DNA of 64,000 bases from an uncultured Chitinophaga sp. (GTDB taxonomy: Bacteria > Bacteroidota > Bacteroidia > UKL13-3): assembly GCA_964545895.1 (NCBI GenBank), contig CAZJHS010000003.1:4421-68420 (forward strand). Reading direction: 5' to 3'. Below are positions 1-64,000 of the stretch, one piece after another. Each line of letters starts with the position of its first letter. Positions within the stretch are counted from its first letter, which is position 1. Under the pieces are notes generated by a model. It did no database searches. It saw nothing but the letters and a program-made list of their open reading frames with translations, and was not told the origin of the DNA. The position numbers and the translations under genes are program-made.

Positions 1-656
1 AATGTATTTTTGTTTGAAGCACGATCGTTTTCGATATCGCGAACATTGTTTGTATTTAAAACACCTGCACTTAAAAAACCAACCGCTGCTGCTGGTAAAA
101 TCATCCAATTATCATGCGGAGTATTCCAATGAAAACCTTGATGCAACACATACACACCCAACACGGCTACTAAACCAAAAAATACAAATACAAACACATC
201 GCCAAAACCGCTGTAGCCGTATGCGCTTTTACCAACTGTGTATTTTATGGCCGCAGCAATAGCAGCTAATCCCAATAAAAAAAACAATAAAAAAGCATAA
301 TTAAGTTGGCCATGCGCAGCAATGTATAGTAGGCATATTCCGCTGGCTAAACTAAGTACCACAAAAACAACTATCATGCGTAACATGGCTTGTGGGGTAA
401 TGTTTCCGCTTTGCAAAGCACGGGTATTACCAAGGCGTTTATCGTTATCAGTTCCTTTTGTAAAATCGCCATAATCGTTGGCAAGGTTACTTAATACTTG
501 TAAAAAAACAGCTGTAAGCAAAGCCAAAAAAGTAATGCTTCGGGTTGATTCTGCCCCGCTTAAATCGGCCAAAGCGCTGCCCATTAAAATACCCGAAACC
601 GCTAATGGCAAGGTGCGCAAACGCATGGCGCTAATCCATGTTTTTAAATTCGACAT
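1..656 (-). CDS. menA: 1,4-dihydroxy-2-naphthoate polyprenyltransferase (UbiA/MenA family), 3' part cut off by window edge
   Basis: Not in the ORF track because it runs off the window. The reverse complement from ATG at 656 reads without stops: MSNLKTWISAMRLRTLPLAVSGILMGSALA...LSNLANDYGDFTKGTDNDKR...GVLNTNNVRDIENDRASNK. It is polytopic and hydrophobic and has the Asp-rich motifs typical of MenA. Confidence 0.8.
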   Translation of the reverse strand, partial: MSNLKTWISAMRLRTLPLAVSGILMGSALADLSGAESTRSITFLALLTAVFLQVLSNLANDYGDFTKGTDNDKRLGNTRALQSGNITPQAMLRMIVVFVVLSLASGICLLYIAAHGQLNYAFLLFFLLGLAAIAAAIKYTVGKSAYGYSGFGDVFVFVFFGLVAVLGVYVLHQGFHWNTPHDNWMILPAAAVGFLSAGVLNTNNVRDIENDRASNKNT

Positions 657-659
657 ATA

Positions 660-1055
660 TTATTGTTGTGGTGTTGCCACCAATTCGTTAAACAATTGTT
701 CTAATTTTAAATCAACATTGGTACAAAAACCTGGGTGTGTTTCGGAGGTTTGAATTACCGTGCTACGCTTAGCTGTTAACCATTTAAAGCGCGATTGCAC
801 ATCAAGCGAAGCAATGGTTCCGGGTTGATTGTTGCCTATACATATTTGCTCAAACGCTTGTAAATGCTGTTCAATATCATGCACATCAGCCCAAGGAAAA
901 GCCTGCAAAATGCGTTGCTCATTAAACCCAAATTTGACTTTTAGGTATTTACTTTTTTTGCAAAACAATACCACACCTACATTCAAACATTCGCCACGTT
1001 CAACCCTTGGTATTATTTTAACAATGGCATACTCAAATAAGTTTTTCTCTTGCAT
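660..1055 (-). CDS. DUF3037-like small protein
   Basis: 131-aa ORF. The N-terminus (EYAIVKIIPRVERGECLNVGVVLFC) matches my recollection of the DUF3037 family. It ends 3 nt before the menA start and overlaps the upstream kinase gene by 23 nt. Confidence 0.65.
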   Translation of the reverse strand: MQEKNLFEYAIVKIIPRVERGECLNVGVVLFCKKSKYLKVKFGFNEQRILQAFPWADVHDIEQHLQAFEQICIGNNQPGTIASLDVQSRFKWLTAKRSTVIQTSETHPGFCTNVDLKLEQLFNELVATPQQ

Positions 1056-1830
1056 GTATGGCTTCGTTTAAAAAGGTTGAACAATGAGCTAAACGGGTGG
1101 TTAAAAATTGTTGGTATACCTCTCGAACTTCCTTTGCCGGTAAACCAACATTGGTGTTACTAAGCCAAGTTTCGGGTAGGTTGTTTACTACATTTTGTAT
1201 CACTGCAGGAGTAATGCGGGTAAGCATTTCATCATGCACATTTTTTAGGGTTGATGCTGTGGGCAACAACACATGGTCTTTAATTAAGGTAAATGGTTTG
1301 ATGGCTTGCTCTTGCCAGTTATCCCAAGTATGATGAAAGTATAAAGATGCCCCATGATCTATCAGCCACAACTGTTTGTTCCAAGTAAGCATATTGGTGT
1401 TTTTAACCGTACGGTCTACGTTGGTTAAAAAGGCATCTAACCAAACAATTTTAGACGCTAAATCGGCATCTAATTTTGTAACCAAAGCATCGTAAGTAAT
1501 AGAACCAGAAAGGTAATGCACACCTAAATTTAAACCCACACTAGCTTTTAATAAGTCTTGTATTTCTTCATCAGGTTCGGTACGTCCAAAGGCTTCATCT
1601 AAAGTTGCAAAAACCAACTCGGGCGTATTTAATCCAGCAGCACGAGCCAACTCGCCACCAATAAAATCGGCAATTAACGCTTTTACTCCTTGACCCGCCC
1701 CTCTAAATTTTATTACATACATAAAACCATCATCAGCCTCGGCCAGCGCAGGCATAGAGCCACCTTCGCGCAGCGGTGTAATGTACCGCATAATGTTTAC
1801 ATGCCTTATATCTTGTGTTGCAGTAGTCAT
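1033..1830 (-). CDS. HipA-like (small HipA_2-type) serine/threonine kinase family protein
   Basis: 265-aa ORF with a Gly-rich FRGAGQG segment, a catalytic-loop-like NVDRTVKNTNML and a LIDHGAS (DxG-like) motif. Confidence 0.6.
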   Translation of the reverse strand: MTTATQDIRHVNIMRYITPLREGGSMPALAEADDGFMYVIKFRGAGQGVKALIADFIGGELARAAGLNTPELVFATLDEAFGRTEPDEEIQDLLKASVGLNLGVHYLSGSITYDALVTKLDADLASKIVWLDAFLTNVDRTVKNTNMLTWNKQLWLIDHGASLYFHHTWDNWQEQAIKPFTLIKDHVLLPTASTLKNVHDEMLTRITPAVIQNVVNNLPETWLSNTNVGLPAKEVREVYQQFLTTRLAHCSTFLNEAIHAREKLI

Positions 1831-2204
1831 TGCTTAAAATAATTGTCAAAAGTAAGTAATGCAATCATTACAACAATAGCTTTTGATGAACGTGTTCTTA
1901 TTAACCACAAGGTGCACTAAGTTTTTTCACAAGGTACAAAAGGAGCAGTCTTGCGCTAAAATACAAAGCATTACAAAAGCGACCGGTGTGCATGCATGAG
2001 ATAAAAACTATGCTGTGAAGACTGTATGCATCAATTTCGCTGTGTCCTTTGTGCTTCCGAGGCTTCAGGACTTTGTGAACTTTGTGGTTATCTAATCTTT
2101 TACAAAACCAACTCAACATTCATCACTCATCATTCATAACTTTTAACCTTTAAAATAACCTTCACACAACAAAAAACTTGTTGTATTTTCGCCACCTATA
2201 ATAC

Positions 2205-3395
2205 ATGGCAAAGAACAACACTATACACGATACGCATAAAAAACAAGAAACTGCTGTGCTAGTGGGTGTAGTAACCCAACAACAAAAAATAGAACAAGCA
2301 GAGGAATATCTTGACGAGTTATCTTTTTTAACCTTAACCGCTGGAGCGCGTGTGGTAAAACGCTTTTTACAGCGCTTAACCAAACCACACTCGGGTACAT
2401 TTGTGGGCGAAGGAAAATTGGAAGAGATAGCCAATTACGTGCGAGAGCATGAGATTGATATGGTTATTTTTGATGATGAATTAAGTCCATCGCAAATACG
2501 TAACTTAGAGCAATCTATTAAATGTAAAATACTAGATCGCAGCAATTTAATATTGGATATTTTTGCTACCCGTGCACGTACAGCACAAGCAAAAATGCAG
2601 GTTGAGTTAGCGCAAGCGCAATACTTATTGCCACGCCTTACGCGCATGTGGAGCCATTTAAGCAAACATGCTGGTGGTATTGGAACACGCGGACCAGGTG
2701 AGAGTGAAATTGAAACCGATAGACGTGTAATTAGAGAAACCATTGGCAAGTACAAGGCACGCTTAAAGGAAATTGAACAACAAGCAGAAACGCGTAGAAA
2801 AAATCGTGATGATAAAGTTAGGTTAACTTTGGTAGGCTATACCAACGTGGGCAAATCAACCATACTTAACATGTTAAACAAAAGCGAAGCGGTGCTTGCC
2901 GAAGACAAACTTTTTGCTACGCTTGATAGTACTGTGCGCAAAGTAGTTATTGATGGTATTCCTTTTCTGTTAACCGATACCGTTGGATTTATTCGCAAGC
3001 TCCCACATCAATTAATTGAGTGTTTTAAAAGCACTTTAGATGAAATTACGGAGGCCGATGTATTGGTACATGTGGTGGATGTTTCGCACCCCAATTTTGA
3101 AGAGCAAATTGCGGTAGTAAACAAAACTTTAGAAGAAATTAAAGCCAATAACAAACCTATTTTATTGGTGTTTAATAAAATTGATAAACTACAAGAACCG
3201 CTTAGATTGCCTGATGAAATAGAAGAAGGCGAAGAAGATATTCCTTACATTGATCGTTTAAAAAACACTTGGATGGCCAAAGAAAATTCGCCTGTAATTT
3301 TCATCTCGGCCGAAAAACAAACCAATGTAGCCGAACTAAAATCGGCCATTTTGGAGTTAGTTAAGCAACACAACAAGGTTTCGTACTTTAAATAG
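2205..3395 (+). CDS. hflX: GTPase HflX
   Basis: 396 aa. It has the HflX N-domain (DELSPSQIRNLE, ILDIFATRA) and G motifs GYTNVGKST, DTVGF and NKID. Confidence 0.95.
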   Translation: MAKNNTIHDTHKKQETAVLVGVVTQQQKIEQAEEYLDELSFLTLTAGARVVKRFLQRLTKPHSGTFVGEGKLEEIANYVREHEIDMVIFDDELSPSQIRNLEQSIKCKILDRSNLILDIFATRARTAQAKMQVELAQAQYLLPRLTRMWSHLSKHAGGIGTRGPGESEIETDRRVIRETIGKYKARLKEIEQQAETRRKNRDDKVRLTLVGYTNVGKSTILNMLNKSEAVLAEDKLFATLDSTVRKVVIDGIPFLLTDTVGFIRKLPHQLIECFKSTLDEITEADVLVHVVDVSHPNFEEQIAVVNKTLEEIKANNKPILLVFNKIDKLQEPLRLPDEIEEGEEDIPYIDRLKNTWMAKENSPVIFISAEKQTNVAELKSAILELVKQHNKVSYFK

Positions 3396-3548
3396 TTTAA
3401 CTGCTATTAAACAAGTGCGGTGTTTTTAATTGCACAACAAGTAATTAAGCTCACTATCAATACGTAAGCAATAAGCTTGTAAACATTAGTTAAAGACACG
3501 TTTTTTTATATTTTTGCATCATACAAAACCAAAATCATTTATACCAAA

Positions 3549-5561
3549 ATGAATAAACATACAGTAACACTAGGTGTTTTAACATTAGTTACTTCATTAA
3601 CGTTTGCCCAAAAGCCGGGAGTAAAAGCAAAGCCGGGCACCGCTAAGCCCGTTGCTGCATCAACCCAAAATACCAACCCTATGGTATTTACCTATGGTAA
3701 CGATACCGTGTACAAAGCCGAGTTTGAGCGCTTGTTAACTAAAAACAGGAACCAAAAAGAAACGCCAACCGAAGCTAGTGTACGTGAGTATTTAGAGTTA
3801 TACGAAAACTTTAAAATGAAAGTAAGCGAAGCAAAGCTTATGCAGCTTGATACGTTTACTTCGTTTAAAACAGAACTTGCCGGATACCGCAAACAATTAG
3901 CAAACCCTTATTTGACCGATAAAAAAGCTACCGAAGGCTTAGTTAAAGAAGCATACCAACACATGCTTACCGAAATTAATGCTAGCCATATTTTAATTAA
4001 CTGCAATGCAAATGCTCGTCCGGCTGATACTTTAGCTGCTTACAACAAAGCATTAGAGTTGCGCAAGCGTTACATAAAAGGCGAAAGTTTTGATTCGTTA
4101 GCTGCTAAAAACTCTGATGATCCATCGGCTATTAGCAACTACGGAAACTTAGGTTGGTTTGCTGCTTTTGATATGATTTATCCATTTGAAAAAATGGCTT
4201 ACAACACACCAAAAGGTCAAGTATCAATGCCGTTTAGAACCCAGTATGGATACCACATTTTAAAAGTAAACAATACGCGTGCAGCACGTGGCGAGGTAAA
4301 AGTACAACACATTATGCGCAGCACTGGTGCAAGTGCAAGTGCCGAAACAGTAGCCGAGCAACGTTTGGTTATTGATAGCGTGTACAACTTAGCGCAAAAT
4401 AAGCTTATTCAGTTTGATGATTTAGTGGCGCAATACAGCCAAGACGAAGGCAGCAAACCTAACAAGGGTATGATGAACTGGTTTTCGAGCGGAAGCCGTT
4501 TTCCAGAGGAGTTTAAAGAAGCTGCATTCGCATTAAAAGAGAAAGGTGACGTTTCTAAAATTTTTACTACTCAATATGGATTTCATATTATTAAGTTAAT
4601 TGATATGCGCCCAGTTGGCTCACTTAAAGAAGTTGAAGAAACTTTAAAAACAAAAGTATCTCGCGATTCGCGTGCTGAAAGTAGCCGTGCTAGCGTGGTA
4701 CAACGTATTAAAAAAGAAAACAACTTTAAAGAGCAAAAAGTAAACGTAACAGCCTTTGCAAATGCATGCGATAGCAGCATGTTTATGGACGGTTACACCG
4801 TTGATGCACAAAAATTTGGTAAACGTACTTTGTTTAGCATTGGCAATAAAACTTACACCGATTTAGATGTAGCAAATTACATTGCCGAAACCCACGATAC
4901 ATACGAGCCAGGCCAATCAGTGTTTATGTTGGTTAATGGGGTGTACAACAGATTTGTGGATGAAAAAGCGTTAGCATACGAAGAGGCCCAATTGGAAACC
5001 AAATACGAAGATTTCCGCAACCTAATGCAAGAGTATCATGATGGTATTTTATTGTTTGATTTAACCGATAAAAAAGTTTGGAATAAAGCAGTAATTGATA
5101 CCGTTGGTTTAGAGAAATTTCATGAAGCCAACAAAACTAAATACATGTGGAAAGACCGCGTAAAAGTTTTAACCTTTAACTGCCTTGATTTAAAAACCAA
5201 AACAGCTGCAATGAAAATGGCTGCTGCTGGCAAATCGGTTGAAGAAATAAAAGCAAAATTGGCTAAAAAAATTACGGGTGCAGTAGTTGTAACCGAGCAA
5301 AAAGCTGAGCGTGGCGAAAACCCATCAACCGATAAACTTTACGATAAAAAAGGAGTGATTGATATACCTAACGAGAACAACCAATTTAAGTTTTACTTTG
5401 TGGTAGGTATAGTTGGCCCCGAGCCTAAAACTTTAAAAGAAGCCAAAGGATTAGCTACCAGCGATTACCAAAACTACTTAGAAAAAGAGTGGATTAAAGA
5501 ATTGCGTGCTAAATACCCAGTTACTGTAAACGAAGAGGTTGTAAAAACCTTATTTAAATAA
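3549..5561 (+). CDS. Periplasmic PpiC-type peptidyl-prolyl isomerase (PpiD/SurA-like)
   Basis: 670 aa with a signal peptide. It has two parvulin signatures (ASHILI...YGYHILKV and YGFHIIKLID). Confidence 0.85.
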   Translation: MNKHTVTLGVLTLVTSLTFAQKPGVKAKPGTAKPVAASTQNTNPMVFTYGNDTVYKAEFERLLTKNRNQKETPTEASVREYLELYENFKMKVSEAKLMQLDTFTSFKTELAGYRKQLANPYLTDKKATEGLVKEAYQHMLTEINASHILINCNANARPADTLAAYNKALELRKRYIKGESFDSLAAKNSDDPSAISNYGNLGWFAAFDMIYPFEKMAYNTPKGQVSMPFRTQYGYHILKVNNTRAARGEVKVQHIMRSTGASASAETVAEQRLVIDSVYNLAQNKLIQFDDLVAQYSQDEGSKPNKGMMNWFSSGSRFPEEFKEAAFALKEKGDVSKIFTTQYGFHIIKLIDMRPVGSLKEVEETLKTKVSRDSRAESSRASVVQRIKKENNFKEQKVNVTAFANACDSSMFMDGYTVDAQKFGKRTLFSIGNKTYTDLDVANYIAETHDTYEPGQSVFMLVNGVYNRFVDEKALAYEEAQLETKYEDFRNLMQEYHDGILLFDLTDKKVWNKAVIDTVGLEKFHEANKTKYMWKDRVKVLTFNCLDLKTKTAAMKMAAAGKSVEEIKAKLAKKITGAVVVTEQKAERGENPSTDKLYDKKGVIDIPNENNQFKFYFVVGIVGPEPKTLKEAKGLATSDYQNYLEKEWIKELRAKYPVTVNEEVVKTLFK

Positions 5562-5584
5562 GTAACTACACGTTACATAAAGAG

Positions 5585-5618
5585 ACCGAAAAAAGCCGCA
5601 AATGCGGCTTTTTTCGGT
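5585..5618 (+). terminator. Rho-independent terminator
   Basis: Hairpin accgaaaaaagccgc-aaa-gcggcttttttcggt directly after the stop at 5561. Confidence 0.7.
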
Positions 5619-5722
5619 TAAAAATTGTAAGTGTTTTATTTATAACGATATTGAAATCTATCTAAAAATATGCTGCCAACATATCCGACCGATTTATGGG
5701 CCATGTAAATTAAAATAGAAAC

Positions 5723-7366
5723 ATGAAATCAAAACAACTAATTTTCATACTACTATCTATAATAACGCTTTGTCAATATTCATTTTCCCAAGACAGGACG
5801 AAGAGTAAAGTTTCTACACTTGTAGTTAAATCACTTGACCAATTAGAGTTTCCTTTAATTAAAAATCAACGCATACAGGCAAAGTTGTTTCGTGTTTTTC
5901 CAACTTCCGATACCACTTCAACAATTGGATATTATGATTACAACACAACAAATTTGTTTTTACAGCAAGTATCACATAAGGGTTACATCATAAAAACCGA
6001 TACTATTAATATCACTAACTTTAAACACAAAACAGGTTATAAAAATTTATTGTCTTATACGCTCATCAATACTGATAGTATTCTGTTATTCTTTAATCCT
6101 GCCTACGGTAACAAATATTACACTCATGACAGTGCACTATATTTAGTCAATCACAAGTCAAATCTTATTAAAATTATTTCAATGAATGATGTAAATGTAT
6201 CAACTTGGAATAAGGTTAAAGAAAATGATTTTTCTGTTGAAAAAAACCACCTATCAAACCCTTACTTCCTTGATTATAGGTATTCTACATTAACATACAA
6301 TGCTAAAAAAAGAGAAATATTTATAAACCTAAAAGCGTTCTCTGACACAAAAGCGAATTCGAATATCGCATCATCAATTATTGGCTTCTTGAATATTGAT
6401 TCTGAAAAATTCTCTATTGCTGACAAATCCTATTTCAGTTCATTAAACTATCCAAGCAACCTAATTCAAACAAGACATGTTGCACGATATGATGAAGATT
6501 TTTTTCTCACTGGATACGGTTTTACAAATAGATTTAACTGCTATTCTACTTCAAAAAATCAATTTATTAGGTCTGTTGATGTAGCAGCAGCATTTCTTGA
6601 TTCTATTAAACCTTTTACTGTAGAACAAAAAACTGGCGATAATTTTTCAGAAGGACAATTTCAACGAATACTTTATCATCCTCGATTAAAAAAATACATA
6701 AATGTATATCAAACCAAGGCTAAAAATGATAATTCTGAATATGATAATAAAATCATCATGCAATATATTGATAGTAGCTTTATTGTATTAGGAGAAATGA
6801 AAGTACCATCAAAATACTGGGAAAATTTTCAACCATTTGGTTCTAACTTTTTGGTGTTTGATGAGGCGACTTCAATAGATAGGAATAAATTAGTTTTTGA
6901 TATTGTTGATTTTAATTTTGATAGTAGTGTCCAAGAATTCAATAAAGAAAACATTGAAGATTTAACAGGAGAAACCCCAGAAAATTCGTTTAAAAAACTT
7001 ATTTCAGACGTAACGCAGAAACAATATCGAGAATTTGTATTTATTAATTATGAACGTTCATGCAAAACATGTATCACCTACTTAAATGATTACCTTAAAA
7101 CCAACTACCATTGGCTTAAAAACACTAATGTCGCCTTTATGATAGTTTCTTCAAGCAAGGAACAGGTAATACAAAACATAGGTGATGCGCATCAAATGGA
7201 TAATTTATTCATTTTAACTCCGATATATTATAAAAAATATCTGCCAGAATTAACTCACTTTAAGCATGTTGTTATGAAATCAGGTGGTAGTATATCTATT
7301 GAACAGTTTCAACCGTCAAATATGCATGTACTTTATAATAAGATTAATAAGCATCGTAAAAAGTAG
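5723..7366 (+). CDS. Secreted hypothetical protein with a C-terminal thioredoxin-like CxxC segment
   Basis: 547 aa with a signal peptide (LCQYSFSQ). It is N/K/Y/F-rich and AT-rich by eye. The C-terminal segment is FVFINYERSCKTCITYLNDYL. I recognise no family with confidence. Confidence 0.7.
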   Translation: MKSKQLIFILLSIITLCQYSFSQDRTKSKVSTLVVKSLDQLEFPLIKNQRIQAKLFRVFPTSDTTSTIGYYDYNTTNLFLQQVSHKGYIIKTDTINITNFKHKTGYKNLLSYTLINTDSILLFFNPAYGNKYYTHDSALYLVNHKSNLIKIISMNDVNVSTWNKVKENDFSVEKNHLSNPYFLDYRYSTLTYNAKKREIFINLKAFSDTKANSNIASSIIGFLNIDSEKFSIADKSYFSSLNYPSNLIQTRHVARYDEDFFLTGYGFTNRFNCYSTSKNQFIRSVDVAAAFLDSIKPFTVEQKTGDNFSEGQFQRILYHPRLKKYINVYQTKAKNDNSEYDNKIIMQYIDSSFIVLGEMKVPSKYWENFQPFGSNFLVFDEATSIDRNKLVFDIVDFNFDSSVQEFNKENIEDLTGETPENSFKKLISDVTQKQYREFVFINYERSCKTCITYLNDYLKTNYHWLKNTNVAFMIVSSSKEQVIQNIGDAHQMDNLFILTPIYYKKYLPELTHFKHVVMKSGGSISIEQFQPSNMHVLYNKINKHRKK

Positions 7367-7387
7367 ACATCAACGAATAAGTGATTA

Positions 7388-7428
7388 AAACCGGCCGCCT
7401 TGAGTTAAACCTCGGGGCGGCCGTTTTG
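7388..7428 (+). terminator. Rho-independent terminator
   Basis: Stem cggccgcc / ggcggccg followed by tttt, 22 nt after the stop at 7366. Confidence 0.6.
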
Positions 7429-7542
7429 CTTTATAAAACTAAATTTCGCTAATTGCGCAAGGCCCATTATATTTACGGCTTAAAGTATAGGCTTGGTGTA
7501 CTATCAAGCTACCTATTTTCGTTTTAGTATTATTATTTTTTA

Positions 7543-8907
7543 ATGAAACAGTTTTTAGCACTTGTTGTAGTAGGCTTAGTAATGTGCTTAGGCACAAATA
7601 CCATGGCACAAGGTCAATTAATTGATGAAATTGCCGCTGTAGTTGGCGAAAACATCATTATGCAATCTGAAATTGAAGTGGAGTTTTTTCAGCTTCAGAA
7701 AGAAATTGGCCAATTAAACGATAGTGCCAAATGCGCTATACTTCGCCAAAAAATTGTAGAACGTATGATGCTTACCCAAGCACAATGGGATAGTTTACCA
7801 CAAAACGATGAGCGGGTAGATATGGAATTGGAAAAGCGTGTAAAATACTTTGCATCGCAGTTTCAGGGTGGCGAAAAGGAAATGGAAAAATACTACGGTA
7901 AAACCGTAGCCGAGATAAAAGCCAGCAACCGAGATAAAATTAAACAAAGCTTATTGGTGCAAGAAATGCAAGGCAAAATTTTACGTGAGGTAAAAGTATC
8001 GCCAACTGATATCAAGAAATTTTACAACGAATTAGATAAGCTTGATAGCCTGCCATACTACAGTGCCGAAGTAGAGTTGGCACAACTTGTAATGACTCCT
8101 AAAGTAAGCAAAGAGGCTAAGCAAATTGCGCTCGAAAAAATTACAGAATTACGTGCACGTATTATGCGTGGCGATAATTTTGGTACCCTTGCTCTTATTT
8201 ACAGCGATGATAAAGGTTCGGCCCAAAACCGCGGTGAGCTTGGTTTTTTTGGTCGTGGTGATATGGTACCCGAGTTTGAAGCAGCCGCTTTTAAGTTAAG
8301 ACCTGATAGCATTTCAAAAATTATTGAAACCAAATATGGCTACCATATTTTGCAGTTAATTGATCGTAAAGGCGAGAACATTAACATCCGCCATATATTA
8401 ATTAAACCACAAATTTTCCGCACGGATATTGCCCGTACCAAAGAGATTATGGACAGTGTACTTTGGTTAGTAAAAATAGACTCGTTAACATTTGAGCAAG
8501 CTGCACAAAAGTTTAGCGATGATGAAAACACCAAAGCAAACGGTGGCTTTATTACTGATGGAAATATTGGATCAACCAAAATACCATTGGACGAATTGCC
8601 TAAAGATATTTATTACACCATTGAAAAATTAGAGCCAGGCCAAACCACCGAGCCTGATTTAATGACCTTGCCTACACCCGATAAACAACAAGCTTGGCGC
8701 GTATTTTACTTAAAATCGCAAAGTGCACCACACCGTGCAAACATGCGCGATGATTATCAAAAATTACAAGCACTAACCTTACAACGTAAGCAAATGTTAG
8801 CCATGCAAAACTGGATTGCCAAACACAAGGATTTATACTTTATACAAATTAGTGATACCTACAAAAACTGCAACAATATTCAAGAGTTTTTAAAGAAAAG
8901 TAACTAA
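7543..8907 (+). CDS. SurA-like peptidyl-prolyl isomerase/chaperone
   Basis: 454 aa with a signal peptide. It has a SurA-N-like region and two parvulin domains (KYGYHILQLID, then IRHILIKP...). Confidence 0.85.
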   Translation: MKQFLALVVVGLVMCLGTNTMAQGQLIDEIAAVVGENIIMQSEIEVEFFQLQKEIGQLNDSAKCAILRQKIVERMMLTQAQWDSLPQNDERVDMELEKRVKYFASQFQGGEKEMEKYYGKTVAEIKASNRDKIKQSLLVQEMQGKILREVKVSPTDIKKFYNELDKLDSLPYYSAEVELAQLVMTPKVSKEAKQIALEKITELRARIMRGDNFGTLALIYSDDKGSAQNRGELGFFGRGDMVPEFEAAAFKLRPDSISKIIETKYGYHILQLIDRKGENINIRHILIKPQIFRTDIARTKEIMDSVLWLVKIDSLTFEQAAQKFSDDENTKANGGFITDGNIGSTKIPLDELPKDIYYTIEKLEPGQTTEPDLMTLPTPDKQQAWRVFYLKSQSAPHRANMRDDYQKLQALTLQRKQMLAMQNWIAKHKDLYFIQISDTYKNCNNIQEFLKKSN

Positions 8908-8913
8908 GCCCAC

Positions 8914-9882
8914 ATGAGCATAACTTATACTAATGATGTAGAAGCAGCAAATGCTTTACATAGCAAATACAAAGAACTTAAGGCAGAAATTGGTAAAGTA
9001 ATTATTGGACAGCACGAAGTAGTTGATGCTGTTTTAATGTCGATTTTTGCTAACGGACATACCTTATTAGTAGGTGTACCTGGCTTGGCTAAAACCTTGT
9101 TGGTACGCACCATTGCCGAGGTACTTGATTTAAACTTTAGCCGCATACAGTTTACACCAGATTTAATGCCGAGTGATATTACTGGTAGCGAAATTTTAAA
9201 CGATAAACGCGAGTTTAGTTTTGTACGCGGACCCTTATTTGCCAATATTGTATTGGCCGATGAGATTAATCGTACACCACCTAAAACACAAGCAGCTTTG
9301 CTCGAGGCCATGCAAGAACGTAACGTTACCGTAAATGGTAAACTGCATAAATTAGAGCAACCATTTTTTGTATTGGCTACACAAAACCCAATTGAGCAAG
9401 AAGGTACCTATCCGTTGCCAGAGGCGCAGCTCGATCGTTTTATGTTTAATGTAATACTTGGTTACCCTACTTTAGAAGAGGAATTACAAGTAATAAAAAA
9501 CACTACTGGAAATAGCACCGCACAGCTTAATAAAATTTTACATGCACAAGATATTTTAGCATTTCAACAATTGGTGCGTAAAGTACCAGTAGCCGATAAT
9601 GTGTTAGAGTATGCAGTAAAATTAGTTGCAAAAACACGCCCAAACACTACCCTAGCAACAGCTAAAGTAAACGAGTACATTAGTTTTGGTGCAGGCCCAC
9701 GTGCTGGGCAGTTTTTAGTTATGGGAGCCAAATGCCATGCCTTAATAAATGGCAAATACAGCCCCGATATAGACGATGTAAAAGCTGTAGCTTACGATGT
9801 ATTGCGCCACCGTGTAGTAAAAAACTACAAGGCCGAGGCCGAAGGCATAAGCATTGAACAAATTATTGATGGCTTGATGTAA
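8914..9882 (+). CDS. MoxR-family AAA+ ATPase
   Basis: 322 aa. It has Walker A GVPGLAKT, Walker B VLADEINR and the typical FFVLATQNPIEQEGTYPLPEAQLDRF. Confidence 0.9.
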   Translation: MSITYTNDVEAANALHSKYKELKAEIGKVIIGQHEVVDAVLMSIFANGHTLLVGVPGLAKTLLVRTIAEVLDLNFSRIQFTPDLMPSDITGSEILNDKREFSFVRGPLFANIVLADEINRTPPKTQAALLEAMQERNVTVNGKLHKLEQPFFVLATQNPIEQEGTYPLPEAQLDRFMFNVILGYPTLEEELQVIKNTTGNSTAQLNKILHAQDILAFQQLVRKVPVADNVLEYAVKLVAKTRPNTTLATAKVNEYISFGAGPRAGQFLVMGAKCHALINGKYSPDIDDVKAVAYDVLRHRVVKNYKAEAEGISIEQIIDGLM

Positions 9883-9891
9883 TAACAGCAC

Positions 9892-10494
9892 ATGAACAGA
9901 ACTTGGGCTATACTGTTATCAACTGTTTTTCATCCGGTATTTATTAACCTACTTAGTTTTATTTTAGTAATAGAACTTACCCCTTATTTACAAGCAGGAT
10001 TTACCCCAGAAGCCAAATGGTTTTATGTGCTGTATGTATTTATTACCACAGGCATGATTCCGTTATTTGTAGTAGTGTTGCGCAAAGCACTAGGGTTTAG
10101 TAAAAGCATTATGCTTGATCATGCCGATGACAGACACATACCTTACATTACAACTGCCATAGCCTATTTAATGGGCTACTACTTTTTTATTAAGCTAGGA
10201 GCGCCACATATTTTACAAGGCTACATGTTGGCCAGTGCCTGTATCATGGTATCTATACTTATTATTAATTTTTATACCAAAATTAGCGCACATGCTACCT
10301 CGCTTGGTGCACTGGTAGGCTTACTTATGGCATTAAGTTCGTATGCTTTGGTTGATGTACGCATTTACCTGGTAGTAACCTTAATTTTAACTGGCCTAAC
10401 CTGCGTAGCTCGCTTGGCATTGCAAGCACACACCCACCAACAAATATACTGGGGTGCTTTTATTGGGTTTATGATGATGTGGTTGGTGATGTGA
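9892..10494 (+). CDS. Polytopic membrane protein (possibly PAP2-like)
   Basis: 200 aa with about 6 TM helices. SAHAT...ARLALQAHTH weakly resembles PAP2 motifs. Its last 21 codons are duplicated at 13181-13247. Confidence 0.6.
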   Translation: MNRTWAILLSTVFHPVFINLLSFILVIELTPYLQAGFTPEAKWFYVLYVFITTGMIPLFVVVLRKALGFSKSIMLDHADDRHIPYITTAIAYLMGYYFFIKLGAPHILQGYMLASACIMVSILIINFYTKISAHATSLGALVGLLMALSSYALVDVRIYLVVTLILTGLTCVARLALQAHTHQQIYWGAFIGFMMMWLVM

Positions 10495-10498
10495 TTTT
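10432..10498. repeat. Direct repeat DR1a (67 bp; 3' end of the membrane-protein gene)
   Basis: acccaccaacaaatatactggggtgcttttattgggtttatgatgatgtggttggtgatgtgatttt matches 13181-13247 at 66 of 67 positions. Confidence 0.95.
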
Positions 10499-10841
10499 AT
10501 ATTGCGAACAAACTAATAGCCAATCCCAACATTTTTATTCTGCTTTCATCATCACATTTTTCTAGTGAAATGATAAAATCGCTCCAGGTAGAAATGGTGT
10601 AATTAAAAGTTATACCACCACCCGCAAGATCCATAACCAACTGTTTATCGCAGTCTAATACATCACAAATTTCAACAAACTGTTGAAGCGGAACAACCTT
10701 TAATTGCCCATTTTCTAATTTAGAATACACGCTGCGCGTAATACCACATTTGTGCGCCACATACTCTTGTTTAAGGGCTTTGCGTTGCCTAATTAATTTA
10801 AGCAGCAAACAAATATTGTTATAGTAGGCTTGTTTGTTCAT
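10497..10841 (-). CDS. XRE-family helix-turn-helix transcriptional regulator
   Basis: It has the HTH_3 pattern LIRQRKALKQEYVAHKCGITRSVYSKLENGQ. I prefer the ATG at 10841 to the TTG at 10862 given in the ORF track. Confidence 0.8.
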   Translation of the reverse strand: MNKQAYYNNICLLLKLIRQRKALKQEYVAHKCGITRSVYSKLENGQLKVVPLQQFVEICDVLDCDKQLVMDLAGGGITFNYTISTWSDFIISLEKCDDESRIKMLGLAISLFAI

Positions 10842-10875
10842 GGAGTATAATAGGTTAAACAAGTTTAATAAAAAT

Positions 10876-10890
10876 GTGCATCACATGCAC
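10876..10890. promoter_or_regulatory. Perfect 6-3-6 palindrome (candidate XRE operator) in the divergent promoter region
   Basis: gtgcat-cac-atgcac lies immediately upstream of the XRE gene. A palindromic gtgcac follows at 10905-10910. Confidence 0.35.
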
Positions 10891-11040
10891 CATATGTTCA
10901 TATTGTGCACGCGATTTTACTTCAAGTAATGCCAAACCAATAATAGTTTTGAGTTGAGTTTACAAAGTGTTACTGCAGAGCATTATTGAAACTTACGGAT
11001 AGCCGAAAACGGATTAGAGTAGGCAATAAATAAATTTAAT

Positions 11041-11448
11041 ATGAAAAAAGTAATTTCATTGTTATTAACAATCATGTCAGGAGTAATGTATGGTTATGGA
11101 CAAACAACATATGTTGTTGAAAACGGAGTAACATACACAAGGATTTTCACAATTCAAGAGTACCAGTCATTAGGGTTAATGGTTGAAGGAGAAGAAGTGG
11201 CTGAAGCTGCAAGAAAGAAGAAATCAGGAACAATTTTGTGGTGTAAAAAAGGTTATGGGTGCTGTTTGTCATCAAGAATTGAAATAGATGGAAATGGTGG
11301 AATTACCGCTATGACTGTTGTTGCCCAAGTTGATGATGAAGGGAATGCGGTACAAGAAACAAGTGGAATCTTTGCTTATTATAATTCAGAATTAGATGAA
11401 GTTATTTATCGTGTTACATCAACACCACCAGCTGTAATCGCAAATTAG
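11041..11448 (+). CDS. Small secreted protein with a WCKKGYGCC cysteine motif
   Basis: 135 aa with a signal-like N-terminus (MKKVISLLLTIMSGVMYGYGQ). An acidic EGEEVAEAA stretch is followed by RKKKSGTILWCKKGYGCC. I recognise no family. Confidence 0.6.
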   Translation: MKKVISLLLTIMSGVMYGYGQTTYVVENGVTYTRIFTIQEYQSLGLMVEGEEVAEAARKKKSGTILWCKKGYGCCLSSRIEIDGNGGITAMTVVAQVDDEGNAVQETSGIFAYYNSELDEVIYRVTSTPPAVIAN

Positions 11449-11458
11449 TATTTAAATA

Positions 11459-11489
11459 ATGCCAACAATTAAATTGTTGGCATTTTATT
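11459..11489 (+). terminator. Hairpin terminator/attenuator between the small gene and the 557-aa gene
   Basis: Stem gccaacaat / attgttggc followed by attttatt, 11 nt after the stop at 11448. Confidence 0.55.
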
Positions 11490-11502
11490 CTTATTTTTAT
11501 TT

Positions 11503-13176
11503 ATGAAACGACTATTATTTTTATTGATTTGCTTTAATCAGTTTAATGTAAACGCTCAGTTTACTGAAAAATTTTATCATTTGGATACTTATGCTGCTGA
11601 AGCAAGTTTTGATTCATTGATACGAAATGAAATTCAAACTCATGATAGCTTGTCAGAGAGCTACTATCTCATAACCTATCCCATATTGGCTGGTGCTACT
11701 AGTTGGGTTCCTCAATTTATCAGGATATTTAATAAAATAAAAAACACAAATAATGATATTGTTATACTCTACTATCTAAATGGGGGATTACGAGAGAAAG
11801 ATATTCCTTTATTTATGAAGGAAAAATTGAAAATGACAGATGCAGACATGAAAAAAGTGAAAACTATTTTTAATGATGAACTTTATACAACCATAAGTAA
11901 TGGGAGAAACTTGGTTAGGCTGCAATATTATTTTAGAAGAAAATTATACTATGATGAGGCGGGAAAATGGCATGATGTTGCAGCAACAAATTTGCCAGAA
12001 GAGAAAATAACTATTAAACAAATAAATAAAATTCAATTAAAAGAAATTGACTCATTGCTCCTATTTGAAAGAGACCAAATTTTTCCTTTTAAAGAAGATA
12101 AATTACTTATTTTAAGTGATGCAAAAAATGAAATCCTAGAACTTGATGTTAATTCAGGAGAAGTAAAACCATTTATCTCAATAAATAAGGTATTTAACGC
12201 TACTGATATATATTGTAAGTATTTTGCGAATGGAGACACCTTAGCTTGTAACTATGCAAAAAAATTGGAACACAAAGTTACTTCAATTGGTAGGCAAACA
12301 TTAAAAATTGATGGAGTTAAAAAAGTGGATGATTTTCTATATCTGTCAGGGGGAATTGAAGCATTTGTTCAAGACAAAAAAGATTATACATTTAAAAATG
12401 AAGAGGGAGAAAAAGTTACTATTGAAGCGAGTGAACCTTCTACATCCTATTTTGGCTTAATATTTAAATACAACTTAATTACTAAGCAATGTGAAATATT
12501 TAGGTTAGAGGAGTTGCCCGAAACTCGGAAAGATTTTCCATTCATTTATCCAGATTGTGGACTTTTTATGAAACAAGATACCATTGTTGCTGGCGTGAAT
12601 ACATGGCATAAAAAAGGTTTAAACACATTTAATTTAATTAATCTAATACCCAAAGATGGCAGCTATAAACCAGCTAATAAATTGGCACCATTAGAGATAA
12701 AATCACCACTATTGGCAGATAATTACAACAAAAGTTTTTTTTATACATTTAATGAACAGCAATACTTTTCCATCAACTTTAGTAAACACATTTACTTAGT
12801 TGGCAGAGAAAAACCACAATCTAGTTTATATGGTAATGGCAGCTCCCCATACAGTATCGAAAAAGTTCCTGACTTTGTGGAGGACACTTCTTCATCACTA
12901 TTGGTAAACTTTTCTATACACGACATGAAGCCAATTTTTAATAACAGGTACTTACTAACTTATTGTGATTTTAAAGGGCAACCTATTTTCGAATTAAAAA
13001 ATCGGATGTTAAAAACCGTTGACATAATAGATGCAAAAAGTATTAAAGGGCTTGAGCGCTATTATTCAAACAACTATAGAATTGATTTACTAATTGATAA
13101 CGATAAGATATATTATAAGAGTATTGATAATGGTGAAATGTTTCTAAATGTATTTTCTATCCTACCAGTCAACTGA
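11503..13176 (+). CDS. Secreted hypothetical protein (N-terminal thioredoxin-like segment without CxxC, then a beta-rich region)
   Basis: 557 aa with a signal peptide (NQFNVNAQ). The segment YYLITYPILAGATSWVPQFIRIFNKIKNTNNDIVILYY resembles the CxxC segment of the 5723-7366 product. It looks AT-rich. Confidence 0.7.
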   Translation: MKRLLFLLICFNQFNVNAQFTEKFYHLDTYAAEASFDSLIRNEIQTHDSLSESYYLITYPILAGATSWVPQFIRIFNKIKNTNNDIVILYYLNGGLREKDIPLFMKEKLKMTDADMKKVKTIFNDELYTTISNGRNLVRLQYYFRRKLYYDEAGKWHDVAATNLPEEKITIKQINKIQLKEIDSLLLFERDQIFPFKEDKLLILSDAKNEILELDVNSGEVKPFISINKVFNATDIYCKYFANGDTLACNYAKKLEHKVTSIGRQTLKIDGVKKVDDFLYLSGGIEAFVQDKKDYTFKNEEGEKVTIEASEPSTSYFGLIFKYNLITKQCEIFRLEELPETRKDFPFIYPDCGLFMKQDTIVAGVNTWHKKGLNTFNLINLIPKDGSYKPANKLAPLEIKSPLLADNYNKSFFYTFNEQQYFSINFSKHIYLVGREKPQSSLYGNGSSPYSIEKVPDFVEDTSSSLLVNFSIHDMKPIFNNRYLLTYCDFKGQPIFELKNRMLKTVDIIDAKSIKGLERYYSNNYRIDLLIDNDKIYYKSIDNGEMFLNVFSILPVN

Positions 13177-13180
13177 TATT

Positions 13181-13247
13181 ACCCACCAACAAATATACTG
13201 GGGTACTTTTATTGGGTTTATGATGATGTGGTTGGTGATGTGATTTT
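13181..13247. repeat. Direct repeat DR1b (67 bp)
   Basis: Second copy of the 3' end of the membrane-protein gene. The single mismatch (10456 g vs 13205 a) would change Ala to Thr. Confidence 0.95.
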
Positions 13248-13377
13248 GTTTATTGGTTAAGCCATACTAATGACTTAAAAAAATCATAATTTACATTGTG
13301 CACATCCATGCGTAATTAAGATTAAAAAACAATAATTAAATTTGAGTTAAGCCATTGGCCAAGCTAAAATTTATACT

Positions 13378-16300
13378 ATGAACCTAAGAGCCCTAATTAC
13401 TTTACTTCTATTACTACCATTAGGTGTTTGTGCGCAGCAATTTACTGATGCAACAGTTATTGGGGGATTAGGTGGCCAAGGCGTAAACAATATTTATCAT
13501 GATAATATTGGAAACAAATATGTGTTGCTTTTCTCAGACAAGCCAATTACAATTGATAGCTCGGGAACCCCGATTACTATAACTAGTAATTCAAGAGAGT
13601 ATGCGCTCATAAAGTATTCTAATAAAAATAAGTATTTACACCACATAAGTATTAAACGAGTTTGGCCAAATAGTAGTTTTGTTGTTTCATTTACCTCCCA
13701 AAACGACCTTCTGCTTTCTTGCTCTTTTAATCATCGTGATACCATAGAACTTTATCATTCCAACAGATTATTATATAAACAGTTAATTATCAGAAATGGA
13801 ACTCCACCTTTAGCTCGTAACATTGCAGTTTTCATTACTAAAATTAGCTCAAGTGGGCAGTTCTTATGGACCTCGTTCATCAATAAATTAAACGCCAATT
13901 ACACTCAACAAGGTGCAATTGAAGTTGGCGTTTATTGCCACTCCGATACTGCTATTTATGTTAGTTTTAGTAGTGACCAATTAACAAATAGCATTGATAC
14001 TATTTTAGTAACTAATAACACAAATCAATCCGATACTATTTTTTCCAATAAGGTATCAATCATTGTTAAACTTAATCAACAAGGCAAGTTACTTACCTAT
14101 ATCGAACCGCTTAAATCTTTAAAACATTTTCAACAAGATTCAGCACTTATAAGAACATTTAAAATAGCTAAAATTAATAACAATATTTACTTCGTATTAA
14201 ATGCAACAATTACAACTCCAGATAGTATTGTTGGATTAAGTCAAACCACACCAATTGATACCGGCACTGTTTATTTACTTTTTAAAATGAACCTTACAGA
14301 TAGCATAGTTTGGGCAAAAGAAATAGTAGTAAATCATACCGGACCACAAGTACAATATCCAATTATTGACTTGAGTTCTGATACGGTGAATAATCATTTA
14401 CTTTTAGCTATTGATTTTGACCCGTATCGCAACGAAATGAAATTGTTTAGTTCCAACGCAAGCTTCGGAACTTATTTGAGCAAAATTGATGAACAAGGGA
14501 ATCCGGTTTGGAGCGAATTTCTGAACAACATTAGATACCCTACCTACAAAAAAAACTATACTAATAAACAATCCGTTCTAATTGGAGAAACGGTCTATCC
14601 AAATGGATATTTTCAGCATTATTTACCATACAACCAACTTGGCATTCGAACAACTTTTATTGCTTTTCAAGATAGCATGAACAGGTTTTTTAATGCACAA
14701 AGCATTCACGCTAATCAAGTAACCTTCAGCAGCACCTTATCAATATCAGGCATATCTATTAGTCCAAATGGTAAAGTAGCAGTTGGTGGTTCATTTTTGG
14801 ACAGCATCTCATTACCCTGTAGAACTATCCAAGCCACACTTGATTACAGCGACTACGGACAAAAACTATCTGATGGCTTTTTATTAGAATACAGCCCAAT
14901 ATTGGCAATTGATACTGCTGTTTGTAAAAGAATGATATCGCCTAGCGGTAAATACACTTGGGATAGTACTGCCTATTATTTTGATACCATACCTAATAAA
15001 TTGGGCTGCGATAGTACCCTATTGTTTTATGTGAAGGTAATGCAAGATAAAGTTTCAATTGACACTACTGTTAAAGTAAGCATGCAATCGCCAAGTGGTA
15101 AATATATTTGGGATAGCACCGCAACCTATACCGATACCCTGACTAATACTTTTGGATGTGATAGTATACTTACTTTTAATGTAAAGGTGTTACAAAACAG
15201 CACTTTTATTGACACTTCGGTTTGTTTGTTTTTTAAACTTAGCACAAGTTTAAAAGCATTTTACCAAACAGGTAATTTTATTGATACCCTAACCAACCGC
15301 TTGGGGGGCGATAGTATTGTTTACATTAAACTTACCATACTTAAAAGTACTGCAATTATTGATACCTCGTTTTGCAATAAAATACTAAGCCCTAGTGGTA
15401 AGTTTTGGTTAAACAATACAGGCGCGTATACCGATACATTAATGAACAAGCATAATTGTGATAGTATAATCGCCATTAGGTTTACACGCTTACCCATGAT
15501 GGATACAATTCGGCTATCTGCATGTAAACCATTAGGCAGCCCTAGTGGTAAGTTTGTTATGAATGAAACCCGTTGGTATACCGATACATTAGTGAGTAGT
15601 AAAGGTTGCGACAGCATACTACAAATTGACTATACGCAAATACGTATTACCGATACCATTGTTTTAGCCAATTGTAATGCGGCTTTAAGTCCAAGCAATA
15701 AATTTGTAATGCAACAAAGCGGCTGGTATACCGATACCCTTATAACCACCAATGGTTGCGATAGTATAATACGTATAAATTTTACGCTTTTAAAATCAGC
15801 TAGTAGTATTGTGCTGGTTGCTTGCGATAGCCTTATATCGCCTAGTGGTAAATTAGTTTTTAATGCACCTGGAGTTTATACCGATACAATAACAAATGCT
15901 GCAGGTTGTGATAGTATTATTACCATTAATTTAACTTTTTCTAATTCGCAAATAAGCGTTTCAAAATCAAATGATATTAGTTGCGAAAACCAAAGCGCTG
16001 TATTAACCGCATCGGGTGGTAGTGTTTATGTTTGGCAACCATCAACAGGGTTATCAAACACGCAAATTAGCAATCCCATTGCTAACCCCCACCAAACTAC
16101 TCAATACACAGTAATTGCTACTGATGCCTACGGTTGTAAACTTTCAGATACGATATCGGTTTATGTAAATATATTAGATAGTGTTAACAATATACCAAAT
16201 GTAATTACACCAAATAATGACGGATTAAACGACTGCATTTCGGCAGAAAATATCGCTCAATTTAACACTTGCTCATTTGTTATTTTATCGCGCTGGGGTA

Positions 16301-16458
16301 ATGTTGTTTGGCAAACCAACAATCCTAAAAATAATTGGTGCGGCACTACCGAAAACGGACAAGAAACAGCCGAAGGAACATACTATTATATACTTAAAGG
16401 CACAACGCTTTGTAATCAAAAAATTAATAGTACGGGTACAATTACAGTTATTAGGTAG
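13378..16458 (+). CDS. Large secreted protein with a T9SS type B (gliding-motility CHU_C) C-terminal sorting domain
   Basis: 1026 aa with a signal peptide. It contains seven 50-aa Cys-containing repeats. The C-terminus is IPNVITPNNDGLNDC...GTYYYILKG...TGTITVIR. Confidence 0.85.
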   Translation: MNLRALITLLLLLPLGVCAQQFTDATVIGGLGGQGVNNIYHDNIGNKYVLLFSDKPITIDSSGTPITITSNSREYALIKYSNKNKYLHHISIKRVWPNSSFVVSFTSQNDLLLSCSFNHRDTIELYHSNRLLYKQLIIRNGTPPLARNIAVFITKISSSGQFLWTSFINKLNANYTQQGAIEVGVYCHSDTAIYVSFSSDQLTNSIDTILVTNNTNQSDTIFSNKVSIIVKLNQQGKLLTYIEPLKSLKHFQQDSALIRTFKIAKINNNIYFVLNATITTPDSIVGLSQTTPIDTGTVYLLFKMNLTDSIVWAKEIVVNHTGPQVQYPIIDLSSDTVNNHLLLAIDFDPYRNEMKLFSSNASFGTYLSKIDEQGNPVWSEFLNNIRYPTYKKNYTNKQSVLIGETVYPNGYFQHYLPYNQLGIRTTFIAFQDSMNRFFNAQSIHANQVTFSSTLSISGISISPNGKVAVGGSFLDSISLPCRTIQATLDYSDYGQKLSDGFLLEYSPILAIDTAVCKRMISPSGKYTWDSTAYYFDTIPNKLGCDSTLLFYVKVMQDKVSIDTTVKVSMQSPSGKYIWDSTATYTDTLTNTFGCDSILTFNVKVLQNSTFIDTSVCLFFKLSTSLKAFYQTGNFIDTLTNRLGGDSIVYIKLTILKSTAIIDTSFCNKILSPSGKFWLNNTGAYTDTLMNKHNCDSIIAIRFTRLPMMDTIRLSACKPLGSPSGKFVMNETRWYTDTLVSSKGCDSILQIDYTQIRITDTIVLANCNAALSPSNKFVMQQSGWYTDTLITTNGCDSIIRINFTLLKSASSIVLVACDSLISPSGKLVFNAPGVYTDTITNAAGCDSIITINLTFSNSQISVSKSNDISCENQSAVLTASGGSVYVWQPSTGLSNTQISNPIANPHQTTQYTVIATDAYGCKLSDTISVYVNILDSVNNIPNVITPNNDGLNDCISAENIAQFNTCSFVILSRWGNVVWQTNNPKNNWCGTTENGQETAEGTYYYILKGTTLCNQKINSTGTITVIR
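14923..15972 (+). repeat. 7 x 150-bp in-frame tandem repeat (C..SPSGK[YF]..W....YTDT..N..GCDSI)
   Basis: Units start at Cys codons from 14923 to 15823, with an average period of exactly 150 bp. The third unit (CLFFKLSTSLKAF...GGDSI) is degenerate. Confidence 0.85.
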
Positions 16459-16518
16459 CTAGTTTAATTTTGCCTATCATTATTTAATATTATAAACCCA
16501 AACTCATAACACCTTTTA

Positions 16519-16624
16519 CATCCATGCCTTTATCTAAAACCATTATTACTTTTATATTTAGCATTTGCAGCTTCTTGTTTCTTTCGTGCGGAAAATTGTA
16601 CCTAAAAGCTACTGGTGTAAAACC
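16519..16624. repeat. Direct repeat DR2a (106 bp; copy of the 5' end of the lipoprotein gene at 18343)
   Basis: Matches 18338-18443 at 105 of 106 positions, with a constant offset of 1819 bp. Confidence 0.95.
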
Positions 16625-16628
16625 ATAA
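16524..16628 (+). pseudogene. Truncated duplicate of the lipoprotein gene 5' end (signal peptide/lipobox only)
   Basis: MPLSKTIITFIFSICSFLFLSCGKLYLKATGVKP followed by a stop. Homology to the 18343 gene ends abruptly at 16624. Confidence 0.7.
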
Positions 16629-16720
16629 ACGTTACTGATTTTGACATGGGCTTATACATTGTACGTTTAGTGATAGACGACCAAACCGTTGCTAATACAA
16701 TACTCAATTATTCAAATTAA
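16628..16720 (+). pseudogene. 3' remnant of a T9SS C-terminal sorting domain gene
   Basis: Translates as NVTDFDMGLYIVRLVIDDQTVANTILNYSN plus stop. It resembles the last strands of the CTDs elsewhere in this window (GLYYLKINTPKGVIVKKIVKD, GIYFVKFTL...). It has no upstream body and keeps its own terminator. Confidence 0.55.
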
Positions 16721-16733
16721 TTTTATAATTTCG

Positions 16734-16767
16734 AAACACCGCGTATTATAAAATACGCGGTGTTTTT
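16734..16767 (+). terminator. Rho-independent terminator of the remnant gene
   Basis: Stem aacaccgcgtat / atacgcggtgtt followed by ttttt. Confidence 0.7.
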
Positions 16768-16778
16768 ATTTAACTCCC

Positions 16779-18296
16779 ATGAAAAAAAATTGGCTATTAC
16801 TAGTAATTATATTCTTTACCCAATTGTTAAAGGCGCAAAATACACAGTTGTTTCACAATAGGGATAGTACTAGCAGCAGAGTTATACTTTTATCTACTGG
16901 CTCTGATAATAGTTCACTATATAGTTTAAGTTGGCACTTACCAATTGATTCGATTCAGGATAATAATCGATTTTATTATAAGATAAAAAAAATTGACACA
17001 TCGGGAAATTTATTAGCGGCAAACGAAATTTATAAGAATGGAAAATTAAACGCCAGTTATCAACCAAGTACACCAAATCAAACTGACTTTGTTATTGTTG
17101 AAAACAGTGACACCTCAGAAAACTCTGTATACTACATAAACTATATTAAAAGTAATTTAAAAGTTGATAGTTTTATTTTACCGTTAATTGGTAAAACCCC
17201 ATATCTGTTTACCTATTGCAAACACAATGATAAGCTAATCATCATTTCATCAGACAGTAGAACTCTTGGAAACAAGGCATACGTAACCATTGCAGATACA
17301 CTTGGTAATGAAATTAAAACACAAAGATTCCTTTACGAATACTTTTATAATCAAACCAACCAAATAAGCATTACTCCGCTATGCTTGATTAGCGATGGAA
17401 ATGGAGGATTTATATCTGGTGGATGGTATGATACAGCTTCACAAGAAACCAAAATAAACTTGTTTAGAATTGATAGTTTGGGAAATAAAACTTGGGAGTA
17501 TAAAGAAACACGGATTGGAGGTTCTTTTATAAAAGGCATGCAGCTATTGCCTGATAAAACCATTTTAGCTTATGGAGCTTATGGAGATTTAATGTACTTG
17601 GCCAAGTTTAGTCAACAAGGTCAATTACTTAACGAAAATTTTTATTATCCAGGTGGTTTTATCGATCGTACAAGTGGCCGTTGCAATATTATTAATGTTA
17701 AAATAATTGATGGATATATATATGCCGTTGGTGGATCGCACAATATGTTTAAAGCACTTAATACATACACCGATTTGGGTACGCTTTTAAAAACAGACTT
17801 AGATGGTAAACCCATTTGGGCCAAGCAATTTGGCAATTATTATGGTTACAATATTCTAGATCAAATTTACCAAACATCAAATAGCCGATTGTTGTTGGCA
17901 GGGCTTGGTGTTGACAGCACACAAATGCCTTTACATGGAGTAAGCTGGTATGTAAGTACTGATACTGCTGCTAACGAAAACCTGCCTTGGTGCCAATTAG
18001 TAAATGTTGAGCGGTATTATCCATTTACGGGTATTAACGAGGTAAGTAGTTTGGGTTCAATGATACAAGTATATCCAAACCCAACAAATGGTGAGTTAAC
18101 CATTAAAAATCCCTTACAACTAGCTATTAACCAAATTCAATTTTATGACGGAAATGGTACACTTTGCCACACCCAATTATTTGATGAGCCAAACGCCCAG
18201 TTTAATATTGATGTTACTTATTTAAAACAAGGATTGTATTACTTAAAAATAAACACACCTAAGGGTGTTATAGTAAAAAAAATTGTAAAAGATTAA
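16779..18296 (+). CDS. T9SS type A sorting domain-containing secreted protein
   Basis: 505 aa with a signal peptide. The CTD is IQVYPNPTNGELTIKN...GLYYLKINTPKGVIVKKIVKD. Confidence 0.85.
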   Translation: MKKNWLLLVIIFFTQLLKAQNTQLFHNRDSTSSRVILLSTGSDNSSLYSLSWHLPIDSIQDNNRFYYKIKKIDTSGNLLAANEIYKNGKLNASYQPSTPNQTDFVIVENSDTSENSVYYINYIKSNLKVDSFILPLIGKTPYLFTYCKHNDKLIIISSDSRTLGNKAYVTIADTLGNEIKTQRFLYEYFYNQTNQISITPLCLISDGNGGFISGGWYDTASQETKINLFRIDSLGNKTWEYKETRIGGSFIKGMQLLPDKTILAYGAYGDLMYLAKFSQQGQLLNENFYYPGGFIDRTSGRCNIINVKIIDGYIYAVGGSHNMFKALNTYTDLGTLLKTDLDGKPIWAKQFGNYYGYNILDQIYQTSNSRLLLAGLGVDSTQMPLHGVSWYVSTDTAANENLPWCQLVNVERYYPFTGINEVSSLGSMIQVYPNPTNGELTIKNPLQLAINQIQFYDGNGTLCHTQLFDEPNAQFNIDVTYLKQGLYYLKINTPKGVIVKKIVKD

Positions 18297-18298
18297 CG

Positions 18299-18325
18299 GC
18301 TACTCACACACAAAATAAAAGTCTC
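18299..18325. repeat. Direct repeat DR3a (27 bp; copy of the 3' end of the FkbM methyltransferase gene)
   Basis: gctactcacacacaaaataaaagtctc matches 19020-19046 at 26 of 27 positions. On the minus strand it still encodes DFYFVCE-stop, and the mismatch is synonymous (GAC vs GAT). Confidence 0.85.
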
Positions 18326-18337
18326 TTCATAAAACTT

Positions 18338-18443
18338 CATCCATGCCTGTATCTAAAACCATTATTACTTTTATATTTAGCATTTGCAGCTTCTTGTTTC
18401 TTTCGTGCGGAAAATTGTACCTAAAAGCTACTGGTGTAAAACC
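18338..18443. repeat. Direct repeat DR2b (106 bp)
   Basis: Copy that forms the 5' end of the lipoprotein gene. See DR2a. Confidence 0.95.
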
Positions 18444-19006
18444 TTTTAAGCCAGTAATAGAACAGCAATTAATTAGTTACTTAAGCAAACAAGGTGTTAA
18501 ACAAGAGCGTATTTATGAAGTAGATTCTGTTCGTTTTAACGAGTTGCTTACATGATACATTAGTTTACACTAAGCCCAACTGGTGGATTCAAAATCATAT
18601 TCAACCTATACAAACCGTATGTTTTGATAATGCTACTAAAAAGCCACTGTATGCGTATTTTAATTGTATTGCAGAAAGTAAAGGGTTAACTCAATTTACT
18701 TGGAATAAATTTCAGGAGCTAGAATCGTTTCCGCCCAAAGAATATACCTCATACCGTTGGATAGACACCTTATTTACATTAAATGAATTAACCAATACAT
18801 TTGTTGATTTTAAAGGAAATTCAATTGTGTTGAACAATAACGAGAAAAAGTATACTGTATTTATTTACTACTCATTATTTGTAGAGAAGCAAGCCAACAA
18901 TTTGATAAGAGAAACGCTTACTCACCTCAACACTTTTATACCAAACGACTATAATGTGTACTTTATCAATTTTGATAATGCACTGTATCAGCTAAGTACT
19001 AATTAG
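18343..19006 (+). pseudogene. Lipoprotein gene interrupted by a frameshift
   Basis: Frame 0 runs from 18343 to the stop at 18553-18555 and includes the lipobox FLSCG. A second frame, offset +1, is open from 18524 to the stop at 19004-19006, adding about 150 aa (LHDTLVYTKPNWWIQNH...NALYQLSTN) with no start codon of its own. Confidence 0.6.
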
Positions 19007-19019
19007 GTTATACCCAACA

Positions 19020-19046
19020 GCTACTCACACACAAAATAAAAATCTC
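19020..19046. repeat. Direct repeat DR3b (27 bp; authentic 3' end of the methyltransferase gene)
   Basis: See DR3a. Confidence 0.85.
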
Positions 19047-19767
19047 CTTGTTCGTAGTTTAAGGCATTGGCACGTGTAAGTTCGCTTAGCTTACCTTGTT
19101 GCAGTTGCATAATTTTGTAGCCCAAAGGCAAAAACAAATCAAAAATAGTTGCTCTATTTTCGGGGCTGCTAATTTCCATTTGTATGGTAGGTTTAAACTT
19201 AGCAATTGTTTTTATAAAATGAGGCATCAAAAAAACTTCATAGCCTTCTACATCGCACTTTAAAAAATCAAACCTGGTTAAATGGGCAAATAATTCGTCA
19301 GGAATTTGCATGGCAACTTGGTAAGTATGCATGTTAGCCTCCTGCGCGTGGCTATCAATAACCTTTGTTAAACCGTGTCTAAAAACCCCATCAACCATGG
19401 GTGTGCCCATTTGTATGGTTTTATGCTCGCCACCTAATGCAGTTTGGTGCAGGGTAATATTACCTAAACCAAATTGAGTTACATTTTTTCTGAAAATGCT
19501 GGCAAATAAATCAACTGGTTCAACCGCATGTACATGTCCATTTGCACCTGCATATTGCGATAAAAACACCGAGTAGTAACCTACATTAGCACCAATATCA
19601 ACACAAACAAAACCTGGCTTTACTAATTGTTGTAAAAAGAATAATTCGGGATATTTTTTCTTTAAAAATCCCGAGCGTATTAAACGAATATAAACCTCGC
19701 TAACCAAGGCCAAGTATTTCTGATGTCCTAATACATCAAGCAGTAATGCGCGTAATTGTTTTTCCAT
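19021..19767 (-). CDS. FkbM-family methyltransferase
   Basis: 248 aa with the SAM-binding motif VCVDIGANVGYYS and FLKCDVEGYE. Confidence 0.8.
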   Translation of the reverse strand: MEKQLRALLLDVLGHQKYLALVSEVYIRLIRSGFLKKKYPELFFLQQLVKPGFVCVDIGANVGYYSVFLSQYAGANGHVHAVEPVDLFASIFRKNVTQFGLGNITLHQTALGGEHKTIQMGTPMVDGVFRHGLTKVIDSHAQEANMHTYQVAMQIPDELFAHLTRFDFLKCDVEGYEVFLMPHFIKTIAKFKPTIQMEISSPENRATIFDLFLPLGYKIMQLQQGKLSELTRANALNYEQGDFYFVCE

Positions 19768-19788
19768 GTATGTGTAAACCCTTTGGGC

Positions 19789-20040
19789 TTATTTCAATTC
19801 TTCATAATCCACGTACTCGCCAAGCTTTTTATCGGTTGGTTTTTTGGTGGTGTTGTTTATGTTAGGGTTAATGGTAATTTTTCCTTCGGGCTCGTTGGTT
19901 GAGTTGCTTTGGTTATAATGATGGTGGTGCGTATCGTATCTATACACTTTAGTTTTAATGGTGTTGCCACCCATTAACTTACCAAATACCAAACGCGATA
20001 ACACGTAAAACAAAAACAGGTATAATAAAAACTTTATCAT
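19789..20040 (-). CDS. DUF4834-like small membrane protein
   Basis: 83 aa with an N-terminal TM helix and a C-terminal GEYVDYEELK tail, as I recall for DUF4834. Confidence 0.6.
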   Translation of the reverse strand: MIKFLLYLFLFYVLSRLVFGKLMGGNTIKTKVYRYDTHHHHYNQSNSTNEPEGKITINPNINNTTKKPTDKKLGEYVDYEELK

Positions 20041-20096
20041 GTGCTTAAATTATGCGGTGGCAAAGGTACACTTTCTTGCCTAGCAATCAACCCCCA

Positions 20097-20927
20097 TTAA
20101 CCTATAATATTGGCATGTTTGCTGGCTACTGCGTGTCCTAAAAAGTTACCTGCTTGTGCGTTAAAATTCTTAGTATCATCAGTAGTTAAGTATTGGTGTG
20201 TACCACCTTTGCTGCAATACTGTTCCAACTCTGGGTGACGATTCAAGTAATCAACCAAACTATTTGCCACTATTTGCCCTTGGGTTAAAATAGTAATGTG
20301 TGCAGGAGTGTATTTACGAATCTTGTCAACCAATAAAGGATAATGAGTACAGCCCAATAAAATAGTATCAATTTGGGGTGATGATGCCAACAAAGAATCA
20401 ATGTGTTTTTGCACAAAATAATCGGCACCAGCGCCTGTATGCTCGTTGTTCTCTACCAACGGAACCCACATGGGGCAAGCTTCTTGAAACACCTGTACTT
20501 GCGGATAAAACTTATTTATCTCAACCACATACGATTGAGAAATAACTGTGCCTTTGGTAGCAAACACCCCCACTTGATTGGTTTTGGTGTATTTACCTAC
20601 AATTTCGGTTGTTGGACGTATTACACCTAAAACACGCAAATGATTTTCGAGCAGCGGTAAATCCTTTTGCTGTATAGTGCGCAATGCCTTTGCCGAGGCT
20701 GTATTACAAGCCAGTACCACCAAGCTACATCCTTGGTTAAACAAATGCTTTACACATTGTAAGGTGTACTCGTAAACGGTATCAAAACTACGTGTACCGT
20801 ATGGTGCACGAGCGTTATCGCCCAAATACAAGTAATCGTATTGGGGCAGTGTATGTATAAACTCCTTTAATACAGTTAATCCACCATAACCGCTATCAAA
20901 CACACCAATTGGTCCGGGTTTTATCAT
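20097..20927 (-). CDS. murI: Glutamate racemase
   Basis: Motifs PIGVFDSGYGGLTV, VLACNTASA and LGCTHYP. I prefer the ATG at 20927. The ORF-track start at 20966 is a TTG. Confidence 0.9.
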   Translation of the reverse strand: MIKPGPIGVFDSGYGGLTVLKEFIHTLPQYDYLYLGDNARAPYGTRSFDTVYEYTLQCVKHLFNQGCSLVVLACNTASAKALRTIQQKDLPLLENHLRVLGVIRPTTEIVGKYTKTNQVGVFATKGTVISQSYVVEINKFYPQVQVFQEACPMWVPLVENNEHTGAGADYFVQKHIDSLLASSPQIDTILLGCTHYPLLVDKIRKYTPAHITILTQGQIVANSLVDYLNRHPELEQYCSKGGTHQYLTTDDTKNFNAQAGNFLGHAVASKHANIIG

Positions 20928-21215
20928 ACCGCAACTTATACCAATTGTAATTATTTTCAAGTGCAAACTAGAAAATAATTTTACAATGGTAATGCCGATG
21001 CTATACCGATGAGAAATAAGTAATGGTTCAATTTCGTTTCACATCATTGTACCAAACTTCTTTCCTATCGGCATATACCACTGTAGGATTTATATCATTT
21101 AAATAATTTATAAATCACATTGGTATTACATGAAAATAGTTCAATAAGGCCATAGCAGAGATTGGACTATATTGAATGTGCCTTCGGTATTAAGGCAAAG
21201 TTGGGTTGATAGCAA

Positions 21216-21250
21216 TAAAAAAGTTCGCACAACACCAGGTTATGCGAACT
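21216..21250 (-). terminator. Rho-independent terminator of the endonuclease gene
   Basis: Stem agttcgca / tgcgaact, with a T-run on the minus strand, just downstream of the stop at 21277. Confidence 0.6.
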
Positions 21251-21276
21251 CTATTTATGGTTTTTATTAAACTTAT

Positions 21277-23793
21277 TTATTCTATAATCACACGCTTGGT
21301 AGCCACGCCACCATTGGTAATTACTTTAACAATGTACATGCCTTTTTGCGTTAGGTTTAATTGGGTTGATGTGGTTTGCTCCACCAATTTACCAGTAATA
21401 TCATATACATCAACACCCAATACTTTAAGTGCAGCAGGTAAAGCAATATTTACCACACCTGTACTTGGCACCGGATACATATTTACCAAATGATTAATAG
21501 TACTGTTTTCGGTTAAACCAACATACTGTTTAAAGTTAACCATTACACTGTCGTAAGCACGCATTTGAGGAGCTTTAGCAGCGTTAAACTCGCGTACATA
21601 AATTACCACATTGTTTTTGCTCATGTTAGGTACTTTAAATGAGTAGATGTTATTATTTTTAATAGCACCAACAATTGGAGTTACTATTATTGCAGAAGAG
21701 CTACTATCAAAATACACATATTGTAAAACTACAGAATCAACCATATTGCTATTCCAAACAATGCTGTAAGTTGAATCTGCATTTAACATAGCATTAGGTG
21801 CAGGTGCAGTAATATTTATATCAACTACCGTATCAACAGCAATGTAAGTCATCGTGCTAAAATCAATTTTTCTTGTCCACTCTGGGTGGTCAATAAATGG
21901 ATTACGATTTTTTTGTACAGTATAAATGTACTCGTTGCGCGCAATCTCTAATGCACTTGGAGGATCTTGTTGGTGCCATTGTAATAACACATTTAAATCT
22001 TGACTTGATGGCAATCTCCATGCGTTACCATTTGCACCATCATAACAAGTTAACATGTAAAGTAAAGCACGTGCGGCATCTCCTTTTTGTTCGTTGCGTG
22101 GTTCGTAAACTGTATTTCCTTTGCTATCAGTTCCTAATTTTCCTTCACCAGTAGGTGAGGTATATGTAGCATTAACTACAACAGCTAAAGGATAATTGCT
22201 ACGCTTGCCATTGCCTACAAGTTGGTCGGCAGGGAACAAGTGGTGTAAATCGTTATACTCTGGCAATTCCTTACCATTAGCGCCATTTGGCCAAGTAGAA
22301 ATACTACGTGTTGGCATCCAGCTTTGGCAAAAAGTATGCTCGCGTGTTTGTGTGCCAGGATTACCTGATTGTCCAGTCCACCATGTAAATGGCTCGTTGT
22401 ATACATAAGGAGCACCAGTATACACACAAGTAACGGCTTTTTTTCCGCCTGTTGTATCGCGCGATAAGTAGTTATTTACAATAACAGACAAATAACTACT
22501 GTAAAAAATAGTATCGTGCGAGTTAATCTTATTATGCAACGCAGTAAGGAAGTTATTAGCTTGCGGATCGATACCGTTGTAGTAATTTCCTGGCTCGCCA
22601 TTTAAAGTGGTTACACTTGAAGTTGGAACATTGCTGGTGTTGTAATTCTCAAATCCAGCAGGGCCATTAACCGAGTATGCAGCAAAGCTGTAATTGGTAT
22701 TTGCTAAAATGTAATTAGGTTTAATTGCGGTAGTATCTGCACCAATATACATTACTTGCGCACCACCAATATAATCTCCTCTTTGGTAAGTTACACCATC
22801 AACTGGTGCTTCGGTAAGTGCACCTCCCACTTTTCTCAATATCAAATATTTTTCGGTTTGGGTTGATGGATAGCTAACCGTTAATGTTTGTGTGCGCACA
22901 TTGCTCACATTAATAGAAGGAACAGCTGCAGGCTCGGTTGCATATTGGCCTCCAATAGCATAAAGATTAATTAAAAACGGGCTACGCTCTGTATCCGAAG
23001 TATATAACTTAACAGTGGCATAACGAGAACCATTTGCACTAGGTGTAAAGTAAACCGAGAAAGTATCGGTTCCATTATTAAATGGTGTAATACTATCAAA
23101 AGTGCCTACTGCAAAATCAGCAGCATGTGTGCCACTTAATACAATACTATCTATTTTTAAATTAGCCCCTGTACCTACATTTTGTATGGTAAAATTTTTA
23201 CTTGCGCTATTACCAAAAGTGTAAGTAATACCGTTTGATAAAGTGGTGGTATTTTGTTTAACCAACAAACCAACAGCAGCAGCAGGTGCCGCGTTAACCG
23301 TAATCAAATCAACGGCCATATTACCTCCACCTCCAGAACCACCCGGAAGCTTTATTGTGTAATAAAACCTTACCCAACGTGTGGTCGATTTTAATGAATC
23401 GGTATACATTGGGTCGTTAAAGTTGGTTGCAGTTGTTGCTTTTGATGTGAAGCTACGCATTGTTGTCCAAGTGGTACCATTATCACTCTCTTGAATATCA
23501 AACTGACCTGCCCAAGCATTACCTGCATTTTGTGGACTTAAATAATAAGTTAACGTACCCGGTTTATCAGCAAAGTTGATGGTTATATTTTCACCTGTCG
23601 CATCTAATCTGCCCGAAAGTGCATCGTTTTTACCAAATGCATAGGTTAAGTTTCCGTTAGTACCTACATTGTAACCCCAACCAGTTGGTGGAGCTGAAAC
23701 ACTTGGAGTTGTGAAGCCCCAGCTTGTAGGCAACACTGCCTGTGCAAATGCCAACATGGGCATCATGCATAATGAAAGTATTAGTTTTCTCAT
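21277..23793 (-). CDS. Secreted endonuclease I family nuclease with a T9SS C-terminal sorting domain
   Basis: Endonuclease I motifs are present (REHTFCQSW, DLHHLFPAD...GKRSNYP, YEPRNEQKGDAARALLYM, RNPFIDHPEW). The CTD is MYPVPSTGVVNI...GMYIVKVITNGGVATKRVIIE. The signal peptide starts at the ATG at 23793. Confidence 0.85.
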   Translation of the reverse strand: MRKLILSLCMMPMLAFAQAVLPTSWGFTTPSVSAPPTGWGYNVGTNGNLTYAFGKNDALSGRLDATGENITINFADKPGTLTYYLSPQNAGNAWAGQFDIQESDNGTTWTTMRSFTSKATTATNFNDPMYTDSLKSTTRWVRFYYTIKLPGGSGGGGNMAVDLITVNAAPAAAVGLLVKQNTTTLSNGITYTFGNSASKNFTIQNVGTGANLKIDSIVLSGTHAADFAVGTFDSITPFNNGTDTFSVYFTPSANGSRYATVKLYTSDTERSPFLINLYAIGGQYATEPAAVPSINVSNVRTQTLTVSYPSTQTEKYLILRKVGGALTEAPVDGVTYQRGDYIGGAQVMYIGADTTAIKPNYILANTNYSFAAYSVNGPAGFENYNTSNVPTSSVTTLNGEPGNYYNGIDPQANNFLTALHNKINSHDTIFYSSYLSVIVNNYLSRDTTGGKKAVTCVYTGAPYVYNEPFTWWTGQSGNPGTQTREHTFCQSWMPTRSISTWPNGANGKELPEYNDLHHLFPADQLVGNGKRSNYPLAVVVNATYTSPTGEGKLGTDSKGNTVYEPRNEQKGDAARALLYMLTCYDGANGNAWRLPSSQDLNVLLQWHQQDPPSALEIARNEYIYTVQKNRNPFIDHPEWTRKIDFSTMTYIAVDTVVDINITAPAPNAMLNADSTYSIVWNSNMVDSVVLQYVYFDSSSSAIIVTPIVGAIKNNNIYSFKVPNMSKNNVVIYVREFNAAKAPQMRAYDSVMVNFKQYVGLTENSTINHLVNMYPVPSTGVVNIALPAALKVLGVDVYDITGKLVEQTTSTQLNLTQKGMYIVKVITNGGVATKRVIIE

Positions 23794-24044
23794 AAAATAT
23801 TTCTGTGCTAAAAAAGCTGTGCAAGATAAACCTTTAGCATGCACAATTCCTTGATAATTAAATCAAATTATCATTAAATTTATGCAAACGGAGTTTTAAT
23901 TACTGCCAATTTTAAATGCTTCAGCATGATGCTCTTTGCTCAAACTATTACATTTTTGGCTTTGATTTTCAGACGTTTATTAAATTTATTGGAAATAGGT
24001 GTAACTTTACCTACCTCATTTGCGTACTACCATCGCCCCCAATA

Positions 24045-24530
24045 ATGACAGTAGCGGAATACAATACATGTGTTGATTTATTTGCTGACGGCCTATATAG
24101 GTTTGTGGTGAAGAATTGCCGCAACCAAGATATGGCGCAAGACGTGGTTCAGGACACGTTTGAAAAGTTATGGGTAAAGATAAACCACGTAGAATATGCA
24201 ACTGCTAAATCGTATTTATTTACTGCTGCCTATCATACCATGATTGATGCTATTAGAAAAGATAAAAAACATGCTGATATAACCGAAGAAAACCATGAGC
24301 ATTACAATACCGCAAGCCAATACACTGATGTAAAAAAAGTACTTAACATGGCACTAGCTAAGTTGCCCGAAATACAACGTGTGGTAATTACACTTAGAGA
24401 TTATGAGGGATATAGTTATGAGGAAATTGGACAAATAACAACTTTAACCGAAAGCCAGGTAAAGGTATACATATACCGAGCCCGCGTATTTTTAAAAAAC
24501 TATTTGGTAAGTCTTGATAGCGTAATATGA
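24045..24530 (+). CDS. ECF-type RNA polymerase sigma-70 factor
   Basis: It has region 2 (DVVQDTFEKLW) and region 4 (VITLRDYEGYSYEEIGQITTLTESQVKVYIYRAR). I prefer the ATG at 24045. Confidence 0.85.
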   Translation: MTVAEYNTCVDLFADGLYRFVVKNCRNQDMAQDVVQDTFEKLWVKINHVEYATAKSYLFTAAYHTMIDAIRKDKKHADITEENHEHYNTASQYTDVKKVLNMALAKLPEIQRVVITLRDYEGYSYEEIGQITTLTESQVKVYIYRARVFLKNYLVSLDSVI

Positions 24531-25486
24531 ATTTAGACAGAACAACATACGAGCTTTTTATTATTGATTACTTGGAGGGCCAATTGGATGCTGTTCAGGT
24601 ATCGGAGCTATTGTTGTTTTTAGAGCAAAACCCTGATTTAAAAACCGAATTTGAAGGTATTGAACAGGTGTATTTACACAAAGAGGAAATACTAAGTATT
24701 GACAAAAAATCGCTTAAAAAGCCTGAGCAAATAAACATCACTCCTGCTATAGAAAACTTGATGGTGGCCGTACTCGAATCAGATGCCACACCTGCAGAGC
24801 AAGCGCATTTATCAAACTTAACAGCAACTTACCCAAACCTGCGTATCCAACAACATTGGCTTGCGCAAACCATAACCGAAGCCGATTTAGCTGTAGTTTA
24901 TCCACGCAAAAAATCGCTTAAAAAATACAGCATTGGCAAATGGTACAAAATATCGGCTGTTGCAGCAGCACTTATTGCCAGCCTTGTAATTGCAGTGTTT
25001 TACAATACACCAATTACGCCTAATCCAATTGCCCATGTAAAGCCAGTATCTAACCCAAAAAATGTTGCACAAAACAAAGCTGAAACCCTACCCGTTTTAG
25101 CATCATTAACTACACAAAAAGAGATTAAACATACCCGTAAATCAATTTATGCAAACAAGCTAACAGCACCTATAAAAACAGCACCTGCTAGCTGCACATT
25201 AATTGCTACAAGCAAAAAGCCAATGCTAACTGCTGCCAATAAGCTGGAGTTTAAGGTACAAAACACGCAAGTAATACTTTTAGCTGCGCATAAAAATACT
25301 GATGATGATTTTATAAACGCAAACGAATGGCTTAAAAACAAAGTGGCCGAAACAACCAGTCCAAACTCATTACTGGCCCGCTTTAACCAAATTACTGGAG
25401 CAGGAATAATTTTAGAAAAAGATTCTTTTAGCGGAAAGTTTAAACGATTTGAAATTACAAGTATAGGTTTAGCTTTAAATAAATAA
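24527..25486 (+). CDS. Putative anti-sigma factor / membrane protein
   Basis: Its start overlaps the sigma gene stop (ATGA). It has one TM helix (ISAVAAALIASLVIAVFY). The call rests on position. Confidence 0.55.
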   Translation: MNLDRTTYELFIIDYLEGQLDAVQVSELLLFLEQNPDLKTEFEGIEQVYLHKEEILSIDKKSLKKPEQINITPAIENLMVAVLESDATPAEQAHLSNLTATYPNLRIQQHWLAQTITEADLAVVYPRKKSLKKYSIGKWYKISAVAAALIASLVIAVFYNTPITPNPIAHVKPVSNPKNVAQNKAETLPVLASLTTQKEIKHTRKSIYANKLTAPIKTAPASCTLIATSKKPMLTAANKLEFKVQNTQVILLAAHKNTDDDFINANEWLKNKVAETTSPNSLLARFNQITGAGIILEKDSFSGKFKRFEITSIGLALNK

Positions 25487-25546
25487 TTTTCAACTCCGCT
25501 GTAACTTTTTACATCACCTAACCGTATTACAGTAAATATTAAAACC

Positions 25547-26980
25547 ATGAAAACTTATACTAAACTATTTTTACTGCTTATTGGAGCTCCAATTTTGTTT
25601 ATTAAACCAGCTAAAGCCCAAAGCAGCCAACCATTACCCGAGTTTGATAAAATTAAAGCAGATGGCTATGTTAACATTGAACTTGTAATTGCCGATAGAC
25701 ACTCAGCTTACTCGGGTGCCGAAACAACACTTAAATTAGAGGTTAGCAACGGAACTCTTATTATCGATAATCTGCCAAGTGGAGAAAACTCGTTAAAAAT
25801 TTACACGCCTAAAATTAATGCCATACAATTAGATGGTGCTGTACACTTAACCACCACCGACACTATCAGAAATACTAATTTTTCGGTATTACTTGATGGC
25901 GCAAGTACTGCAAACATTATTGTTATAACTGATAACTTAAAAGCAACCGCTGATGGTGCTGCTAACTTAACCCTTGCAGGCAAGGCACAAACTGCGGTTT
26001 TTAATGTAGATGGTGCTGCAAAAATTAATGCTTTACAACTTATTGCAGAGCAGGCCGATGTAAAAGCAGATGGAATTGCCGCTGCAAAAGTTAACGTAAC
26101 TAAAAACCTAATTGCCCGAGCCGATGGAACTGCCAACATTAGTTTTGCCGGAAACCCCACCAATAAAACACTTACTATGGATGGTGTATCGCACATAAAA
26201 AGTATTGATACTGGTGATGACTTTACTGATTTAACGGAAACCAACACCCCAAAAGACGATACCACCAAAGTAAATATTGGCAATAAAAAGGTGCTTATTT
26301 TTGGAAACGATAAACAAAAGAAACCTAAAGAAACCACAGAATCTAAACGCATGAAACGTGTATATAGTGGGTTAGAGTTTGGTTTAAATGCATTAGTTAC
26401 CCCCGATTTGAGTTTTAAATTTGATAACACTAACAAATTTTTAAACACCAAAATGGGACAATCGTGGTTTGTTGGTTTTAACATACTTGAACGTGATTTA
26501 CAAATTGTTAAAAACAAAGTTGCCCTTACTACTGGCCTAGGTTTTAATTGGAGCGGTTATCGTTTTGATGGTAGTAATTACCTAACTCCAAATATCGACT
26601 CGGTAAGTGCAACCACATCGGCAACTGCATTAAGCTTAAACCAACTAAATACATTTGATATAAATGCGCCCTTACTAATTAAATATGCTCCTGGCCGAAA
26701 CAACAAAAAAAATAAAGGTTTCCATATTGCTGCAGGTGCAATTTTTAGATACATAGCCGCTGTAAATGTAAAAACCGAAACCACAGCAAATGGCTACAGG
26801 CAAATGGTATATCTGTACGATGATTTTAACATTAACCCGTTAAAAGTTGATGCAACAGTTAGAGTTGGATATAATAAATTACGCCTTTTTGCCAACTACT
26901 CGCTTACACCCTATTTCAATGCCAACAACGCACCCGATGTGCGCACATTTGCAGTAGGAATTACGCTTTTATCACACTAA
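25547..26980 (+). CDS. Head GIN (DUF2807)-like domain fused to an outer-membrane beta-barrel-like C-terminus
   Basis: 477 aa with a signal peptide. Repeated DGA(A/S)xxN strands resemble DUF2807. The C-terminal half is rich in alternating aromatic and Gly residues and ends FAVGITLLSH. Confidence 0.55.
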   Translation: MKTYTKLFLLLIGAPILFIKPAKAQSSQPLPEFDKIKADGYVNIELVIADRHSAYSGAETTLKLEVSNGTLIIDNLPSGENSLKIYTPKINAIQLDGAVHLTTTDTIRNTNFSVLLDGASTANIIVITDNLKATADGAANLTLAGKAQTAVFNVDGAAKINALQLIAEQADVKADGIAAAKVNVTKNLIARADGTANISFAGNPTNKTLTMDGVSHIKSIDTGDDFTDLTETNTPKDDTTKVNIGNKKVLIFGNDKQKKPKETTESKRMKRVYSGLEFGLNALVTPDLSFKFDNTNKFLNTKMGQSWFVGFNILERDLQIVKNKVALTTGLGFNWSGYRFDGSNYLTPNIDSVSATTSATALSLNQLNTFDINAPLLIKYAPGRNNKKNKGFHIAAGAIFRYIAAVNVKTETTANGYRQMVYLYDDFNINPLKVDATVRVGYNKLRLFANYSLTPYFNANNAPDVRTFAVGITLLSH

Positions 26981-27004
26981 TTCAATCAATAAACCTTATA
27001 GGCA

Positions 27005-27045
27005 AACGCCTATTGCTCTTTAAGTGGAGCAATAGGCGTTTTTTG
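27005..27045 (+). terminator. Rho-independent terminator
   Basis: 14-bp stem aacgcctattgctc / gagcaataggcgtt followed by ttttt. Confidence 0.75.
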
Positions 27046-27088
27046 TAATAAATTATCTGTTTGTAAATGCTTACTTTCGCATCAAATT

Positions 27089-27925
27089 ATGGCACTCGAT
27101 CAATTAGATGATGAATTTGTGGATCAGAAGGAAATGAGTTTCTTCGATCATATTGATGCATTTCGTGGGCACATTGTGCGTGCAGTTATTGCAGTTTTAG
27201 CACTTTCCATTATTGCATTCTTCAATAAATATTTACTGTTTGATGTAATCTTGTTTGGTCCAATTCATACCGATTTTTGGACCTACCAAGTTCTGTGCGA
27301 TTTATCTCATCAATTTACCAACAGCGATGAATTTTGCATCAAAGAAATGGGCTTTACGCTATCAAACATTAGCATGAGTGGCCAGTTTAGCGAGCATATT
27401 TTTATCTCGTTTATTTCAGGAATAATTTTGGCCTTTCCGTTTATTTTATGGGAAGTTTGGCGCTTTATTAAACCAGCACTTAGTGGTAAAGAAATTAAGT
27501 ATGCCCGTGGCTTAGTGTTTTTTAGCTCTATGCTATTTTTTATAGGCATTTTGTTTGGCTACTTTTTCCTTTCTCCTCTTTCCATAAATTTTTTGGGTTC
27601 GTATAAAGTTAGTGAGTTGGTAAGTAACGAAATCAACCTCGATTCATACGTATCGTTTATTGCTACTTTAACTTTTGCCACAGGCCTGGTGTTTGAAATG
27701 CCCATATTGGTTTACTTTTTAGCCAAAATTGGCATTTTAAGTAGCGGATGGATGCGTAAAAGCAGACGTTACGCCATTGTGGTTATTATGATTTTAGCCG
27801 CTGTACTAACACCATCGCCAGATATTGCAAGTATGGTACTGATGTTTATACCATTGTATAGCTTATACGAGGTAAGTATTTTAGTAGCAGCTAACGTAGA
27901 GCGAACAGAAAAACGTAAAAAATAA
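27089..27925 (+). CDS. tatC: Twin-arginine translocase subunit TatC
   Basis: 278 aa with 6 TM helices. It has FFDHIDAFRGHIV and typical TatC helices. Confidence 0.9.
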   Translation: MALDQLDDEFVDQKEMSFFDHIDAFRGHIVRAVIAVLALSIIAFFNKYLLFDVILFGPIHTDFWTYQVLCDLSHQFTNSDEFCIKEMGFTLSNISMSGQFSEHIFISFISGIILAFPFILWEVWRFIKPALSGKEIKYARGLVFFSSMLFFIGILFGYFFLSPLSINFLGSYKVSELVSNEINLDSYVSFIATLTFATGLVFEMPILVYFLAKIGILSSGWMRKSRRYAIVVIMILAAVLTPSPDIASMVLMFIPLYSLYEVSILVAANVERTEKRKK

Positions 27926-27950
27926 TTCACTTAAATAAAGCACGCATTTT

Positions 27951-28382
27951 ATGAAAATAGCAATTGGTGGCGACCACGCAGGTTTTACCTACAAACAAGA
28001 AATTATAACTATGCTTACCCAAGCTGGTCATGCGGTAAAAGATTTTGGACCATTTAGCGAAGCTTCGGTTGATTATCCGGATTTTGCACATCCTTTATCT
28101 ATCTCGGTTGAGAACGGAGAAAATGAATTAGGTATACTTATTTGTGGTAGCGGAAACGGAGTAGCATTAACGGCAAATAAACATCAAGGCATACGTGCTG
28201 CTTTATGTTGGCTTGATGAGTTAGGCGCATTAGCTCGTCAACACAACAATGCTAATGTATTGTGCTTACCAGCCCGCTTTATTTCGTTAGATTTAGCTAA
28301 GCAAATTACCAACACATTTATTGCTACACCTTTTGAAGGTGGCCGCCACGCAAACAGAGTAAATAAAATTAGCTGCTCATAA
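27951..28382 (+). CDS. rpiB: Ribose-5-phosphate isomerase B
   Basis: Motifs MKIAIGGDHAG, LICGSGNGV and GGRHANRV. Confidence 0.9.
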   Translation: MKIAIGGDHAGFTYKQEIITMLTQAGHAVKDFGPFSEASVDYPDFAHPLSISVENGENELGILICGSGNGVALTANKHQGIRAALCWLDELGALARQHNNANVLCLPARFISLDLAKQITNTFIATPFEGGRHANRVNKISCS

Positions 28383-28390
28383 CACGTAGT

Positions 28391-29299
28391 TTGAACACCG
28401 ATATACCCAACATACTCCAACAACTTTATCAAGGCGAAAAACGCGCCTTAGCTCGTTGCATAACCCTTGTTGAAAACGAGTGGGATGGGTACGAACAATT
28501 ATTACAGCAACTTTCGTTTACCAAAAACACTCCCGTTATTGGAATTACTGGCCCTCCTGGTGCGGGTAAAAGTACTTTAATTGGTGCATTAGCCGGGTAC
28601 ATTGCATCACTAGGAAAAAAACTAGCCATTATTGCTGTTGATCCCAGTTCGCCTTTTAATCGAGGAGCTTTAATGGGCGATAGGTTGCGCATGAGCGATC
28701 ACTACCTTAACCCTAATATTTTTATACGAAGCATGGCTAGCCGTGGCAGCTTGGGCGGACTTGCTCCCAAAATATTTGAAGTAGCTGATATTATTAAAGC
28801 CGCAGGTTTTGATTACATTATTATTGAAACCGTAGGCGTTGGACAAAGTGAAGTAGAAATTGCTGCTTTAGCCGATACAACTGTTTTGGCTTTAGTGCCC
28901 GAAGCTGGCGATGAAATTCAAACCATTAAAAGTGGGGTGATGGAAATTGCCGACATTTATGTACTTAATAAAGCCGATAGAGATGGCGCTCATACCTTTT
29001 TAAAAAACTTAACCTTATTGGCTCATACCAATGCACGCGAGGGTTGGGAAGCTCCCGTTATAAAAACAGTAGCAACCAAAAACGAAGGTTTAACAGAATT
29101 GTTAGCAGCCATTGAAAAACACCACACGCATGGCAGTAGCCAATTTAAAAAGGCGCATTTAATGGCCGAAAAAGCTATGATGCTGATTAAAAATTTACGC
29201 ACCAAGGATGTTTCCTTTACGGCTATTGAAGAAGAATTGCAGCAATTAATTACAGATAAAAACTTTAACCTCTATCAATATGTTTCTAAGTTTAGATAG
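28391..29299 (+). CDS. meaB: MeaB/ArgK-type GTPase (methylmalonyl-CoA mutase accessory)
   Basis: P-loop GITGPPGAGKSTL, plus ETVGVGQSE and NKAD. It has a TTG start, and there is no upstream ATG. Confidence 0.85.
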   Translation: MNTDIPNILQQLYQGEKRALARCITLVENEWDGYEQLLQQLSFTKNTPVIGITGPPGAGKSTLIGALAGYIASLGKKLAIIAVDPSSPFNRGALMGDRLRMSDHYLNPNIFIRSMASRGSLGGLAPKIFEVADIIKAAGFDYIIIETVGVGQSEVEIAALADTTVLALVPEAGDEIQTIKSGVMEIADIYVLNKADRDGAHTFLKNLTLLAHTNAREGWEAPVIKTVATKNEGLTELLAAIEKHHTHGSSQFKKAHLMAEKAMMLIKNLRTKDVSFTAIEEELQQLITDKNFNLYQYVSKFR

Positions 29300-29335
29300 G
29301 TTGGTTTTTAGCACCAACTGTTAATTAAAACAATC

Positions 29336-29911
29336 ATGAATATTTGTATCATATCAGGTTCGGCTAGGGCTAATAACAATACCATACGCGTTGCAAAAGC
29401 CATACAAAACCATTTACAAGCAGCACAACACCAAGTTAGTTTAGTTGATTTTCAGCAATACGATATTCCTTTAATTAACCAAGGCGAAGTAAGTGCCGAA
29501 TTGTTTACACCATTTCAGCAAAACCTAGCCAATTGCACGCAAGCAGCGCATGCTGTAATTATAATAACACCAGAATACAACTGGAGTACTACCCCCGAGA
29601 TTTTAAACTGGCTACACCGTTTTGGCGATAGAAAATTTGCCAATCAATTTAACGAAAAAGTATTTGCCACTGTTGGTGTATCAACAGGCAAAGGAGGCAA
29701 AGCTCCTGCAATTCATTTGCACAGCATACTCAATAAAATCATCAGTTTTACAGATTTAAACAGCGTTGTTTCTCCTAAAATTTTCGAATCTCATTTTACC
29801 AAAGAGGTATTGGATGAAAGTGGCAACTCGCTTGGAAACCCCATGTTTGATGCCGGCCTAAACGATTTTATACAATATACCTTGCGTGTAACCCAAAGGT
29901 GGATGAGGTAA
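29336..29911 (+). CDS. NADPH-dependent FMN reductase family protein
   Basis: 191 aa with ICIISGSARANNNT and ITPEYNWS motifs. Confidence 0.75.
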   Translation: MNICIISGSARANNNTIRVAKAIQNHLQAAQHQVSLVDFQQYDIPLINQGEVSAELFTPFQQNLANCTQAAHAVIIITPEYNWSTTPEILNWLHRFGDRKFANQFNEKVFATVGVSTGKGGKAPAIHLHSILNKIISFTDLNSVVSPKIFESHFTKEVLDESGNSLGNPMFDAGLNDFIQYTLRVTQRWMR

Positions 29912-29943
29912 ATTTGTATATTGCATTACCTTTTAATTGATGT

Positions 29944-31152
29944 ATGATTCGTACCCGACTAATTTTATTCTTATTCCACATTTTCTCAATTAATTATTTA
30001 TCTGCCCAAGTTCTAACGGTAGATCAAGACAGTATAATCAGGGAAACATTAAAAATCCATTTAGGCAAGTTTGGCCAAGAGGTTACTTTAAACCAAGGAG
30101 CTAACAGCTTTTTCTATCTCAATAAAGATACCTTCTTTAACCCGGTAGGTTTACATTACGTTTTTAAATTACATAACGGAAAAGCAACTCGAATCGACCA
30201 CTCCTATTATCACGGTGGAAATTTCGAGAGATATTGCTTTACATTTAAAAACAATGTTCATCTCATTGGCGGCTACGGCCTTTTCACAACCAATAACAAT
30301 ATTGAAACATTTGACTTTGCCACCCAAGAGTGGAACTTTGTAAAAAGCAGTGGTTCAAAACCTAATTTTATTCGAGGCTTGATTATTAGAGATAAAGACA
30401 ACCTTTACTCCATATATAACTCCAAATCAGGTAACAATGCCGAACCAGACGAATACGATAATACTTTATATAAACTTGATTTAAACACTTTCACTTGGTC
30501 GAAAACCAAAAACCTCAATCCTCAAAAACCTGACCTAAAAAACAAATACTACCTAAAAAACTTTACAGTTGGAATTCTTGATAATCAAGTAATGATTGTT
30601 AGTAACGATGAGCTAAAGTATTTGATATTAGGAAAGGAAGACCTACGTCTTACTCCTGAAATTATTGATTTAGAATGCTCAGAAAATTATATTTTTTTCC
30701 CTTCGAACAATACACAAATTCAAACCAAAAAAGTATTAAAAATTGACATTGAACAAATCTGGAACAAACATAGTGTAGATGCTCAAAAACTTATTTTAAA
30801 CCCCACATTATCTGACTACATTGTTTTTTATTGGATTGAGATTTTAGTTTCGATTGTAGGCTTAGTTCTTTTTTGTTTAACCATATTAATTTGGATAAAA
30901 TCAAAGAAAAATGTGAGCGTAAAAACTGTTGCTAAACATGTACTTTACGAAAGGTTTTTGAACGTGGGTAAAAACCAACTTGATATTGACGAGCTTGATT
31001 CTGTTTTAAATATTCAACACATGGAGACAGAAAGTAGGAAGCTAAAACGACACAGATTACTTTCAGAAATAAAGCAAATACACCCTAACCTAATTACAAC
31101 AGAAAAAGACGAAACTGATAAAAGAAGAAACATTTATAAAATCAACCCTTAG
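29944..31152 (+). CDS. Membrane-anchored protein: signal peptide, Kelch-like exodomain, one TM helix, basic cytoplasmic tail
   Basis: 402 aa. It has Kelch-like HLIGGYG...FDFATQEW, a TM helix (IVFYWIEILVSIVGLVLFCLTILIWI) and a tail LDIDELDSVLNI...RKLKRHRLLSEIK...DKRRNIYKI. It looks AT-rich. Confidence 0.6.
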   Translation: MIRTRLILFLFHIFSINYLSAQVLTVDQDSIIRETLKIHLGKFGQEVTLNQGANSFFYLNKDTFFNPVGLHYVFKLHNGKATRIDHSYYHGGNFERYCFTFKNNVHLIGGYGLFTTNNNIETFDFATQEWNFVKSSGSKPNFIRGLIIRDKDNLYSIYNSKSGNNAEPDEYDNTLYKLDLNTFTWSKTKNLNPQKPDLKNKYYLKNFTVGILDNQVMIVSNDELKYLILGKEDLRLTPEIIDLECSENYIFFPSNNTQIQTKKVLKIDIEQIWNKHSVDAQKLILNPTLSDYIVFYWIEILVSIVGLVLFCLTILIWIKSKKNVSVKTVAKHVLYERFLNVGKNQLDIDELDSVLNIQHMETESRKLKRHRLLSEIKQIHPNLITTEKDETDKRRNIYKINP

Positions 31153-31249
31153 CTAACTGTTTATCTATCAGAACTGAAACTGGTTTAAACCTATTTGAAA
31201 CCATTGTTTTTAAATAGTCGTACTTCATTTGCATCAACAAAAAACGCAT

Positions 31250-31480
31250 ATGAAAAGAGCCGAACGACTTTTTGCGATTTACAAACTTCTAAAAGTAAAA
31301 TCGCGTACCATTCAGCAATTGTTGTTGCATTTTAAAAACAACGGGGTTGAAGTAAGTGAGCGACAATTACAACGTGATGTAAATGCATTAGCAGAGCTTG
31401 TTAATGATAAGCATGAAACTATGGTTGTTGAAACACAAACCAACAATAAAAAAATTTACGCTATTTCAGTTCGACACTAA
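31250..31480 (+). CDS. Short HTH protein (N-terminal domain of YafY/DeoR-like regulators, no WYL domain)
   Basis: KRAERLFAIYKLLKVKSRTIQQLLLHFKNNGVEVSERQLQRDVNAL. I prefer the ATG at 31250. Confidence 0.55.
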   Translation: MKRAERLFAIYKLLKVKSRTIQQLLLHFKNNGVEVSERQLQRDVNALAELVNDKHETMVVETQTNNKKIYAISVRH

Positions 31481-31510
31481 TTGTCGGTTTGCCTTTTTAT
31501 ATTTGTTAAA

Positions 31511-31858
31511 ATGGAATTAAACGAATTGATGGTAATAATTGAAAACTATCCGATAGCAAAAGTTTTGCATACTACACAGAACGGTAGTGAATACACCTTT
31601 CAAGGATTAGCAATCAGTAGAGGTTCGAATGCCATTAAATATTTTATTCCAACAAGGAACGGAAATGGAAACAACGCCAAACGAGTAATTATAAATGAGC
31701 TACTTTTATACATAAACGAATATCTAAATACGGGCCAACATCCAAATAGCTTTTGGATTAACAATAATCTAATCAATGCAAAAAAAGATGGAGGTTGCAA
31801 CATTTGTGTCATCAGAAAATTAGCATCAGAGATAATCTACAATCACATCAACTTATGA
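31511..31858 (+). CDS. Hypothetical protein
   Basis: About 115 aa from the ATG at 31511. Its stop overlaps the start of the next gene (ATGA at 31855-31858). Confidence 0.45.
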   Translation: MELNELMVIIENYPIAKVLHTTQNGSEYTFQGLAISRGSNAIKYFIPTRNGNGNNAKRVIINELLLYINEYLNTGQHPNSFWINNNLINAKKDGGCNICVIRKLASEIIYNHINL

Positions 31859-33135
31859 AATCAAAAATTATATTTTTAGTGTTATTACTTTTAAGAAGTA
31901 AATTAGTATTCACACAAAACCTTCCAACTTACCTTCCTGCTAATGGTCTAGTTGGCTGGTGGCCATTATCAGGAAACGCTATTGACAGCAGCGGGAATAC
32001 AAACAACGGTTCAACTTATAATGTATCTTTTGGAAATGATAGATTTGGAACACCTAACAAAGCAGCTTATTTTAATGGCTCGAGTAGCTACATTGAGGTA
32101 CCTAACTCCTCAAGTTTATCTTTGAGTAGTGCCTATTCAATTTCACTTTGGTTTAAGGCTGCACAATGGTCTTTTCTGTCTCCAATTGATGAACACGCAC
32201 TTGTTTCAAAAATTGTAGATGGGAATTGGTATGGTGGTTACGAGATTAGACAAGGCGGTACTGCAGGAGGAGTGCATCATACCGGAAATATAAATGGAAA
32301 TTTTTATATAGGGGCTATTGGTGCTGATACAGGAATCTGGTATAATGTAATAACAACATTCAATGGTAATACTGTTAAATTTTACTTGAATGGAATATTA
32401 AGAGACTCTATATATTCTCCGGGTAATATTCAGACTAGTACAACTCCTTTGAGGTTTGGAAGAAGAGGAGGGGCTGGTTATTACAATTGTTGGTACAACG
32501 GTTTGATTGATGACGTAGCAATATGGAATAGAGCACTCTCATCACAAGAGATTCAATCCCTAAACTCAGGTTCTACACTCCCTGTTTCGTTTAACTTATT
32601 TAAAGTAAATGAAGTAGGTAATAAACCGAGATTAGACTGGACAACTGCTTCAGAATACAACAACAGAGGATTTTACGTTGAAAGGTCTCTAGATTCGGAA
32701 CACTGGAATAATATTGCATTTATACAAGGTAAAGGGAATAGTAACACGACTTCTAATTACTCATTTATTGATAATACAATTCAAATTGAGGAAGCTAAAA
32801 CAATTTATTACAGACTCTTACAAATAGATATAGATGGGAAAAAAGAATACTCAAAAATAGTTAGTTTTATTCCAAATCCTTCACAAACAGTTTCAGTTTC
32901 ACCAAACCCATTTAAAGACGTAATATCACTAGAAGGTGACTTTGCATCAAACGAGCTATTGAGTTTTTGCATATCAGAAATGGCTGGTCATGAAAATTTC
33001 TGTCACAACATTAATATCTCGCATCCAACAAAAAGAATTGATATTCCGGGTTTATCAGAATTGCCTCCTGGGGTTTATATACTGAGTATTAAAACCTCAT
33101 CATCAAGTTTCGTACACAAAATTATAAAACTATGA
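31855..33135 (+). CDS. LamG/concanavalin-like domain protein with a T9SS C-terminal sorting domain
   Basis: It has a signal peptide from the ATG at 31855. LamG-like features are LVGWWPLSGNAIDSSGN...YFNGSSSYIEVP...DDVAIWNRALSSQEI. The CTD is VSVSPNPFKD...GVYILSIKTSSSSFVHKIIKL. Confidence 0.8.
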   Translation: MKSKIIFLVLLLLRSKLVFTQNLPTYLPANGLVGWWPLSGNAIDSSGNTNNGSTYNVSFGNDRFGTPNKAAYFNGSSSYIEVPNSSSLSLSSAYSISLWFKAAQWSFLSPIDEHALVSKIVDGNWYGGYEIRQGGTAGGVHHTGNINGNFYIGAIGADTGIWYNVITTFNGNTVKFYLNGILRDSIYSPGNIQTSTTPLRFGRRGGAGYYNCWYNGLIDDVAIWNRALSSQEIQSLNSGSTLPVSFNLFKVNEVGNKPRLDWTTASEYNNRGFYVERSLDSEHWNNIAFIQGKGNSNTTSNYSFIDNTIQIEEAKTIYYRLLQIDIDGKKEYSKIVSFIPNPSQTVSVSPNPFKDVISLEGDFASNELLSFCISEMAGHENFCHNINISHPTKRIDIPGLSELPPGVYILSIKTSSSSFVHKIIKL

Positions 33136-33178
33136 TACTAGTTGATATTCTAGACAAATACATAAAACAATAATTACA

Positions 33179-33658
33179 ATGAAACCAAGAACGAACCCAA
33201 ACAAATTTGTATTCTATTTAACACTGATATTTCTAATATCAAGTTGCAACCCAACCATAGACTCAACCTCGGGCTACTCGCCAGATTTTAGTTCAAATGA
33301 GGGTATTAAGAACCACATAAGTCACAAAACATGGAGTATCTGGGGTGGAAGTTTAACGTTCACCAAAAACAACTCTTGCAACTTTACTAGATTAGATAAA
33401 AGAAGTGGTCAGCAAGAATGGAATATCAACGGAAAGTACGTTGTTGGAAGGTCAAGATTTAAAGATTCGGGTGATGAGTTTCTGTATGTAAGTATAGATT
33501 GGGATACTAAAGGAATAATCAATGATTTTTACACAATTTATACTGACCACCTCGTTGAACAGAGTGGAGAGTGGATAAGATTTGATAATCATGGACCATT
33601 ATTAGATGCTTGGAGAAGCGAGGGTGGCTTAGTGAATGATCAATACAAAGCTTATTAA
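33179..33658 (+). CDS. Lipoprotein, hypothetical
   Basis: 159 aa with lipobox LISSCN. Confidence 0.55.
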   Translation: MKPRTNPNKFVFYLTLIFLISSCNPTIDSTSGYSPDFSSNEGIKNHISHKTWSIWGGSLTFTKNNSCNFTRLDKRSGQQEWNINGKYVVGRSRFKDSGDEFLYVSIDWDTKGIINDFYTIYTDHLVEQSGEWIRFDNHGPLLDAWRSEGGLVNDQYKAY

Positions 33659-33806
33659 AAAGAAAAATCAGAGGCCAATTGACCACTATATTTTAAGTTT
33701 ACATTCTCTCAATACTTACTCAAGTGAACTTGACATGAAGTGAGCTTAAAAGACTCTGCATTTGCAAATCTTCGCATTTACTAATTTCCACATCAACAAA
33801 TCGTCA

Positions 33807-34178
33807 CTACCACTTTTTAAATATCACAAATACGGCTAGTACAATAAGTGCAAATCCTAAAATATGATTCCACTGCAAGGTTCCTTCTTTAAACACGTAA
33901 ATATTTACCACTATAAATACCAATATGCTAATGGCCTCTTGCAAGGTTTTTAGTTCAAACAAATTAAATGGTCCACCATGTTCAATATGCCCAATTCTGT
34001 TGGCTGGCACCTGAAACATGTATTCAAATAAGGCAATAAACCAGCTAATTAATATAATACCTATCAAACCAGTGGCTTTAAGCCAACTAATTTTCTGAAA
34101 CTGTAAATGTCCGTACCAGGCAAATGTCATAAACAAGTTGGATGCAAGAAGTAATCCTATGGTGTATAGCGGCTTCAT
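33807..34178 (-). CDS. DMT-superfamily small membrane protein (DUF486-like)
   Basis: MKPLYTIGLLLASNLFMTFAWYGHLQF from the ATG at 34178, with 4 TM helices. Confidence 0.7.
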   Translation of the reverse strand: MKPLYTIGLLLASNLFMTFAWYGHLQFQKISWLKATGLIGIILISWFIALFEYMFQVPANRIGHIEHGGPFNLFELKTLQEAISILVFIVVNIYVFKEGTLQWNHILGFALIVLAVFVIFKKW

Positions 34179-34267
34179 TTTAAACTTTTTAACGGTTATG
34201 CGAAGTAAATTTTTTAAAACCCAATCAAAAAATGTAGTTTCGCACATTATAACATTTTTATTAAGAG

Positions 34268-34615
34268 ATGAAGCAACAAATTGATGCGATAAAGAAAACA
34301 CTTGCAACTGAAGGTTTTGGCGACAAAATTATTGGTCAGTTAAAAGATTTACGTGAGTGGTTTAAAGCAAATCGTAATGAGCCGGGTTATGTAAAAATGA
34401 TTCGCCTTGCCTACGAGAACATAGAAGAAAATAACGATTACACGTTTATTTACTTGGAAGAAGAAGACGGAAAAGCCAACTTTGATTATTTAATGGATTT
34501 GCTTGGCGATTACGACAACAAATACAACAAAGAAGAGTTACAAGACATTAAAAACTTAATGTTAGGCATTGAGCCAACCGAAGAAACCGAAGAGGTAGAA
34601 GAAACTCAAGAATAA
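34268..34615 (+). CDS. Acidic hypothetical protein
   Basis: 115-aa ORF with an acidic C-terminus, followed by a strong hairpin. Confidence 0.5.
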   Translation: MKQQIDAIKKTLATEGFGDKIIGQLKDLREWFKANRNEPGYVKMIRLAYENIEENNDYTFIYLEEEDGKANFDYLMDLLGDYDNKYNKEELQDIKNLMLGIEPTEETEEVEETQE

Positions 34616-34624
34616 TTTTTTTTG

Positions 34625-34662
34625 AAAAACCGTCCCGAAATAACTTTGGGACGGTTTTTTTT
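34625..34662. terminator. Bidirectional rho-independent terminator
   Basis: aaaaaccgtccc...gggacggttttttt, with an A-run and a T-run on either side, between convergent genes. Confidence 0.75.
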
Positions 34663-34668
34663 ATGCCC

Positions 34669-35664
34669 TTACTTTAGCTGATTAAGTAACGTTTGTGCCT
34701 TTATTTTTAGCACACCCTTTAGCTGCACAATTCTATTTAAATACAGCTTAGCTGTTGGTATATCTTTTTTACTTAGGTGGCATTGTGCCGCCAACCAAAG
34801 CCCTTGCTCGTAACCAGTATTGGCGCTATTTAACAGCTTCGGTTCAATAATCATTAAGCAGCTGTCTGCCAAATTACGCGCATACAATTGGTTTGCCACA
34901 TTTAACCAAGTGGTATCTGTACTTACCTCCAATACCTGATTAGCTGCATTGTTTAAATTATTATTGGTTACCGCATTATAAGCCGAAGGATAAGGAGCGC
35001 TTGGCTTTTTACTGCTTAGTGCTTTACTTTTAGCTTCCTGCACTTGGCGTGCAGGTATAGCAACAACTGCCTCTTTTTCGCTTGCATCAGTAACAACTGC
35101 TAATTTCTCTTCGCTTTTCGCAACCTCAACTTTGCTTTTATCTGTTTCTATTTGATGTTCGTCAGAAGCCATAACAGTTACTGGCTGAGGTGGTAAAATG
35201 GGTTGGGTTGATGAAGCTGCTGCTGAACGCTTATTAACTTTTTTACTGGTGGCCAAAGCCAAACTTTTTTGATTAGGCAACTTACTATCTGTAGGTTTAA
35301 CTGAATCAATAATTGCAACAGGTTGTTGGGCTTTGTTTTCTTGTGCTATTTGTGCGTTTGGCACATCTTGTTTATACAATAATGTTAATCCAAGTACAGC
35401 CAATAAAGTTGCAGCAACAGCCATATACCAATAATTTAGTTTAACCACTTTAGCACCAACAGAAACATCAACAGCTGTATTAATTTTAGCAACATGGGTG
35501 GTTAATGTTGCATGGTTTTGCATTAAATCAATACCCAATTTTATGTCGGCACAAAGCTCACAGCCATCAACATGCTGTTGCAACGCAAGCTTTTGGGCAG
35601 CGCTCAACTGTTGGTTAGCGTATCGCTCCCAAACCGTATTAGTTATGCATGTTGTTGTATCCAT
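34669..35664 (-). CDS. Anti-sigma factor (zf-HC2-like N-terminus, one TM, TPR-like C-terminus)
   Basis: It has HVDGCELCAD and the TM helix YWYMAVAATLLAVLGLTLLY. It overlaps the sigma gene by 22 nt. Confidence 0.6.
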   Translation of the reverse strand: MDTTTCITNTVWERYANQQLSAAQKLALQQHVDGCELCADIKLGIDLMQNHATLTTHVAKINTAVDVSVGAKVVKLNYWYMAVAATLLAVLGLTLLYKQDVPNAQIAQENKAQQPVAIIDSVKPTDSKLPNQKSLALATSKKVNKRSAAASSTQPILPPQPVTVMASDEHQIETDKSKVEVAKSEEKLAVVTDASEKEAVVAIPARQVQEAKSKALSSKKPSAPYPSAYNAVTNNNLNNAANQVLEVSTDTTWLNVANQLYARNLADSCLMIIEPKLLNSANTGYEQGLWLAAQCHLSKKDIPTAKLYLNRIVQLKGVLKIKAQTLLNQLK

Positions 35665-36263
35665 AAAAATAATATTAAGCCCAAACTAATTCCTTGTTGT
35701 GCTAGCACTTGTTTTAAATTGCGTTTGCCATTTTGCAAATAGCTTTTCACTTCATTAATACTATACCCTGTTTTTGCACTTATCTCTTCATACGACATTA
35801 GTTTTAAATAAAACAACTCAACACATAAACGTTGCTTTTGATTGAGTTGTAAAATAGCTTGTTCTAATGCCACTAACTTTTCCTCTTTATCGTGTTGTAC
35901 TTCTGCTTGATGCAAATCGGGGATGTTTTGCATAAAATCATCTTCACTTTCTTCAGTATTTAACTGCACTATCAGATTTAATGCAGGTTTGCGCAACTCC
36001 ATAAAACAATAATTGCGGCACACACTATGTAACCAACTTTTAAAGTTTTTAATGTTGTGTTGTTTTAAATCGGTAAACAGTTTTTCAAAAATGTTCATCA
36101 CTGCATCGTGCGCTGCATCTTCGTTTTTAAGGTACTTAACACATACAGCAAAACACATCAGCGAGTGCCGCTTAAACAACTCGCCAACCAATGCTTTATG
36201 CCCTTCGGCTTGGTAAGCAATTACCAGTTCTTCATCGGTACGTATGTGTATGGCATTTAACAT
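35643..36263 (-). CDS. Sigma-70 family (ECF-like) RNA polymerase sigma factor
   Basis: It has region 2 (HDAVMNIFEKLF) and region 4 (LFYLKLMSYEEISAKTGYSINEVKSYLQNGKRNL). Confidence 0.8.
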   Translation of the reverse strand: MLNAIHIRTDEELVIAYQAEGHKALVGELFKRHSLMCFAVCVKYLKNEDAAHDAVMNIFEKLFTDLKQHNIKNFKSWLHSVCRNYCFMELRKPALNLIVQLNTEESEDDFMQNIPDLHQAEVQHDKEEKLVALEQAILQLNQKQRLCVELFYLKLMSYEEISAKTGYSINEVKSYLQNGKRNLKQVLAQQGISLGLILFLWIQQHA

Positions 36264-36346
36264 TTATGCAGCAATCTAAAATATTTTTAAAAAGTTTTAT
36301 GGAATAATGTGTGGCCATGCATCAATACCCCAAAACTTAAACAGAT

Positions 36347-38023
36347 ATGATACGCAAAAATGTAATTTTAGTAAGCCTGTTTACCCTATTGGTAAGCCTA
36401 CTACACGCACAAACAGCAAAACCCATTAAAGCCAAACTTGATCGTGCAACCGTGTACTTGCAAGGTGCGCATTTATATTACTCCGAATCGGTGCTACTTA
36501 AAACTGGTTACAACGAGTTAGTTTTCGAAAACATATCACCCCAAATAAACGTAGCCTCGCTACAAGCATACAGCAAAGGTGGTGTGGTAATGGATGTAAA
36601 GTATGATTTAAAGTATCGCGAAAAACCAGTAGTTACCCGAACCTACGATGCTGAAATTGCCCGTGTACTCGACTCGATTGAAGAGGTGGCATTTATTTTA
36701 ACAGACCTTACCAACCGCGAGCAAGTAATTGCTACCGAAAAAAGAATGCTGCTTAATAATCCTATTATAAAAGGTTCAAGCAACAAAGATTCTATTCCTA
36801 TTTTAAAAGATGGTATGGCCTTTTTGCGCGAAAAGCTAAACAATATTTATGATGTAGAATTGAAGTTAACACGACAAAAAAGTAAACATCAAAAAATTAA
36901 AAATAGGCTTGATGCGCGCTACAACGAACTTATACAATTACAAGAAAACAATGGCGAAATAGACATAGAAAGTACTCAACCTATATCGCAAGTTAAGGTT
37001 AACCTATACAGCGAAAACGCAGGCACTGCAACAGTAAACTTTAATTACTTTGTTGCACAAGCCAATTGGTATCCTTTGTATGATATTCAAGCATCATCAA
37101 CCCAAAACAAGTTACAGCTAAAGTATATGGCCAATGTTAGTCAAGGTACAGGAATTGATTGGAAAGGAGTTGCGCTTACGCTAAGCACATCAAACCCACA
37201 AGAAAATAATACCAAACCCGAGTTAACACCTTGGTATGTTTCGTTTATTGCACATGTGCGCAAAGCCCCAGTAAAATATTTACAGCGCAACAGCATGCTT
37301 GATGTGGAAACCGTTACCGCTGCGCCACGAATGGCTAGTAAAAGTAAGGCAGAAGAAAGTCATTCGGCCGATGAGTTGGATATGAATAATTATGTTGCGG
37401 TAACCGAAAACTTAATTAGAACCGAGTATGAAATTAAGTTAAACTACAACATTCAGTCCGACAACCAACCGCATAAAGTAATTATTAACCAACGCGATGT
37501 GCCTATGCAATTGCAATTTGCTGCTGTACCTAAAATTTGTACCGATGCTTATTTGATGGCCAACATTACAGGCTGGGAAGATTTAAATATTATACCCGGA
37601 AACTCTAGGTTATTTTTTGATGATGCCTTTGTTGGTGAAATGTACCTAAACCCACAAGGAACAACCGATACGGTAAGTATTAATTTAGGGCGTGATAAAG
37701 GTATAGCCATTACCCGCAAAAAAATAAAAGATAAAACTAAAACCAAATTACTGGATAATGAAAAGGTAGAAACGCGAAGTATGGAAATCGTGGTGCGTAA
37801 CACTAAAAGCATAGGCACCGAAATTGTGGTAGAGGACCAAATTCCTGTGGTATCTGGCACTGATGAGATTAAAATTAACTTACTAAATGGCGATGGTGCC
37901 GAGCTTGATCCGTTGACAGGGAAACTCATTTGGCGAATTAAATTAGGATCAAAAGATACCAAACGACTGGTATTTACTTACGAAATTCGTTATCCAAAGG
38001 ATAAAGTTGTATACGGCTTGTAA
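36347..38023 (+). CDS. DUF4139/DUF4140 (MuiA-like) domain protein
   Basis: 558 aa with a signal peptide. The N-terminus is LDRATVYLQGAHLYYSE. The family assignment is from memory. Confidence 0.65.
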   Translation: MIRKNVILVSLFTLLVSLLHAQTAKPIKAKLDRATVYLQGAHLYYSESVLLKTGYNELVFENISPQINVASLQAYSKGGVVMDVKYDLKYREKPVVTRTYDAEIARVLDSIEEVAFILTDLTNREQVIATEKRMLLNNPIIKGSSNKDSIPILKDGMAFLREKLNNIYDVELKLTRQKSKHQKIKNRLDARYNELIQLQENNGEIDIESTQPISQVKVNLYSENAGTATVNFNYFVAQANWYPLYDIQASSTQNKLQLKYMANVSQGTGIDWKGVALTLSTSNPQENNTKPELTPWYVSFIAHVRKAPVKYLQRNSMLDVETVTAAPRMASKSKAEESHSADELDMNNYVAVTENLIRTEYEIKLNYNIQSDNQPHKVIINQRDVPMQLQFAAVPKICTDAYLMANITGWEDLNIIPGNSRLFFDDAFVGEMYLNPQGTTDTVSINLGRDKGIAITRKKIKDKTKTKLLDNEKVETRSMEIVVRNTKSIGTEIVVEDQIPVVSGTDEIKINLLNGDGAELDPLTGKLIWRIKLGSKDTKRLVFTYEIRYPKDKVVYGL

Positions 38024-38185
38024 TGCAGTACCACAGCCCGAATAACATAAATACCGTTTGAACACCTAAAGTGCAGATTAAATAAAAATTAAGTTGTTTT
38101 AATCTATTTTTATATATTTGAGTGTGTTAAAGTTACAATACTTTAACATGTGTTTACAAACTAGACCCCCTCTAATGCTAGTAAT

Positions 38186-38218
38186 AAAAAGCCCGGTAGA
38201 TGAAAATCTCCGGGCTTT
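38186..38218 (-). terminator. Rho-independent terminator of dxs
   Basis: Stem gcccgg / ccgggc, with a T-run on the minus strand. Confidence 0.65.
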
Positions 38219-38242
38219 AATATTTTAAACAGTTTAGTTAAA

Positions 38243-40165
38243 CTATGCCGAAACCGGCTCTATTATTAAACTACGAACTGTTTTCATAATGGCGTTTACA
38301 TCATAACCACACTCTGCATAAAGCTCATTTGGTTCGCCATGTTCTACTATACTATCTGGCATACCCAACATTTTTACCTGAAGGCTATATTGGTTAGCTG
38401 CCATAAACTCAAGCACCGCACTACCAAATCCGCCAACTATAGTTCCATCTTCAATGGTTATTACCTTTTTGTACAACATACAAACCTCGTGTAGTAAGGC
38501 CTCATCAATTGGTTTTACAAAACGCATATCGTAGTGGCCTACTTTAATGCCTTCAGCAGCTAGGTTATCAATGGCTTCGGCAGCCATATTACCCACGGTA
38601 CCAAAACTCAATATCACCACATCATCGCCCGAACGAAGTTTACGACCTTTACCCAATTGCATTTCTTTAAAAGGTGTGCGCCACTCGGGCATTACACCAT
38701 TACCGCGTGGGTAACGAATACTAAACGAGCCCGCATTTTTAGGCAAAGAAGCGGTATACATCATATCACGCAACTCTTCCTCGTTCATGGGTGCCATTAC
38801 AGTAAGATTTGGCACACAACGCATATATGGAATATCTATCATGCCATGATGTGTTGGACCATCAGCCCCGGCAACACCAGCTCTATCCATACAAAGTACT
38901 ACATGTAGTTTTTGTAAAGCCACATCATGCACCACTTGATCGTAAGCGCGTTGCATAAACGATGAGTAGATGTTACAGAAAGGTATCATACCTTGAGTAG
39001 CCAATCCTGCGCTAAATGTTACCGCATGTTGCTCAGCTATACCTACGTCAAATGCACGTTTAGGCATTGCTTTCATCATAATATTCATCGATGAACCTGA
39101 GGGCATTGCAGGTGTAATACCTACAATTTTATCATTCATTTCGGCCAACTCCACTAAAGTATTACCAAACACATCTTGGTATTTAGGTGGTTGCGGTTTA
39201 TCTGGTACTGTTTTATAAATTTCACCCGTAACCTTATCAAACAAACCCGGTGCATGCCACTTGGTTTGATCTTTTTCGGCAAGTGCAAAACCTTTACCCT
39301 TAACTGTTACACAATGCAACAATTTAGGACCAGGAATTTTCTTTAAATCGTTCATTACCTTAACCAAATGGTTCACATCATGGCCATCAATAGGTCCAAA
39401 ATATCTGAACTTTAACGATTCGAATAAGTTACTGTGTTTTAGTAATCCACCTTTTAAAGTATCGTGTACTTTAGCAATAATATCTTGCGAAACATGACCT
39501 ACTTTGTTCAATTTATCTAAGGCCTTCCACACATCATCTTTAAACTTATTGTAAGTTGGCGATGTGGTAATATCTGTTAAATACTCTTTTAAAGCACCCA
39601 CATTTGGGTCAATACTCATGCAATTGTCGTTAAGTACCACAATTACGTTACTATCTTCAACGCCAGCATGATTAAGCGCTTCAAAAGCTAAACCTGCTGT
39701 CATGGCACCATCACCAATAACAGCTACATGTTGCCTATCTAACTCGCCTTTTAAGCGGCTAGCTACTGCCATACCCAATGCTGCAGAGATAGAGGTAGAC
39801 GAGTGACCAACGCCAAATGTATCGTATTCGCTCTCTGAGCGTTTAGGAAATCCGCTAATACCTTTATAAATACGGTTGGTATGAAAAACATCTCTGCGGC
39901 CTGTTAAGATTTTATGGCCGTATGCCTGATGCCCAACATCCCAAACCAATTGATCGTAGGGAGTATTAAATGCATAATGCAGCGCTACAGAAAGTTCAAC
40001 AACTCCTAAGCTTGCACCAAAGTGGCCTCCATAAACAGAAACCGTATCAATTATATATTGCCTTAAATCGGCACAAACCTTCACTAAATCTTCTTCTTTA
40101 ACCTTACGTAAATCAGCAGGATATACAATTGGCTCTAAATACTTCCCGGGTTTAATTTCCATCAT
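38243..40165 (-). CDS. dxs: 1-deoxy-D-xylulose-5-phosphate synthase
   Basis: 640 aa with GHFGASLGVVEL, the TPP motif IGDGAMTAG...NDN, and the HQAYGHKILTGR motif. Confidence 0.95.
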   Translation of the reverse strand: MMEIKPGKYLEPIVYPADLRKVKEEDLVKVCADLRQYIIDTVSVYGGHFGASLGVVELSVALHYAFNTPYDQLVWDVGHQAYGHKILTGRRDVFHTNRIYKGISGFPKRSESEYDTFGVGHSSTSISAALGMAVASRLKGELDRQHVAVIGDGAMTAGLAFEALNHAGVEDSNVIVVLNDNCMSIDPNVGALKEYLTDITTSPTYNKFKDDVWKALDKLNKVGHVSQDIIAKVHDTLKGGLLKHSNLFESLKFRYFGPIDGHDVNHLVKVMNDLKKIPGPKLLHCVTVKGKGFALAEKDQTKWHAPGLFDKVTGEIYKTVPDKPQPPKYQDVFGNTLVELAEMNDKIVGITPAMPSGSSMNIMMKAMPKRAFDVGIAEQHAVTFSAGLATQGMIPFCNIYSSFMQRAYDQVVHDVALQKLHVVLCMDRAGVAGADGPTHHGMIDIPYMRCVPNLTVMAPMNEEELRDMMYTASLPKNAGSFSIRYPRGNGVMPEWRTPFKEMQLGKGRKLRSGDDVVILSFGTVGNMAAEAIDNLAAEGIKVGHYDMRFVKPIDEALLHEVCMLYKKVITIEDGTIVGGFGSAVLEFMAANQYSLQVKMLGMPDSIVEHGEPNELYAECGYDVNAIMKTVRSLIIEPVSA

Positions 40166-40302
40166 AAATCTATTAACATGTTAAACCAATAATTGTTTAA
40201 CACTGGTTAAACTTATTTAGTTTGATCTTGTTTTAACAAACGGTAAAATTACCGTTTTGGTTTAAACTATAAAAATAAAAGTGCTGTTGCTGTGGTTTAA
40301 AC

Positions 40303-40330
40303 AAAAAAATGCCCCGATTAACGGGGCATT
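40303..40330 (-). terminator. Rho-independent terminator of the usp gene
   Basis: Stem gccccg / cggggc, with a 7-nt T-run on the minus strand. Confidence 0.7.
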
Positions 40331-40342
40331 AGTGGTAATGTT

Positions 40343-41152
40343 TTATAGCCTTGCGTCTGTAATAATTAAATCGTCTCTGGTAGGAACAATTAATACCGGA
40401 ACAGGAGAGTTATTAACCATTTGTTGGGCAAATTTGCCTAAAAAGAAAGAGCCAATTTGTGGTTCTTGTTCGGTCATAATAACAATTAAATCAGCTTCTA
40501 TCTCCTCGGCATAGGCAATAGTTACATTGGTAATATTACCGCCCAAGCGCGATTCTTGTGTACAAGCAATTTTGTGATCTAAAATGCTATCCTTGGCTTG
40601 GCGTGTATAGTTACTTACTATGTGTTCAGCTTCTTTATCTTTTCCGGTTGATACACCAATAATATGAATACTTGCCTGCAAGTTTTCGGCAAGATTAATG
40701 GCTGTTGGCACTTTTTGGCGCGATTCAAACGAAGTATCCATTGGAAGCACTATTTTCTTGAAATTAGTACTTCTTGCGCCCTCGCGAATGGTAAGTACTG
40801 GGCACTTGGCCGAACTAACTACTTTATTTGCATTGCTACCCAACCAAAACTCCTGAAATCCAGTTGAACCGTGTGTTCCCATGATAATTAAATCAACACC
40901 TAAATCTAATGATTTAATGATGATTTCCTTGTAAACACTTCCTTTACTTTCGCTGTAGGTGTGCACAGTTCCATTTAAAGCAGCGGCCACATTACTTTTA
41001 ACATCCTCAGATGTAGAAGATGTTTCGGCAACGTGATGAACATACAGGGCGGCTTTGTAAGCATTAGCAATAGTTTGCGCTGCTTTTAAAGCTACAGTAG
41101 AATATTGGGAAGCATCAACAGGTACAAGAATTTTTGAAATATTGGTACTCAT
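40343..41152 (-). CDS. Tandem-domain universal stress protein (UspA family)
   Basis: 269 aa. It has two Usp halves, each with a GxHG...G motif (IIMGTHGSTGF) and a PVL(T/I)V ending. Confidence 0.8.
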   Translation of the reverse strand: MSTNISKILVPVDASQYSTVALKAAQTIANAYKAALYVHHVAETSSTSEDVKSNVAAALNGTVHTYSESKGSVYKEIIIKSLDLGVDLIIMGTHGSTGFQEFWLGSNANKVVSSAKCPVLTIREGARSTNFKKIVLPMDTSFESRQKVPTAINLAENLQASIHIIGVSTGKDKEAEHIVSNYTRQAKDSILDHKIACTQESRLGGNITNVTIAYAEEIEADLIVIMTEQEPQIGSFFLGKFAQQMVNNSPVPVLIVPTRDDLIITDARL

Positions 41153-41213
41153 AACTGTATAGATTTATTGAATACAATCTACAACAATTAATGAACAAAA
41201 CCAAACAAAACCT

Positions 41214-41996
41214 TTATTGACCTGTAAATGACGGTTTACGTTTTTCGTTAAATGCGGCTACACCTTCTTTGTAATCAGCACTTCTACCCGCAATTTCTTG
41301 GCAGTACGCCTCGTATTGCAACATGGTATCTAAATCGCTATTAAACGATTTGTTCAACATTTTCTTCATTAAACCAATGGCCTTTGTTGGTGCTTGCGCA
41401 TAGTACGAAGCAATTTTCATGGTCTCTTCGTCTAACTCTTCAGGTTTTACAACACGGTTTACCATGCCCCAATCGTATGCTTGTTGGGCGGTAACTTTAC
41501 TTCCCATGGTTGATAACTCAAACGCACGTGCAGAACCAACTAAGCGTGGTAAAAAGTAACTTGATCCTGAATCTAACACTAAGCCAACATTCACAAAAAC
41601 TTCGATTAACGAAGCATTTTCGCTGGCCACAATCATATCACAGGCTAATGCCATGCTGCAACCCGCACCTGCTGCTACTCCATTTAATTTACAAATAATT
41701 GGAATTGGCAAATTGCGCATTGCTTTAATCATAGGGTTGTAACGCTTGTACAAACTATCGCTTAACGAACGATTTTTTGCACCTGCAATAGATTTTAAAT
41801 CTTGGCCACTGCAAAAAGCTTTTCCGGCTCCTGTTAAAATAACTACGCGTATTGATTTATCTCTGTCAATCTTTTTCAATGCATCAATCACATCAAAGCT
41901 TTGTTGCTCGTTAAATGCATTAAATACATCAGGTCTGTTAAGGGTTAATGTGGCAATGCCATTGTTTACTTCAAAAAGTATGGTTTCGTATTGCAT
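41214..41996 (-). CDS. Enoyl-CoA hydratase/isomerase family protein (PaaG-like)
   Basis: Motifs ATLTLNRPDVFNAF, LTGAGKAFCSGQDLK and NGVAAGAG. Confidence 0.85.
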   Translation of the reverse strand: MQYETILFEVNNGIATLTLNRPDVFNAFNEQQSFDVIDALKKIDRDKSIRVVILTGAGKAFCSGQDLKSIAGAKNRSLSDSLYKRYNPMIKAMRNLPIPIICKLNGVAAGAGCSMALACDMIVASENASLIEVFVNVGLVLDSGSSYFLPRLVGSARAFELSTMGSKVTAQQAYDWGMVNRVVKPEELDEETMKIASYYAQAPTKAIGLMKKMLNKSFNSDLDTMLQYEAYCQEIAGRSADYKEGVAAFNEKRKPSFTGQ

Positions 41997-42020
41997 AAAA
42001 TAAATTGCGTTTTTAATCTG

Positions 42021-42845
42021 TTAATTTAACTCGTTACCTACACTAAACAATTTAGTAAATACATGCTTAGTTTCGGGGGTGGCAAGTTCATGTTTTTTTT
42101 GCAAAATAAATATGCGCTTGTTCTTTAATTTTCTCACATACTTTATCATTTGGTATGGCGGAGTTATGGCATCCTTTTTACCAACAATCAATACTACTTT
42201 TATGTTGTGATGATCAAGCAGTTTAGCAAACTTTGAAAAATTGGTGGTAAGTTTACGCTGAGCCAACCATGTTTTAAAAACTTTTTGTATGCGCTCTTGC
42301 TTGCCTACAAACTTACTGGTAAATACATATACACTTCGGTTTAAAATTTTGAGCTTATGCAAGCGCTCAACCCAATTTAATAATGCACCAGGCGTGTTTG
42401 CAAAATATTTAAATGCCGCTAAACCAACAGGATTATTAGTAGTGAAATTAAGAAACCTATTAAACGAAAATGTAGGTGGTGAAAGCAAAATAAAATAATC
42501 AATTCGTGCCGCAAAATTACGAACCAATGCCCGCGCCAACCTGGCCCCCATACTAAACGATAATACAGAAAAACGTTGTGCATGAAGGTTTTCTTGTCTG
42601 GCAATTCCATCCAACAATTCTTTCATGTGCAAATCAGTAAAATCAAAAGGTTCGTGCCATTCACTGCTTCCATGCCAAAAAAAATCGATGGCAATAATGG
42701 TAAATCGTTCGCCTAACACGTCTTCAAAATATGCATACTCAGCGCCTGTTTGTCCATAACCATGAAAAGCCACCAAAACCTCGCTACCAGTACCTATACG
42801 GTGGTACGATACTATTGAATTTTTGTACTTAAATTGGTTTTGCAT
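42021..42845 (-). CDS. Alpha/beta hydrolase
   Basis: It has VAFHGYG and a nucleophile elbow SFSMGA. Confidence 0.7.
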   Translation of the reverse strand: MQNQFKYKNSIVSYHRIGTGSEVLVAFHGYGQTGAEYAYFEDVLGERFTIIAIDFFWHGSSEWHEPFDFTDLHMKELLDGIARQENLHAQRFSVLSFSMGARLARALVRNFAARIDYFILLSPPTFSFNRFLNFTTNNPVGLAAFKYFANTPGALLNWVERLHKLKILNRSVYVFTSKFVGKQERIQKVFKTWLAQRKLTTNFSKFAKLLDHHNIKVVLIVGKKDAITPPYQMIKYVRKLKNKRIFILQKKHELATPETKHVFTKLFSVGNELN

Positions 42846-42924
42846 AGCTACTGCGTTTAATGTTTACCTTCATTTTTTATGATTACATAAACGCCTTTAT
42901 TCTGCATAATCTTATCTTTACCGC

Positions 42925-44256
42925 ATGGCTAAATTAGACATTGCAAAAATTACGGAGTTTATTACCCATGATATTTGGCACGTAAAGTTAGATAAATTTC
43001 CGCGTTGGCAGCGCAGCAGCATTAAAATATTACGCATTATTATTTTAGCTGTAAAAGATTTTGGAAAGAAAAAACTGGCCTTGCGCGCATCGGCACTTAC
43101 ACTTTTTAGTATAATGAGTATTGTGCCTGTGGTTGCCATGATTTTTGGTATTGCACATGGCTTTGGTATTGAAGATTATCTTGACAAACAACTAGAGGGT
43201 ATTTTAGGTACACAACCCGTAATTTTAGAAAATGTAACTGCCTATGCACACAACTTACTAGGTAACACCAAAGGCGGAATAATTGCCGGTTTAGGTTTTA
43301 TTATTTTACTGTGGAGTGTAATACAAGTTTTAGGCAATGTAGAAGATGCCTTTAACTCTATTTGGTATATAAACCAACCACGTACTTGGGCCCGCAAATT
43401 TACCGATTACCTATCCATTATGTTGGTGGCTCCTATCTTCATCATTATATCAGGGGCGGCTAATATTTTTATTACCACACAGGTACAAAACTTGGTAACA
43501 CAGCTTAGCTTTTTAGGCACTGCAATTACCGAAACTATTATTATTTCGTTGCAAGTATTACCCTATTTAACCACCAGCTTGCTGTTTGTATTTTTGTATT
43601 TAGTAATGCCTAATACAAGCGTTAAACCACGTGCAGCAATAACTGCTGGTATTATTGCTGGTGTTATTTTTCAAATATTTCAATGGGCCTACATTACCTT
43701 TCAAATTGGTGTTTCTAGTTACAATACTATTTATGGTAGTTTTGCTTCAATACCCTTATTTATTACTTGGCTTCAGTTTAGCTGGATTATTGTGCTTATT
43801 GGTGCCGAAATTTCATACAGTGTACAAAACATAGCCTTGTTTGAAGCCGAACAACAAACAGGAAACATTAGCCATAAAATGCGCATGCTGTACAGTTTAT
43901 ATATTTTAAATTTAGTAGCTAAACGCTTTAAAAAGGCGCTCCCACCGCCCGATGCAGTAGAGATTGCTACAAAATTAAACTTGCCTTTAAACTTGTGCAG
44001 GCAGTTGTTAGATGGTATGCAGCGCTGCGATTTAGTTGCCAAAACTGTTGAAAACGATAAACGTAAAGAGTATTGCTATGTACCTGCTGTTGATACAAGT
44101 TACCTTACCCTTTCATACATAATAAATAAGCTTGAAAGTATGGGTGATTTAAAGAAACATGAGGCCGAAGTATTACACCAAATTAAAGTTAATTACTTGC
44201 AGCTAGAAGAGGCCATGAGTGCATCATCAGCCAATAAAAATATTTTAGATTTTTAG
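42925..44256 (+). CDS. YihY/BrkB family membrane protein with a C-terminal extension
   Basis: It has ASALTLFSIMSIVPVVAMIFGI, multiple TM helices and YGSFASIPLFITWLQFSW. Confidence 0.85.
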   Translation: MAKLDIAKITEFITHDIWHVKLDKFPRWQRSSIKILRIIILAVKDFGKKKLALRASALTLFSIMSIVPVVAMIFGIAHGFGIEDYLDKQLEGILGTQPVILENVTAYAHNLLGNTKGGIIAGLGFIILLWSVIQVLGNVEDAFNSIWYINQPRTWARKFTDYLSIMLVAPIFIIISGAANIFITTQVQNLVTQLSFLGTAITETIIISLQVLPYLTTSLLFVFLYLVMPNTSVKPRAAITAGIIAGVIFQIFQWAYITFQIGVSSYNTIYGSFASIPLFITWLQFSWIIVLIGAEISYSVQNIALFEAEQQTGNISHKMRMLYSLYILNLVAKRFKKALPPPDAVEIATKLNLPLNLCRQLLDGMQRCDLVAKTVENDKRKEYCYVPAVDTSYLTLSYIINKLESMGDLKKHEAEVLHQIKVNYLQLEEAMSASSANKNILDF

Positions 44257-44257
44257 C

Positions 44258-44824
44258 ATGGAAGACATTAGCCCCGATATGGTGCTGTACGCATACAGCA
44301 TTGGTGTTTTTCCTATGGCCAACAACGATGAAGAAAACAGTATTTACTGGGTTGAACCAGAGTTAAGAGGCATTATTCCGTTGGATGAATTTAAAGTGAG
44401 TAAATCACTAAAACAAACCTTGCGCAGCGGCAAATACCGGGTAACAATTAACCAAAATTTTGAAGGAGTAATGCGCGGTTGTGCTAACCGAGAAGAAACC
44501 TGGATTAGTGAAAAAATTATAGAAGTATATTGTCACCTTGCCGAAACCGGTTACGGATTTAGTTTTGAAACTTGGAATGATAAGAATGAACTAGTAGGCG
44601 GGTTATATGGAGTAGCGATGGGAAAAGCTTTTTTTGGTGAGAGCATGTTTAGCACACAAACAGATGCAAGCAAAGTAGCTTTATATTGCTTGGTGCAATG
44701 GATGAAAGAACATCATTTTATGTTGCTAGACACACAATACATTACCGACCATTTAAAAAGTATGGGAGCTATTGAAATTGACCGTGCGGCATATTTAGCC
44801 TTATTGGCTGATGCCCTTGCCTAA
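44258..44824 (+). CDS. aat: Leucyl/phenylalanyl-tRNA--protein transferase
   Basis: Motifs YSIGVFPM, YWVEPELRGIIPLDEFKVSKSL and GESMFS. Confidence 0.9.
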   Translation: MEDISPDMVLYAYSIGVFPMANNDEENSIYWVEPELRGIIPLDEFKVSKSLKQTLRSGKYRVTINQNFEGVMRGCANREETWISEKIIEVYCHLAETGYGFSFETWNDKNELVGGLYGVAMGKAFFGESMFSTQTDASKVALYCLVQWMKEHHFMLLDTQYITDHLKSMGAIEIDRAAYLALLADALA

Positions 44825-44878
44825 CAATACAATTTAAGAATTGATTAAGCGTTTGTTTAACTATACTTGAAGCTAATT

Positions 44879-45580
44879 ATGATGATGAAAAAATACTTGC
44901 TTTTTTTGCTGATATGCTTGGCTGCTGTAAATTTTGCAACTGCACAAAAAGATACATCAAGCACGCCTTATGAAGAAAGTACAGAAACAGAAGGTGAAGA
45001 TGATGGCCCCATTGAATGGCTTAAAGGCAACATGAATGAGGATAGAAAATTTGGTGTGAAGTTAGGTGTGGGATTAAGCACCATGTTGGGTGGCGAATTA
45101 AATAATCCAAGGCCAAAATTTGGCTTAAGTGGAGCACTGTATTATAGGTATAAATACAAACCCAAAGCAGCCATCCAAACCGAACTAATTTTTAGTGTTA
45201 ACGGAAGTAATTTTGCTAACAAAGTTGGCGAGTACGAAACCATACAAGCATACTACTTAGGTGCACCAATTATGTGGGTTCGTTCAATTAATGAAAAAAA
45301 CACCAGCCATATTATTGTAGGATTGCAATATGCCCGATTGATCAATGCATCCTTATACGTTAATCCTAATCCATTGCCAGAATCGCAACAGCCCAAACTA
45401 AAAAAAGACGACCTAATGATACTAGCAGGAACCCAATTTTATGCTGGATTTGTAGGCTTTCAGCTTGTGGCTAAGTATGGTTTAGTGAACATTAACAACG
45501 GTTTAATAAGTGGATTAAATCCTCCTTTAAAAAACAAGGATATTCATAACTTTGCCCTCGAAGTAAATTTCCTTTTTTAA
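44879..45580 (+). CDS. Outer-membrane beta-barrel (PorT/porin-like) protein
   Basis: It has a signal peptide from the ATG at 44879, alternating beta-strand patterns and a terminal aromatic residue (EVNFLF). Confidence 0.6.
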   Translation: MMMKKYLLFLLICLAAVNFATAQKDTSSTPYEESTETEGEDDGPIEWLKGNMNEDRKFGVKLGVGLSTMLGGELNNPRPKFGLSGALYYRYKYKPKAAIQTELIFSVNGSNFANKVGEYETIQAYYLGAPIMWVRSINEKNTSHIIVGLQYARLINASLYVNPNPLPESQQPKLKKDDLMILAGTQFYAGFVGFQLVAKYGLVNINNGLISGLNPPLKNKDIHNFALEVNFLF

Positions 45581-45586
45581 AACTTT

Positions 45587-46444
45587 TTGTGCCAACTATT
45601 AGGCAACAATTTAATACCAAATACCGTGAATAGAAGCGAGCTAGTAAATCAGATTAAACAAAAAAAGAGCTTTTTATGTGTTGGACTTGATACCGATATT
45701 AAAAAAGTTCCACCTCATTTATTACAAGAAGAAAATCCGGTATTGGCCTTTAACAAAGCTATTATTGATGCTACCAAAGATTACTGCGTAAGTTACAAAA
45801 TTAACACTGCTTTTTACGAAGCCGAAGGTGTTAGTGGTTGGCAAACCATGCAGGATACTCTAAACTATATACCTGAAAACATTTTTACTATTGCCGATGC
45901 CAAACGTGGCGATATTGGCAATACCAGCGATATGTACGCGCGTGCATTTTTTAAGCACATGAATTTCGATTCGGTAACACTTGCACCATACATGGGACAG
46001 GATTCTTTATCTCCGTTTTTTACCTACACTGATAAGTGGGGCATTGTGTTGGCATTAACATCAAACCCAGGTAGTGCTGATTTTGAGCAACAGCAAGTTG
46101 GTGAAAACAAATTGTACGAACGCGTAATAAAAAATTTTTCATCAATGGCAACTGACGAACAATTGATGTTTGTAGTTGGCGCAACTAAGCCTCAAGAGTT
46201 AGGCGAAATACGTAAGCAAGTTCCAGGGTATTTCTTTTTGGTACCAGGAGTAGGCGCGCAAGGCGGAAGTTTAGTTGATGTTGCACAATATGGCATGAAC
46301 AAAGATTGCGGCTTATTAATTAACGCATCGCGCAGTATTATTTATGCAAGTAGCGGAACCGACTTTGCACAAAAAGCAGCCACAGAAGCAAAATTGATGG
46401 CCGATGAAATGGCTACTTTGCTACAACAACACGGTGTAATTTAA
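45587..46444 (+). CDS. pyrF: Orotidine-5'-phosphate decarboxylase (type 2)
   Basis: Motifs FLCVGLDTD and IADAKRGDIGNTS. The exact start is uncertain: the track gives a TTG at 45587. Confidence 0.9.
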   Translation: MCQLLGNNLIPNTVNRSELVNQIKQKKSFLCVGLDTDIKKVPPHLLQEENPVLAFNKAIIDATKDYCVSYKINTAFYEAEGVSGWQTMQDTLNYIPENIFTIADAKRGDIGNTSDMYARAFFKHMNFDSVTLAPYMGQDSLSPFFTYTDKWGIVLALTSNPGSADFEQQQVGENKLYERVIKNFSSMATDEQLMFVVGATKPQELGEIRKQVPGYFFLVPGVGAQGGSLVDVAQYGMNKDCGLLINASRSIIYASSGTDFAQKAATEAKLMADEMATLLQQHGVI

Positions 46445-46515
46445 ACTGCGCAGCAATTGTGCCGCAGCAAATCTCTTTTTGTTTTGTTCGGGTAAAACAG
46501 TAATTTCACTTTGCT

Positions 46516-47772
46516 ATGAAAGAAGAATTACTCCACTACATTTGGCAGCAAAAAGTACTGCTAAACAAAACGCTAAAAACCACCACAGGCAAACAAATTG
46601 AAGTAGTTAAAACGGGATCGCTGAATACAGATGCAGGGCCCGATTTTTTTAACGCACGCATTAAAATTGATGATACTTTGTGGGCGGGTAATGTTGAAAT
46701 ACATCTAAAAAGTAGCGATTGGATTAAGCATAAACATCATACAGATAAAGCCTACAACAATGTAATTTTACATGTGGTTTTTGAGCACGATGCAGAATTA
46801 AATATTCCTACGCTTGAACTTAAAAATTATATTAGTGATGCCTTGCTTAGTGCTTACAAAACCTTGCTACAAGACGCATCTCGTGTGCCTTGCCAAAACA
46901 TATTAAGTTTACCCGATGAGTTTAAGCTCAATCAATTTTTACACCGCCTAGCCGTTGAGCGTTTAGAAGAAAAATGCATTGTTCTTGAGCAGCAACTTAA
47001 GCAGTATCAAAACAGTTGGGAAAAACTTTTTTATGTAACAACTGCCAAGTATTTTGGTATGAAAGTAAACGCAGAACCATTTGTACAACTGGCACAAAAT
47101 CTTCCTGCATCACTACTGGCAAAACACAAACATAACTCCGCACAAATAGATAGTTTAATTTTTGGCGTAGGCGGTTTTTTACCCGTTAATAACCCCGATG
47201 AATATAGCACATTACTTTACCGAGAGTTTTCTTTTTTACAAACAAAATACGGCTTACCGCAATTAGAAAAAAGTGCTTGGAAATTTGCTAAAACTCGTCC
47301 TGCTAATTTCCCAACTATAAGGTTAGCACAGTTCTCGGCACTCGTTTTTCAATCGGTACACTTGTTCAGTAAAATGATGCAAGCATCAACATTAACCGAA
47401 GCCAAAAAACTACTTGCAGTTAGCACCTCAGAAAAGTTAAATTTAAATGCGCTACACCATGCTAATCATATACAAAAACCAGTTATGGGCGAACAATTTT
47501 TAAGTCATTTAATCATCAATGCAATTATTCCTATTAAGTTTTTGTATGGTAAACACATGCTTAACGAAACCCTTTGCGAGCAAGCCCTAACTTGGCTTGA
47601 AGAGTTAGCGCCCGAAAACAATACAGTTACAAAATTTTGGAAAGGATACGGAATTAGTGCGCCACAGGCCTTACATTCGCAAGCATTAATACAATTACAT
47701 CAAAACTACTGCCTTAAACATCAGTGTTTAACATGTGTAATTGGCAATCATATTTTATATAAACATGTATAA
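46516..47772 (+). CDS. DUF2851 family protein
   Basis: 418 aa with the N-terminus MKEELLHYIWQQKVL and VEIHLKSSDWIKHKHH, which are characteristic of DUF2851 as I recall it. Confidence 0.75.
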   Translation: MKEELLHYIWQQKVLLNKTLKTTTGKQIEVVKTGSLNTDAGPDFFNARIKIDDTLWAGNVEIHLKSSDWIKHKHHTDKAYNNVILHVVFEHDAELNIPTLELKNYISDALLSAYKTLLQDASRVPCQNILSLPDEFKLNQFLHRLAVERLEEKCIVLEQQLKQYQNSWEKLFYVTTAKYFGMKVNAEPFVQLAQNLPASLLAKHKHNSAQIDSLIFGVGGFLPVNNPDEYSTLLYREFSFLQTKYGLPQLEKSAWKFAKTRPANFPTIRLAQFSALVFQSVHLFSKMMQASTLTEAKKLLAVSTSEKLNLNALHHANHIQKPVMGEQFLSHLIINAIIPIKFLYGKHMLNETLCEQALTWLEELAPENNTVTKFWKGYGISAPQALHSQALIQLHQNYCLKHQCLTCVIGNHILYKHV

Positions 47773-48301
47773 ATACATTATCGCAATTTGTGTTATTACG
47801 TTTTGCCTAAAAAGCAGTCAAGCGCAAAATTTATTGTTTGTAAATAAAGCGCAAAACAAAACCATCACAGTAAAAGTTGGCGCTAAATTATTTTTAGGTT
47901 ATAGAGGCTATAATGGCAACACAGAGTTTGCAACCAATACCGTATACGAAATTACTGACAGCACAATTACTTTTGGTATCAACCCAGAATATATGCCTTT
48001 TAAACGCAAACCATCTGCAGCAACCAATCAATACAAAATAGTTAGGCTTAAAGATATTACTCATTTTAGAAAACGTAGCCTTGGCGGACAACTAACTAAA
48101 GATTTGCTAAGAACAGGCGCAGCCATTGGTTCGGTTTTTTTATTAAGTGATTTGTATAGAAACAGCAATATAAGCAGAGGCAACGCGTTTCTTATTTCAT
48201 TGGGAGTAGGTGTTGCAACCAATTTAGGCATAAAACTAATGTTTCCAGAAAATGCCAAACACGCCATTTCCGATGGTTGGCAAATTGTGGTGCAATATTA
48301 A
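47765..48301 (+). CDS. Secreted/membrane hypothetical protein
   Basis: It has a signal peptide from the ATG at 47765 (MYKYIIAICVITFCLKSSQAQ). It overlaps the previous stop by 8 nt. Confidence 0.55.
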   Translation: MYKYIIAICVITFCLKSSQAQNLLFVNKAQNKTITVKVGAKLFLGYRGYNGNTEFATNTVYEITDSTITFGINPEYMPFKRKPSAATNQYKIVRLKDITHFRKRSLGGQLTKDLLRTGAAIGSVFLLSDLYRNSNISRGNAFLISLGVGVATNLGIKLMFPENAKHAISDGWQIVVQY

Positions 48302-48356
48302 ATTTTTGACACATGCTTGAAATAAACACAACTCTGCTAAATTTGTAAGCATAACA

Positions 48357-48572
48357 ATGGAAAAACTAAAATACTTTGTGGAGCAATACGCATTTGGCGT
48401 TTGTAGTTATTTAGGCGATAAGCTTGGAATAGCTTCTTCACGTATTAGACTGTATTTTATTTACACCTCGTTTATTACCATGGGCTCGCCAATAATTATT
48501 TATTTAATTATTGCCTTTTGGCTTAACCTTAAAAAGTATGTAAGGCAGCATTTAAAGCCTTGGGAGCTGTAG
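48357..48572 (+). CDS. PspC domain-containing small membrane protein
   Basis: FGVCSYLGDKLGIASSRIRLYFIYTSF followed by a TM helix. Confidence 0.7.
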   Translation: MEKLKYFVEQYAFGVCSYLGDKLGIASSRIRLYFIYTSFITMGSPIIIYLIIAFWLNLKKYVRQHLKPWEL

Positions 48573-48598
48573 CAAACACCCTTTAATCTTTCTCTTTA

Positions 48599-49711
48599 GT
48601 GAAAAAACCAGCCATTATTTTTGCAACCTTATCGGTTTACATTATTGCGGCATTTGCATGGTGGACGTACGCTCACATTGATGCACGTAAACAAATTTAT
48701 GAGCAAGAGCTTGATAAATTGGCATTGCTTCCCCATAAATCAACCTTAGATTTAAGAGCCTGTGTAGACCAAGAAATGTTTAGGGATACCAACGATATTA
48801 AAAACTACTTTAACATCAATTACCCTCAGCTAAGCATTCAGTTTGCCGAAGACCAAGATCCCATGTATAACTATGCCATCATGCCAAGCCAACAAGCGGT
48901 AGATGAAATAGAAACCCGTTACAAGCGTAAAACCATGATGTATGGACTTGAAGGCGTGGTAATGGTTGTCTTATTATTTTGGGGTATTATTTTAATTTAC
49001 AGAAGCCAGCAAAGCAAGCTTTTGTTAAACAAACAGCAGCGTAATTTCTTACTTTCAATTACGCACGAGCTAAAAACACCACTAGCCTCTATAAAGCTAT
49101 ATTTAGAAACGCTGATTAAAAGACCCAATTTAGAGCGAGAGCAAGTAGAGACTATGATGCAAAACTCGTTAAGTGATGTGGGTCGTTTGCGCGAATTGGT
49201 AGAGAACTTGCTTTTAGCAGCACAATTAGACTCACACAAGTTTCACCTTACTTTTCAGGAAGCTAATTTATCTGATTTAGTTACGGATACAGCAGAAAAA
49301 TACGCCCTACCGCGTAATATGCAGGGTCGCTTAAACTTACAGGTAGAACCTGGCATTACCGCTAAAGTAGACCCAATTGCTTTTGAGATGATTATAACCA
49401 ACTTACTTAGCAATGCTTTTAAGTATTCGCCTAAAGATAAAACAGTTACAGTAAAACTTCATAAAACATCAACCCAAATTAAATTTTGCGTGATTGACGA
49501 AGGCGAAGGAATTACCGAGGCAGACAAAAAACATTTATTTGATAAGTTTTACCGGGCCGAAGACGAGAATATCCGCAAAAGCAAAGGCACTGGCCTTGGC
49601 TTGTTTATAGTTAAAACACTGGTAAATTTACATCATGCACAAATTGTTGCAACCGATAACACCCCAAATGGGTCTATGTTTGAAATAACATTAAACTCAA
49701 ATGCAGCATAG
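48599..49711 (+). CDS. Sensor histidine kinase
   Basis: It has two TM helices, an H-box SITHELKTPLASI, an N-box LLSNAFKYS and a G-box GTGLGLFIVK. The start is a GTG. Confidence 0.9.
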   Translation: MKKPAIIFATLSVYIIAAFAWWTYAHIDARKQIYEQELDKLALLPHKSTLDLRACVDQEMFRDTNDIKNYFNINYPQLSIQFAEDQDPMYNYAIMPSQQAVDEIETRYKRKTMMYGLEGVVMVVLLFWGIILIYRSQQSKLLLNKQQRNFLLSITHELKTPLASIKLYLETLIKRPNLEREQVETMMQNSLSDVGRLRELVENLLLAAQLDSHKFHLTFQEANLSDLVTDTAEKYALPRNMQGRLNLQVEPGITAKVDPIAFEMIITNLLSNAFKYSPKDKTVTVKLHKTSTQIKFCVIDEGEGITEADKKHLFDKFYRAEDENIRKSKGTGLGLFIVKTLVNLHHAQIVATDNTPNGSMFEITLNSNAA

Positions 49712-50402
49712 AATATTACTAGTAGAAGACGAAGAGCATTTACAACATGCTATTAAATTAAACCTTGAACTAGAGGGGTATACTGTAAGTGCAGTAGGAA
49801 ATGGCGCTACTGCCATGAAAACATTTAGGGAAGAAAAGTTTGACTTAGTTATTTTGGACATTATGCTACCCGAAGCTGATGGCTTAATGGTATGCGAAAA
49901 CATCAGACTACATGATGCCAATGTGCCTGTAATGTTCCTATCGGCCAAAAATACTGCCGCTGATAGGGTACTTGGTTTAAAAAAGGGTGGAGATGATTAC
50001 ATGACCAAGCCTTTTGATTTAGAAGAACTTTTACTGCGCGTTAAAAAGCTAATTGAAAAAAACAGCCGCATACTTCAACAAACAGAAAATAAATTAGGCG
50101 GTACCTTTCAATTTGGACCAAACTGGATAAACTTCGAAAGTTATGAGGCTCAAGGAATTAACGGAAAAATAGATTTAACCAAAAAAGAAATTCTGCTCAT
50201 GAAACTCTTGATAGAGAGTAAGAATCAGGTAGTTAGCCGCGAGCATATTTTAAAAGTAGTTTGGGATTACACGGTAATACCCAATACCCGCACTATCGAT
50301 AATTTCATTTTGGCACTTCGTAAATACTTCGAAAAAGATCCAAAAGACCCACAATACATCCAAAGTGTGCGCGGAGTTGGCTATAAATTTGTGATGGAAT
50401 AA
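49701..50402 (+). CDS. OmpR/PhoB-type response regulator
   Basis: It has a receiver domain (LVILDIMLPEADG, K at MTKPF) and a winged helix (VRGVGYKF). It overlaps the HK gene by 11 nt. Confidence 0.9.
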   Translation: MQHRILLVEDEEHLQHAIKLNLELEGYTVSAVGNGATAMKTFREEKFDLVILDIMLPEADGLMVCENIRLHDANVPVMFLSAKNTAADRVLGLKKGGDDYMTKPFDLEELLLRVKKLIEKNSRILQQTENKLGGTFQFGPNWINFESYEAQGINGKIDLTKKEILLMKLLIESKNQVVSREHILKVVWDYTVIPNTRTIDNFILALRKYFEKDPKDPQYIQSVRGVGYKFVME

Positions 50403-50508
50403 TGGGTGTAACCCAACAGCATCGCGTATTAGCACCAACAAAAGGATGAAACAAAGTGTTTTCTTTAATATTTTTACACATTTTGTTGTGAATTATAAAA
50501 TGATGCCG

Positions 50509-50516
50509 TACTTTTG
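50509..50516 (+). promoter_or_regulatory. Bacteroidetes -7 promoter box (TAnnTTTG) upstream of rplM
   Basis: TACTTTTG lies 28 nt upstream of the rplM start. Confidence 0.4.
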
Positions 50517-50543
50517 CCACCCCGAAAACTAAACTTATAGGTT

Positions 50544-50987
50544 GTGGATACATTAAGTTACAAAACAAAATCGGCCAATAAAGCTACTGTTACTAAAGAG
50601 TGGTTTGTGTTTGATGCGGAAGGCCAAACAGTTGGACGTTTTGCCACGAAATTGGCAAACATTTTAAGAGGTAAGCACAAGACGAGCTTTACGCCTCACG
50701 TAGATTGCGGTGACAACGTAATTATTATCAATGCTGATAAAATTCGTTTCACAGGTAATAAAATGAACGACAAAGAATACGTGTTCTATTCAGGTCATCC
50801 TGGTGGACAACGTTTTGTATCAGCTAAAAACATGATGCAAAAACGTCCTACCTATGCCGTAGAACATGCTATTGAAGGTATGTTACCAAACAATAAACTT
50901 GGTCGCGAAATCTTCAGAAATCTTTTCGTTTACGCTGGTGGCGAGCACCCGCACGCTGCACAACAACCAAAAGAATTAAAATTCTAA
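50544..50987 (+). CDS. rplM: 50S ribosomal protein L13
   Basis: KEWFVFDAEGQTVGRFATKLANILRGKHK. Confidence 0.95.
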   Translation: MDTLSYKTKSANKATVTKEWFVFDAEGQTVGRFATKLANILRGKHKTSFTPHVDCGDNVIIINADKIRFTGNKMNDKEYVFYSGHPGGQRFVSAKNMMQKRPTYAVEHAIEGMLPNNKLGREIFRNLFVYAGGEHPHAAQQPKELKF

Positions 50988-50990
50988 GAA

Positions 50991-51377
50991 ATGGAAGTTA
51001 TAAACGCATTAGGTAGAAGAAAAACTTCAATTGCTCGTGTATACATTACACCGGGTACTGGTAAGTTTGAAGTGAATGGTCGTGAGTCTAAGACTTACTT
51101 TCCTACAGTAGTATTGCAACACAGCATTTTCCAACCATTTGAAGTTACAAGCACAATGGGTCAGTTTGACGTAAAGTGTAATGTAAACGGTGGTGGTGTT
51201 GCTGGTCAAGCAGATGCTATTAAATTAGGTGTTGCACGTGCATTAGTTGCACACAACCCAGAATTGAAACCAGCTTTAAAGGCAGAAGGTTTAATGACAC
51301 GTGATCCTCGTATGGTTGAGCGTAAAAAACCAGGTCAGAAGAAAGCTCGTAAACGTTTCCAATTCGTTAAACGTTAA
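50991..51377 (+). CDS. rpsI: 30S ribosomal protein S9
   Basis: GRRKTSIARV...RDPRMVERKKPGQKKARKRFQFVKR. Confidence 0.95.
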   Translation: MEVINALGRRKTSIARVYITPGTGKFEVNGRESKTYFPTVVLQHSIFQPFEVTSTMGQFDVKCNVNGGGVAGQADAIKLGVARALVAHNPELKPALKAEGLMTRDPRMVERKKPGQKKARKRFQFVKR

Positions 51378-51401
51378 TCTTTATTTAGTAATAAAAGTAA
51401 T

Positions 51402-52142
51402 ATGTCACAAATCACACAACAAGAGTTGTTGGAAGCGGGCGTGCACTTCGGTCACTTAACCCGCAAATGGAATCCAAAGATGGCTCCGTATATTTTTATG
51501 GAGAAAAACGGAATCCACCTTATCGATCTTAACAAAACTGCTGTTAAGTTAGAAGAGGCCGCACATGCCATCAAAAACATTGTAAAATCAGGTCGTAAAA
51601 TCCTTTTCGTAGCTACTAAAAAGCAAGCTAAAGAAATGATTGAAAACGAAGCTAAGCGCGTAAACATGCCTTTTATAACCGAGCGTTGGTTAGGTGGTAT
51701 GTTAACAAACTTTACAACTGTTCGTAAATCAATCAAAAAACTACAAACGTTAGATAAAATGGCTGTTGATGGCACTTATGCCAACATGGCTAAAAAAGAA
51801 CGTTTAATGGTTGAGCGTGAAAAAGAAAAATTACGCAGAGTATTAGGCGGTATTGCCGACCTAAATCGTTTACCTGCTGCATTGTTTATCGTAGATATCA
51901 AGCGTGAGCACATCGCCATTGCAGAAGCACACAAACTAAATATCCCAACCTTTGCTATGGTTGATACCAACTCAGATCCAACTCTAGTTGACTATGCAAT
52001 CCCTGCAAATGATGATGCTGCAAAATCAATCGCTTTGATAGCACGAGTTATTACTGACGCTATCGCTGAAGGTTTATCAGAACGTAAAAAAGAAAAAGAC
52101 GAGACTGATAAAGAAAAAGTTGAAGAAACAACAGAAGCATAA
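51402..52142 (+). CDS. rpsB: 30S ribosomal protein S2
   Basis: [10 protein letters not shown]...[10 protein letters not shown]...VDTNSDP. Confidence 0.95.
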
Positions 52143-52150
52143 ATCTTAAC

Positions 52151-52176
52151 AAAATCGGCCCACAAGGCCGATTTTT
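52151..52176 (+). terminator. Rho-independent terminator/attenuator after rpsB
   Basis: aaatcggcc-cacaa-ggccgattttt. Confidence 0.65.
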
Positions 52177-52223
52177 GTATAGACAAAAAGTTAAATAATT
52201 AATCATAATAAAATTTATATACA

Positions 52224-53054
52224 ATGAGTACTATTAGTGCTGCAGATGTTAACAAATTGCGCCAAATGACCGGTGCAGGTATGATGGATTGCAAAAAAGC
52301 TCTTACTGAAAGTAATGGTGATTTTGAAGCCGCTGTAGATTTTTTACGTAAAAAAGGTGCTAAAGTTAGCGCTGCTCGTGCAGACAGAGATGCTAAAGAA
52401 GGTGCTATTATTGCTAAAACTTCTAGCGACAGAAAATTGGGTATCATTATCCAATTAAGCTGCGAAACTGATTTCGTTGCTAAAAACGAAGATTTCGTGA
52501 AATTTGCTAACAGCATTGCTGATTTAGCATTGGCTCACAAACCAGCTACTGCTGATGCATTAAAAGCATTAGACATGGATGGTCAACCATTAAGCGAGCG
52601 TTTAATGGAACAAGTGGGTAAAATTGGCGAGAAAATAGATGTAGTTAAATACGAAATTGTTGAAGCTGCTAACTTAGTTGCTTACATACATGGTGCTAAC
52701 CGTTTAGCTGTATTGGTAGCGTTAAACAACGAACCAACTGAAGCTAACTTTGTAGCTGGTAAAGATGCTGCTATGCAAGTTGCTGCATTAAACCCTGCTG
52801 CGGTTGATAAAGACGGTGTTGATTCAACTATCATCGAGCGTGAATTAGAGATTGCTAAAGACCAAGTACGTGCTGAAGGCAAACCTGAAAACATGATCGA
52901 AAAAATTGCTCAAGGTAAATTAGCTAAGTTCTACAAAGATTCTACTTTATTAAACCAAGAGTTTGTAAAAGACGGAAGCTTAACAGTGGCTCAAATGCTT
53001 GAAAAAGCAGAAAAAGGCTTAACTGTAACCTTATTCAAGCGTGTTTCGCTTTAA
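52224..53054 (+). CDS. tsf: Elongation factor Ts
   Basis: LRQMTGAGMMDCKKAL...ETDFVAKNEDF. Confidence 0.95.
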   Translation: MSTISAADVNKLRQMTGAGMMDCKKALTESNGDFEAAVDFLRKKGAKVSAARADRDAKEGAIIAKTSSDRKLGIIIQLSCETDFVAKNEDFVKFANSIADLALAHKPATADALKALDMDGQPLSERLMEQVGKIGEKIDVVKYEIVEAANLVAYIHGANRLAVLVALNNEPTEANFVAGKDAAMQVAALNPAAVDKDGVDSTIIERELEIAKDQVRAEGKPENMIEKIAQGKLAKFYKDSTLLNQEFVKDGSLTVAQMLEKAEKGLTVTLFKRVSL

Positions 53055-53086
53055 TATTCATTGTGGTTGATTGTTAAAATCAACTC

Positions 53087-53117
53087 AAAAAGTCGCCTCC
53101 AAAGGGCGACTTTTTTT
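53087..53117 (+). terminator. Rho-independent terminator after tsf
   Basis: aaaaagtcgcc-tccaaag-ggcgacttttttt. Confidence 0.75.
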
Positions 53118-53153
53118 ATAGTTCAATTAATCAGAAAATAGTACAGCCTCTAT

Positions 53154-53161
53154 TATCTTTG
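53154..53161 (+). promoter_or_regulatory. Bacteroidetes -7 promoter box upstream of prfC
   Basis: TATCTTTG lies 26 nt upstream of the ATG at 53187. Confidence 0.35.
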
Positions 53162-53186
53162 AGGCCGTTTATACAACCCATTTTAC

Positions 53187-54773
53187 ATGAGCACAATTCA
53201 ACCCGAATTACTAAAACGCAGAACATTTGGTATTATTAGCCACCCCGATGCTGGTAAAACTACCCTAACCGAAAAATTTCTTTTGTTTGGTGGTGCTATT
53301 CAAACTGCGGGTGCTGTAAAATCAAACCGAATTAAAAAAGCGGCTACCTCCGATTTTATGGAGATTGAAAAACAGCGTGGTATTTCGGTGGCTACATCTG
53401 TAATGGGTTTTGATTACAAAGACTACAAGGTAAACATTTTAGATACCCCTGGTCACAAGGATTTTGCCGAAGATACTTACCGAACGCTAACTGCTGTGGA
53501 TAGCGTTATTTTGGTGGTTGATTGTGTAAAGGGTGTAGAAGATCAAACCAGAAAACTAATGGAAGTGTGCCGCATGCGCAACACGCCTGTTATTGTTTTT
53601 ATTAATAAATTAGATCGCGAAGGGCAAGATCCTTACGATTTATTAGAAGAAATAGAAAAGGAATTAAACATACATACACGCCCACTTACTTGGCCAATTG
53701 GTATTGGTAGCGATTTTAAAGGCGTATATAATTTGTATGAAAAGAAACTCAACTTATTTCAGCCCGATAAAACCAAAATATCAAAAGAAGTAGTTGAAAT
53801 TAGCGACTTAAATAGCGCTGAACTTGATGAAATTATTGGCACAAAATCGGCTGATAAATTACGTGAGGATGCGGAGCTGATTGAAGGTGTTTACGAACCG
53901 TTTAATACCGACTTATATTTAGAAGGTTATTTAGCGCCAGTATTTTTTGGAAGTGCCATTAACAACTTTGGTATTCAAGAATTGCTTGACACTTTTGTGC
54001 AAATTGCACCAGAGCCACGCAGCCGTTTTACCGAAGAACGTGAAGTTAAACCTGACGAGAAAAACTTTACTGGCTTTATTTTTAAAATACATGCCAACCT
54101 AGATCCTAACCATCGTGATAGGATTGCGTTTTGTAGAATTGTATCGGGTAAATTTGAACGTAACAAGTTTTACCAACACACACGCCTTAGTAAAAAATTA
54201 CGCTTTAGTAACCCTACTAGTTTTATGGCTAACGATAAAAGTGTGATTGATGAAGCCTACCCAGGGGATGTTGTTGGTTTGTATGATAACGGAAACTTTA
54301 AAATTGGCGATACATTAAGTGAAGGCGAAAACATTACGTTTAAAGGTATTCCTAGTTTCTCGCCCGAGATATTTAAGGTGCTTGAAAACAAGGACCCACT
54401 TAAAACCAAACAGCTTGAAAAAGGTATTTTACAGCTTACTGATGAGGGTGTGGCGCAATTGTTTACCCAACAACCCGGCAACATCAGAATTATTGGTACC
54501 GTGGGTGAACTTCAATTTGATGTAATTCAATTTCGTTTGCTACACGAGTACGGTGCATCGTGTGTGTTTAGCCCGCTAAACTATCAAAAAGCTTGCTGGT
54601 TTACCTGCGATGATAAAGCAGAGCTAGAAAGATTTAATGTAATTAAACGCTACAACATTGCAGCCGATAAAGATGGTAGACCTGTATTTTTTGCTGATAG
54701 CATGTGGAGCTTAAAAATGACTCAGGATACGTTTCCTAAAATACAATTCCACTTTACTTCGGAGTTTAAATAA
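53187..54773 (+). CDS. prfC: Peptide chain release factor 3
   Basis: 528 aa with motifs [27 protein letters not shown] and NKLD. Confidence 0.95.
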
Positions 54774-54832
54774 GCGATTATTAATCATTCTTTGTTACTT
54801 TGCAACAAGGGTAGTCTTAGCCCCTGGACCAA

Positions 54833-56359
54833 ATGCGCAGTAAACATCCATTTATATTACTTATAATTATAAACTTGCTAGGCTCACCTAGCAAGTTATT
54901 CTCACAAACTAATTTATTGATGGATATTAATTTAAGTGATGATTCACTTGTTATTCCGTCAATCATCCATAATGTTAATAGCAACCTAATAATTGGTTCA
55001 GACATCTTTGTTTATCAAAACAGCTTTTTGTCCTATCAAAATTCTGCTTTGGTTAAAATCAACCAAGGCTCTAACTCTATTGATACAGCAGTAAGTTTAT
55101 ACACGCCATCAGCATTAAAAGAAATAACAGAATTTAAGACTTTCTCAATAATAAATCATAGCAATAATTTAGTTTCCATTCATCGTAAATTTTATCAAGG
55201 CCGAAATCCAGATAATCCAACTATTAGTGTTCTGATTAATTATTATGATTCTAATTTAACATCCATAACTAGTGATACAATTGAACTTATCAATAATGTA
55301 AAGAATCTAAATTTAAATCGCTACAAAATAAGGCTTGTTAATACTGACAGTTTATTTATTTATACCATCGTATACGATTCAACAGATGGTAATCCGCAAA
55401 CAAGATTTATAAACTACAATTACAATAGTAGAACAATATTCAAAAATCGCTTGTATACGGATAACTACTTGTTTGGTTTGGATGCATCTACAATATCACT
55501 AAATAGCAGCAACACTCTTTTTTCTTTTGCCTCTGATAATAATGATTTCGGCAATGTCACATTATTGAGCACTGAAAATCTTGATATCGTTCAAAGAACC
55601 TTCATTCGTAATAAGACAATTTTTAACTCCCCGCTAACTGATAATATAGTATATTGTTTGGATAATGTCAAATTTGACGGTTTTGATTATCTGCTCAATC
55701 TTACTGAAAGTACAAGCTTTGACGAGAACAATAGACTTAGATTGACCTCAAAGTTAAATCTTAAAAAAATTGATTCAAACGGAGTTGTTGTTAACGCTAA
55801 GTGGTTCGATTGTAATGTTCCAAGTAATATTGATTACTCACCATTCTATCGAAATGATTTACGATTCATTACCACTATTGGTGGAAGAATTTATTTTGTT
55901 TATGATCCAGATGTTGGCAATAGCTTTTACATCGCATCAATCGATACCGCATTAAACATTATTTGGTGGAAGGAATATTTCTCGACCTCTTCACAAGTAT
56001 ACCATGTTTGGGATGTAAGCGCAGTTGGTAATTACTTGTATTTTTCAGGTGGTATTACCGATGCAAATAATAAATGGAAAACATTTCTCTTTAAAATAAA
56101 TGAAACTGGGACGTTCACAGGTGTATCTGAAAATCAGATTGTAAGTAAAAGCTACACCATTTTCCCAAATCCAACTAATGATTTTATCATTTTACCCAAA
56201 GGTTCAACCAACTTACAAATATTCGATTTGATTGGTAAACAGTATCACTGTCCAAACAACGCAGATAGTTTTGACCTAAGTGAATTAAAAAGTGGTATTT
56301 ACTTTGTTAAATTCACTCTATCGGGTGAACAACAAATACAACGTATTATAAAACAATAG
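54833..56359 (+). CDS. T9SS C-terminal sorting domain-containing hypothetical protein
   Basis: 508 aa with a signal peptide. It looks AT-rich. The CTD is YTIFPNPTNDFIIL...GIYFVKFTLSGEQQIQRIIKQ. Confidence 0.8.
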   Translation: MRSKHPFILLIIINLLGSPSKLFSQTNLLMDINLSDDSLVIPSIIHNVNSNLIIGSDIFVYQNSFLSYQNSALVKINQGSNSIDTAVSLYTPSALKEITEFKTFSIINHSNNLVSIHRKFYQGRNPDNPTISVLINYYDSNLTSITSDTIELINNVKNLNLNRYKIRLVNTDSLFIYTIVYDSTDGNPQTRFINYNYNSRTIFKNRLYTDNYLFGLDASTISLNSSNTLFSFASDNNDFGNVTLLSTENLDIVQRTFIRNKTIFNSPLTDNIVYCLDNVKFDGFDYLLNLTESTSFDENNRLRLTSKLNLKKIDSNGVVVNAKWFDCNVPSNIDYSPFYRNDLRFITTIGGRIYFVYDPDVGNSFYIASIDTALNIIWWKEYFSTSSQVYHVWDVSAVGNYLYFSGGITDANNKWKTFLFKINETGTFTGVSENQIVSKSYTIFPNPTNDFIILPKGSTNLQIFDLIGKQYHCPNNADSFDLSELKSGIYFVKFTLSGEQQIQRIIKQ

Positions 56360-56984
56360 TCAACCGTTTTAACACCTCTTGTTTCACTTCATGGCCTCCA
56401 TCAAACTCAATAATCTTGGCTTTGAGTTGATGCATTAACGCATACACTTGTTGGTGTTTTTCGGGTGTAATAAACGGATCGTTGTTACCCGTAACATACG
56501 TAATTTTTTTGCTTAAAATTTGGGTTGAAATTGGATTAACCAACTCGGCAGCTAACTCACCGGCATAAATAATAAAATCATCAACCCTAACTGCACTTGC
56601 ATGTATAAACCTTGATGCAGTAGCCACGCCTTGCGAAAAACCTAACACCACTACTTTGCAATGCGCAGGAATTTGTAATGATTGATAAAGCGTTTGTAAA
56701 TAATTGATGTAATCTGCTATTTCAGCTTCTCGGTCTTCGGCAGTCATCCAAGTGGCAACAGGTTTGCCACCAAAACCACGGGCGTAAAATTTATTTAACC
56801 CTTCGGGTGCTACTATAAAGCGCGAACTATCGTTTAACGCTTCAAAATCTTGAATAAAATCTGATGCTAATTGCGCGTAGCCATGTAATACCAACCAAAC
56901 CTCTTGCGTGCTGTCGGTTAATTGACCCAACGTAAAATATCGAGCCGTTTTGGTTACCAATAAGTGATGCGCTTGCATAAGCAA
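56346..56984 (-). CDS. Alpha/beta hydrolase (phospholipase/carboxylesterase-like)
   Basis: 212 aa with LVLHGYAQ and the nucleophile elbow GFSQGV. Confidence 0.7.
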   Translation of the reverse strand: MLMQAHHLLVTKTARYFTLGQLTDSTQEVWLVLHGYAQLASDFIQDFEALNDSSRFIVAPEGLNKFYARGFGGKPVATWMTAEDREAEIADYINYLQTLYQSLQIPAHCKVVVLGFSQGVATASRFIHASAVRVDDFIIYAGELAAELVNPISTQILSKKITYVTGNNDPFITPEKHQQVYALMHQLKAKIIEFDGGHEVKQEVLKRLTIVL

Positions 56985-56993
56985 TGCTAGATA

Positions 56994-58067
56994 TTAACCT
57001 AGGTTTCCTTCTTTTAAACGCTCGGTATTTTCGGCTATCTGAAGCTTATCAATAAACTCTTGAATTTCACCGTTCATTACATCAGGTAAGTTGTAAACGG
57101 TTAAGCCAATGCGATGATCAGTTACACGTCCTTGCGGGTAATTGTAGGTACGAATTTTTGCTGAGCGGTCACCGGTTGAAACCATGGTTTTACGTGAGCT
57201 TGCAATTTTTTCGTTGTGCTTTTGCAATTCCATTTCGTACAACTTGGTACGTAACATTTGCATAGCACGAGCACGGTTACCTAACTGCGTACGTTCAACC
57301 TGGCAAACCACCACAATACCTGTTGGCTTATGGGTTAACATCACTTTAGATTCAACCTTGTTTACATTTTGCCCTCCAGCACCACCAGAGCGAGCGGTTT
57401 GCATATCAATATCAGCAGGATTTAAATACACATCCACTTCTTCGGCTTCGGGTAAAACAACCACTGTTGCAGCAGATGTATGCACGCGGCCTTGTGTTTC
57501 GGTATCAGGTACACGTTGCACACGATGCACGCCACTCTCATATTTTAAAATTCCGTACACATCATCGCCAGATACTTCAATTACAATTTCTTTATAACCT
57601 CCAGCAGTACCTTCGGTAAAATCAATTACCTCTGTTTTCCAACCACGACCTTCGCAAAAACGCATGTACATGCGGTATAAATCGCCAGCAAAAATACTTG
57701 CCTCATCACCACCAGTACCACCTCTAATTTCAAGCACAGCATTCTTTTCGTCTTCTGGATCTTTAGGAACTAAAAGCATACGAATTTCTTGCTCCATTGG
57801 CTCTACCATCGGAATCATTTCATCCAACTCGGCTTTAGCCATTTCGCGCATTTCTTCGTCTTTTTCGGTGCTTAATAGTGATTTATTATTTTCAATATTT
57901 CCCACTAAGTCGCGATACTGATAGTACTTTTCTACAATTTTTTGCAACTCTTTGTACTCACGATTTAGCTGCGTAAAACGTTTCATATCGCTTACCACAT
58001 CTGGTTGCGAAAGCATATCTTGTACTTGGTCAAACCTAACTTTAATGGTTTCTAATTTCTGTAACAT
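56994..58067 (-). CDS. prfA: Peptide chain release factor 1
   Basis: It has the GGQ motif ([14 protein letters not shown]) and HRVQRVP. I prefer the ATG at 58067 ([12 protein letters not shown]). Confidence 0.95.
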
Positions 58068-58191
58068 GTGTGTGTGTTTTGGTAACAATCCCATCATCAG
58101 CCCCAACCAAATGCCGAATGCTGATGCAAAAAGGTGTGCGAATTTCGGTTTTTTTGGTTACAACACCAACCAATTTATCAGACTTGGCTAA

Positions 58192-58992
58192 CTAATAACT
58201 ATACAGGTAAACGCTATCGGGCTTTTGTAAATAAAGGCGCTCTTTTTCAACACTAAGTTTAATAACATTGGTAGTATCGGGCATATTGTAGCTATTGCTT
58301 TGACCCGTTTGCCAATTGTATTTATTTAGTTTTTGATTGGCGTAATAGAAAAAATATTTATCAAGTATTTTAATCTCAGCAATGCCTTTAAGCGGAATGG
58401 TTTTTTGGTACGATGCAAACACATCAAACAACAAAATACCATTGGTGGAATCAACCATAAAAAGACGTTCGCCATTATCAAACAAATGGGTTACTGCTGC
58501 ATTATCAATAATATATTGGCGTATGTTGCCGCTGGTTTGTTCTACCTCGTTTTGGGTTGATACTTTTTTAAGTTGCAAATCGCCTAAATCAAAAACCCAC
58601 ACATTATTATCGTATGAGCGGGCAATAGCCGAAGCTTGTATAATACCGGCTTTTGTTAGGTTGATTTCGCCCCTATAAGCCAAGTTATTATCCAACATCA
58701 CCACCTTATTTAACTCTCGATAAAACAAGTAAATCTGCATGGGGTTTGATGCATCTATTTGTGTAATGTTACCTGCGTTATTGTAGTTTAATGTGCTGAT
58801 AACAGTGCCTTGACGGCCATACTTTGTTAGCTGATTGGTTTTGGTAACTACATATAAATTTCCAAAATTATCGGTATGAATAAGTTTGGCGTTTGTTTTT
58901 ATACCCTGCACCAAAGCAAACGGATTGGGGTTTTGCGGAGGAACAAACGCACAAAGCAGTATCACACTAAAAACTAACGCGAGCTTTTTCAT
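58192..58992 (-). CDS. Secreted hypothetical protein
   Basis: 266 aa with a signal peptide. It overlaps the lpxH stop by 4 nt. Confidence 0.55.
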   Translation of the reverse strand: MKKLALVFSVILLCAFVPPQNPNPFALVQGIKTNAKLIHTDNFGNLYVVTKTNQLTKYGRQGTVISTLNYNNAGNITQIDASNPMQIYLFYRELNKVVMLDNNLAYRGEINLTKAGIIQASAIARSYDNNVWVFDLGDLQLKKVSTQNEVEQTSGNIRQYIIDNAAVTHLFDNGERLFMVDSTNGILLFDVFASYQKTIPLKGIAEIKILDKYFFYYANQKLNKYNWQTGQSNSYNMPDTTNVIKLSVEKERLYLQKPDSVYLYSY

Positions 58993-59771
58993 GAAGGTTG
59001 AAATGTTTTTAACGATAACGTATTTCCATCAAAAACCGCATAGGTGTTATACCCCATCCAATCGCCAAGATTTATAAATTGGCTTTGTGGGGTAATGTTT
59101 TTTTGCATAGGCAAATGCCTGTGACCAAACACAAAATAATTTACAGCGGTATGCGCTAAAATGCCCTTTGCATAAAGCATTAAATGCTCTTTATCATCGC
59201 CATAGTAAACGGCATTTTCGGTAAAGGTGTGCTTTTTACTATTGGCCGAAAACCAATTGGCTATTCCTATGCCAATATTGGGGTGAAAAAATGCGAATAC
59301 CCTTTGAAAAAAACGATTGCGATAAACACTTAATATAAATTTAAACCATCGTTGCCCAGGGCCTAAACCATCGCCATGTGCAATATGAAAAATTTGATTG
59401 TTTAAGGTAATGGTAATTGGCTTACTGTAAACTTTGCAACCTAGTTCTTGCTCTAAATATCCAAACTGCCACAAATCGTGGTTACCATGAAAAATATGTA
59501 AACGAATTCCTGCATCACTTAGCTCGGCAAGCTTGCCTAAAAGCCTCGTAAATCCTTTAGGTACAACCGTTTTATACTCAAACCAAAAATCAAACAAATC
59601 GCCCACTAAATAAATGTCCGAGGCATTGTGTTTAATGCTATCAAGCCAACTCACAATAAGTTTTTCGCGTGTTAAACTTGCCTCAAAATTGGGAACGCCC
59701 AAGTGAAAATCGGAGGCAAAATATGTATGCGTGCGTGTGCTCAAAAAATTAGGCGTGATGTTGGTCGTCAA
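58989..59771 (-). CDS. lpxH: UDP-2,3-diacylglucosamine diphosphatase
   Basis: Calcineurin-like motifs are present (FASDFHLG, YLVGDLFDFW, GNHD, AHGD, GHRH). Confidence 0.85.
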   Translation of the reverse strand: MTTNITPNFLSTRTHTYFASDFHLGVPNFEASLTREKLIVSWLDSIKHNASDIYLVGDLFDFWFEYKTVVPKGFTRLLGKLAELSDAGIRLHIFHGNHDLWQFGYLEQELGCKVYSKPITITLNNQIFHIAHGDGLGPGQRWFKFILSVYRNRFFQRVFAFFHPNIGIGIANWFSANSKKHTFTENAVYYGDDKEHLMLYAKGILAHTAVNYFVFGHRHLPMQKNITPQSQFINLGDWMGYNTYAVFDGNTLSLKTFQPS

Positions 59772-60468
59772 TTAAAAAAACAAAAAGCTCTTTAGGGCCG
59801 TGTGCACCTAAAACCAGCGTACGTTCAATATCGGCAGTACGACTTGGACCCGTTACATAACTGAGCATGGCAGGTGTATTGCGGCCATATTTGTTTTTTA
59901 TTACCTGCATGGCATCCTTCATTTCCATAACTACTTGCGAGGTATGTGCCACCACAATGTGTGTACTTGGTGCAATAGAAATAGCTCTGCCGTTTTTGGT
60001 TGAACTTAAAAGTACTGAGCCAATGCGAGCAATTAAACTTTCGCAACCAGTAATGCCTACTTGCGCTTTTTCAATTTGAGCTACATCGTAGTTAAACGTA
60101 ATGCCGCTCTCCTTTAAATGTTGCTGTATATCGGACTCCCAGCAATGTAAGTTCTTGTATTTTTTACGCTCAATTAGCGTTAAAAGTTTATCAATAAAAT
60201 CAAACTTATTATCGCAGTAAATAAACTGCCCTTGAGCCTGAGTAAAATTACGAGCAAACGTTTCTAAAATTGGTTCGTGAGCGGGAGGTTGCGTGTAAAT
60301 ATTACTTTCTAAATCAATATTTGCATACATAGCTTTAGACTTGAAAATAAGCGCCTGACGCACCTTTTTCAAGATTTTTTCTTTAGCTGTTGTTGTATTT
60401 TGATCTAATGCCACTTGGTAGCAAGGTAAGTTATTTAGGCAAATATATAAATTAAGCACAAAAACCAT
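59749..60468 (-). CDS. LUD domain (LutC/YkgG-like) protein
   Basis: It has AKEKILKKVRQAL and ISIAPSTHIVVAHTSQVV...GPSRTADIE. The ATG at 60468 gives an odd hydrophobic leader, so the GTG at 60414 is an alternative start. Confidence 0.7.
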   Translation of the reverse strand: MVFVLNLYICLNNLPCYQVALDQNTTTAKEKILKKVRQALIFKSKAMYANIDLESNIYTQPPAHEPILETFARNFTQAQGQFIYCDNKFDFIDKLLTLIERKKYKNLHCWESDIQQHLKESGITFNYDVAQIEKAQVGITGCESLIARIGSVLLSSTKNGRAISIAPSTHIVVAHTSQVVMEMKDAMQVIKNKYGRNTPAMLSYVTGPSRTADIERTLVLGAHGPKELFVFLIDDQHHA

Positions 60469-60628
60469 TCATTACCTTGCATTGCATAATTAACTGTATT
60501 TTAGCAGCAGCAAATTTATCCCTCTAAATTATTACTTAAAAATACGGTTGATTAAGAATAATTAAAGACACTACATGCAGCATTGTAACGCAAATAGCAC
60601 TTGCTTTGACCTATTAATTAAGCTTGGT

Positions 60629-63496
60629 ATGAAAAGATTTATACTCATTTTGTTGTTTGTATTTACATCGGCTCTATCCTTTGCTGATCATTTAGCTGGA
60701 GGTAGTATTTCGTATACCAACATTGGTGATAGAAAATGGAAAATTACTTTAAAAATTATAGCTAACTGCCCAACAGCGTTTGCCTTTTGCAGACCAGAAG
60801 CCTGCCCAGTAATGGTTATGGTAAAACCAAGCCTGCAATTAAATCCTCCTGGTTCAGAAACTACAGTAAGTCCAAGCTCTATTACAATTAACCTAACCAA
60901 AGTTAACATAGAAGATATTAATCAAGTGGAGGTAAACCAACTGGGAGTGATTGCTAAAAACAACTGTACCAACATGGGCCAACAAACGGCTGGCTTTCAA
61001 AATCCAAGTTGGGAAGTATACACTTTTGAAGGAGTGTTAGATATGAGTATGCCTTCTCTTAATAACTCTGCATGCAAATATTGGGATATTACATATTCAG
61101 ATGCTGCACGCCTTTATCCTTCTATAACAAGCTTTGATGCTAATGCTGCTAGCTTTGCACTTAAAACGACACTAAATATTTATCATCAATCATCAGTAGC
61201 AAATGGATTAAAGTCAAACTCGCCACAATTAAAAAATCACCCATTGTTTAGAGCATACTCTGGCAATCAAATTTTTTATAACCCCGCTGCAATCGATAAA
61301 GATGGTGATTCACTTAGTTATTTTGTTGGACAAGCCTATTCCCAGCAAAATTTGCCCATGACCTATGCAGCCCCATTCAGCAATACTTATCCATTTCCGC
61401 TTAACCAAACTGCCGAGCCACATATTAGTTATCCGCAAGGCATCAACCCTTATTTAATTATGGATGGAGCAACAGGTACTTTAAGTTTTAATCCTGTAAA
61501 TAATAGCGCTAATAGTTTAATTGGATCGGTTGTAATTGGTATTAAACAATGGTCGAAGGATACATTAGGTAATCCGCTATTGGTAGGCATACAAGAGTAT
61601 GAATTTCCGGTGATGGTGGTTAATAACCAAGACAATAACGGCATAATATTAAAAAACCCGGTGGCTGTAAACAACTCGTTTAAAACAGCCTATACCATGT
61701 TGCCAACCGATACGCTTGTGGTAAATATTACTGCTAAAGATCCTGATATTAGTAGCACATCAACCCGAACTGATACTACTAAAATTATTCAAGTATTTAT
61801 GTCGGATAGTGTTAACACAACCATTACACATATCAACGGAACATCGGCCGAAGATGCCATTGCTATTAAATACACACCTGGCATGGCTAAGCTTAGCACC
61901 ACACAAACATTTACGGTGTTGGCCGTTGATAATAACTTCCCCATGCAAATGTCGTCAAGACAATTTAAAGTGCGCGTAGTTGATGGTGTTGCTTCGGCCA
62001 ATATTGCTAAAACTACTGATAACTGTGGCCAAGTTACCATTAGCTATTACAACCCGGTTAATGTAAATAATGTAGTGTGGAATGTAAGCACAATCCCCAA
62101 TCAATACAATTTATTACCAAACCAAGTGCTCAGTTATACCAGCAGTGCACCTATTAAATTACCCGCTTTTAATGCCATTGGTAAATATTTAGTTAGGCTT
62201 ACCATTTACAGAAAAGAACCCGAAAATGCTTCGCCTGTTTTTGTGTATGATACCATTACTGTTACTAAACAAACTTATCAAAACCCCGTAAAAGATACTG
62301 CTGTTTGTGCAAACTCGCCTGTTGCATTTACTATTTTACCGGGTAATTATTTATGGACCGCACGCCATAAGGAACAACAATTTGATACAACGGGTAATAC
62401 CTTTAACGATACCGTTTATGCCAATACGGTTTATTATGTGAGTGGCACAGTTACTGATTCGGCCTATGCTGGTTGTGTATTGTTTGATACAGCAACTGTT
62501 TGGGTTCAAACTACGCCTGAAACTCATTTAAATACCACCTACGCATTATGTAACAATACGCAGGTAACACTTAAAGCTACCGCACATAATACCAATACGG
62601 TGGCTTATGTATGGAACAATAATTTAACTGATTCTGTTATTACCGTTAACCAAACTGGCACTTATTGGGTAACCTTAACTAATGTACAAAACGGTTGTAC
62701 GTTAACTAAAACTGTTCAGGTAATTGGTGGTTCGTTGGTTAATTTAACTGTTCCCAAAAACGTTACAGCATGCCAAAACGATTCTGTAAAACTATATGCC
62801 AATGGTGCCGAAAATTACGTTTGGGAAGAATTAATAAATGGTAATCGTGTTGTTGTATCAAATGATTTAGCCTACTTATTTAAAGCTAACCAAAGCAAGC
62901 AAATTTATGTATCGGGCACATCAAACAACCCTATGTATTGCCCTAACCACGATACTATTTTTGTTGAAGTTACCCCAAAACCAAACCTTACTATTAGTGG
63001 ATTAGCCACTATAAAAAGCAACGATACCACAACCTTTACCATACCGCCAAACCCGCAATACCAAATTACCTGGAGTACACCACGCGGAAGTATTTTATAC
63101 AGCAATGATACCATGGCCAAAATTACCTGGGATATACACGGGTTTGACACCCTGAGTGTGGCTGCATACCAAACAAATTGTGGCACACTAAAACAAAACA
63201 AACAGGTTTCAATTTTTTATGTTGATGGACTTAACACCATGCAACTAAAAGCGAAAATTAAAATTTACCCCAACCCAGCAAATGGTTACCTAAATATTGA
63301 TTTTGATGATGTTAATGAACCTATTGAGCTTACCGTTTTTAACAACACCATGCAACAAGTTTTGCCAACTTATGTTTTAGATAATAAGCAAAGCAACTAT
63401 CAATTGCCGGTAAAAACTTTAACTAACGGCCTGTACTTTATAAAATTAAGCGGCAAGCAACAAAGCCTATTTTACAAAATTGTGATAGCTAATTAG
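60629..63496 (+). CDS. Large secreted Ig/adhesin-like protein with a T9SS C-terminal sorting domain
   Basis: It has a signal peptide from the ATG at 60629. The CTD is [14 protein letters not shown]...[22 protein letters not shown]. Confidence 0.8.
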
Positions 63497-63527
63497 CAAT
63501 AATTATTGGTATTACTTGGGCATTTCA

Positions 63528-63535
63528 TACCTTTG
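63528..63535 (+). promoter_or_regulatory. Bacteroidetes -7 promoter box upstream of panD
   Basis: TACCTTTG lies 12 nt upstream of the ATG at 63547. Confidence 0.35.
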
Positions 63536-63546
63536 CCCCGCTTTTT

Positions 63547-63897
63547 ATGCATATCGAAGTACTAAAATCTAAAATTCACCGCGTTAAATTAACTCAAACC
63601 GAGTTACATTACGTGGGAAGCATTACCATTGACGAGGCGTTGATGGAAGCTGCAAACATGATTGAAAACGAAAAGGTTCAGGTTGTAAACGTTAACAATG
63701 GCGAACGACTTGAAACTTACATTATTAAAGGCGAACGCAACAGCGGAGTAATTTGCCTTAACGGCCCTGCTGCACGCAAGGGTTTTGTGGGCGATTACTT
63801 GGTAATTATTTCTTACGCATCTATGGATTTTGAAGCGGCTAAGCAATACAAACCAATTGCCATTTACCCTGATAACAACAACAAACTAATCAGTTGA
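63547..63897 (+). CDS. panD: Aspartate 1-decarboxylase
   Basis: [23 protein letters not shown], with the GS self-cleavage site, and LNGPAAR. Confidence 0.95.
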
Positions 63898-64000
63898 GTA
63901 ACCAACTAAAAAAAGCCATACAACTGCTTGTCATATTTGGCATTGGCGCAGCCTTTTTGTTTTTTGTATTTAAAGGAACAAATTGGCCAGAGCTTTGGCT
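63894..64000 (+). CDS. 5' end of a membrane protein gene (possibly flippase-like/LPG-synthase TM domain), truncated by window edge
   Basis: A TTG at 63894 overlaps the panD stop. It reads [35 protein letters not shown]. It is not in the ORF track. Confidence 0.35.

Follow-up and report, generated by a model that had tools for sequence, protein, structure and literature searches.

A 106-nt direct repeat of a lipoprotein gene start as one of several recombination scars in a T9SS cargo islet of an uncultured freshwater Bacteroidia lineage

The two copies of a 106-nt direct repeat (DR2) in the 64-kb window, by which we mean the whole stretch of 64,000 nucleotides analysed, bound a 1,819-bp presence/absence polymorphism, and the block that they bound is an insertion relative to L060, an allele of the same species. 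The repeat is one among several scars in a hypervariable recombination hotspot between a PAP2-like membrane protein gene (P) and a methyltransferase gene (M), which lie anywhere from adjacent to separated by the 7.8-kb stack of the window. Comparison of alleles indicates that the near-perfect match of the two copies came from later re-copying by homologous recombination or gene conversion and not from fresh integration. Taken as a whole, an explanation combining old illegitimate joins, homologous re-exchange and recent overwriting is the best that we can offer and is probably correct.

The direct repeat, the orphan stub and the 1,819-bp unit

A preliminary description of this DNA had reported that positions 16519-16624 (DR2a) and 18338-18443 (DR2b) match at 105 of 106 positions with an offset of 1819 bp. 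This was confirmed. A search allowing up to 3 mismatches found only these two copies in 64 kb and no matches in 100 shuffles (none being expected by chance), and the sequences beyond the repeat edges were unrelated between the two copies. The features of the islet are, from its left border to its right:

9892 to 10494, plus strand: P, gene for a 200-aa PAP2-like membrane protein (weak Pfam PAP2 match), the conserved left border
10499 to 13180, no strand assigned: X1 block, with XRE-type HTH, 135-aa and 557-aa genes (from Pfam and comparison with relatives)
13181 to 13250, plus strand: P' (DR1b), an orphan duplicate of the final 67 nt of P together with the first nucleotides of the native P-L spacer
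13251 to 16484, plus strand: X2 block, inserted in the native P-L spacer, with a 1026-aa T9SS type B (CHU_C) cargo gene
16485 to 16518, plus strand: final 34 nt of the native spacer between P and L (variant v1), which abut the stub and are identical to L009 4722-4755
16519 to 16624, plus strand: DR2a, the upstream repeat copy, an orphan lipoprotein gene 5' end (the stub) of mosaic ancestry with 1 difference in 101 from the window's own lipoprotein gene
16625 to 16720, plus strand: Y', what is left (31 C-terminal codons) of a lost T9SS cargo gene, out of frame with the stub
16733 to 16766, plus strand: terminator-like hairpin of a 15-bp stem followed by a T-run, ending 12 nt short of the T505 ATG
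16779 to 18296, plus strand: T505, an intact 505-aa T9SS type A cargo gene with Por_Secre_tail and TIGR04183 matches
18295 to 18325, plus strand: M', a 31-nt copy of the methyltransferase gene 3' end with its stop codon (29/31 against 19016-19046)
18326 to 18337, plus strand: 12-nt piece of the lipoprotein gene leader, TTCATAAAACTT, which travels with M' and can be aligned to ..TCATAAAAC.., the native leader in L060 and L009
18338 to 18443, plus strand: DR2b, the downstream repeat copy and native lipoprotein gene start (L009 homology resumes at 18338)
18343 to 19006, plus strand: L, the lipoprotein gene (224 aa in relatives), here a pseudogene with an 11-bp deletion between 18551 and 18552
19021 to 19767, minus strand: M, gene for a 248-aa FkbM-family methyltransferase (Pfam Methyltransf_21), the conserved right border and the source of M'

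DR2a retains its native upstream context, the P-L spacer as in L009 (where 4722-4755 is the spacer of an allele in which P, spacer and L are contiguous), and DR2b retains the native gene body past 18443. The downstream copy is thus the native start, as had been claimed, but the lipoprotein gene that it opens is broken, the deletion (AAAAAAGAAAG relative to intact 224-aa relatives) shifting the frame after codon 69. L matched no Pfam, NCBIfam or PADLOC family and its structural model (pLDDT 81) matched no fold in the PDB. The stub ORF (16524-16628) is of 34 codons, with signal peptide and lipobox, and encodes MPLSKTIITFIFSICSFLFLSCGKLYLKATGVKP followed by a TAA stop, which arises across the homology boundary, i.e. 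from the junction itself, in agreement with its earlier description as stopping at that boundary. That the stub might be a conserved functional small ORF in relatives was not supported, as its length and lipobox vary among them (28 aa in both L042 and L058 against 34 aa in the window, with the lipobox cysteine lost and an earlier stop in L041) and its stop is made by the junction. In itself the 106-bp repeat is without function. What follows from its presence is that RecA-type recombination can remove the T505 unit or bring it back.

The unit spans 16625-18443 and is made up of Y', the hairpin, T505, M', the 12-nt leader piece and one copy of the lipoprotein gene 5' end. All of the parts previously listed between the repeat copies were present, although the copy of the methyltransferase gene end, given before as 27 bp, was measured as 31 nt. 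The parts of the unit that occur twice in the window are the 106-nt DR2 patch and M' (31 nt) only; the whole unit does not. Y' gave a sub-threshold match to TIGR04183, the type A T9SS sorting domain (E 0.025, profile positions 43-67 of 72), and has 74-97% identity to the remnants that relatives carry at the corresponding position; it is also found in L058, L042 and L043 and, in longer form, in L038/L039. The equivalent in L041 gave a weak, frame-broken match (E 0.09), its homology being drawn from nucleotide alignments. The L039 remnant is cut elsewhere than that of the window (about 51 aa, joined to a 213-nt M' copy) and therefore there is no fixed cassette end. The hairpin (-21.6 kcal/mol, z -7.2) is kept ahead of every T505 homologue, with compensatory changes at three pairs across 7 sequences. 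A simple terminator scan missed this hairpin, which was detected by direct folding.

T505 matches PF18962 (Por_Secre_tail) at residues 431-503 (E 2e-12) as well as TIGR04183, and its N-terminus is hydrophobic, so that the N-terminal signal peptide and C-terminal sorting domain of type A cargo were both found. Its AlphaFold model (pLDDT 66) is all-beta with propeller matches in the PDB, and the protein is predicted to be a beta-propeller with a C-terminal sorting domain. The M' scar is also present in L042, L058 and L059, and in decayed form in L041, and the 12-nt leader piece is found also upstream of the stub in L041, L042 and L058. An 11-nt microhomology (ATAAAAATCTC) between the methyltransferase gene end and the lipoprotein leader was considered as the maker of the M'/L join; it was dropped because alignment of L060 and L009 places the beginning of the leader proper at TCATAAAAC, and because the ATAAA overlap belongs to a secondary spacer/M' join of L058 and L042.

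Alleles of the islet in related assemblies

By synteny, P adjoins a MoxR gene in all relatives and M is likewise syntenic in all of them, and partial copies of P, L and M mark the joins within the islet. P' is 66/67 identical to 10432-10498 (DR1a, the last 63 nt of P plus 4 nt) and aligns to L009 4621-4690. The X1 block, whose XRE-type HTH gene lies at 10497-10862 on the minus strand, is present in the window, L042, L060 and L041, partial in L011-L013 and absent from L009, L058 and L044. The X2 cargo gene (13378-16458; Pfam CHU_C and TIGR04131 matches) has close copies in this species only, its sole close homologue cluster being 99% identical, and the block is also found in L042 and L060. The scars vary in length: 31 nt for M', 67 nt for P', 106 nt for DR2, 118 nt for a further P copy (P'') in L042 and 213 nt for the M' of L038/L039. 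In L042 the right end of X2 meets P'' within 8 nt of microhomology, TTAATTTT. The locus also undergoes gene conversion, T505 tandem paralogues being 99% identical over a 784-nt tract in L018 and 97% identical over one of 228 nt in L039.

L060 is an exact empty site, colinear with window positions 10741-16624 and then 18327-20938 (99.3% identical on the left and 98.1% on the right), in which X2, the spacer, an intact lipoprotein gene and the methyltransferase gene follow in order with a single copy of the DR2 segment. The block is carried by four other assemblies, L042 (contig k141_72661, 191 kb), L058, L059 and L043, which are ENA, JGI and Logan records from samples other than the runs of the window strain. 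Alleles with only one of the two genes, which the preliminary description had proposed looking for, were found for both: lipoprotein only in L060 and L009, and 505-aa gene only in L041 and L018. Both genes are present in the window, L042, L058 and L059. There are at least seven architectures of the islet:

P and M adjacent: L044 (same species) and 8 other species
P-L-M: L009, L017, L020, L037 and L047
P-T505-T505-M: L018
P-HTH-178aa-L-M: L011
P-X1-(M'-12nt-stub-Y')-T505-M: L041
L-M'(213 nt)-Y'-T505-T505: L038 and L039
P-X1-P'-X2-stub-Y'-T505-M'-L-M stack: the window

The unit of L041, which is of another species, lies in circularly permuted order at the 3' end of the methyltransferase gene, with about 78% nucleotide identity across the unit, an arrangement that would be compatible with a circular form. 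Divergence of the right flank from the window was 0.75% for L042, 0.6% for L003, 1.2% for L059 and 1.3% for L060, and flank SNPs were discarded as a test of donor and recipient as these identities do not separate the two. A recent transfer of the left 9.6 kb of L042 (99.77% versus 93% identity) was also considered and dropped, as a windowed profile gave a background of 98-100% everywhere; the low identity of L042 is confined to local hypervariable patches in the stub region, the N-terminal third of T505 and the 5' third of an endonuclease gene.

Age of the junction and overwriting of the stub

The junction of the stub with the CTD remnant is old. The window, L042 and L058 share an identical stub/Y' join (AAACC directly followed by ATAAACG), and L041 has the same lipoprotein end point at this join, with a 14-nt indel, and yet has no intact lipoprotein gene. 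The M'/lipoprotein leader join is identical in L042 and L058, and both joins recur in L041.

Compared with their own lipoprotein genes, the stubs of L042 and L058 have 6 mismatches and 18 gapped (deleted) nt. The stub of the window has the native v1 leader and a T variant, like L009, together with the derived TGCAGC variant, and the derived TGCAGCTTCTTG and GGTGTAAAACC, of its own downstream gene, whereas the older stubs and L009, L060 and L041 keep TGCTGT, which shows that the stub was overwritten after the junction had formed. An identity of 105/106 across an old junction is thus explained by recent overwriting of the upstream patch with the window's own lipoprotein sequence, and repeat identity is not a mark of recent integration here, given the decayed stubs of L042 and L058, the L041 allele and the derived variants. 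The donor of the overwriting tract was probably the downstream copy in cis, since no sampled alpha-type allele carries exactly the stub sequence of the window. The stub is preceded by M' and the 12 nt in L041, with only 11 nt of M' in L058 and L042, and by native spacer in the window; no single linear history fits all three contexts without extra conversion or deletion steps and hence the order of events is not uniquely reconstructable.

Origin of the unit and comparison with known systems

The absence of a recombinase, noted in the preliminary description, was borne out by a Pfam scan of 44 window ORFs, which found no recombinase, transposase or integrase. These comprised 10 ORFs in or next to the locus (9892-23844) and 34 others, nearly all in 29944-59771; from 29944 to the end the scan took in all but three of the ORFs of 110 aa or more, the unscanned ones being 59749-60468, 60575-63496 and 63547-63897, plus shorter ORFs. 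In addition, seven ORFs in 660-9882 have counterparts among the called genes of L011, as do five in 23916-29911 among those of L002, and the precomputed Pfam hits of these counterparts included no recombinase. No att core or motif was common to the junctions, whose repeats of 31, 67, 106, 118 and 213 nt derive from three source genes. The search for terminal inverted repeats gave only 20-nt pairs of 75-80% complementarity with distant partners (I18 and I22), the unit ends being unpaired. The unit had no match in viral contigs, plasmids or phages, and there were no T505 relatives in viral contigs; a phage or plasmid origin was therefore rejected.

Integration of circular DNA through the 106-bp homology had been the original proposal for this locus. 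In its specific form, a pre-formed 1,819-bp circle (stub, Y', hairpin, T505, M' and 12 nt) would have integrated recently into an L060-like lipoprotein gene by a Campbell-type crossover, and much of the evidence agrees with this: the topology is exactly that of a single crossover, with the native leader at the upstream copy and M' plus the 12-nt leader at the downstream copy, the empty site exists in L060, the permutation of L041 at the methyltransferase gene 3' end is as expected from use of the other homology patch, and single-crossover duplications of 109-950 bp by circular molecules are documented in E. coli (PMC3240628). The event does not look fresh, however, as the junction is old. Circles from L058 or L042 would have brought the decayed stub (18-nt deficit, GGAGTTAAACC end) where the window has GGTGTAAAACC, the 11 nt of M' upstream of the L058/L042 stub are left unexplained, and a 1.8-kb circle lacking replication or transfer functions, and matching no viral contig, plasmid or phage, has no evident route between cells. 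Recent integration of such a circle is therefore possible but on the whole unlikely. A residue of tandem duplication is quite improbable. Under this explanation, unequal non-homologous sister exchange in a Y-hairpin-T505-M'-12nt-L-M allele would have joined lipoprotein position 106 to the Y tail, with later deletion of the upstream Y-T505 at points that differ by lineage. It has the merit that one illegitimate event is enough for the founding junction, and it accords with the T505 tandem paralogues of L018 and L039 (although these are in other species only) and with the M' plus 12 nt that precede the stub in L041, and in part in L058/L042. No allele with two full units so arranged was found, however, the native P-L spacer before the stub of the window needs an extra recombination with a P-L-type allele, and as the model covers only the origin of the junction, later conversion is still needed for the match of 105/106.

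The remaining alternatives carry very little weight with us. It is typical of integrative islands to have direct repeats made from a resident gene's end; DR1 is a duplicate of the P 3' end and three cargo blocks are stacked in one place, features that might suggest a site-specific cassette (a tyrosine or serine recombinase island, an integron-like element or a transposon) mobilised in trans, with the repeats as att sites or target-site duplications. A reading as transposon, integron or integrative island was nevertheless rejected, and its chances are slight indeed, as there is no recombinase, transposase or integrase among the checked ORFs of the window, the repeat lengths vary with no shared att core, the unit ends are not paired by inverted repeats and the CTD remnant is cut at different points according to context; a duplication of 106 bp is also far longer than transposon target-site duplications. 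An assembly artefact, that is a chimeric or collapsed repeat merging two co-occurring strains, was raised at the outset and is highly improbable. Several related strains do occur in the samples (L003, L002), and Logan unitigs (k=31) end within the repeat and by themselves do not link its in-edges to its out-edges. Against this, Logan unitigs from two runs (L008, L001 and L002) carry all four repeat/flank joins, among them the fresh-type stub end with Y' (GGTGTAAAACC directly followed by ATAAACG) in the raw-read-derived unitig L001 and the v1-leader stub start in L008, and the only alternative pairing leaves a free 1.8-kb circle. The gene order was also independently assembled in L042, L058, L059 and L043, and there is no repeat ambiguity in L042 and L058 because their stubs differ from the lipoprotein gene. 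The arrangement is accordingly not regarded as an artefact.

The history that we favour, of old illegitimate joins, re-exchange and overwriting, would have three steps. The two novel joins of the unit, lipoprotein position 106 to the T9SS gene tail and methyltransferase 3' end to lipoprotein leader, would each have arisen a single time, by non-homologous (illegitimate) joining when alternative islet alleles recombined, in an exchange homologous on one side only, as in homology-facilitated illegitimate recombination (HFIR) or unequal sister exchange. An illegitimate origin is suggested because scar lengths differ, the Y' cut varies and the X2 junction of L042 lies in microhomology; at the lipoprotein position 106/Y' and M'(31)/leader joins there is at most about 0-4 nt of microhomology, as judged from diverged relatives only. 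The unit, whose presence, absence and re-pairing among strains are seen in the alleles, would then have been gained and lost through the general homologous recombination of the host, with no dedicated recombinase, by way of the patches of about 106-129 nt at the lipoprotein gene start and about 31 nt at the methyltransferase gene end. This may have involved a circularised unit and a single crossover or linear DNA and a double crossover, routes that the data do not separate because their products are identical. Lastly, as the sequence comparison shows, the upstream patch was recently overwritten with the window's own lipoprotein sequence, by gene conversion or by crossover within the repeat. 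Counting against this explanation, we know of no natural competence or other route of DNA uptake in this uncultured lineage.

A bolder extension, which we consider doubtful, is that the unit is a self-contained, recombinase-free "homology-arm cassette", which could permanently carry the lipoprotein gene 5' end and the methyltransferase gene 3' end, excise as a circle and be reinserted by RecA at either neighbouring gene in any strain of the species complex. If true, this would explain the site at the lipoprotein gene in the window and the permuted L041 site at the methyltransferase gene, for the other cargo blocks the same device would be provided by the P', P'' and M'(213) stubs, and there would be a general integron-like but enzyme-free shuffling of T9SS cargo genes.

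The locus is an ordinary, well-documented recombination scar of known type and not a new kind of system. Its value lies in an unusually complete natural series at one small site in an uncultured freshwater Bacteroidia lineage, with empty and occupied sites, scars both decayed and refreshed, and another species in which the unit is permuted. Near-identical strains here gain, stack and lose T9SS cargo and lipoprotein genes without the enzymes of mobile elements, and the flanking-gene stubs from earlier events become homology for later ones. Because old scars can be refreshed by gene conversion, near-perfect identity of a repeat is no proof that the insertion is recent. For annotation, the orphan 5' stubs, CTD remnants and frameshifted lipoprotein gene are best called pseudogene fragments.

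Experiments with naturally transformable bacteria and on conjugation in E. coli have defined the products of HFIR and of Campbell-type integration (PMC3240628). The locus shares with these an insert bounded by a partial duplication of a resident gene, with one seamless boundary and one probable novel non-homologous join, and the lack of an element-encoded recombinase, and the repeat is comparable with the duplications of about 100-950 bp reported for single crossovers. As expected of a Campbell-type product, there are two direct copies against one in L060 and native flank is kept on each side. It differs in that the event is deduced from natural alleles and was not observed, that the founding junction is old and common to strains and one other species, and that the repeat is homogenised in one lineage and decayed in others, with scars stacked in a 7.8-kb islet.

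Recombination in homologous flanks is the route proposed for additive gene transfer (PMC11375855) and for island replacement (PMC4033161) in the flexible genomic islands of aquatic bacteria. Like these islands, the islet has a fixed position between core genes, content that differs between very close strains, near-identical flanks across alleles and mostly exposed or secreted cargo, here T9SS cargo and a lipoprotein. Unlike them, it is very small (0 to about 8 kb) and its alleles are stacked as well as swapped, leaving flanking-gene and lipoprotein stubs that act as further internal homology patches. In the orphan toxin/immunity modules downstream of cdiA and rhs genes, fragments of the resident gene are kept beside displaced modules and are usable as later homology, the retained fragment permitting an in-frame swap of the protein tip. 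The retention of short resident-gene fragments near displaced modules is common to both, whereas in the islet an out-of-frame remnant and a hairpin come after the stub and hence no fusion protein is made.

The repeat copies and the genes between them

The stretches 16519-16624 and 18338-18443 are identical at 105 of 106 positions with a constant offset of 1819 bp, as the preliminary description stated, and a search allowing up to 3 mismatches found no third copy in the window (0 in 100 shuffles), with similarity lost abruptly on either side of each. The upstream copy holds the orphan stub of 34 codons that had been described, an ORF reading MPLSK...LSCGKLYLKATGVKP* whose TAA stop straddles the homology boundary, and all of the parts said to lie between the copies (a CTD remnant, a terminator, a 505-aa gene and a copy of the methyltransferase gene end) are present.

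Features between the two copies of the 106-bp repeat
16625-16720: C-terminal T9SS fragment of 31 codons (the remnant), in a frame different from that of the stub
16733-16766: strong hairpin and T-run (-21.6 kcal/mol, z -7.2)
T505: gene of 505 aa, intact, carrying a T9SS sorting domain of type A
M': the 3' end of M, the convergent FkbM methyltransferase gene, copied over 31 nt (29/31)

The remnant matches TIGR04183 at profile positions 43-67 of 72 with an E of 0.025, being too short for a significant domain match. A counterpart occupies the corresponding position in relatives, some of which retain more of it. Structural modelling (pLDDT 66; propeller matches including CylK, YVTN and BtuG) predicts a beta-propeller plus a T9SS sorting domain for T505. 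Between the end of the hairpin and the T505 start codon there are 12 nt, and the hairpin is conserved in front of every T505 paralogue, with three compensatory pairs (equivalent sites in the related contigs L018, L039, L041, L042 and L058); in L018 it also precedes the T505 paralogue that stands directly after the PAP2-like gene (P), and it may exceed the role of a dead gene's terminator, for example as an attenuator or 5'-UTR element. The 1,819-bp insertion 16625-18443 (the unit) would leave no room for a promoter of its own after the hairpin, and in the window it would sit behind a captured putative lipoprotein promoter region; the lipoprotein gene now starts 46 nt after T505.

The downstream copy is indeed the start of the lipoprotein gene (L, 18343-19006), but the gene is not intact as had been supposed: 11 bp have been deleted between 18551 and 18552 (AAAAAAGAAAG, relative to the related sequence L003), which shifts its frame after codon 69, so that L of the window strain is, as read from its sequence, a pseudogene. 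The same deletion is found in the Logan contig L002, and L is an intact gene of 224 aa in L009, L042, L059 and L060. This 224-aa family (P0001-P0015) is confined to this clade, with conserved motifs that include NHIQPxQ and FNCIAE; it gave no Pfam, NCBIfam or PADLOC match, and its fairly confident model (pLDDT 81) had no fold match in the PDB.

Alternative alleles between P and M

About 45 related loci were retrieved with M, L, T505 and the 1026-aa protein as anchors, and their gene orders mark the P-M interval as a recombination hotspot with at least seven architectures.

Architectures of the P-M interval (L with a number, related contig or unitig; X1, HTH-135aa-557aa block; X2, block with a 1026-aa CHU_C cargo gene; P', partial copy of P)
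P and M adjacent: 8 species and L044
P-spacer-L-M: L009 (97.5-98% identical to the window), L017, L020, L037, L047
P-T505-T505-M: L018
P-HTH-178aa-L-M: L011-L014
P-HTH-135aa-557aa-[M'-12nt-stub-remnant-hairpin]-T505-M: L041, a different species without intact L
L-M'(213 nt)-remnant-hairpin-T505-T505-like: L038, L039
P-X1-P'-X2-spacer-stub-remnant-T505-M'-12nt-L-M: the window

L044 (JACCDH010537191.1) is of the same species as the window (M is 98% identical) and lacks the entire islet including L, its convergent PAP2-like and methyltransferase stop codons lying 1 nt apart; from the comparison of architectures, all of 10499-18337 is accessory relative to L009. The preliminary description had proposed looking in relatives for alleles with only the lipoprotein gene or only the 505-aa gene, and such alleles exist. 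L060, of the same species, carries P, X1, P' and X2 followed by a spacer, intact L and M, and its alignment to the window is colinear over 10741-16624 (99.3%), resuming at 18327-20938 (98.1%), so that the window minus L060 is exactly one repeat-bounded unit of 1,819 bp; L058 has the unit and lacks X1 and X2.

An assembly artefact is very unlikely, as Logan unitigs of two sequencing runs represent every repeat/flank join of the window strain. L008 links the spacer to the start of the stub (T variant), L001 extends from the stub end through remnant, T505 and M' to the start of L (G variant), and L002 connects the end of the repeat with the body of L. The window gene order was also assembled independently in L042 (191-kb contig k141_72661), L058, L059 and L043, and in L042 and L058 there is no repeat to mis-join because the stub differs from L there.

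The window and L041 share about 88% nucleotide identity over 9891-13193, a region that covers X1 (window 10499-13180, L041 7045-9741) and also the end of P. The two larger X1 proteins are 95-97% identical between them, against only 73-81% amino acid identity for the flanking core genes of L041, which suggests an exchange of X1 between species. Within the 1026-aa CHU_C cargo gene, a periodic repeat of 150 nt (50 aa) occupies 14977-15934, with six copies detected, and close homologues of its protein were found only in this species (99%), the next best match being 38% identical. Hypervariability between near-identical strains also marks the 5' third of an 855-aa Endonuclease_1/T9SS gene (21277-23844, minus strand) together with the region upstream of that gene (22161-24017, 75-91% identity compared with 98-100% around it). 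T9SS cargo genes are also found at 31795-33135 (a 446-aa Laminin_G_3 protein whose CTD match is sub-threshold) and 54833-56359 (a 508-aa CTD protein).

Origin and age of the joins

No recombinase was found by Pfam among 44 window ORFs (10 at the locus and beside it, plus, from 29944 to the end, every ORF of 110 aa or more except three), nor in the precomputed Pfam matches of the L011/L002 genes corresponding to 12 more (660-9882 and 23916-29911), which bears out what had been said from the sequence. The scars measure 31, 67, 106, 118 and 213 nt, derive from three different genes and share no common motif. The T9SS remnant of L039 is cut elsewhere, with about 51 aa joined to 213 nt of M, and therefore the unit has no fixed end; the inverted repeats reported at its ends are only short, low-identity pairs with distant partners, none pairing the two ends. 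Nothing indicates a site-specific system, which we consider very unlikely, and the unit matched nothing in viral, plasmid and phage collections. The 67-nt repeat DR1 (10432-10498 and 13181-13250), a copy of the PAP2-like gene 3' end bracketing the HTH-135aa-557aa block, is a scar of the same kind as the 106-nt repeat, and L042 has a third copy of the P end, of 118 nt, after the 1026-aa gene (9578-9695), to which the right end of X2 is joined via the 8-nt microhomology TTAATTTT.

The window, L042 and L058 have one and the same join, ...AAACC|ATAAACGTTACTG..., and in L041 the lipoprotein sequence ends at that point too, with a 14-nt indel. Between stub and own L there are 6 mismatches and 18 missing nucleotides in L042 and L058, whereas 1 of 101 positions differs in the window. 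The window stub has a mosaic make-up. In its leader (variant v1) and in the T at codon 3 it agrees with the P-L-M allele of L009; its interior has TGCAGCTTCTTG and GGTGTAAAACC, variants of the strain's own downstream L, where TGCTGT is kept in the old stubs and in L009, L060 and L041. L-type sequence therefore replaced that of the stub, right up to where the homology stops, at some time after the junction arose, an outcome expected of gene conversion or of a crossover inside the repeat. Judged from tracts shared by tandem T505 paralogues (784 nt at 99% in L018, 10791-11574 and 12401-13184; 228 nt at 97% in L039, 403-630 and 2040-2267), gene conversion is demonstrably active at the locus, and the mosaic evolution of T505, whose N-terminal third (window 16780-17372) is 70-90% identical between window and L042 against a background of 98-100%, is attributable to it.

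We consider it unlikely that a circular unit was recently integrated by a single crossover through the homology patch, in a strict Campbell manner. The window being L060 plus one unit, and the unit of L041 being circularly permuted relative to the window, between M' and M, would both fit a circle entering via either patch, but a double crossover with linear DNA of an occupied allele, or the resolution of a former tandem, would explain them just as well, and they therefore do not fix the route. Moreover, had a circle recently come from one of the occupied alleles sampled, it would be expected to carry the decayed stub end (GGAGTTAAACC) into the upstream copy, where it is absent; a 1.8-kb circle has no obvious way between cells; and flank SNPs do not separate donor from recipient. 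Of the circle integration first proposed, an insertion bounded by homology without a recombinase stands, but the integration is not a fresh one, the decayed stubs of L042 and L058 and the join in L041 pointing to an old junction with a refreshed repeat. We commit to an old illegitimate junction which host homologous recombination would move and refresh. The varied scars described above bear the marks of occasional non-homologous joins that arose while alternative alleles recombined, whether by homology-facilitated illegitimate recombination or by unequal exchange, and such joins would leave patches on which ordinary homologous recombination could then act.

Both processes are on record: in E. 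coli, duplicated stretches of 109-950 bp were left by single crossovers of circular molecules (PMC3240628), and homologous recombination in the flanks has been proposed both for additive transfers (PMC11375855) and for island replacement (PMC4033161). The 106-bp repeat is one of several scars in this hotspot, and is a new, well-resolved example of such known genome plasticity.

Follow-up and report, generated by a model that had tools for sequence, protein, structure and literature searches.

The short repeat found at the 3' end of the FkbM-family methyltransferase (MT) gene probably marks a recombination scar: its left-hand copy, DR2a, is a non-functional relic of the MT gene end at the seam between two accessory cassettes, S and L. 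The interval in which it lies, between a 200-aa membrane-protein gene and the convergent MT gene, both core genes, is a strain-variable hot spot. It seems probable to us that the seams of this interval are scars left when alternative alleles were stacked end to end by illegitimate joining, with later reshuffling by homologous recombination and gene conversion at the repeats. The locus offers a natural example of the gain, stacking, swapping and loss of accessory genes without mobile-element machinery, at one fixed position bounded by two core genes, in an uncultured Bacteroidota lineage of wastewater and freshwater.

Repeats and features of the variable interval

Cassette S consists of a T9SS tail remnant with a 505-aa cargo gene, and cassette L of a 224-aa lipoprotein gene. 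The features are listed below with positions in the window, by which we mean the whole 64-kb stretch of DNA that was analysed.

9892–10494, plus strand: 200-aa membrane-protein gene, the conserved left core flank (faint PAP2 hit in a homolog)
10432–10498, plus strand: DR1a, true 3' end of the 200-aa gene (last ~63 nt and stop)
10497–13176, no single strand: cassette block of an XRE/HTH regulator (10497–10862, minus strand), a 135-aa secreted protein (11041–11448) and a 557-aa protein (11503–13176)
13181–13250, plus strand: DR1b, 67–70-nt relic of the 200-aa gene 3' end
13378–16458, plus strand: 1026-aa T9SS type-B (CHU_C) cargo gene cassette
16485–16518, plus strand: native upstream of the lipoprotein gene, L048 type (aligned with the L-only alleles L048 and L057)
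16519–16624, plus strand: DR3a, orphan 5' end of the lipoprotein gene, ATG at 16525
16625–16720, plus strand: T9SS type-A tail remnant, last 31 codons of a lost cargo gene (INVTDFDMGLYIVRLVIDDQTVANTILNYSN-stop)
16733–16766, plus strand: intrinsic terminator hairpin of the lost gene (15-bp stem and U-tract)
16779–18296, plus strand: 505-aa T9SS type-A cargo gene of cassette S (Por_Secre_tail and TIGR04183 hits)
18295–18325, core 18299–18325, minus strand: DR2a, relic of the last 7 MT codons, stop and up to 5 nt beyond
18326–18337, plus strand: seam J2 and 11–12 nt of lipoprotein-gene upstream (TTCATAAAACTT, L055-like type, from alignments)
18338–18443, plus strand: DR3b, 5' end of the full-length lipoprotein gene copy
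18343–19006, plus strand: lipoprotein gene (cassette L), a pseudogene here
19016–19046, minus strand: DR2b, the real MT 3' end
19021–19767, minus strand: FkbM-family methyltransferase gene, the right core flank (Methyltransf_21 and TIGR01444 hits)

The 27-bp repeat described in the first-pass annotation is present, with DR2a at 18299–18325 (GCTACTCACACACAAAATAAAAGTCTC) and DR2b at 19020–19046 (GCTACTCACACACAAAATAAAAATCTC) identical at 26 of 27 positions, and it extends a further 4 nt leftward (18295–18325 vs. 19016–19046, 29/31). Both copies encode DFYFVCE and a stop on the minus strand, the sole mismatch in the 27 nt being a synonymous GAC/GAT change, exactly as that annotation had read them. 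The core of DR2a, which had been placed 3 nt after the stop of the 505-aa gene, begins 2 nt past its TAA, a stop with which the longer 31-nt form of the repeat overlaps. In antisense orientation, DR2a is a truncated MT 3' end lying 12 nt ahead of the start region of L. The 27-mer has only these two matches in the 64-kb window at up to 3 mismatches, which speaks against the common intergenic motif that had been raised as an objection, and the early judgment that chance is a very unlikely origin agrees with 0 of 100 dinucleotide shuffles containing a match (the chance expectation is none).

The proposal that DR2a was imported from a diverged homolog fares less well, as a single transition is insufficient for it and the relic bears the CTACTCACACAC end that is specific to the MT gene of the same species. 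Two changes are present in the corresponding relic of L054, as expected from drift in a dead relic. The window relic matches its own MT end at 26/27 positions whereas that of the sister lineage L065 is only ~74% identical to its own, so that either homogenisation has affected the window relic or J2 is of more recent origin than assumed. DR2 has no hairpin and gave no signal in simple regulatory scans, for which reason a terminator or regulatory role was rejected. DR2a is functionless in itself; jointly with DR3 it supplies short portable homology through which cassettes can be gained or lost.

Self-comparison of the window (at least 22 nt, at least 88% identity) yields three direct repeats only, DR1 (10432–10498 vs. 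13181–13247, 98.5% identical), DR2 and DR3 (16519–16624 vs. 18338–18443, 105/106), all of which fall within 10.4–19.0 kb and none of which is inverted. DR2 and the 106-nt DR3 are indeed interleaved, as first noted, while the order then given (DR2a, DR3a, DR2b, DR3b) has to be amended, since DR3a comes first and the plus-strand order is DR3a, DR2a, DR3b, DR2b. The DR2 copies are one L unit (721 nt) apart and the DR3 copies one S unit (1,819 nt) apart, and the two units hold unrelated genes. DR1b starts 5 nt past the 557-aa stop, where the 557 block meets the 1026 cassette, and DR3a retains 34 codons (signal peptide and lipobox) followed by a stop created at seam J1 (16624/16625). The DR3 copies differ at 5–6 sites in X13, X14, X16, X17 and L054, and match fully or almost fully in the window and X15, which carry different alleles; this pattern points to recurrent gene conversion.

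In the corresponding position, L030 and L031 have a longer remnant, with which the tail remnant beyond J1 shares 74% amino acid identity; we also considered the window remnant as the end of a tandem 505 paralog and rejected this for its weak similarity to the 505 tail domains. The terminator hairpin that follows has a folding energy of −21.6 kcal/mol (z = −6.85). The lipoprotein gene, intact at 224 aa in other strains, is frameshifted in the window by an 11-nt deletion (AAAAAAGAAAG missing after 18551), while the MT gene adjoins DUF4834 and a racemase gene in all relatives. There is no integrase, transposase or relaxase among the called genes (Pfam lists, ~10 kb on each side), and Pfam and NCBIfam scans of the cassette proteins returned no mobility gene.

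Alleles and seams among strains

The interval contains forward-oriented accessory genes, mostly for T9SS cargo or lipoprotein, and the identical 200-aa protein occurs on 19 contigs with differing downstream content. Taking an identical 200-aa flank protein and about 98% DNA identity to denote the same species, that species has an empty allele (L033, L060), an L-only allele (L048, L049, L055 and L057, with L behind the 1026 gene in L055) and an S+L allele (window, L054, L066, L067). S+L also occurs free of the 557 and 1026 genes in X13, X15 and X17, and S-only is found in the sister lineage L065 and the more distant relatives L010 and L015. The view that the locus merges alternative alleles is supported by this comparison of relatives, in which the empty, L-only, S-only and S+L states all exist.

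Further contents are HTH-178-L in L050, HTH-135-557-1026-L in L055, the same series plus S in the window and L054, and HTH-399-1032-S-L in L067. The HTH-135-557 block is missing in L048, L057 and L060, and the 1026 cassette in L048, L057 and L065, with a 1032-aa gene (74–76% identical) in its stead in L067. Presence and absence of S can be compared in otherwise matching backgrounds (L048/L057 vs. X13/X15/X17; L055 vs. the window and X5). The 505 gene itself is a mosaic, the window and L054 agreeing at 77% over the first 520 nt and at 99% over the rest. A JGI metagenome scan with the MT protein returned only one near-identical short contig, the empty allele L033.

Relics of the core genes vary in length from seam to seam, those of the MT 3' end being 27–31 nt in the window, 72 nt in L066 and 213 nt in L030 and L031, and those of the 200-aa gene 3' end 67–70 nt in the window, 118 nt in L054 and 211 nt in L066. 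The 72-nt MT relic of L066 directly abuts its 211-nt 200-aa relic, which is just what the end-to-end join of two complete alleles predicts. An 805-nt contig of X14, taken at one point as a 1026-like gene beside MT, is such an L066-type seam of a 72-nt MT relic and a 200-aa relic, and the former reading was rejected. Where both parents are known, the seams lie at microhomology, of 8 nt in L054 (TTAATTTT) and of 4 nt in L066 (GCAC). For J2, a tentative 11-nt candidate, ATAAAAATCTC, taken from L054, is weakened by the DR2-like relic left of DR3 in L065, and the L054 sequence upstream of DR3a may be a truncated relic and not the natural L upstream.

Every S-bearing strain has J1 and J2 in identical form, over a local divergence of about 1–23%, which implies that each arose once and then spread. 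The S unit is found behind three different L-upstream types, and L065 holds the other circular permutation, DR2-J2-DR3-J1-S-MT, so that recombination has taken place within DR2 and/or DR3. The seams occur at unrelated sequences with no constant core at the boundaries, and no tyrosine or serine recombinase is present in any allele compared.

At least 10 public runs, drawn from several studies, have the seam 505-DR2a-12 nt-DR3b on a single k=31 contig, and it is also present in the independent megahit/SPAdes contigs L054, L066 and L067. In X1, X13, X15 and X17 the depth of DR3 is double that of the flanks, and in X15, apparently a single-organism run, the depth is 19.9 for S, 21.5 for L and 21.8 for the flanks. 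Repeats of 27–106 nt break short-read assemblies at this locus, where stacked alleles could be mistaken for chimeric assemblies. The core-gene relics, for their part, record which alleles were joined and at which positions, and could help in reconstructing strain histories in metagenomes.

The first-pass annotation had proposed that recombination at DR2 would leave the lipoprotein gene and recombination at DR3 the 505-aa gene, and that the locus could resolve either way. These outcomes are swapped: a DR3a × DR3b exchange is predicted to lose the 505-aa cassette and keep the lipoprotein gene, and a DR2a × DR2b exchange to lose the lipoprotein gene and keep the 505-aa gene. No contig shows a present-day resolution, and since the window copy of L is frameshifted, the gene retained on resolution to L would be a broken one. 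The screen for the predicted DR2 deletion junction gave no skip-721 (DR2 × DR2) joint in the k=31 contigs of 12 runs. All 24 runs found consist of k=31 contigs, which DR3 (106 nt, longer than k) always breaks, hiding S-minus molecules. About half the flank depth for S in X5, X6 and X10 might have indicated a mixture of S-plus and S-minus, a reading on which we do not rely given that the DR3 depth does not add up and that some runs hold a second 5' half of the 505 gene (77% identical). L055 was likewise considered and rejected as a DR3a × DR3b deletion product of the window, its L upstream being of a third type; as their L upstream type differs, none of the L-only alleles found is a clean product of DR3 deletion from the window arrangement.

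Proposed history and competing explanations

A new allele would arise through an illegitimate joint at short microhomology on one end and homologous exchange in the conserved flank on the other, so that the incoming allele does not replace the resident one but is stacked next to it. Any seam would then retain the piece of core gene that lies between the true cassette end and the breakpoint. The process would amount to homology-facilitated illegitimate recombination (HFIR) or, equivalently, to unequal crossover between misaligned alleles, and the joining route may have been transformation, conjugation, unequal sister exchange or replication template switching.

The order of events, which we infer by parsimony only, would have been as follows. 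An L allele would first have been joined 27–31 nt inside the MT 3' end, giving J2 and the relic. The tail of the lost T9SS gene, its terminator and the 505 gene would then have replaced L from nt 107 on, producing J1 and an S-only allele like that of L065. L would have been regained to the right of S, either by exchange through DR2 homology or by entry of the 1.8-kb S unit into L through DR3, and the product would be the interleaved DR3a-S-DR2a-DR3b-L-DR2b. It counts against this step that an exchange within DR2 would have had only 27–31 nt of homology to use, which is near the lower limit for RecA-type recombination. Flanks would finally have been swapped by homologous recombination and DR3a homogenised to DR3b by gene conversion, after which, in this clone, L would have decayed by its 11-nt deletion.

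The strongest competitor is compatible with this account of how the seams arose and differs on how the S unit spread. It holds S to be a recombinase-free mobile cassette whose relic ends act as portable homology arms: the 1,819-nt unit DR3-J1-tail remnant-505-DR2a-J2 would excise as a circle (DR3 × DR3) or be taken up as DNA, and would re-insert through host recombination by a single Campbell-type crossover, which could use either the 106-nt DR3, placing the unit in the L gene, or the 27–31-nt DR2, placing it in the MT 3' end. We regard this as unlikely. The two circular permutations fit it, with S lying between DR3 copies in the window, L054, L066 and X13–X17, and in L065 between the MT end and a DR2-like relic, but these may equally be obtained by unequal linear exchange. 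One run yields a closed k=31 unitig of 1,849 nt (1,819 + 30) with identical 30-nt ends, yet a pruned de Bruijn graph of a chromosomal repeat gives the same closed unitig. The presence or absence of S in matching backgrounds and the gene conversion at DR3, through which its two copies interact, are also in its favor; against it, S is not in excess in X15 (19.9 vs. 21.5 and 21.8), and we know of no route by which a non-replicating 1.8-kb circle passes between cells. If the S unit were mobile in this way, relics of illegitimate joins would have become the 'att sites' of a self-propagating exchange of T9SS cargo cassettes.

The 721-nt spacing of the DR2 copies, exactly one L unit, could also be explained if tandem duplication came first, the MT 3' end having crossed over unequally with the L upstream and so duplicated the L unit (yielding DR2a and J2), and most of the first L copy having later been replaced by the tail remnant and 505-aa gene. 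It is somewhat in keeping with this that the sequence upstream of DR3a in L054 shares the 11-nt match mentioned above with the MT end. We nevertheless find it improbable, as it requires three (near-)non-homologous joints (J2, J1 and a right joint within 27–31 nt) instead of two and leaves unexplained L065, where DR2-J2-DR3 stands left of S and directly after the 557-aa gene. None of the alleles compared has two complete L copies, and a simple tandem duplication would not have 1,819-nt S and 721-nt L units with unrelated genes.

Site-specific integration, in which the repeats are att sites of an element that targets a gene 3' end and restores it, is very improbable: DR1 around the HTH-135-557 block and DR2 around L superficially resemble attL/attR, but no integrase or recombinase gene occurs in or near any allele, relic lengths vary per seam (27, 72 and 213 nt for MT; 67, 118 and 211 nt for the 200-aa gene), and the seams fall at unrelated sequences. 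A two-strain chimeric assembly, a chance or low-complexity match or a common intergenic motif might be suspected in an A-rich region from a probably metagenome-derived source, but such explanations are effectively refuted by the 0/100 shuffles, the two copies and three long direct repeats only in the window, the occurrence of the unique J2 sequence in three other assemblies and on contigs from at least 10 runs, and the doubled DR3 depth in X1, X13, X15 and X17.

Comparison with known systems

The illegitimate stacking that we favor closely resembles HFIR, which is reportedly established in transformable bacteria. It has been shown experimentally in Acinetobacter, Streptococcus pneumoniae and Pseudomonas stutzeri. 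As in HFIR, one end would have a homology anchor in a conserved gene and the other a joint at a few bases of microhomology, as observed in L054 and L066; foreign genes are added beside the anchor, and neither recombinase nor att site is involved. A relic of the adjacent anchor gene is contiguous with acquired DNA at DR2a, at DR1b and in L066, and the breakpoints differ in position and length. The process is deduced here from natural population variation in uncultured Bacteroidota and not from experiment, and the outcome differs in that as many as five cassettes have come to be stacked, their seams marked by core-gene relics. HFIR is discussed in PMC6382021.

The Campbell-type alternative shares with classical integration an insert bounded by direct repeats of the shared homology, and two permutations of the S unit are expected from integration through either homology patch; here, in contrast, no circular form was observed and one patch is only 27–31 nt. 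Site-specific integrative elements have a linked recombinase and a constant att core, neither of which is found at this locus. Tandem accretion of genomic islands at tRNA or gene 3' ends similarly produces a row of inserts with direct repeats of a partial flank-gene 3' end, but with an integrase and a constant att core, whereas here there is no integrase, the relics range over 27–213 nt, and relics of both flanks occur. An integron cassette array does not fit, given the lack of an integrase and the unrelated boundaries DR1, DR2 and DR3, and the only strong hairpin of the locus is an ordinary terminator, not an attC site. Invertible or shufflon systems do not fit either, as the repeats are all direct and there is no invertase.

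Minimal mobile elements, which are said to occur in Neisseria, are closely similar in having a fixed site between two conserved genes that holds different whole-gene cassettes or none, with no mobility genes and with exchange by homologous recombination in the flanks. Their alleles normally replace one another, while here they are also concatenated with relics between them, and these relics then serve as internal homology. Core-gene-flanked integration hot spots that lack mobility genes have reportedly been recognised as well, and the present interval has both the variable content, including an empty site, and the lack of mobility genes. The locus is a clear but fairly ordinary case of accessory-gene swapping and stacking in bacteria, and no new kind of system.

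Gene order and repeats

The cassette proteins of the locus were annotated by Pfam and NCBIfam, and the repeats were located by comparing the window with itself.

Features of the locus, in window coordinates (a and b mark left and right repeat copies)
9892-10494: conserved 200-aa membrane-protein gene, left border of the variable interval
10432-10498 and 13181-13247 (right copy to 13250): DR1, 67-70 nt, 98.5% identity
13378-16458: 1026-aa T9SS type-B cargo gene
16485-16518: native upstream region of the lipoprotein gene
16519-16624: DR3a, first 106 nt of the lipoprotein gene (signal peptide and lipobox, 34 codons)
16624/16625: seam J1
16625-16720: final 31 codons of a lost T9SS type-A cargo gene
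16733-16766: terminator hairpin of the lost gene
16779-18296: 505-aa T9SS type-A cargo gene, with DR2a next on its right
18299-18325: DR2a, 27 nt
Between DR2a and DR3b: seam J2, with 12 nt of lipoprotein upstream sequence
18338-18443: DR3b, 105/106 identity with DR3a
18343-19006: lipoprotein gene, beginning within DR3b
19020-19046: DR2b, one mismatch to DR2a
19021-19767, minus strand: convergent FkbM methyltransferase gene, its 3' end being DR2b

As the first-pass annotation had described, both DR2 copies read DFYFVCE-stop on the minus strand, with the mismatch being a GAC/GAT change. Extended four bases leftward, DR2 becomes a 31-nt repeat with 29/31 identity. No third copy of the 27-mer with ≤3 mismatches is present in the window, and no match occurred in 100 shuffles. 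Since DR1, DR2 and DR3 are the only direct repeats 22 nt or longer in the 64 kb (whole-window self-comparison) and all lie at this locus, DR2 is not a genome-wide motif. DR2 and DR3 are interleaved as had been claimed, with the order being DR3a, DR2a, DR3b, DR2b rather than one starting at DR2a. The deletion outcomes assigned to them must be exchanged: recombination between the DR3 copies removes the 505-aa cassette, and that between the DR2 copies removes the lipoprotein gene.

The arrangement itself is genuine. The seam running from the 505-aa gene through DR2a and J2 to DR3b is found on single k=31 contigs in public runs of several independent studies (bioreactors, sludge, wastewater and freshwater), DR3 depth is twice the flank depth in runs X1, X13, X15 and X17, and independent assemblies with larger k (L054, L066, L067) span the whole structure. 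The window's lipoprotein gene is itself a pseudogene, frameshifted by an 11-nt deletion (AAAAAAGAAAG) after 18551, a state common to the window and X1. Most other strains keep these bases, and the gene is intact (224 aa, P0001) in X5, X6, X8, X10, X13, X15, X16, X17, L048, L054 and L055. The 1026-aa gene contains at least six tandem-like 150-nt (50-aa) repeats at 14919-15934 (motif SPSGK..W...G.YTDT..N..GCDSI).

Alternative alleles of the interval

Allele contigs were found by using the flanking proteins as handles and were then aligned to the window; strains with an identical 200-aa protein and ~98% identical DNA were taken as the same species. Between the 200-aa gene and the methyltransferase gene, the alignments reveal a hot spot whose content varies from strain to strain.

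Alleles of the interval (contigs of relatives or runs)
Same species: empty, stop codons 1 nt apart (L033, L060)
Same species: lipoprotein only (L048, L049, L057)
Same species: HTH-135-557-1026-lipoprotein, without the 505-aa cassette (L055)
Same species: full stack as in the window (L054)
Same species: HTH-399-1032-505-lipoprotein (L066, L067)
Same species: 505 and lipoprotein, without the 557-aa and 1026-aa genes (contig graphs of X13, X15, X17)
Sister lineage, 75-88% identity: HTH-135-557, then a 505-like gene directly at the methyltransferase gene, without the lipoprotein gene (L065)
More distant MAGs (methyltransferase 78-82% identical): lipoprotein only (L009, L012, L029)
More distant MAGs: 505-like only (L010, L015)
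More distant MAGs, L030 1-1120 (JAGPCI01) and L031 690-3270 (JAUCCO01): reverse-order composite of lipoprotein, 213-nt methyltransferase 3' fragment, longer remnant of the window's lost T9SS tail, and 505-like gene(s)

The proposal that the locus merges two alternative alleles is thus borne out, with single and combined states both found among strains. The 505-aa cassette is present or absent both with and without the 557-aa and 1026-aa genes, so recombination must have shuffled the parts. It is mainly T9SS cargo genes that the hot spot collects; in L066/L067 (700-5050) a 399-aa T9SS gene stands in place of the 135-aa and 557-aa genes, and a 1032-aa CHU_C gene (74-76% identical) in place of the 1026-aa gene. 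The 505-aa gene is a mosaic between the window and L054, with its first ~520 nt (16779-17300) 77% and its remainder (17301-18296) ~99% identical, and contigs of X5, X6, X9 and X12 branch near 16916-16990 and 17505, which means that a second 5' allele circulates. In both composites the complete methyltransferase gene lies on a separate contig; over the ~40 nt compared, the fragment is identical to the full gene's 3' end in JAUCCO01 and different in JAGPCI01.

Resolution of the merged form at present, which had also been suggested, finds no clear backing: no DR2 joints occur in 12 runs, the lipoprotein-only alleles found do not match a clean DR3 product of the window form, and in a single-organism run the 505-aa cassette, the lipoprotein cassette and the flanks have equal depth. 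The 505-aa cassette stands at roughly half depth in X5, X6 and X10, an ambiguous hint of genomes lacking it in the same background.

Conspecific or sister contigs (L050, L048) lack four window segments or have other sequence in their place, which makes these further strain-variable spots: 5571-7383, with a near-perfect 34-nt palindrome (94%) at its edge (5585-5618), 20939-21189, 23882-27053 and 29902-34146. The endonuclease I/T9SS gene at 21277-23844 shows 79-94% identity between strains, with flanks 97-100% identical.

Relics and the history of the seams

Core-gene relics at seams are the rule at this locus. The 200-aa gene has left 3'-end relics of 67-70 nt in the window (DR1b, 5 nt past the stop of the 557-aa gene and a seam relic of the DR2a kind), 118 nt after the 1026-aa gene in L054, and 211 nt in L066 and L067; besides DR2a, those of the methyltransferase 3' end measure 72 nt in L066 and L067 and 213 nt in L030 and L031. 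In L066 the 72-nt and 211-nt relics abut, exactly as two complete alleles joined end to end would show. DR2a had been ascribed to a diverged homolog, for which a single G/A difference is insufficient; DR2a carries the species-specific CTACTCACACAC end, and the methyltransferase relic in L054 has two changes.

Seams with both parents known sit in microhomology (TTAATTTT in L054, GCAC in L066), and no integrase or transposase was called within ~10 kb in any allele. Together with the variable relic length, this argues for illegitimate joining that went together with homologous exchange within the conserved flank. The seams probably formed by homology-facilitated illegitimate recombination (a term discussed in PMC6382021) or by unequal crossover between misaligned alleles, and not by a site-specific system.

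The history of the window's seam is one that we infer. Every 505-bearing strain has J1 and J2 at matching positions, even where divergence of the surrounding DNA reaches 15-23% (in L054 the cassette's left half, and all of L065, the latter with an additional 13-nt loss at J1), so each seam probably arose once. In L065 the 557-aa gene is followed directly by the methyltransferase-end relic, J2 and a lipoprotein 5' remnant, all left of the 505 cassette, and the true methyltransferase end stands to the right of the cassette. The 1.8-kb unit is therefore present in two circular permutations, DR2-bounded in L065 and DR3-bounded in the window. If J1 and J2 each originated once, this requires one or more exchanges inside the 27-31-nt homology of DR2. 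The alternative is that a circularised 1.8-kb unit was inserted through DR2 or DR3. In X14, the equivalent of window 16519-18367 (Logan contig L068) is a 1,849-nt unitig that begins and ends with the same 30 nt and closes into a cycle of 1,819 nt in the k=31 graph, with the entry branch visible and the exit to the lipoprotein gene not; it could represent circular or tandem units, or mere graph pruning in a mixed sample. That the unit is a recombinase-free mobile cassette seems improbable to us.

The unit also lies behind three lipoprotein-upstream types, L048-type (window, X13-X17), L055-type (X5) and J2-type (L054), which implies further crossovers inside DR3a. Recent duplication is rejected as the source of the 105/106 DR3 identity, since the copies have 5-6 differences in X13, X14, X16, X17 and L054, where DR3a also has 5- and 13-nt deletions. 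The window and X15, which carry different alleles here, each have identical or nearly identical copies, and the window's identity is therefore ascribed to recent gene conversion.

Relation to known systems

DR2a is a real and readily explained feature, a scar left in a hot spot where cassettes become stacked. Tested for membership among integrase-based elements, integrons, simple tandem duplications and shufflons, the locus belongs to none of the four, and its likeness to the tandem accretion of islands at gene 3' ends is superficial only. In mechanism it resembles homology-facilitated illegitimate recombination, reportedly known from Acinetobacter and pneumococcus experiments. Less ordinary, it appears, is the reuse of relics as homology, which yields one cassette in two permutations. 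In population behaviour the locus is like the minimal mobile elements of Neisseria and core-gene-flanked hot spots without mobility genes, and it adds a further example of a process already known.
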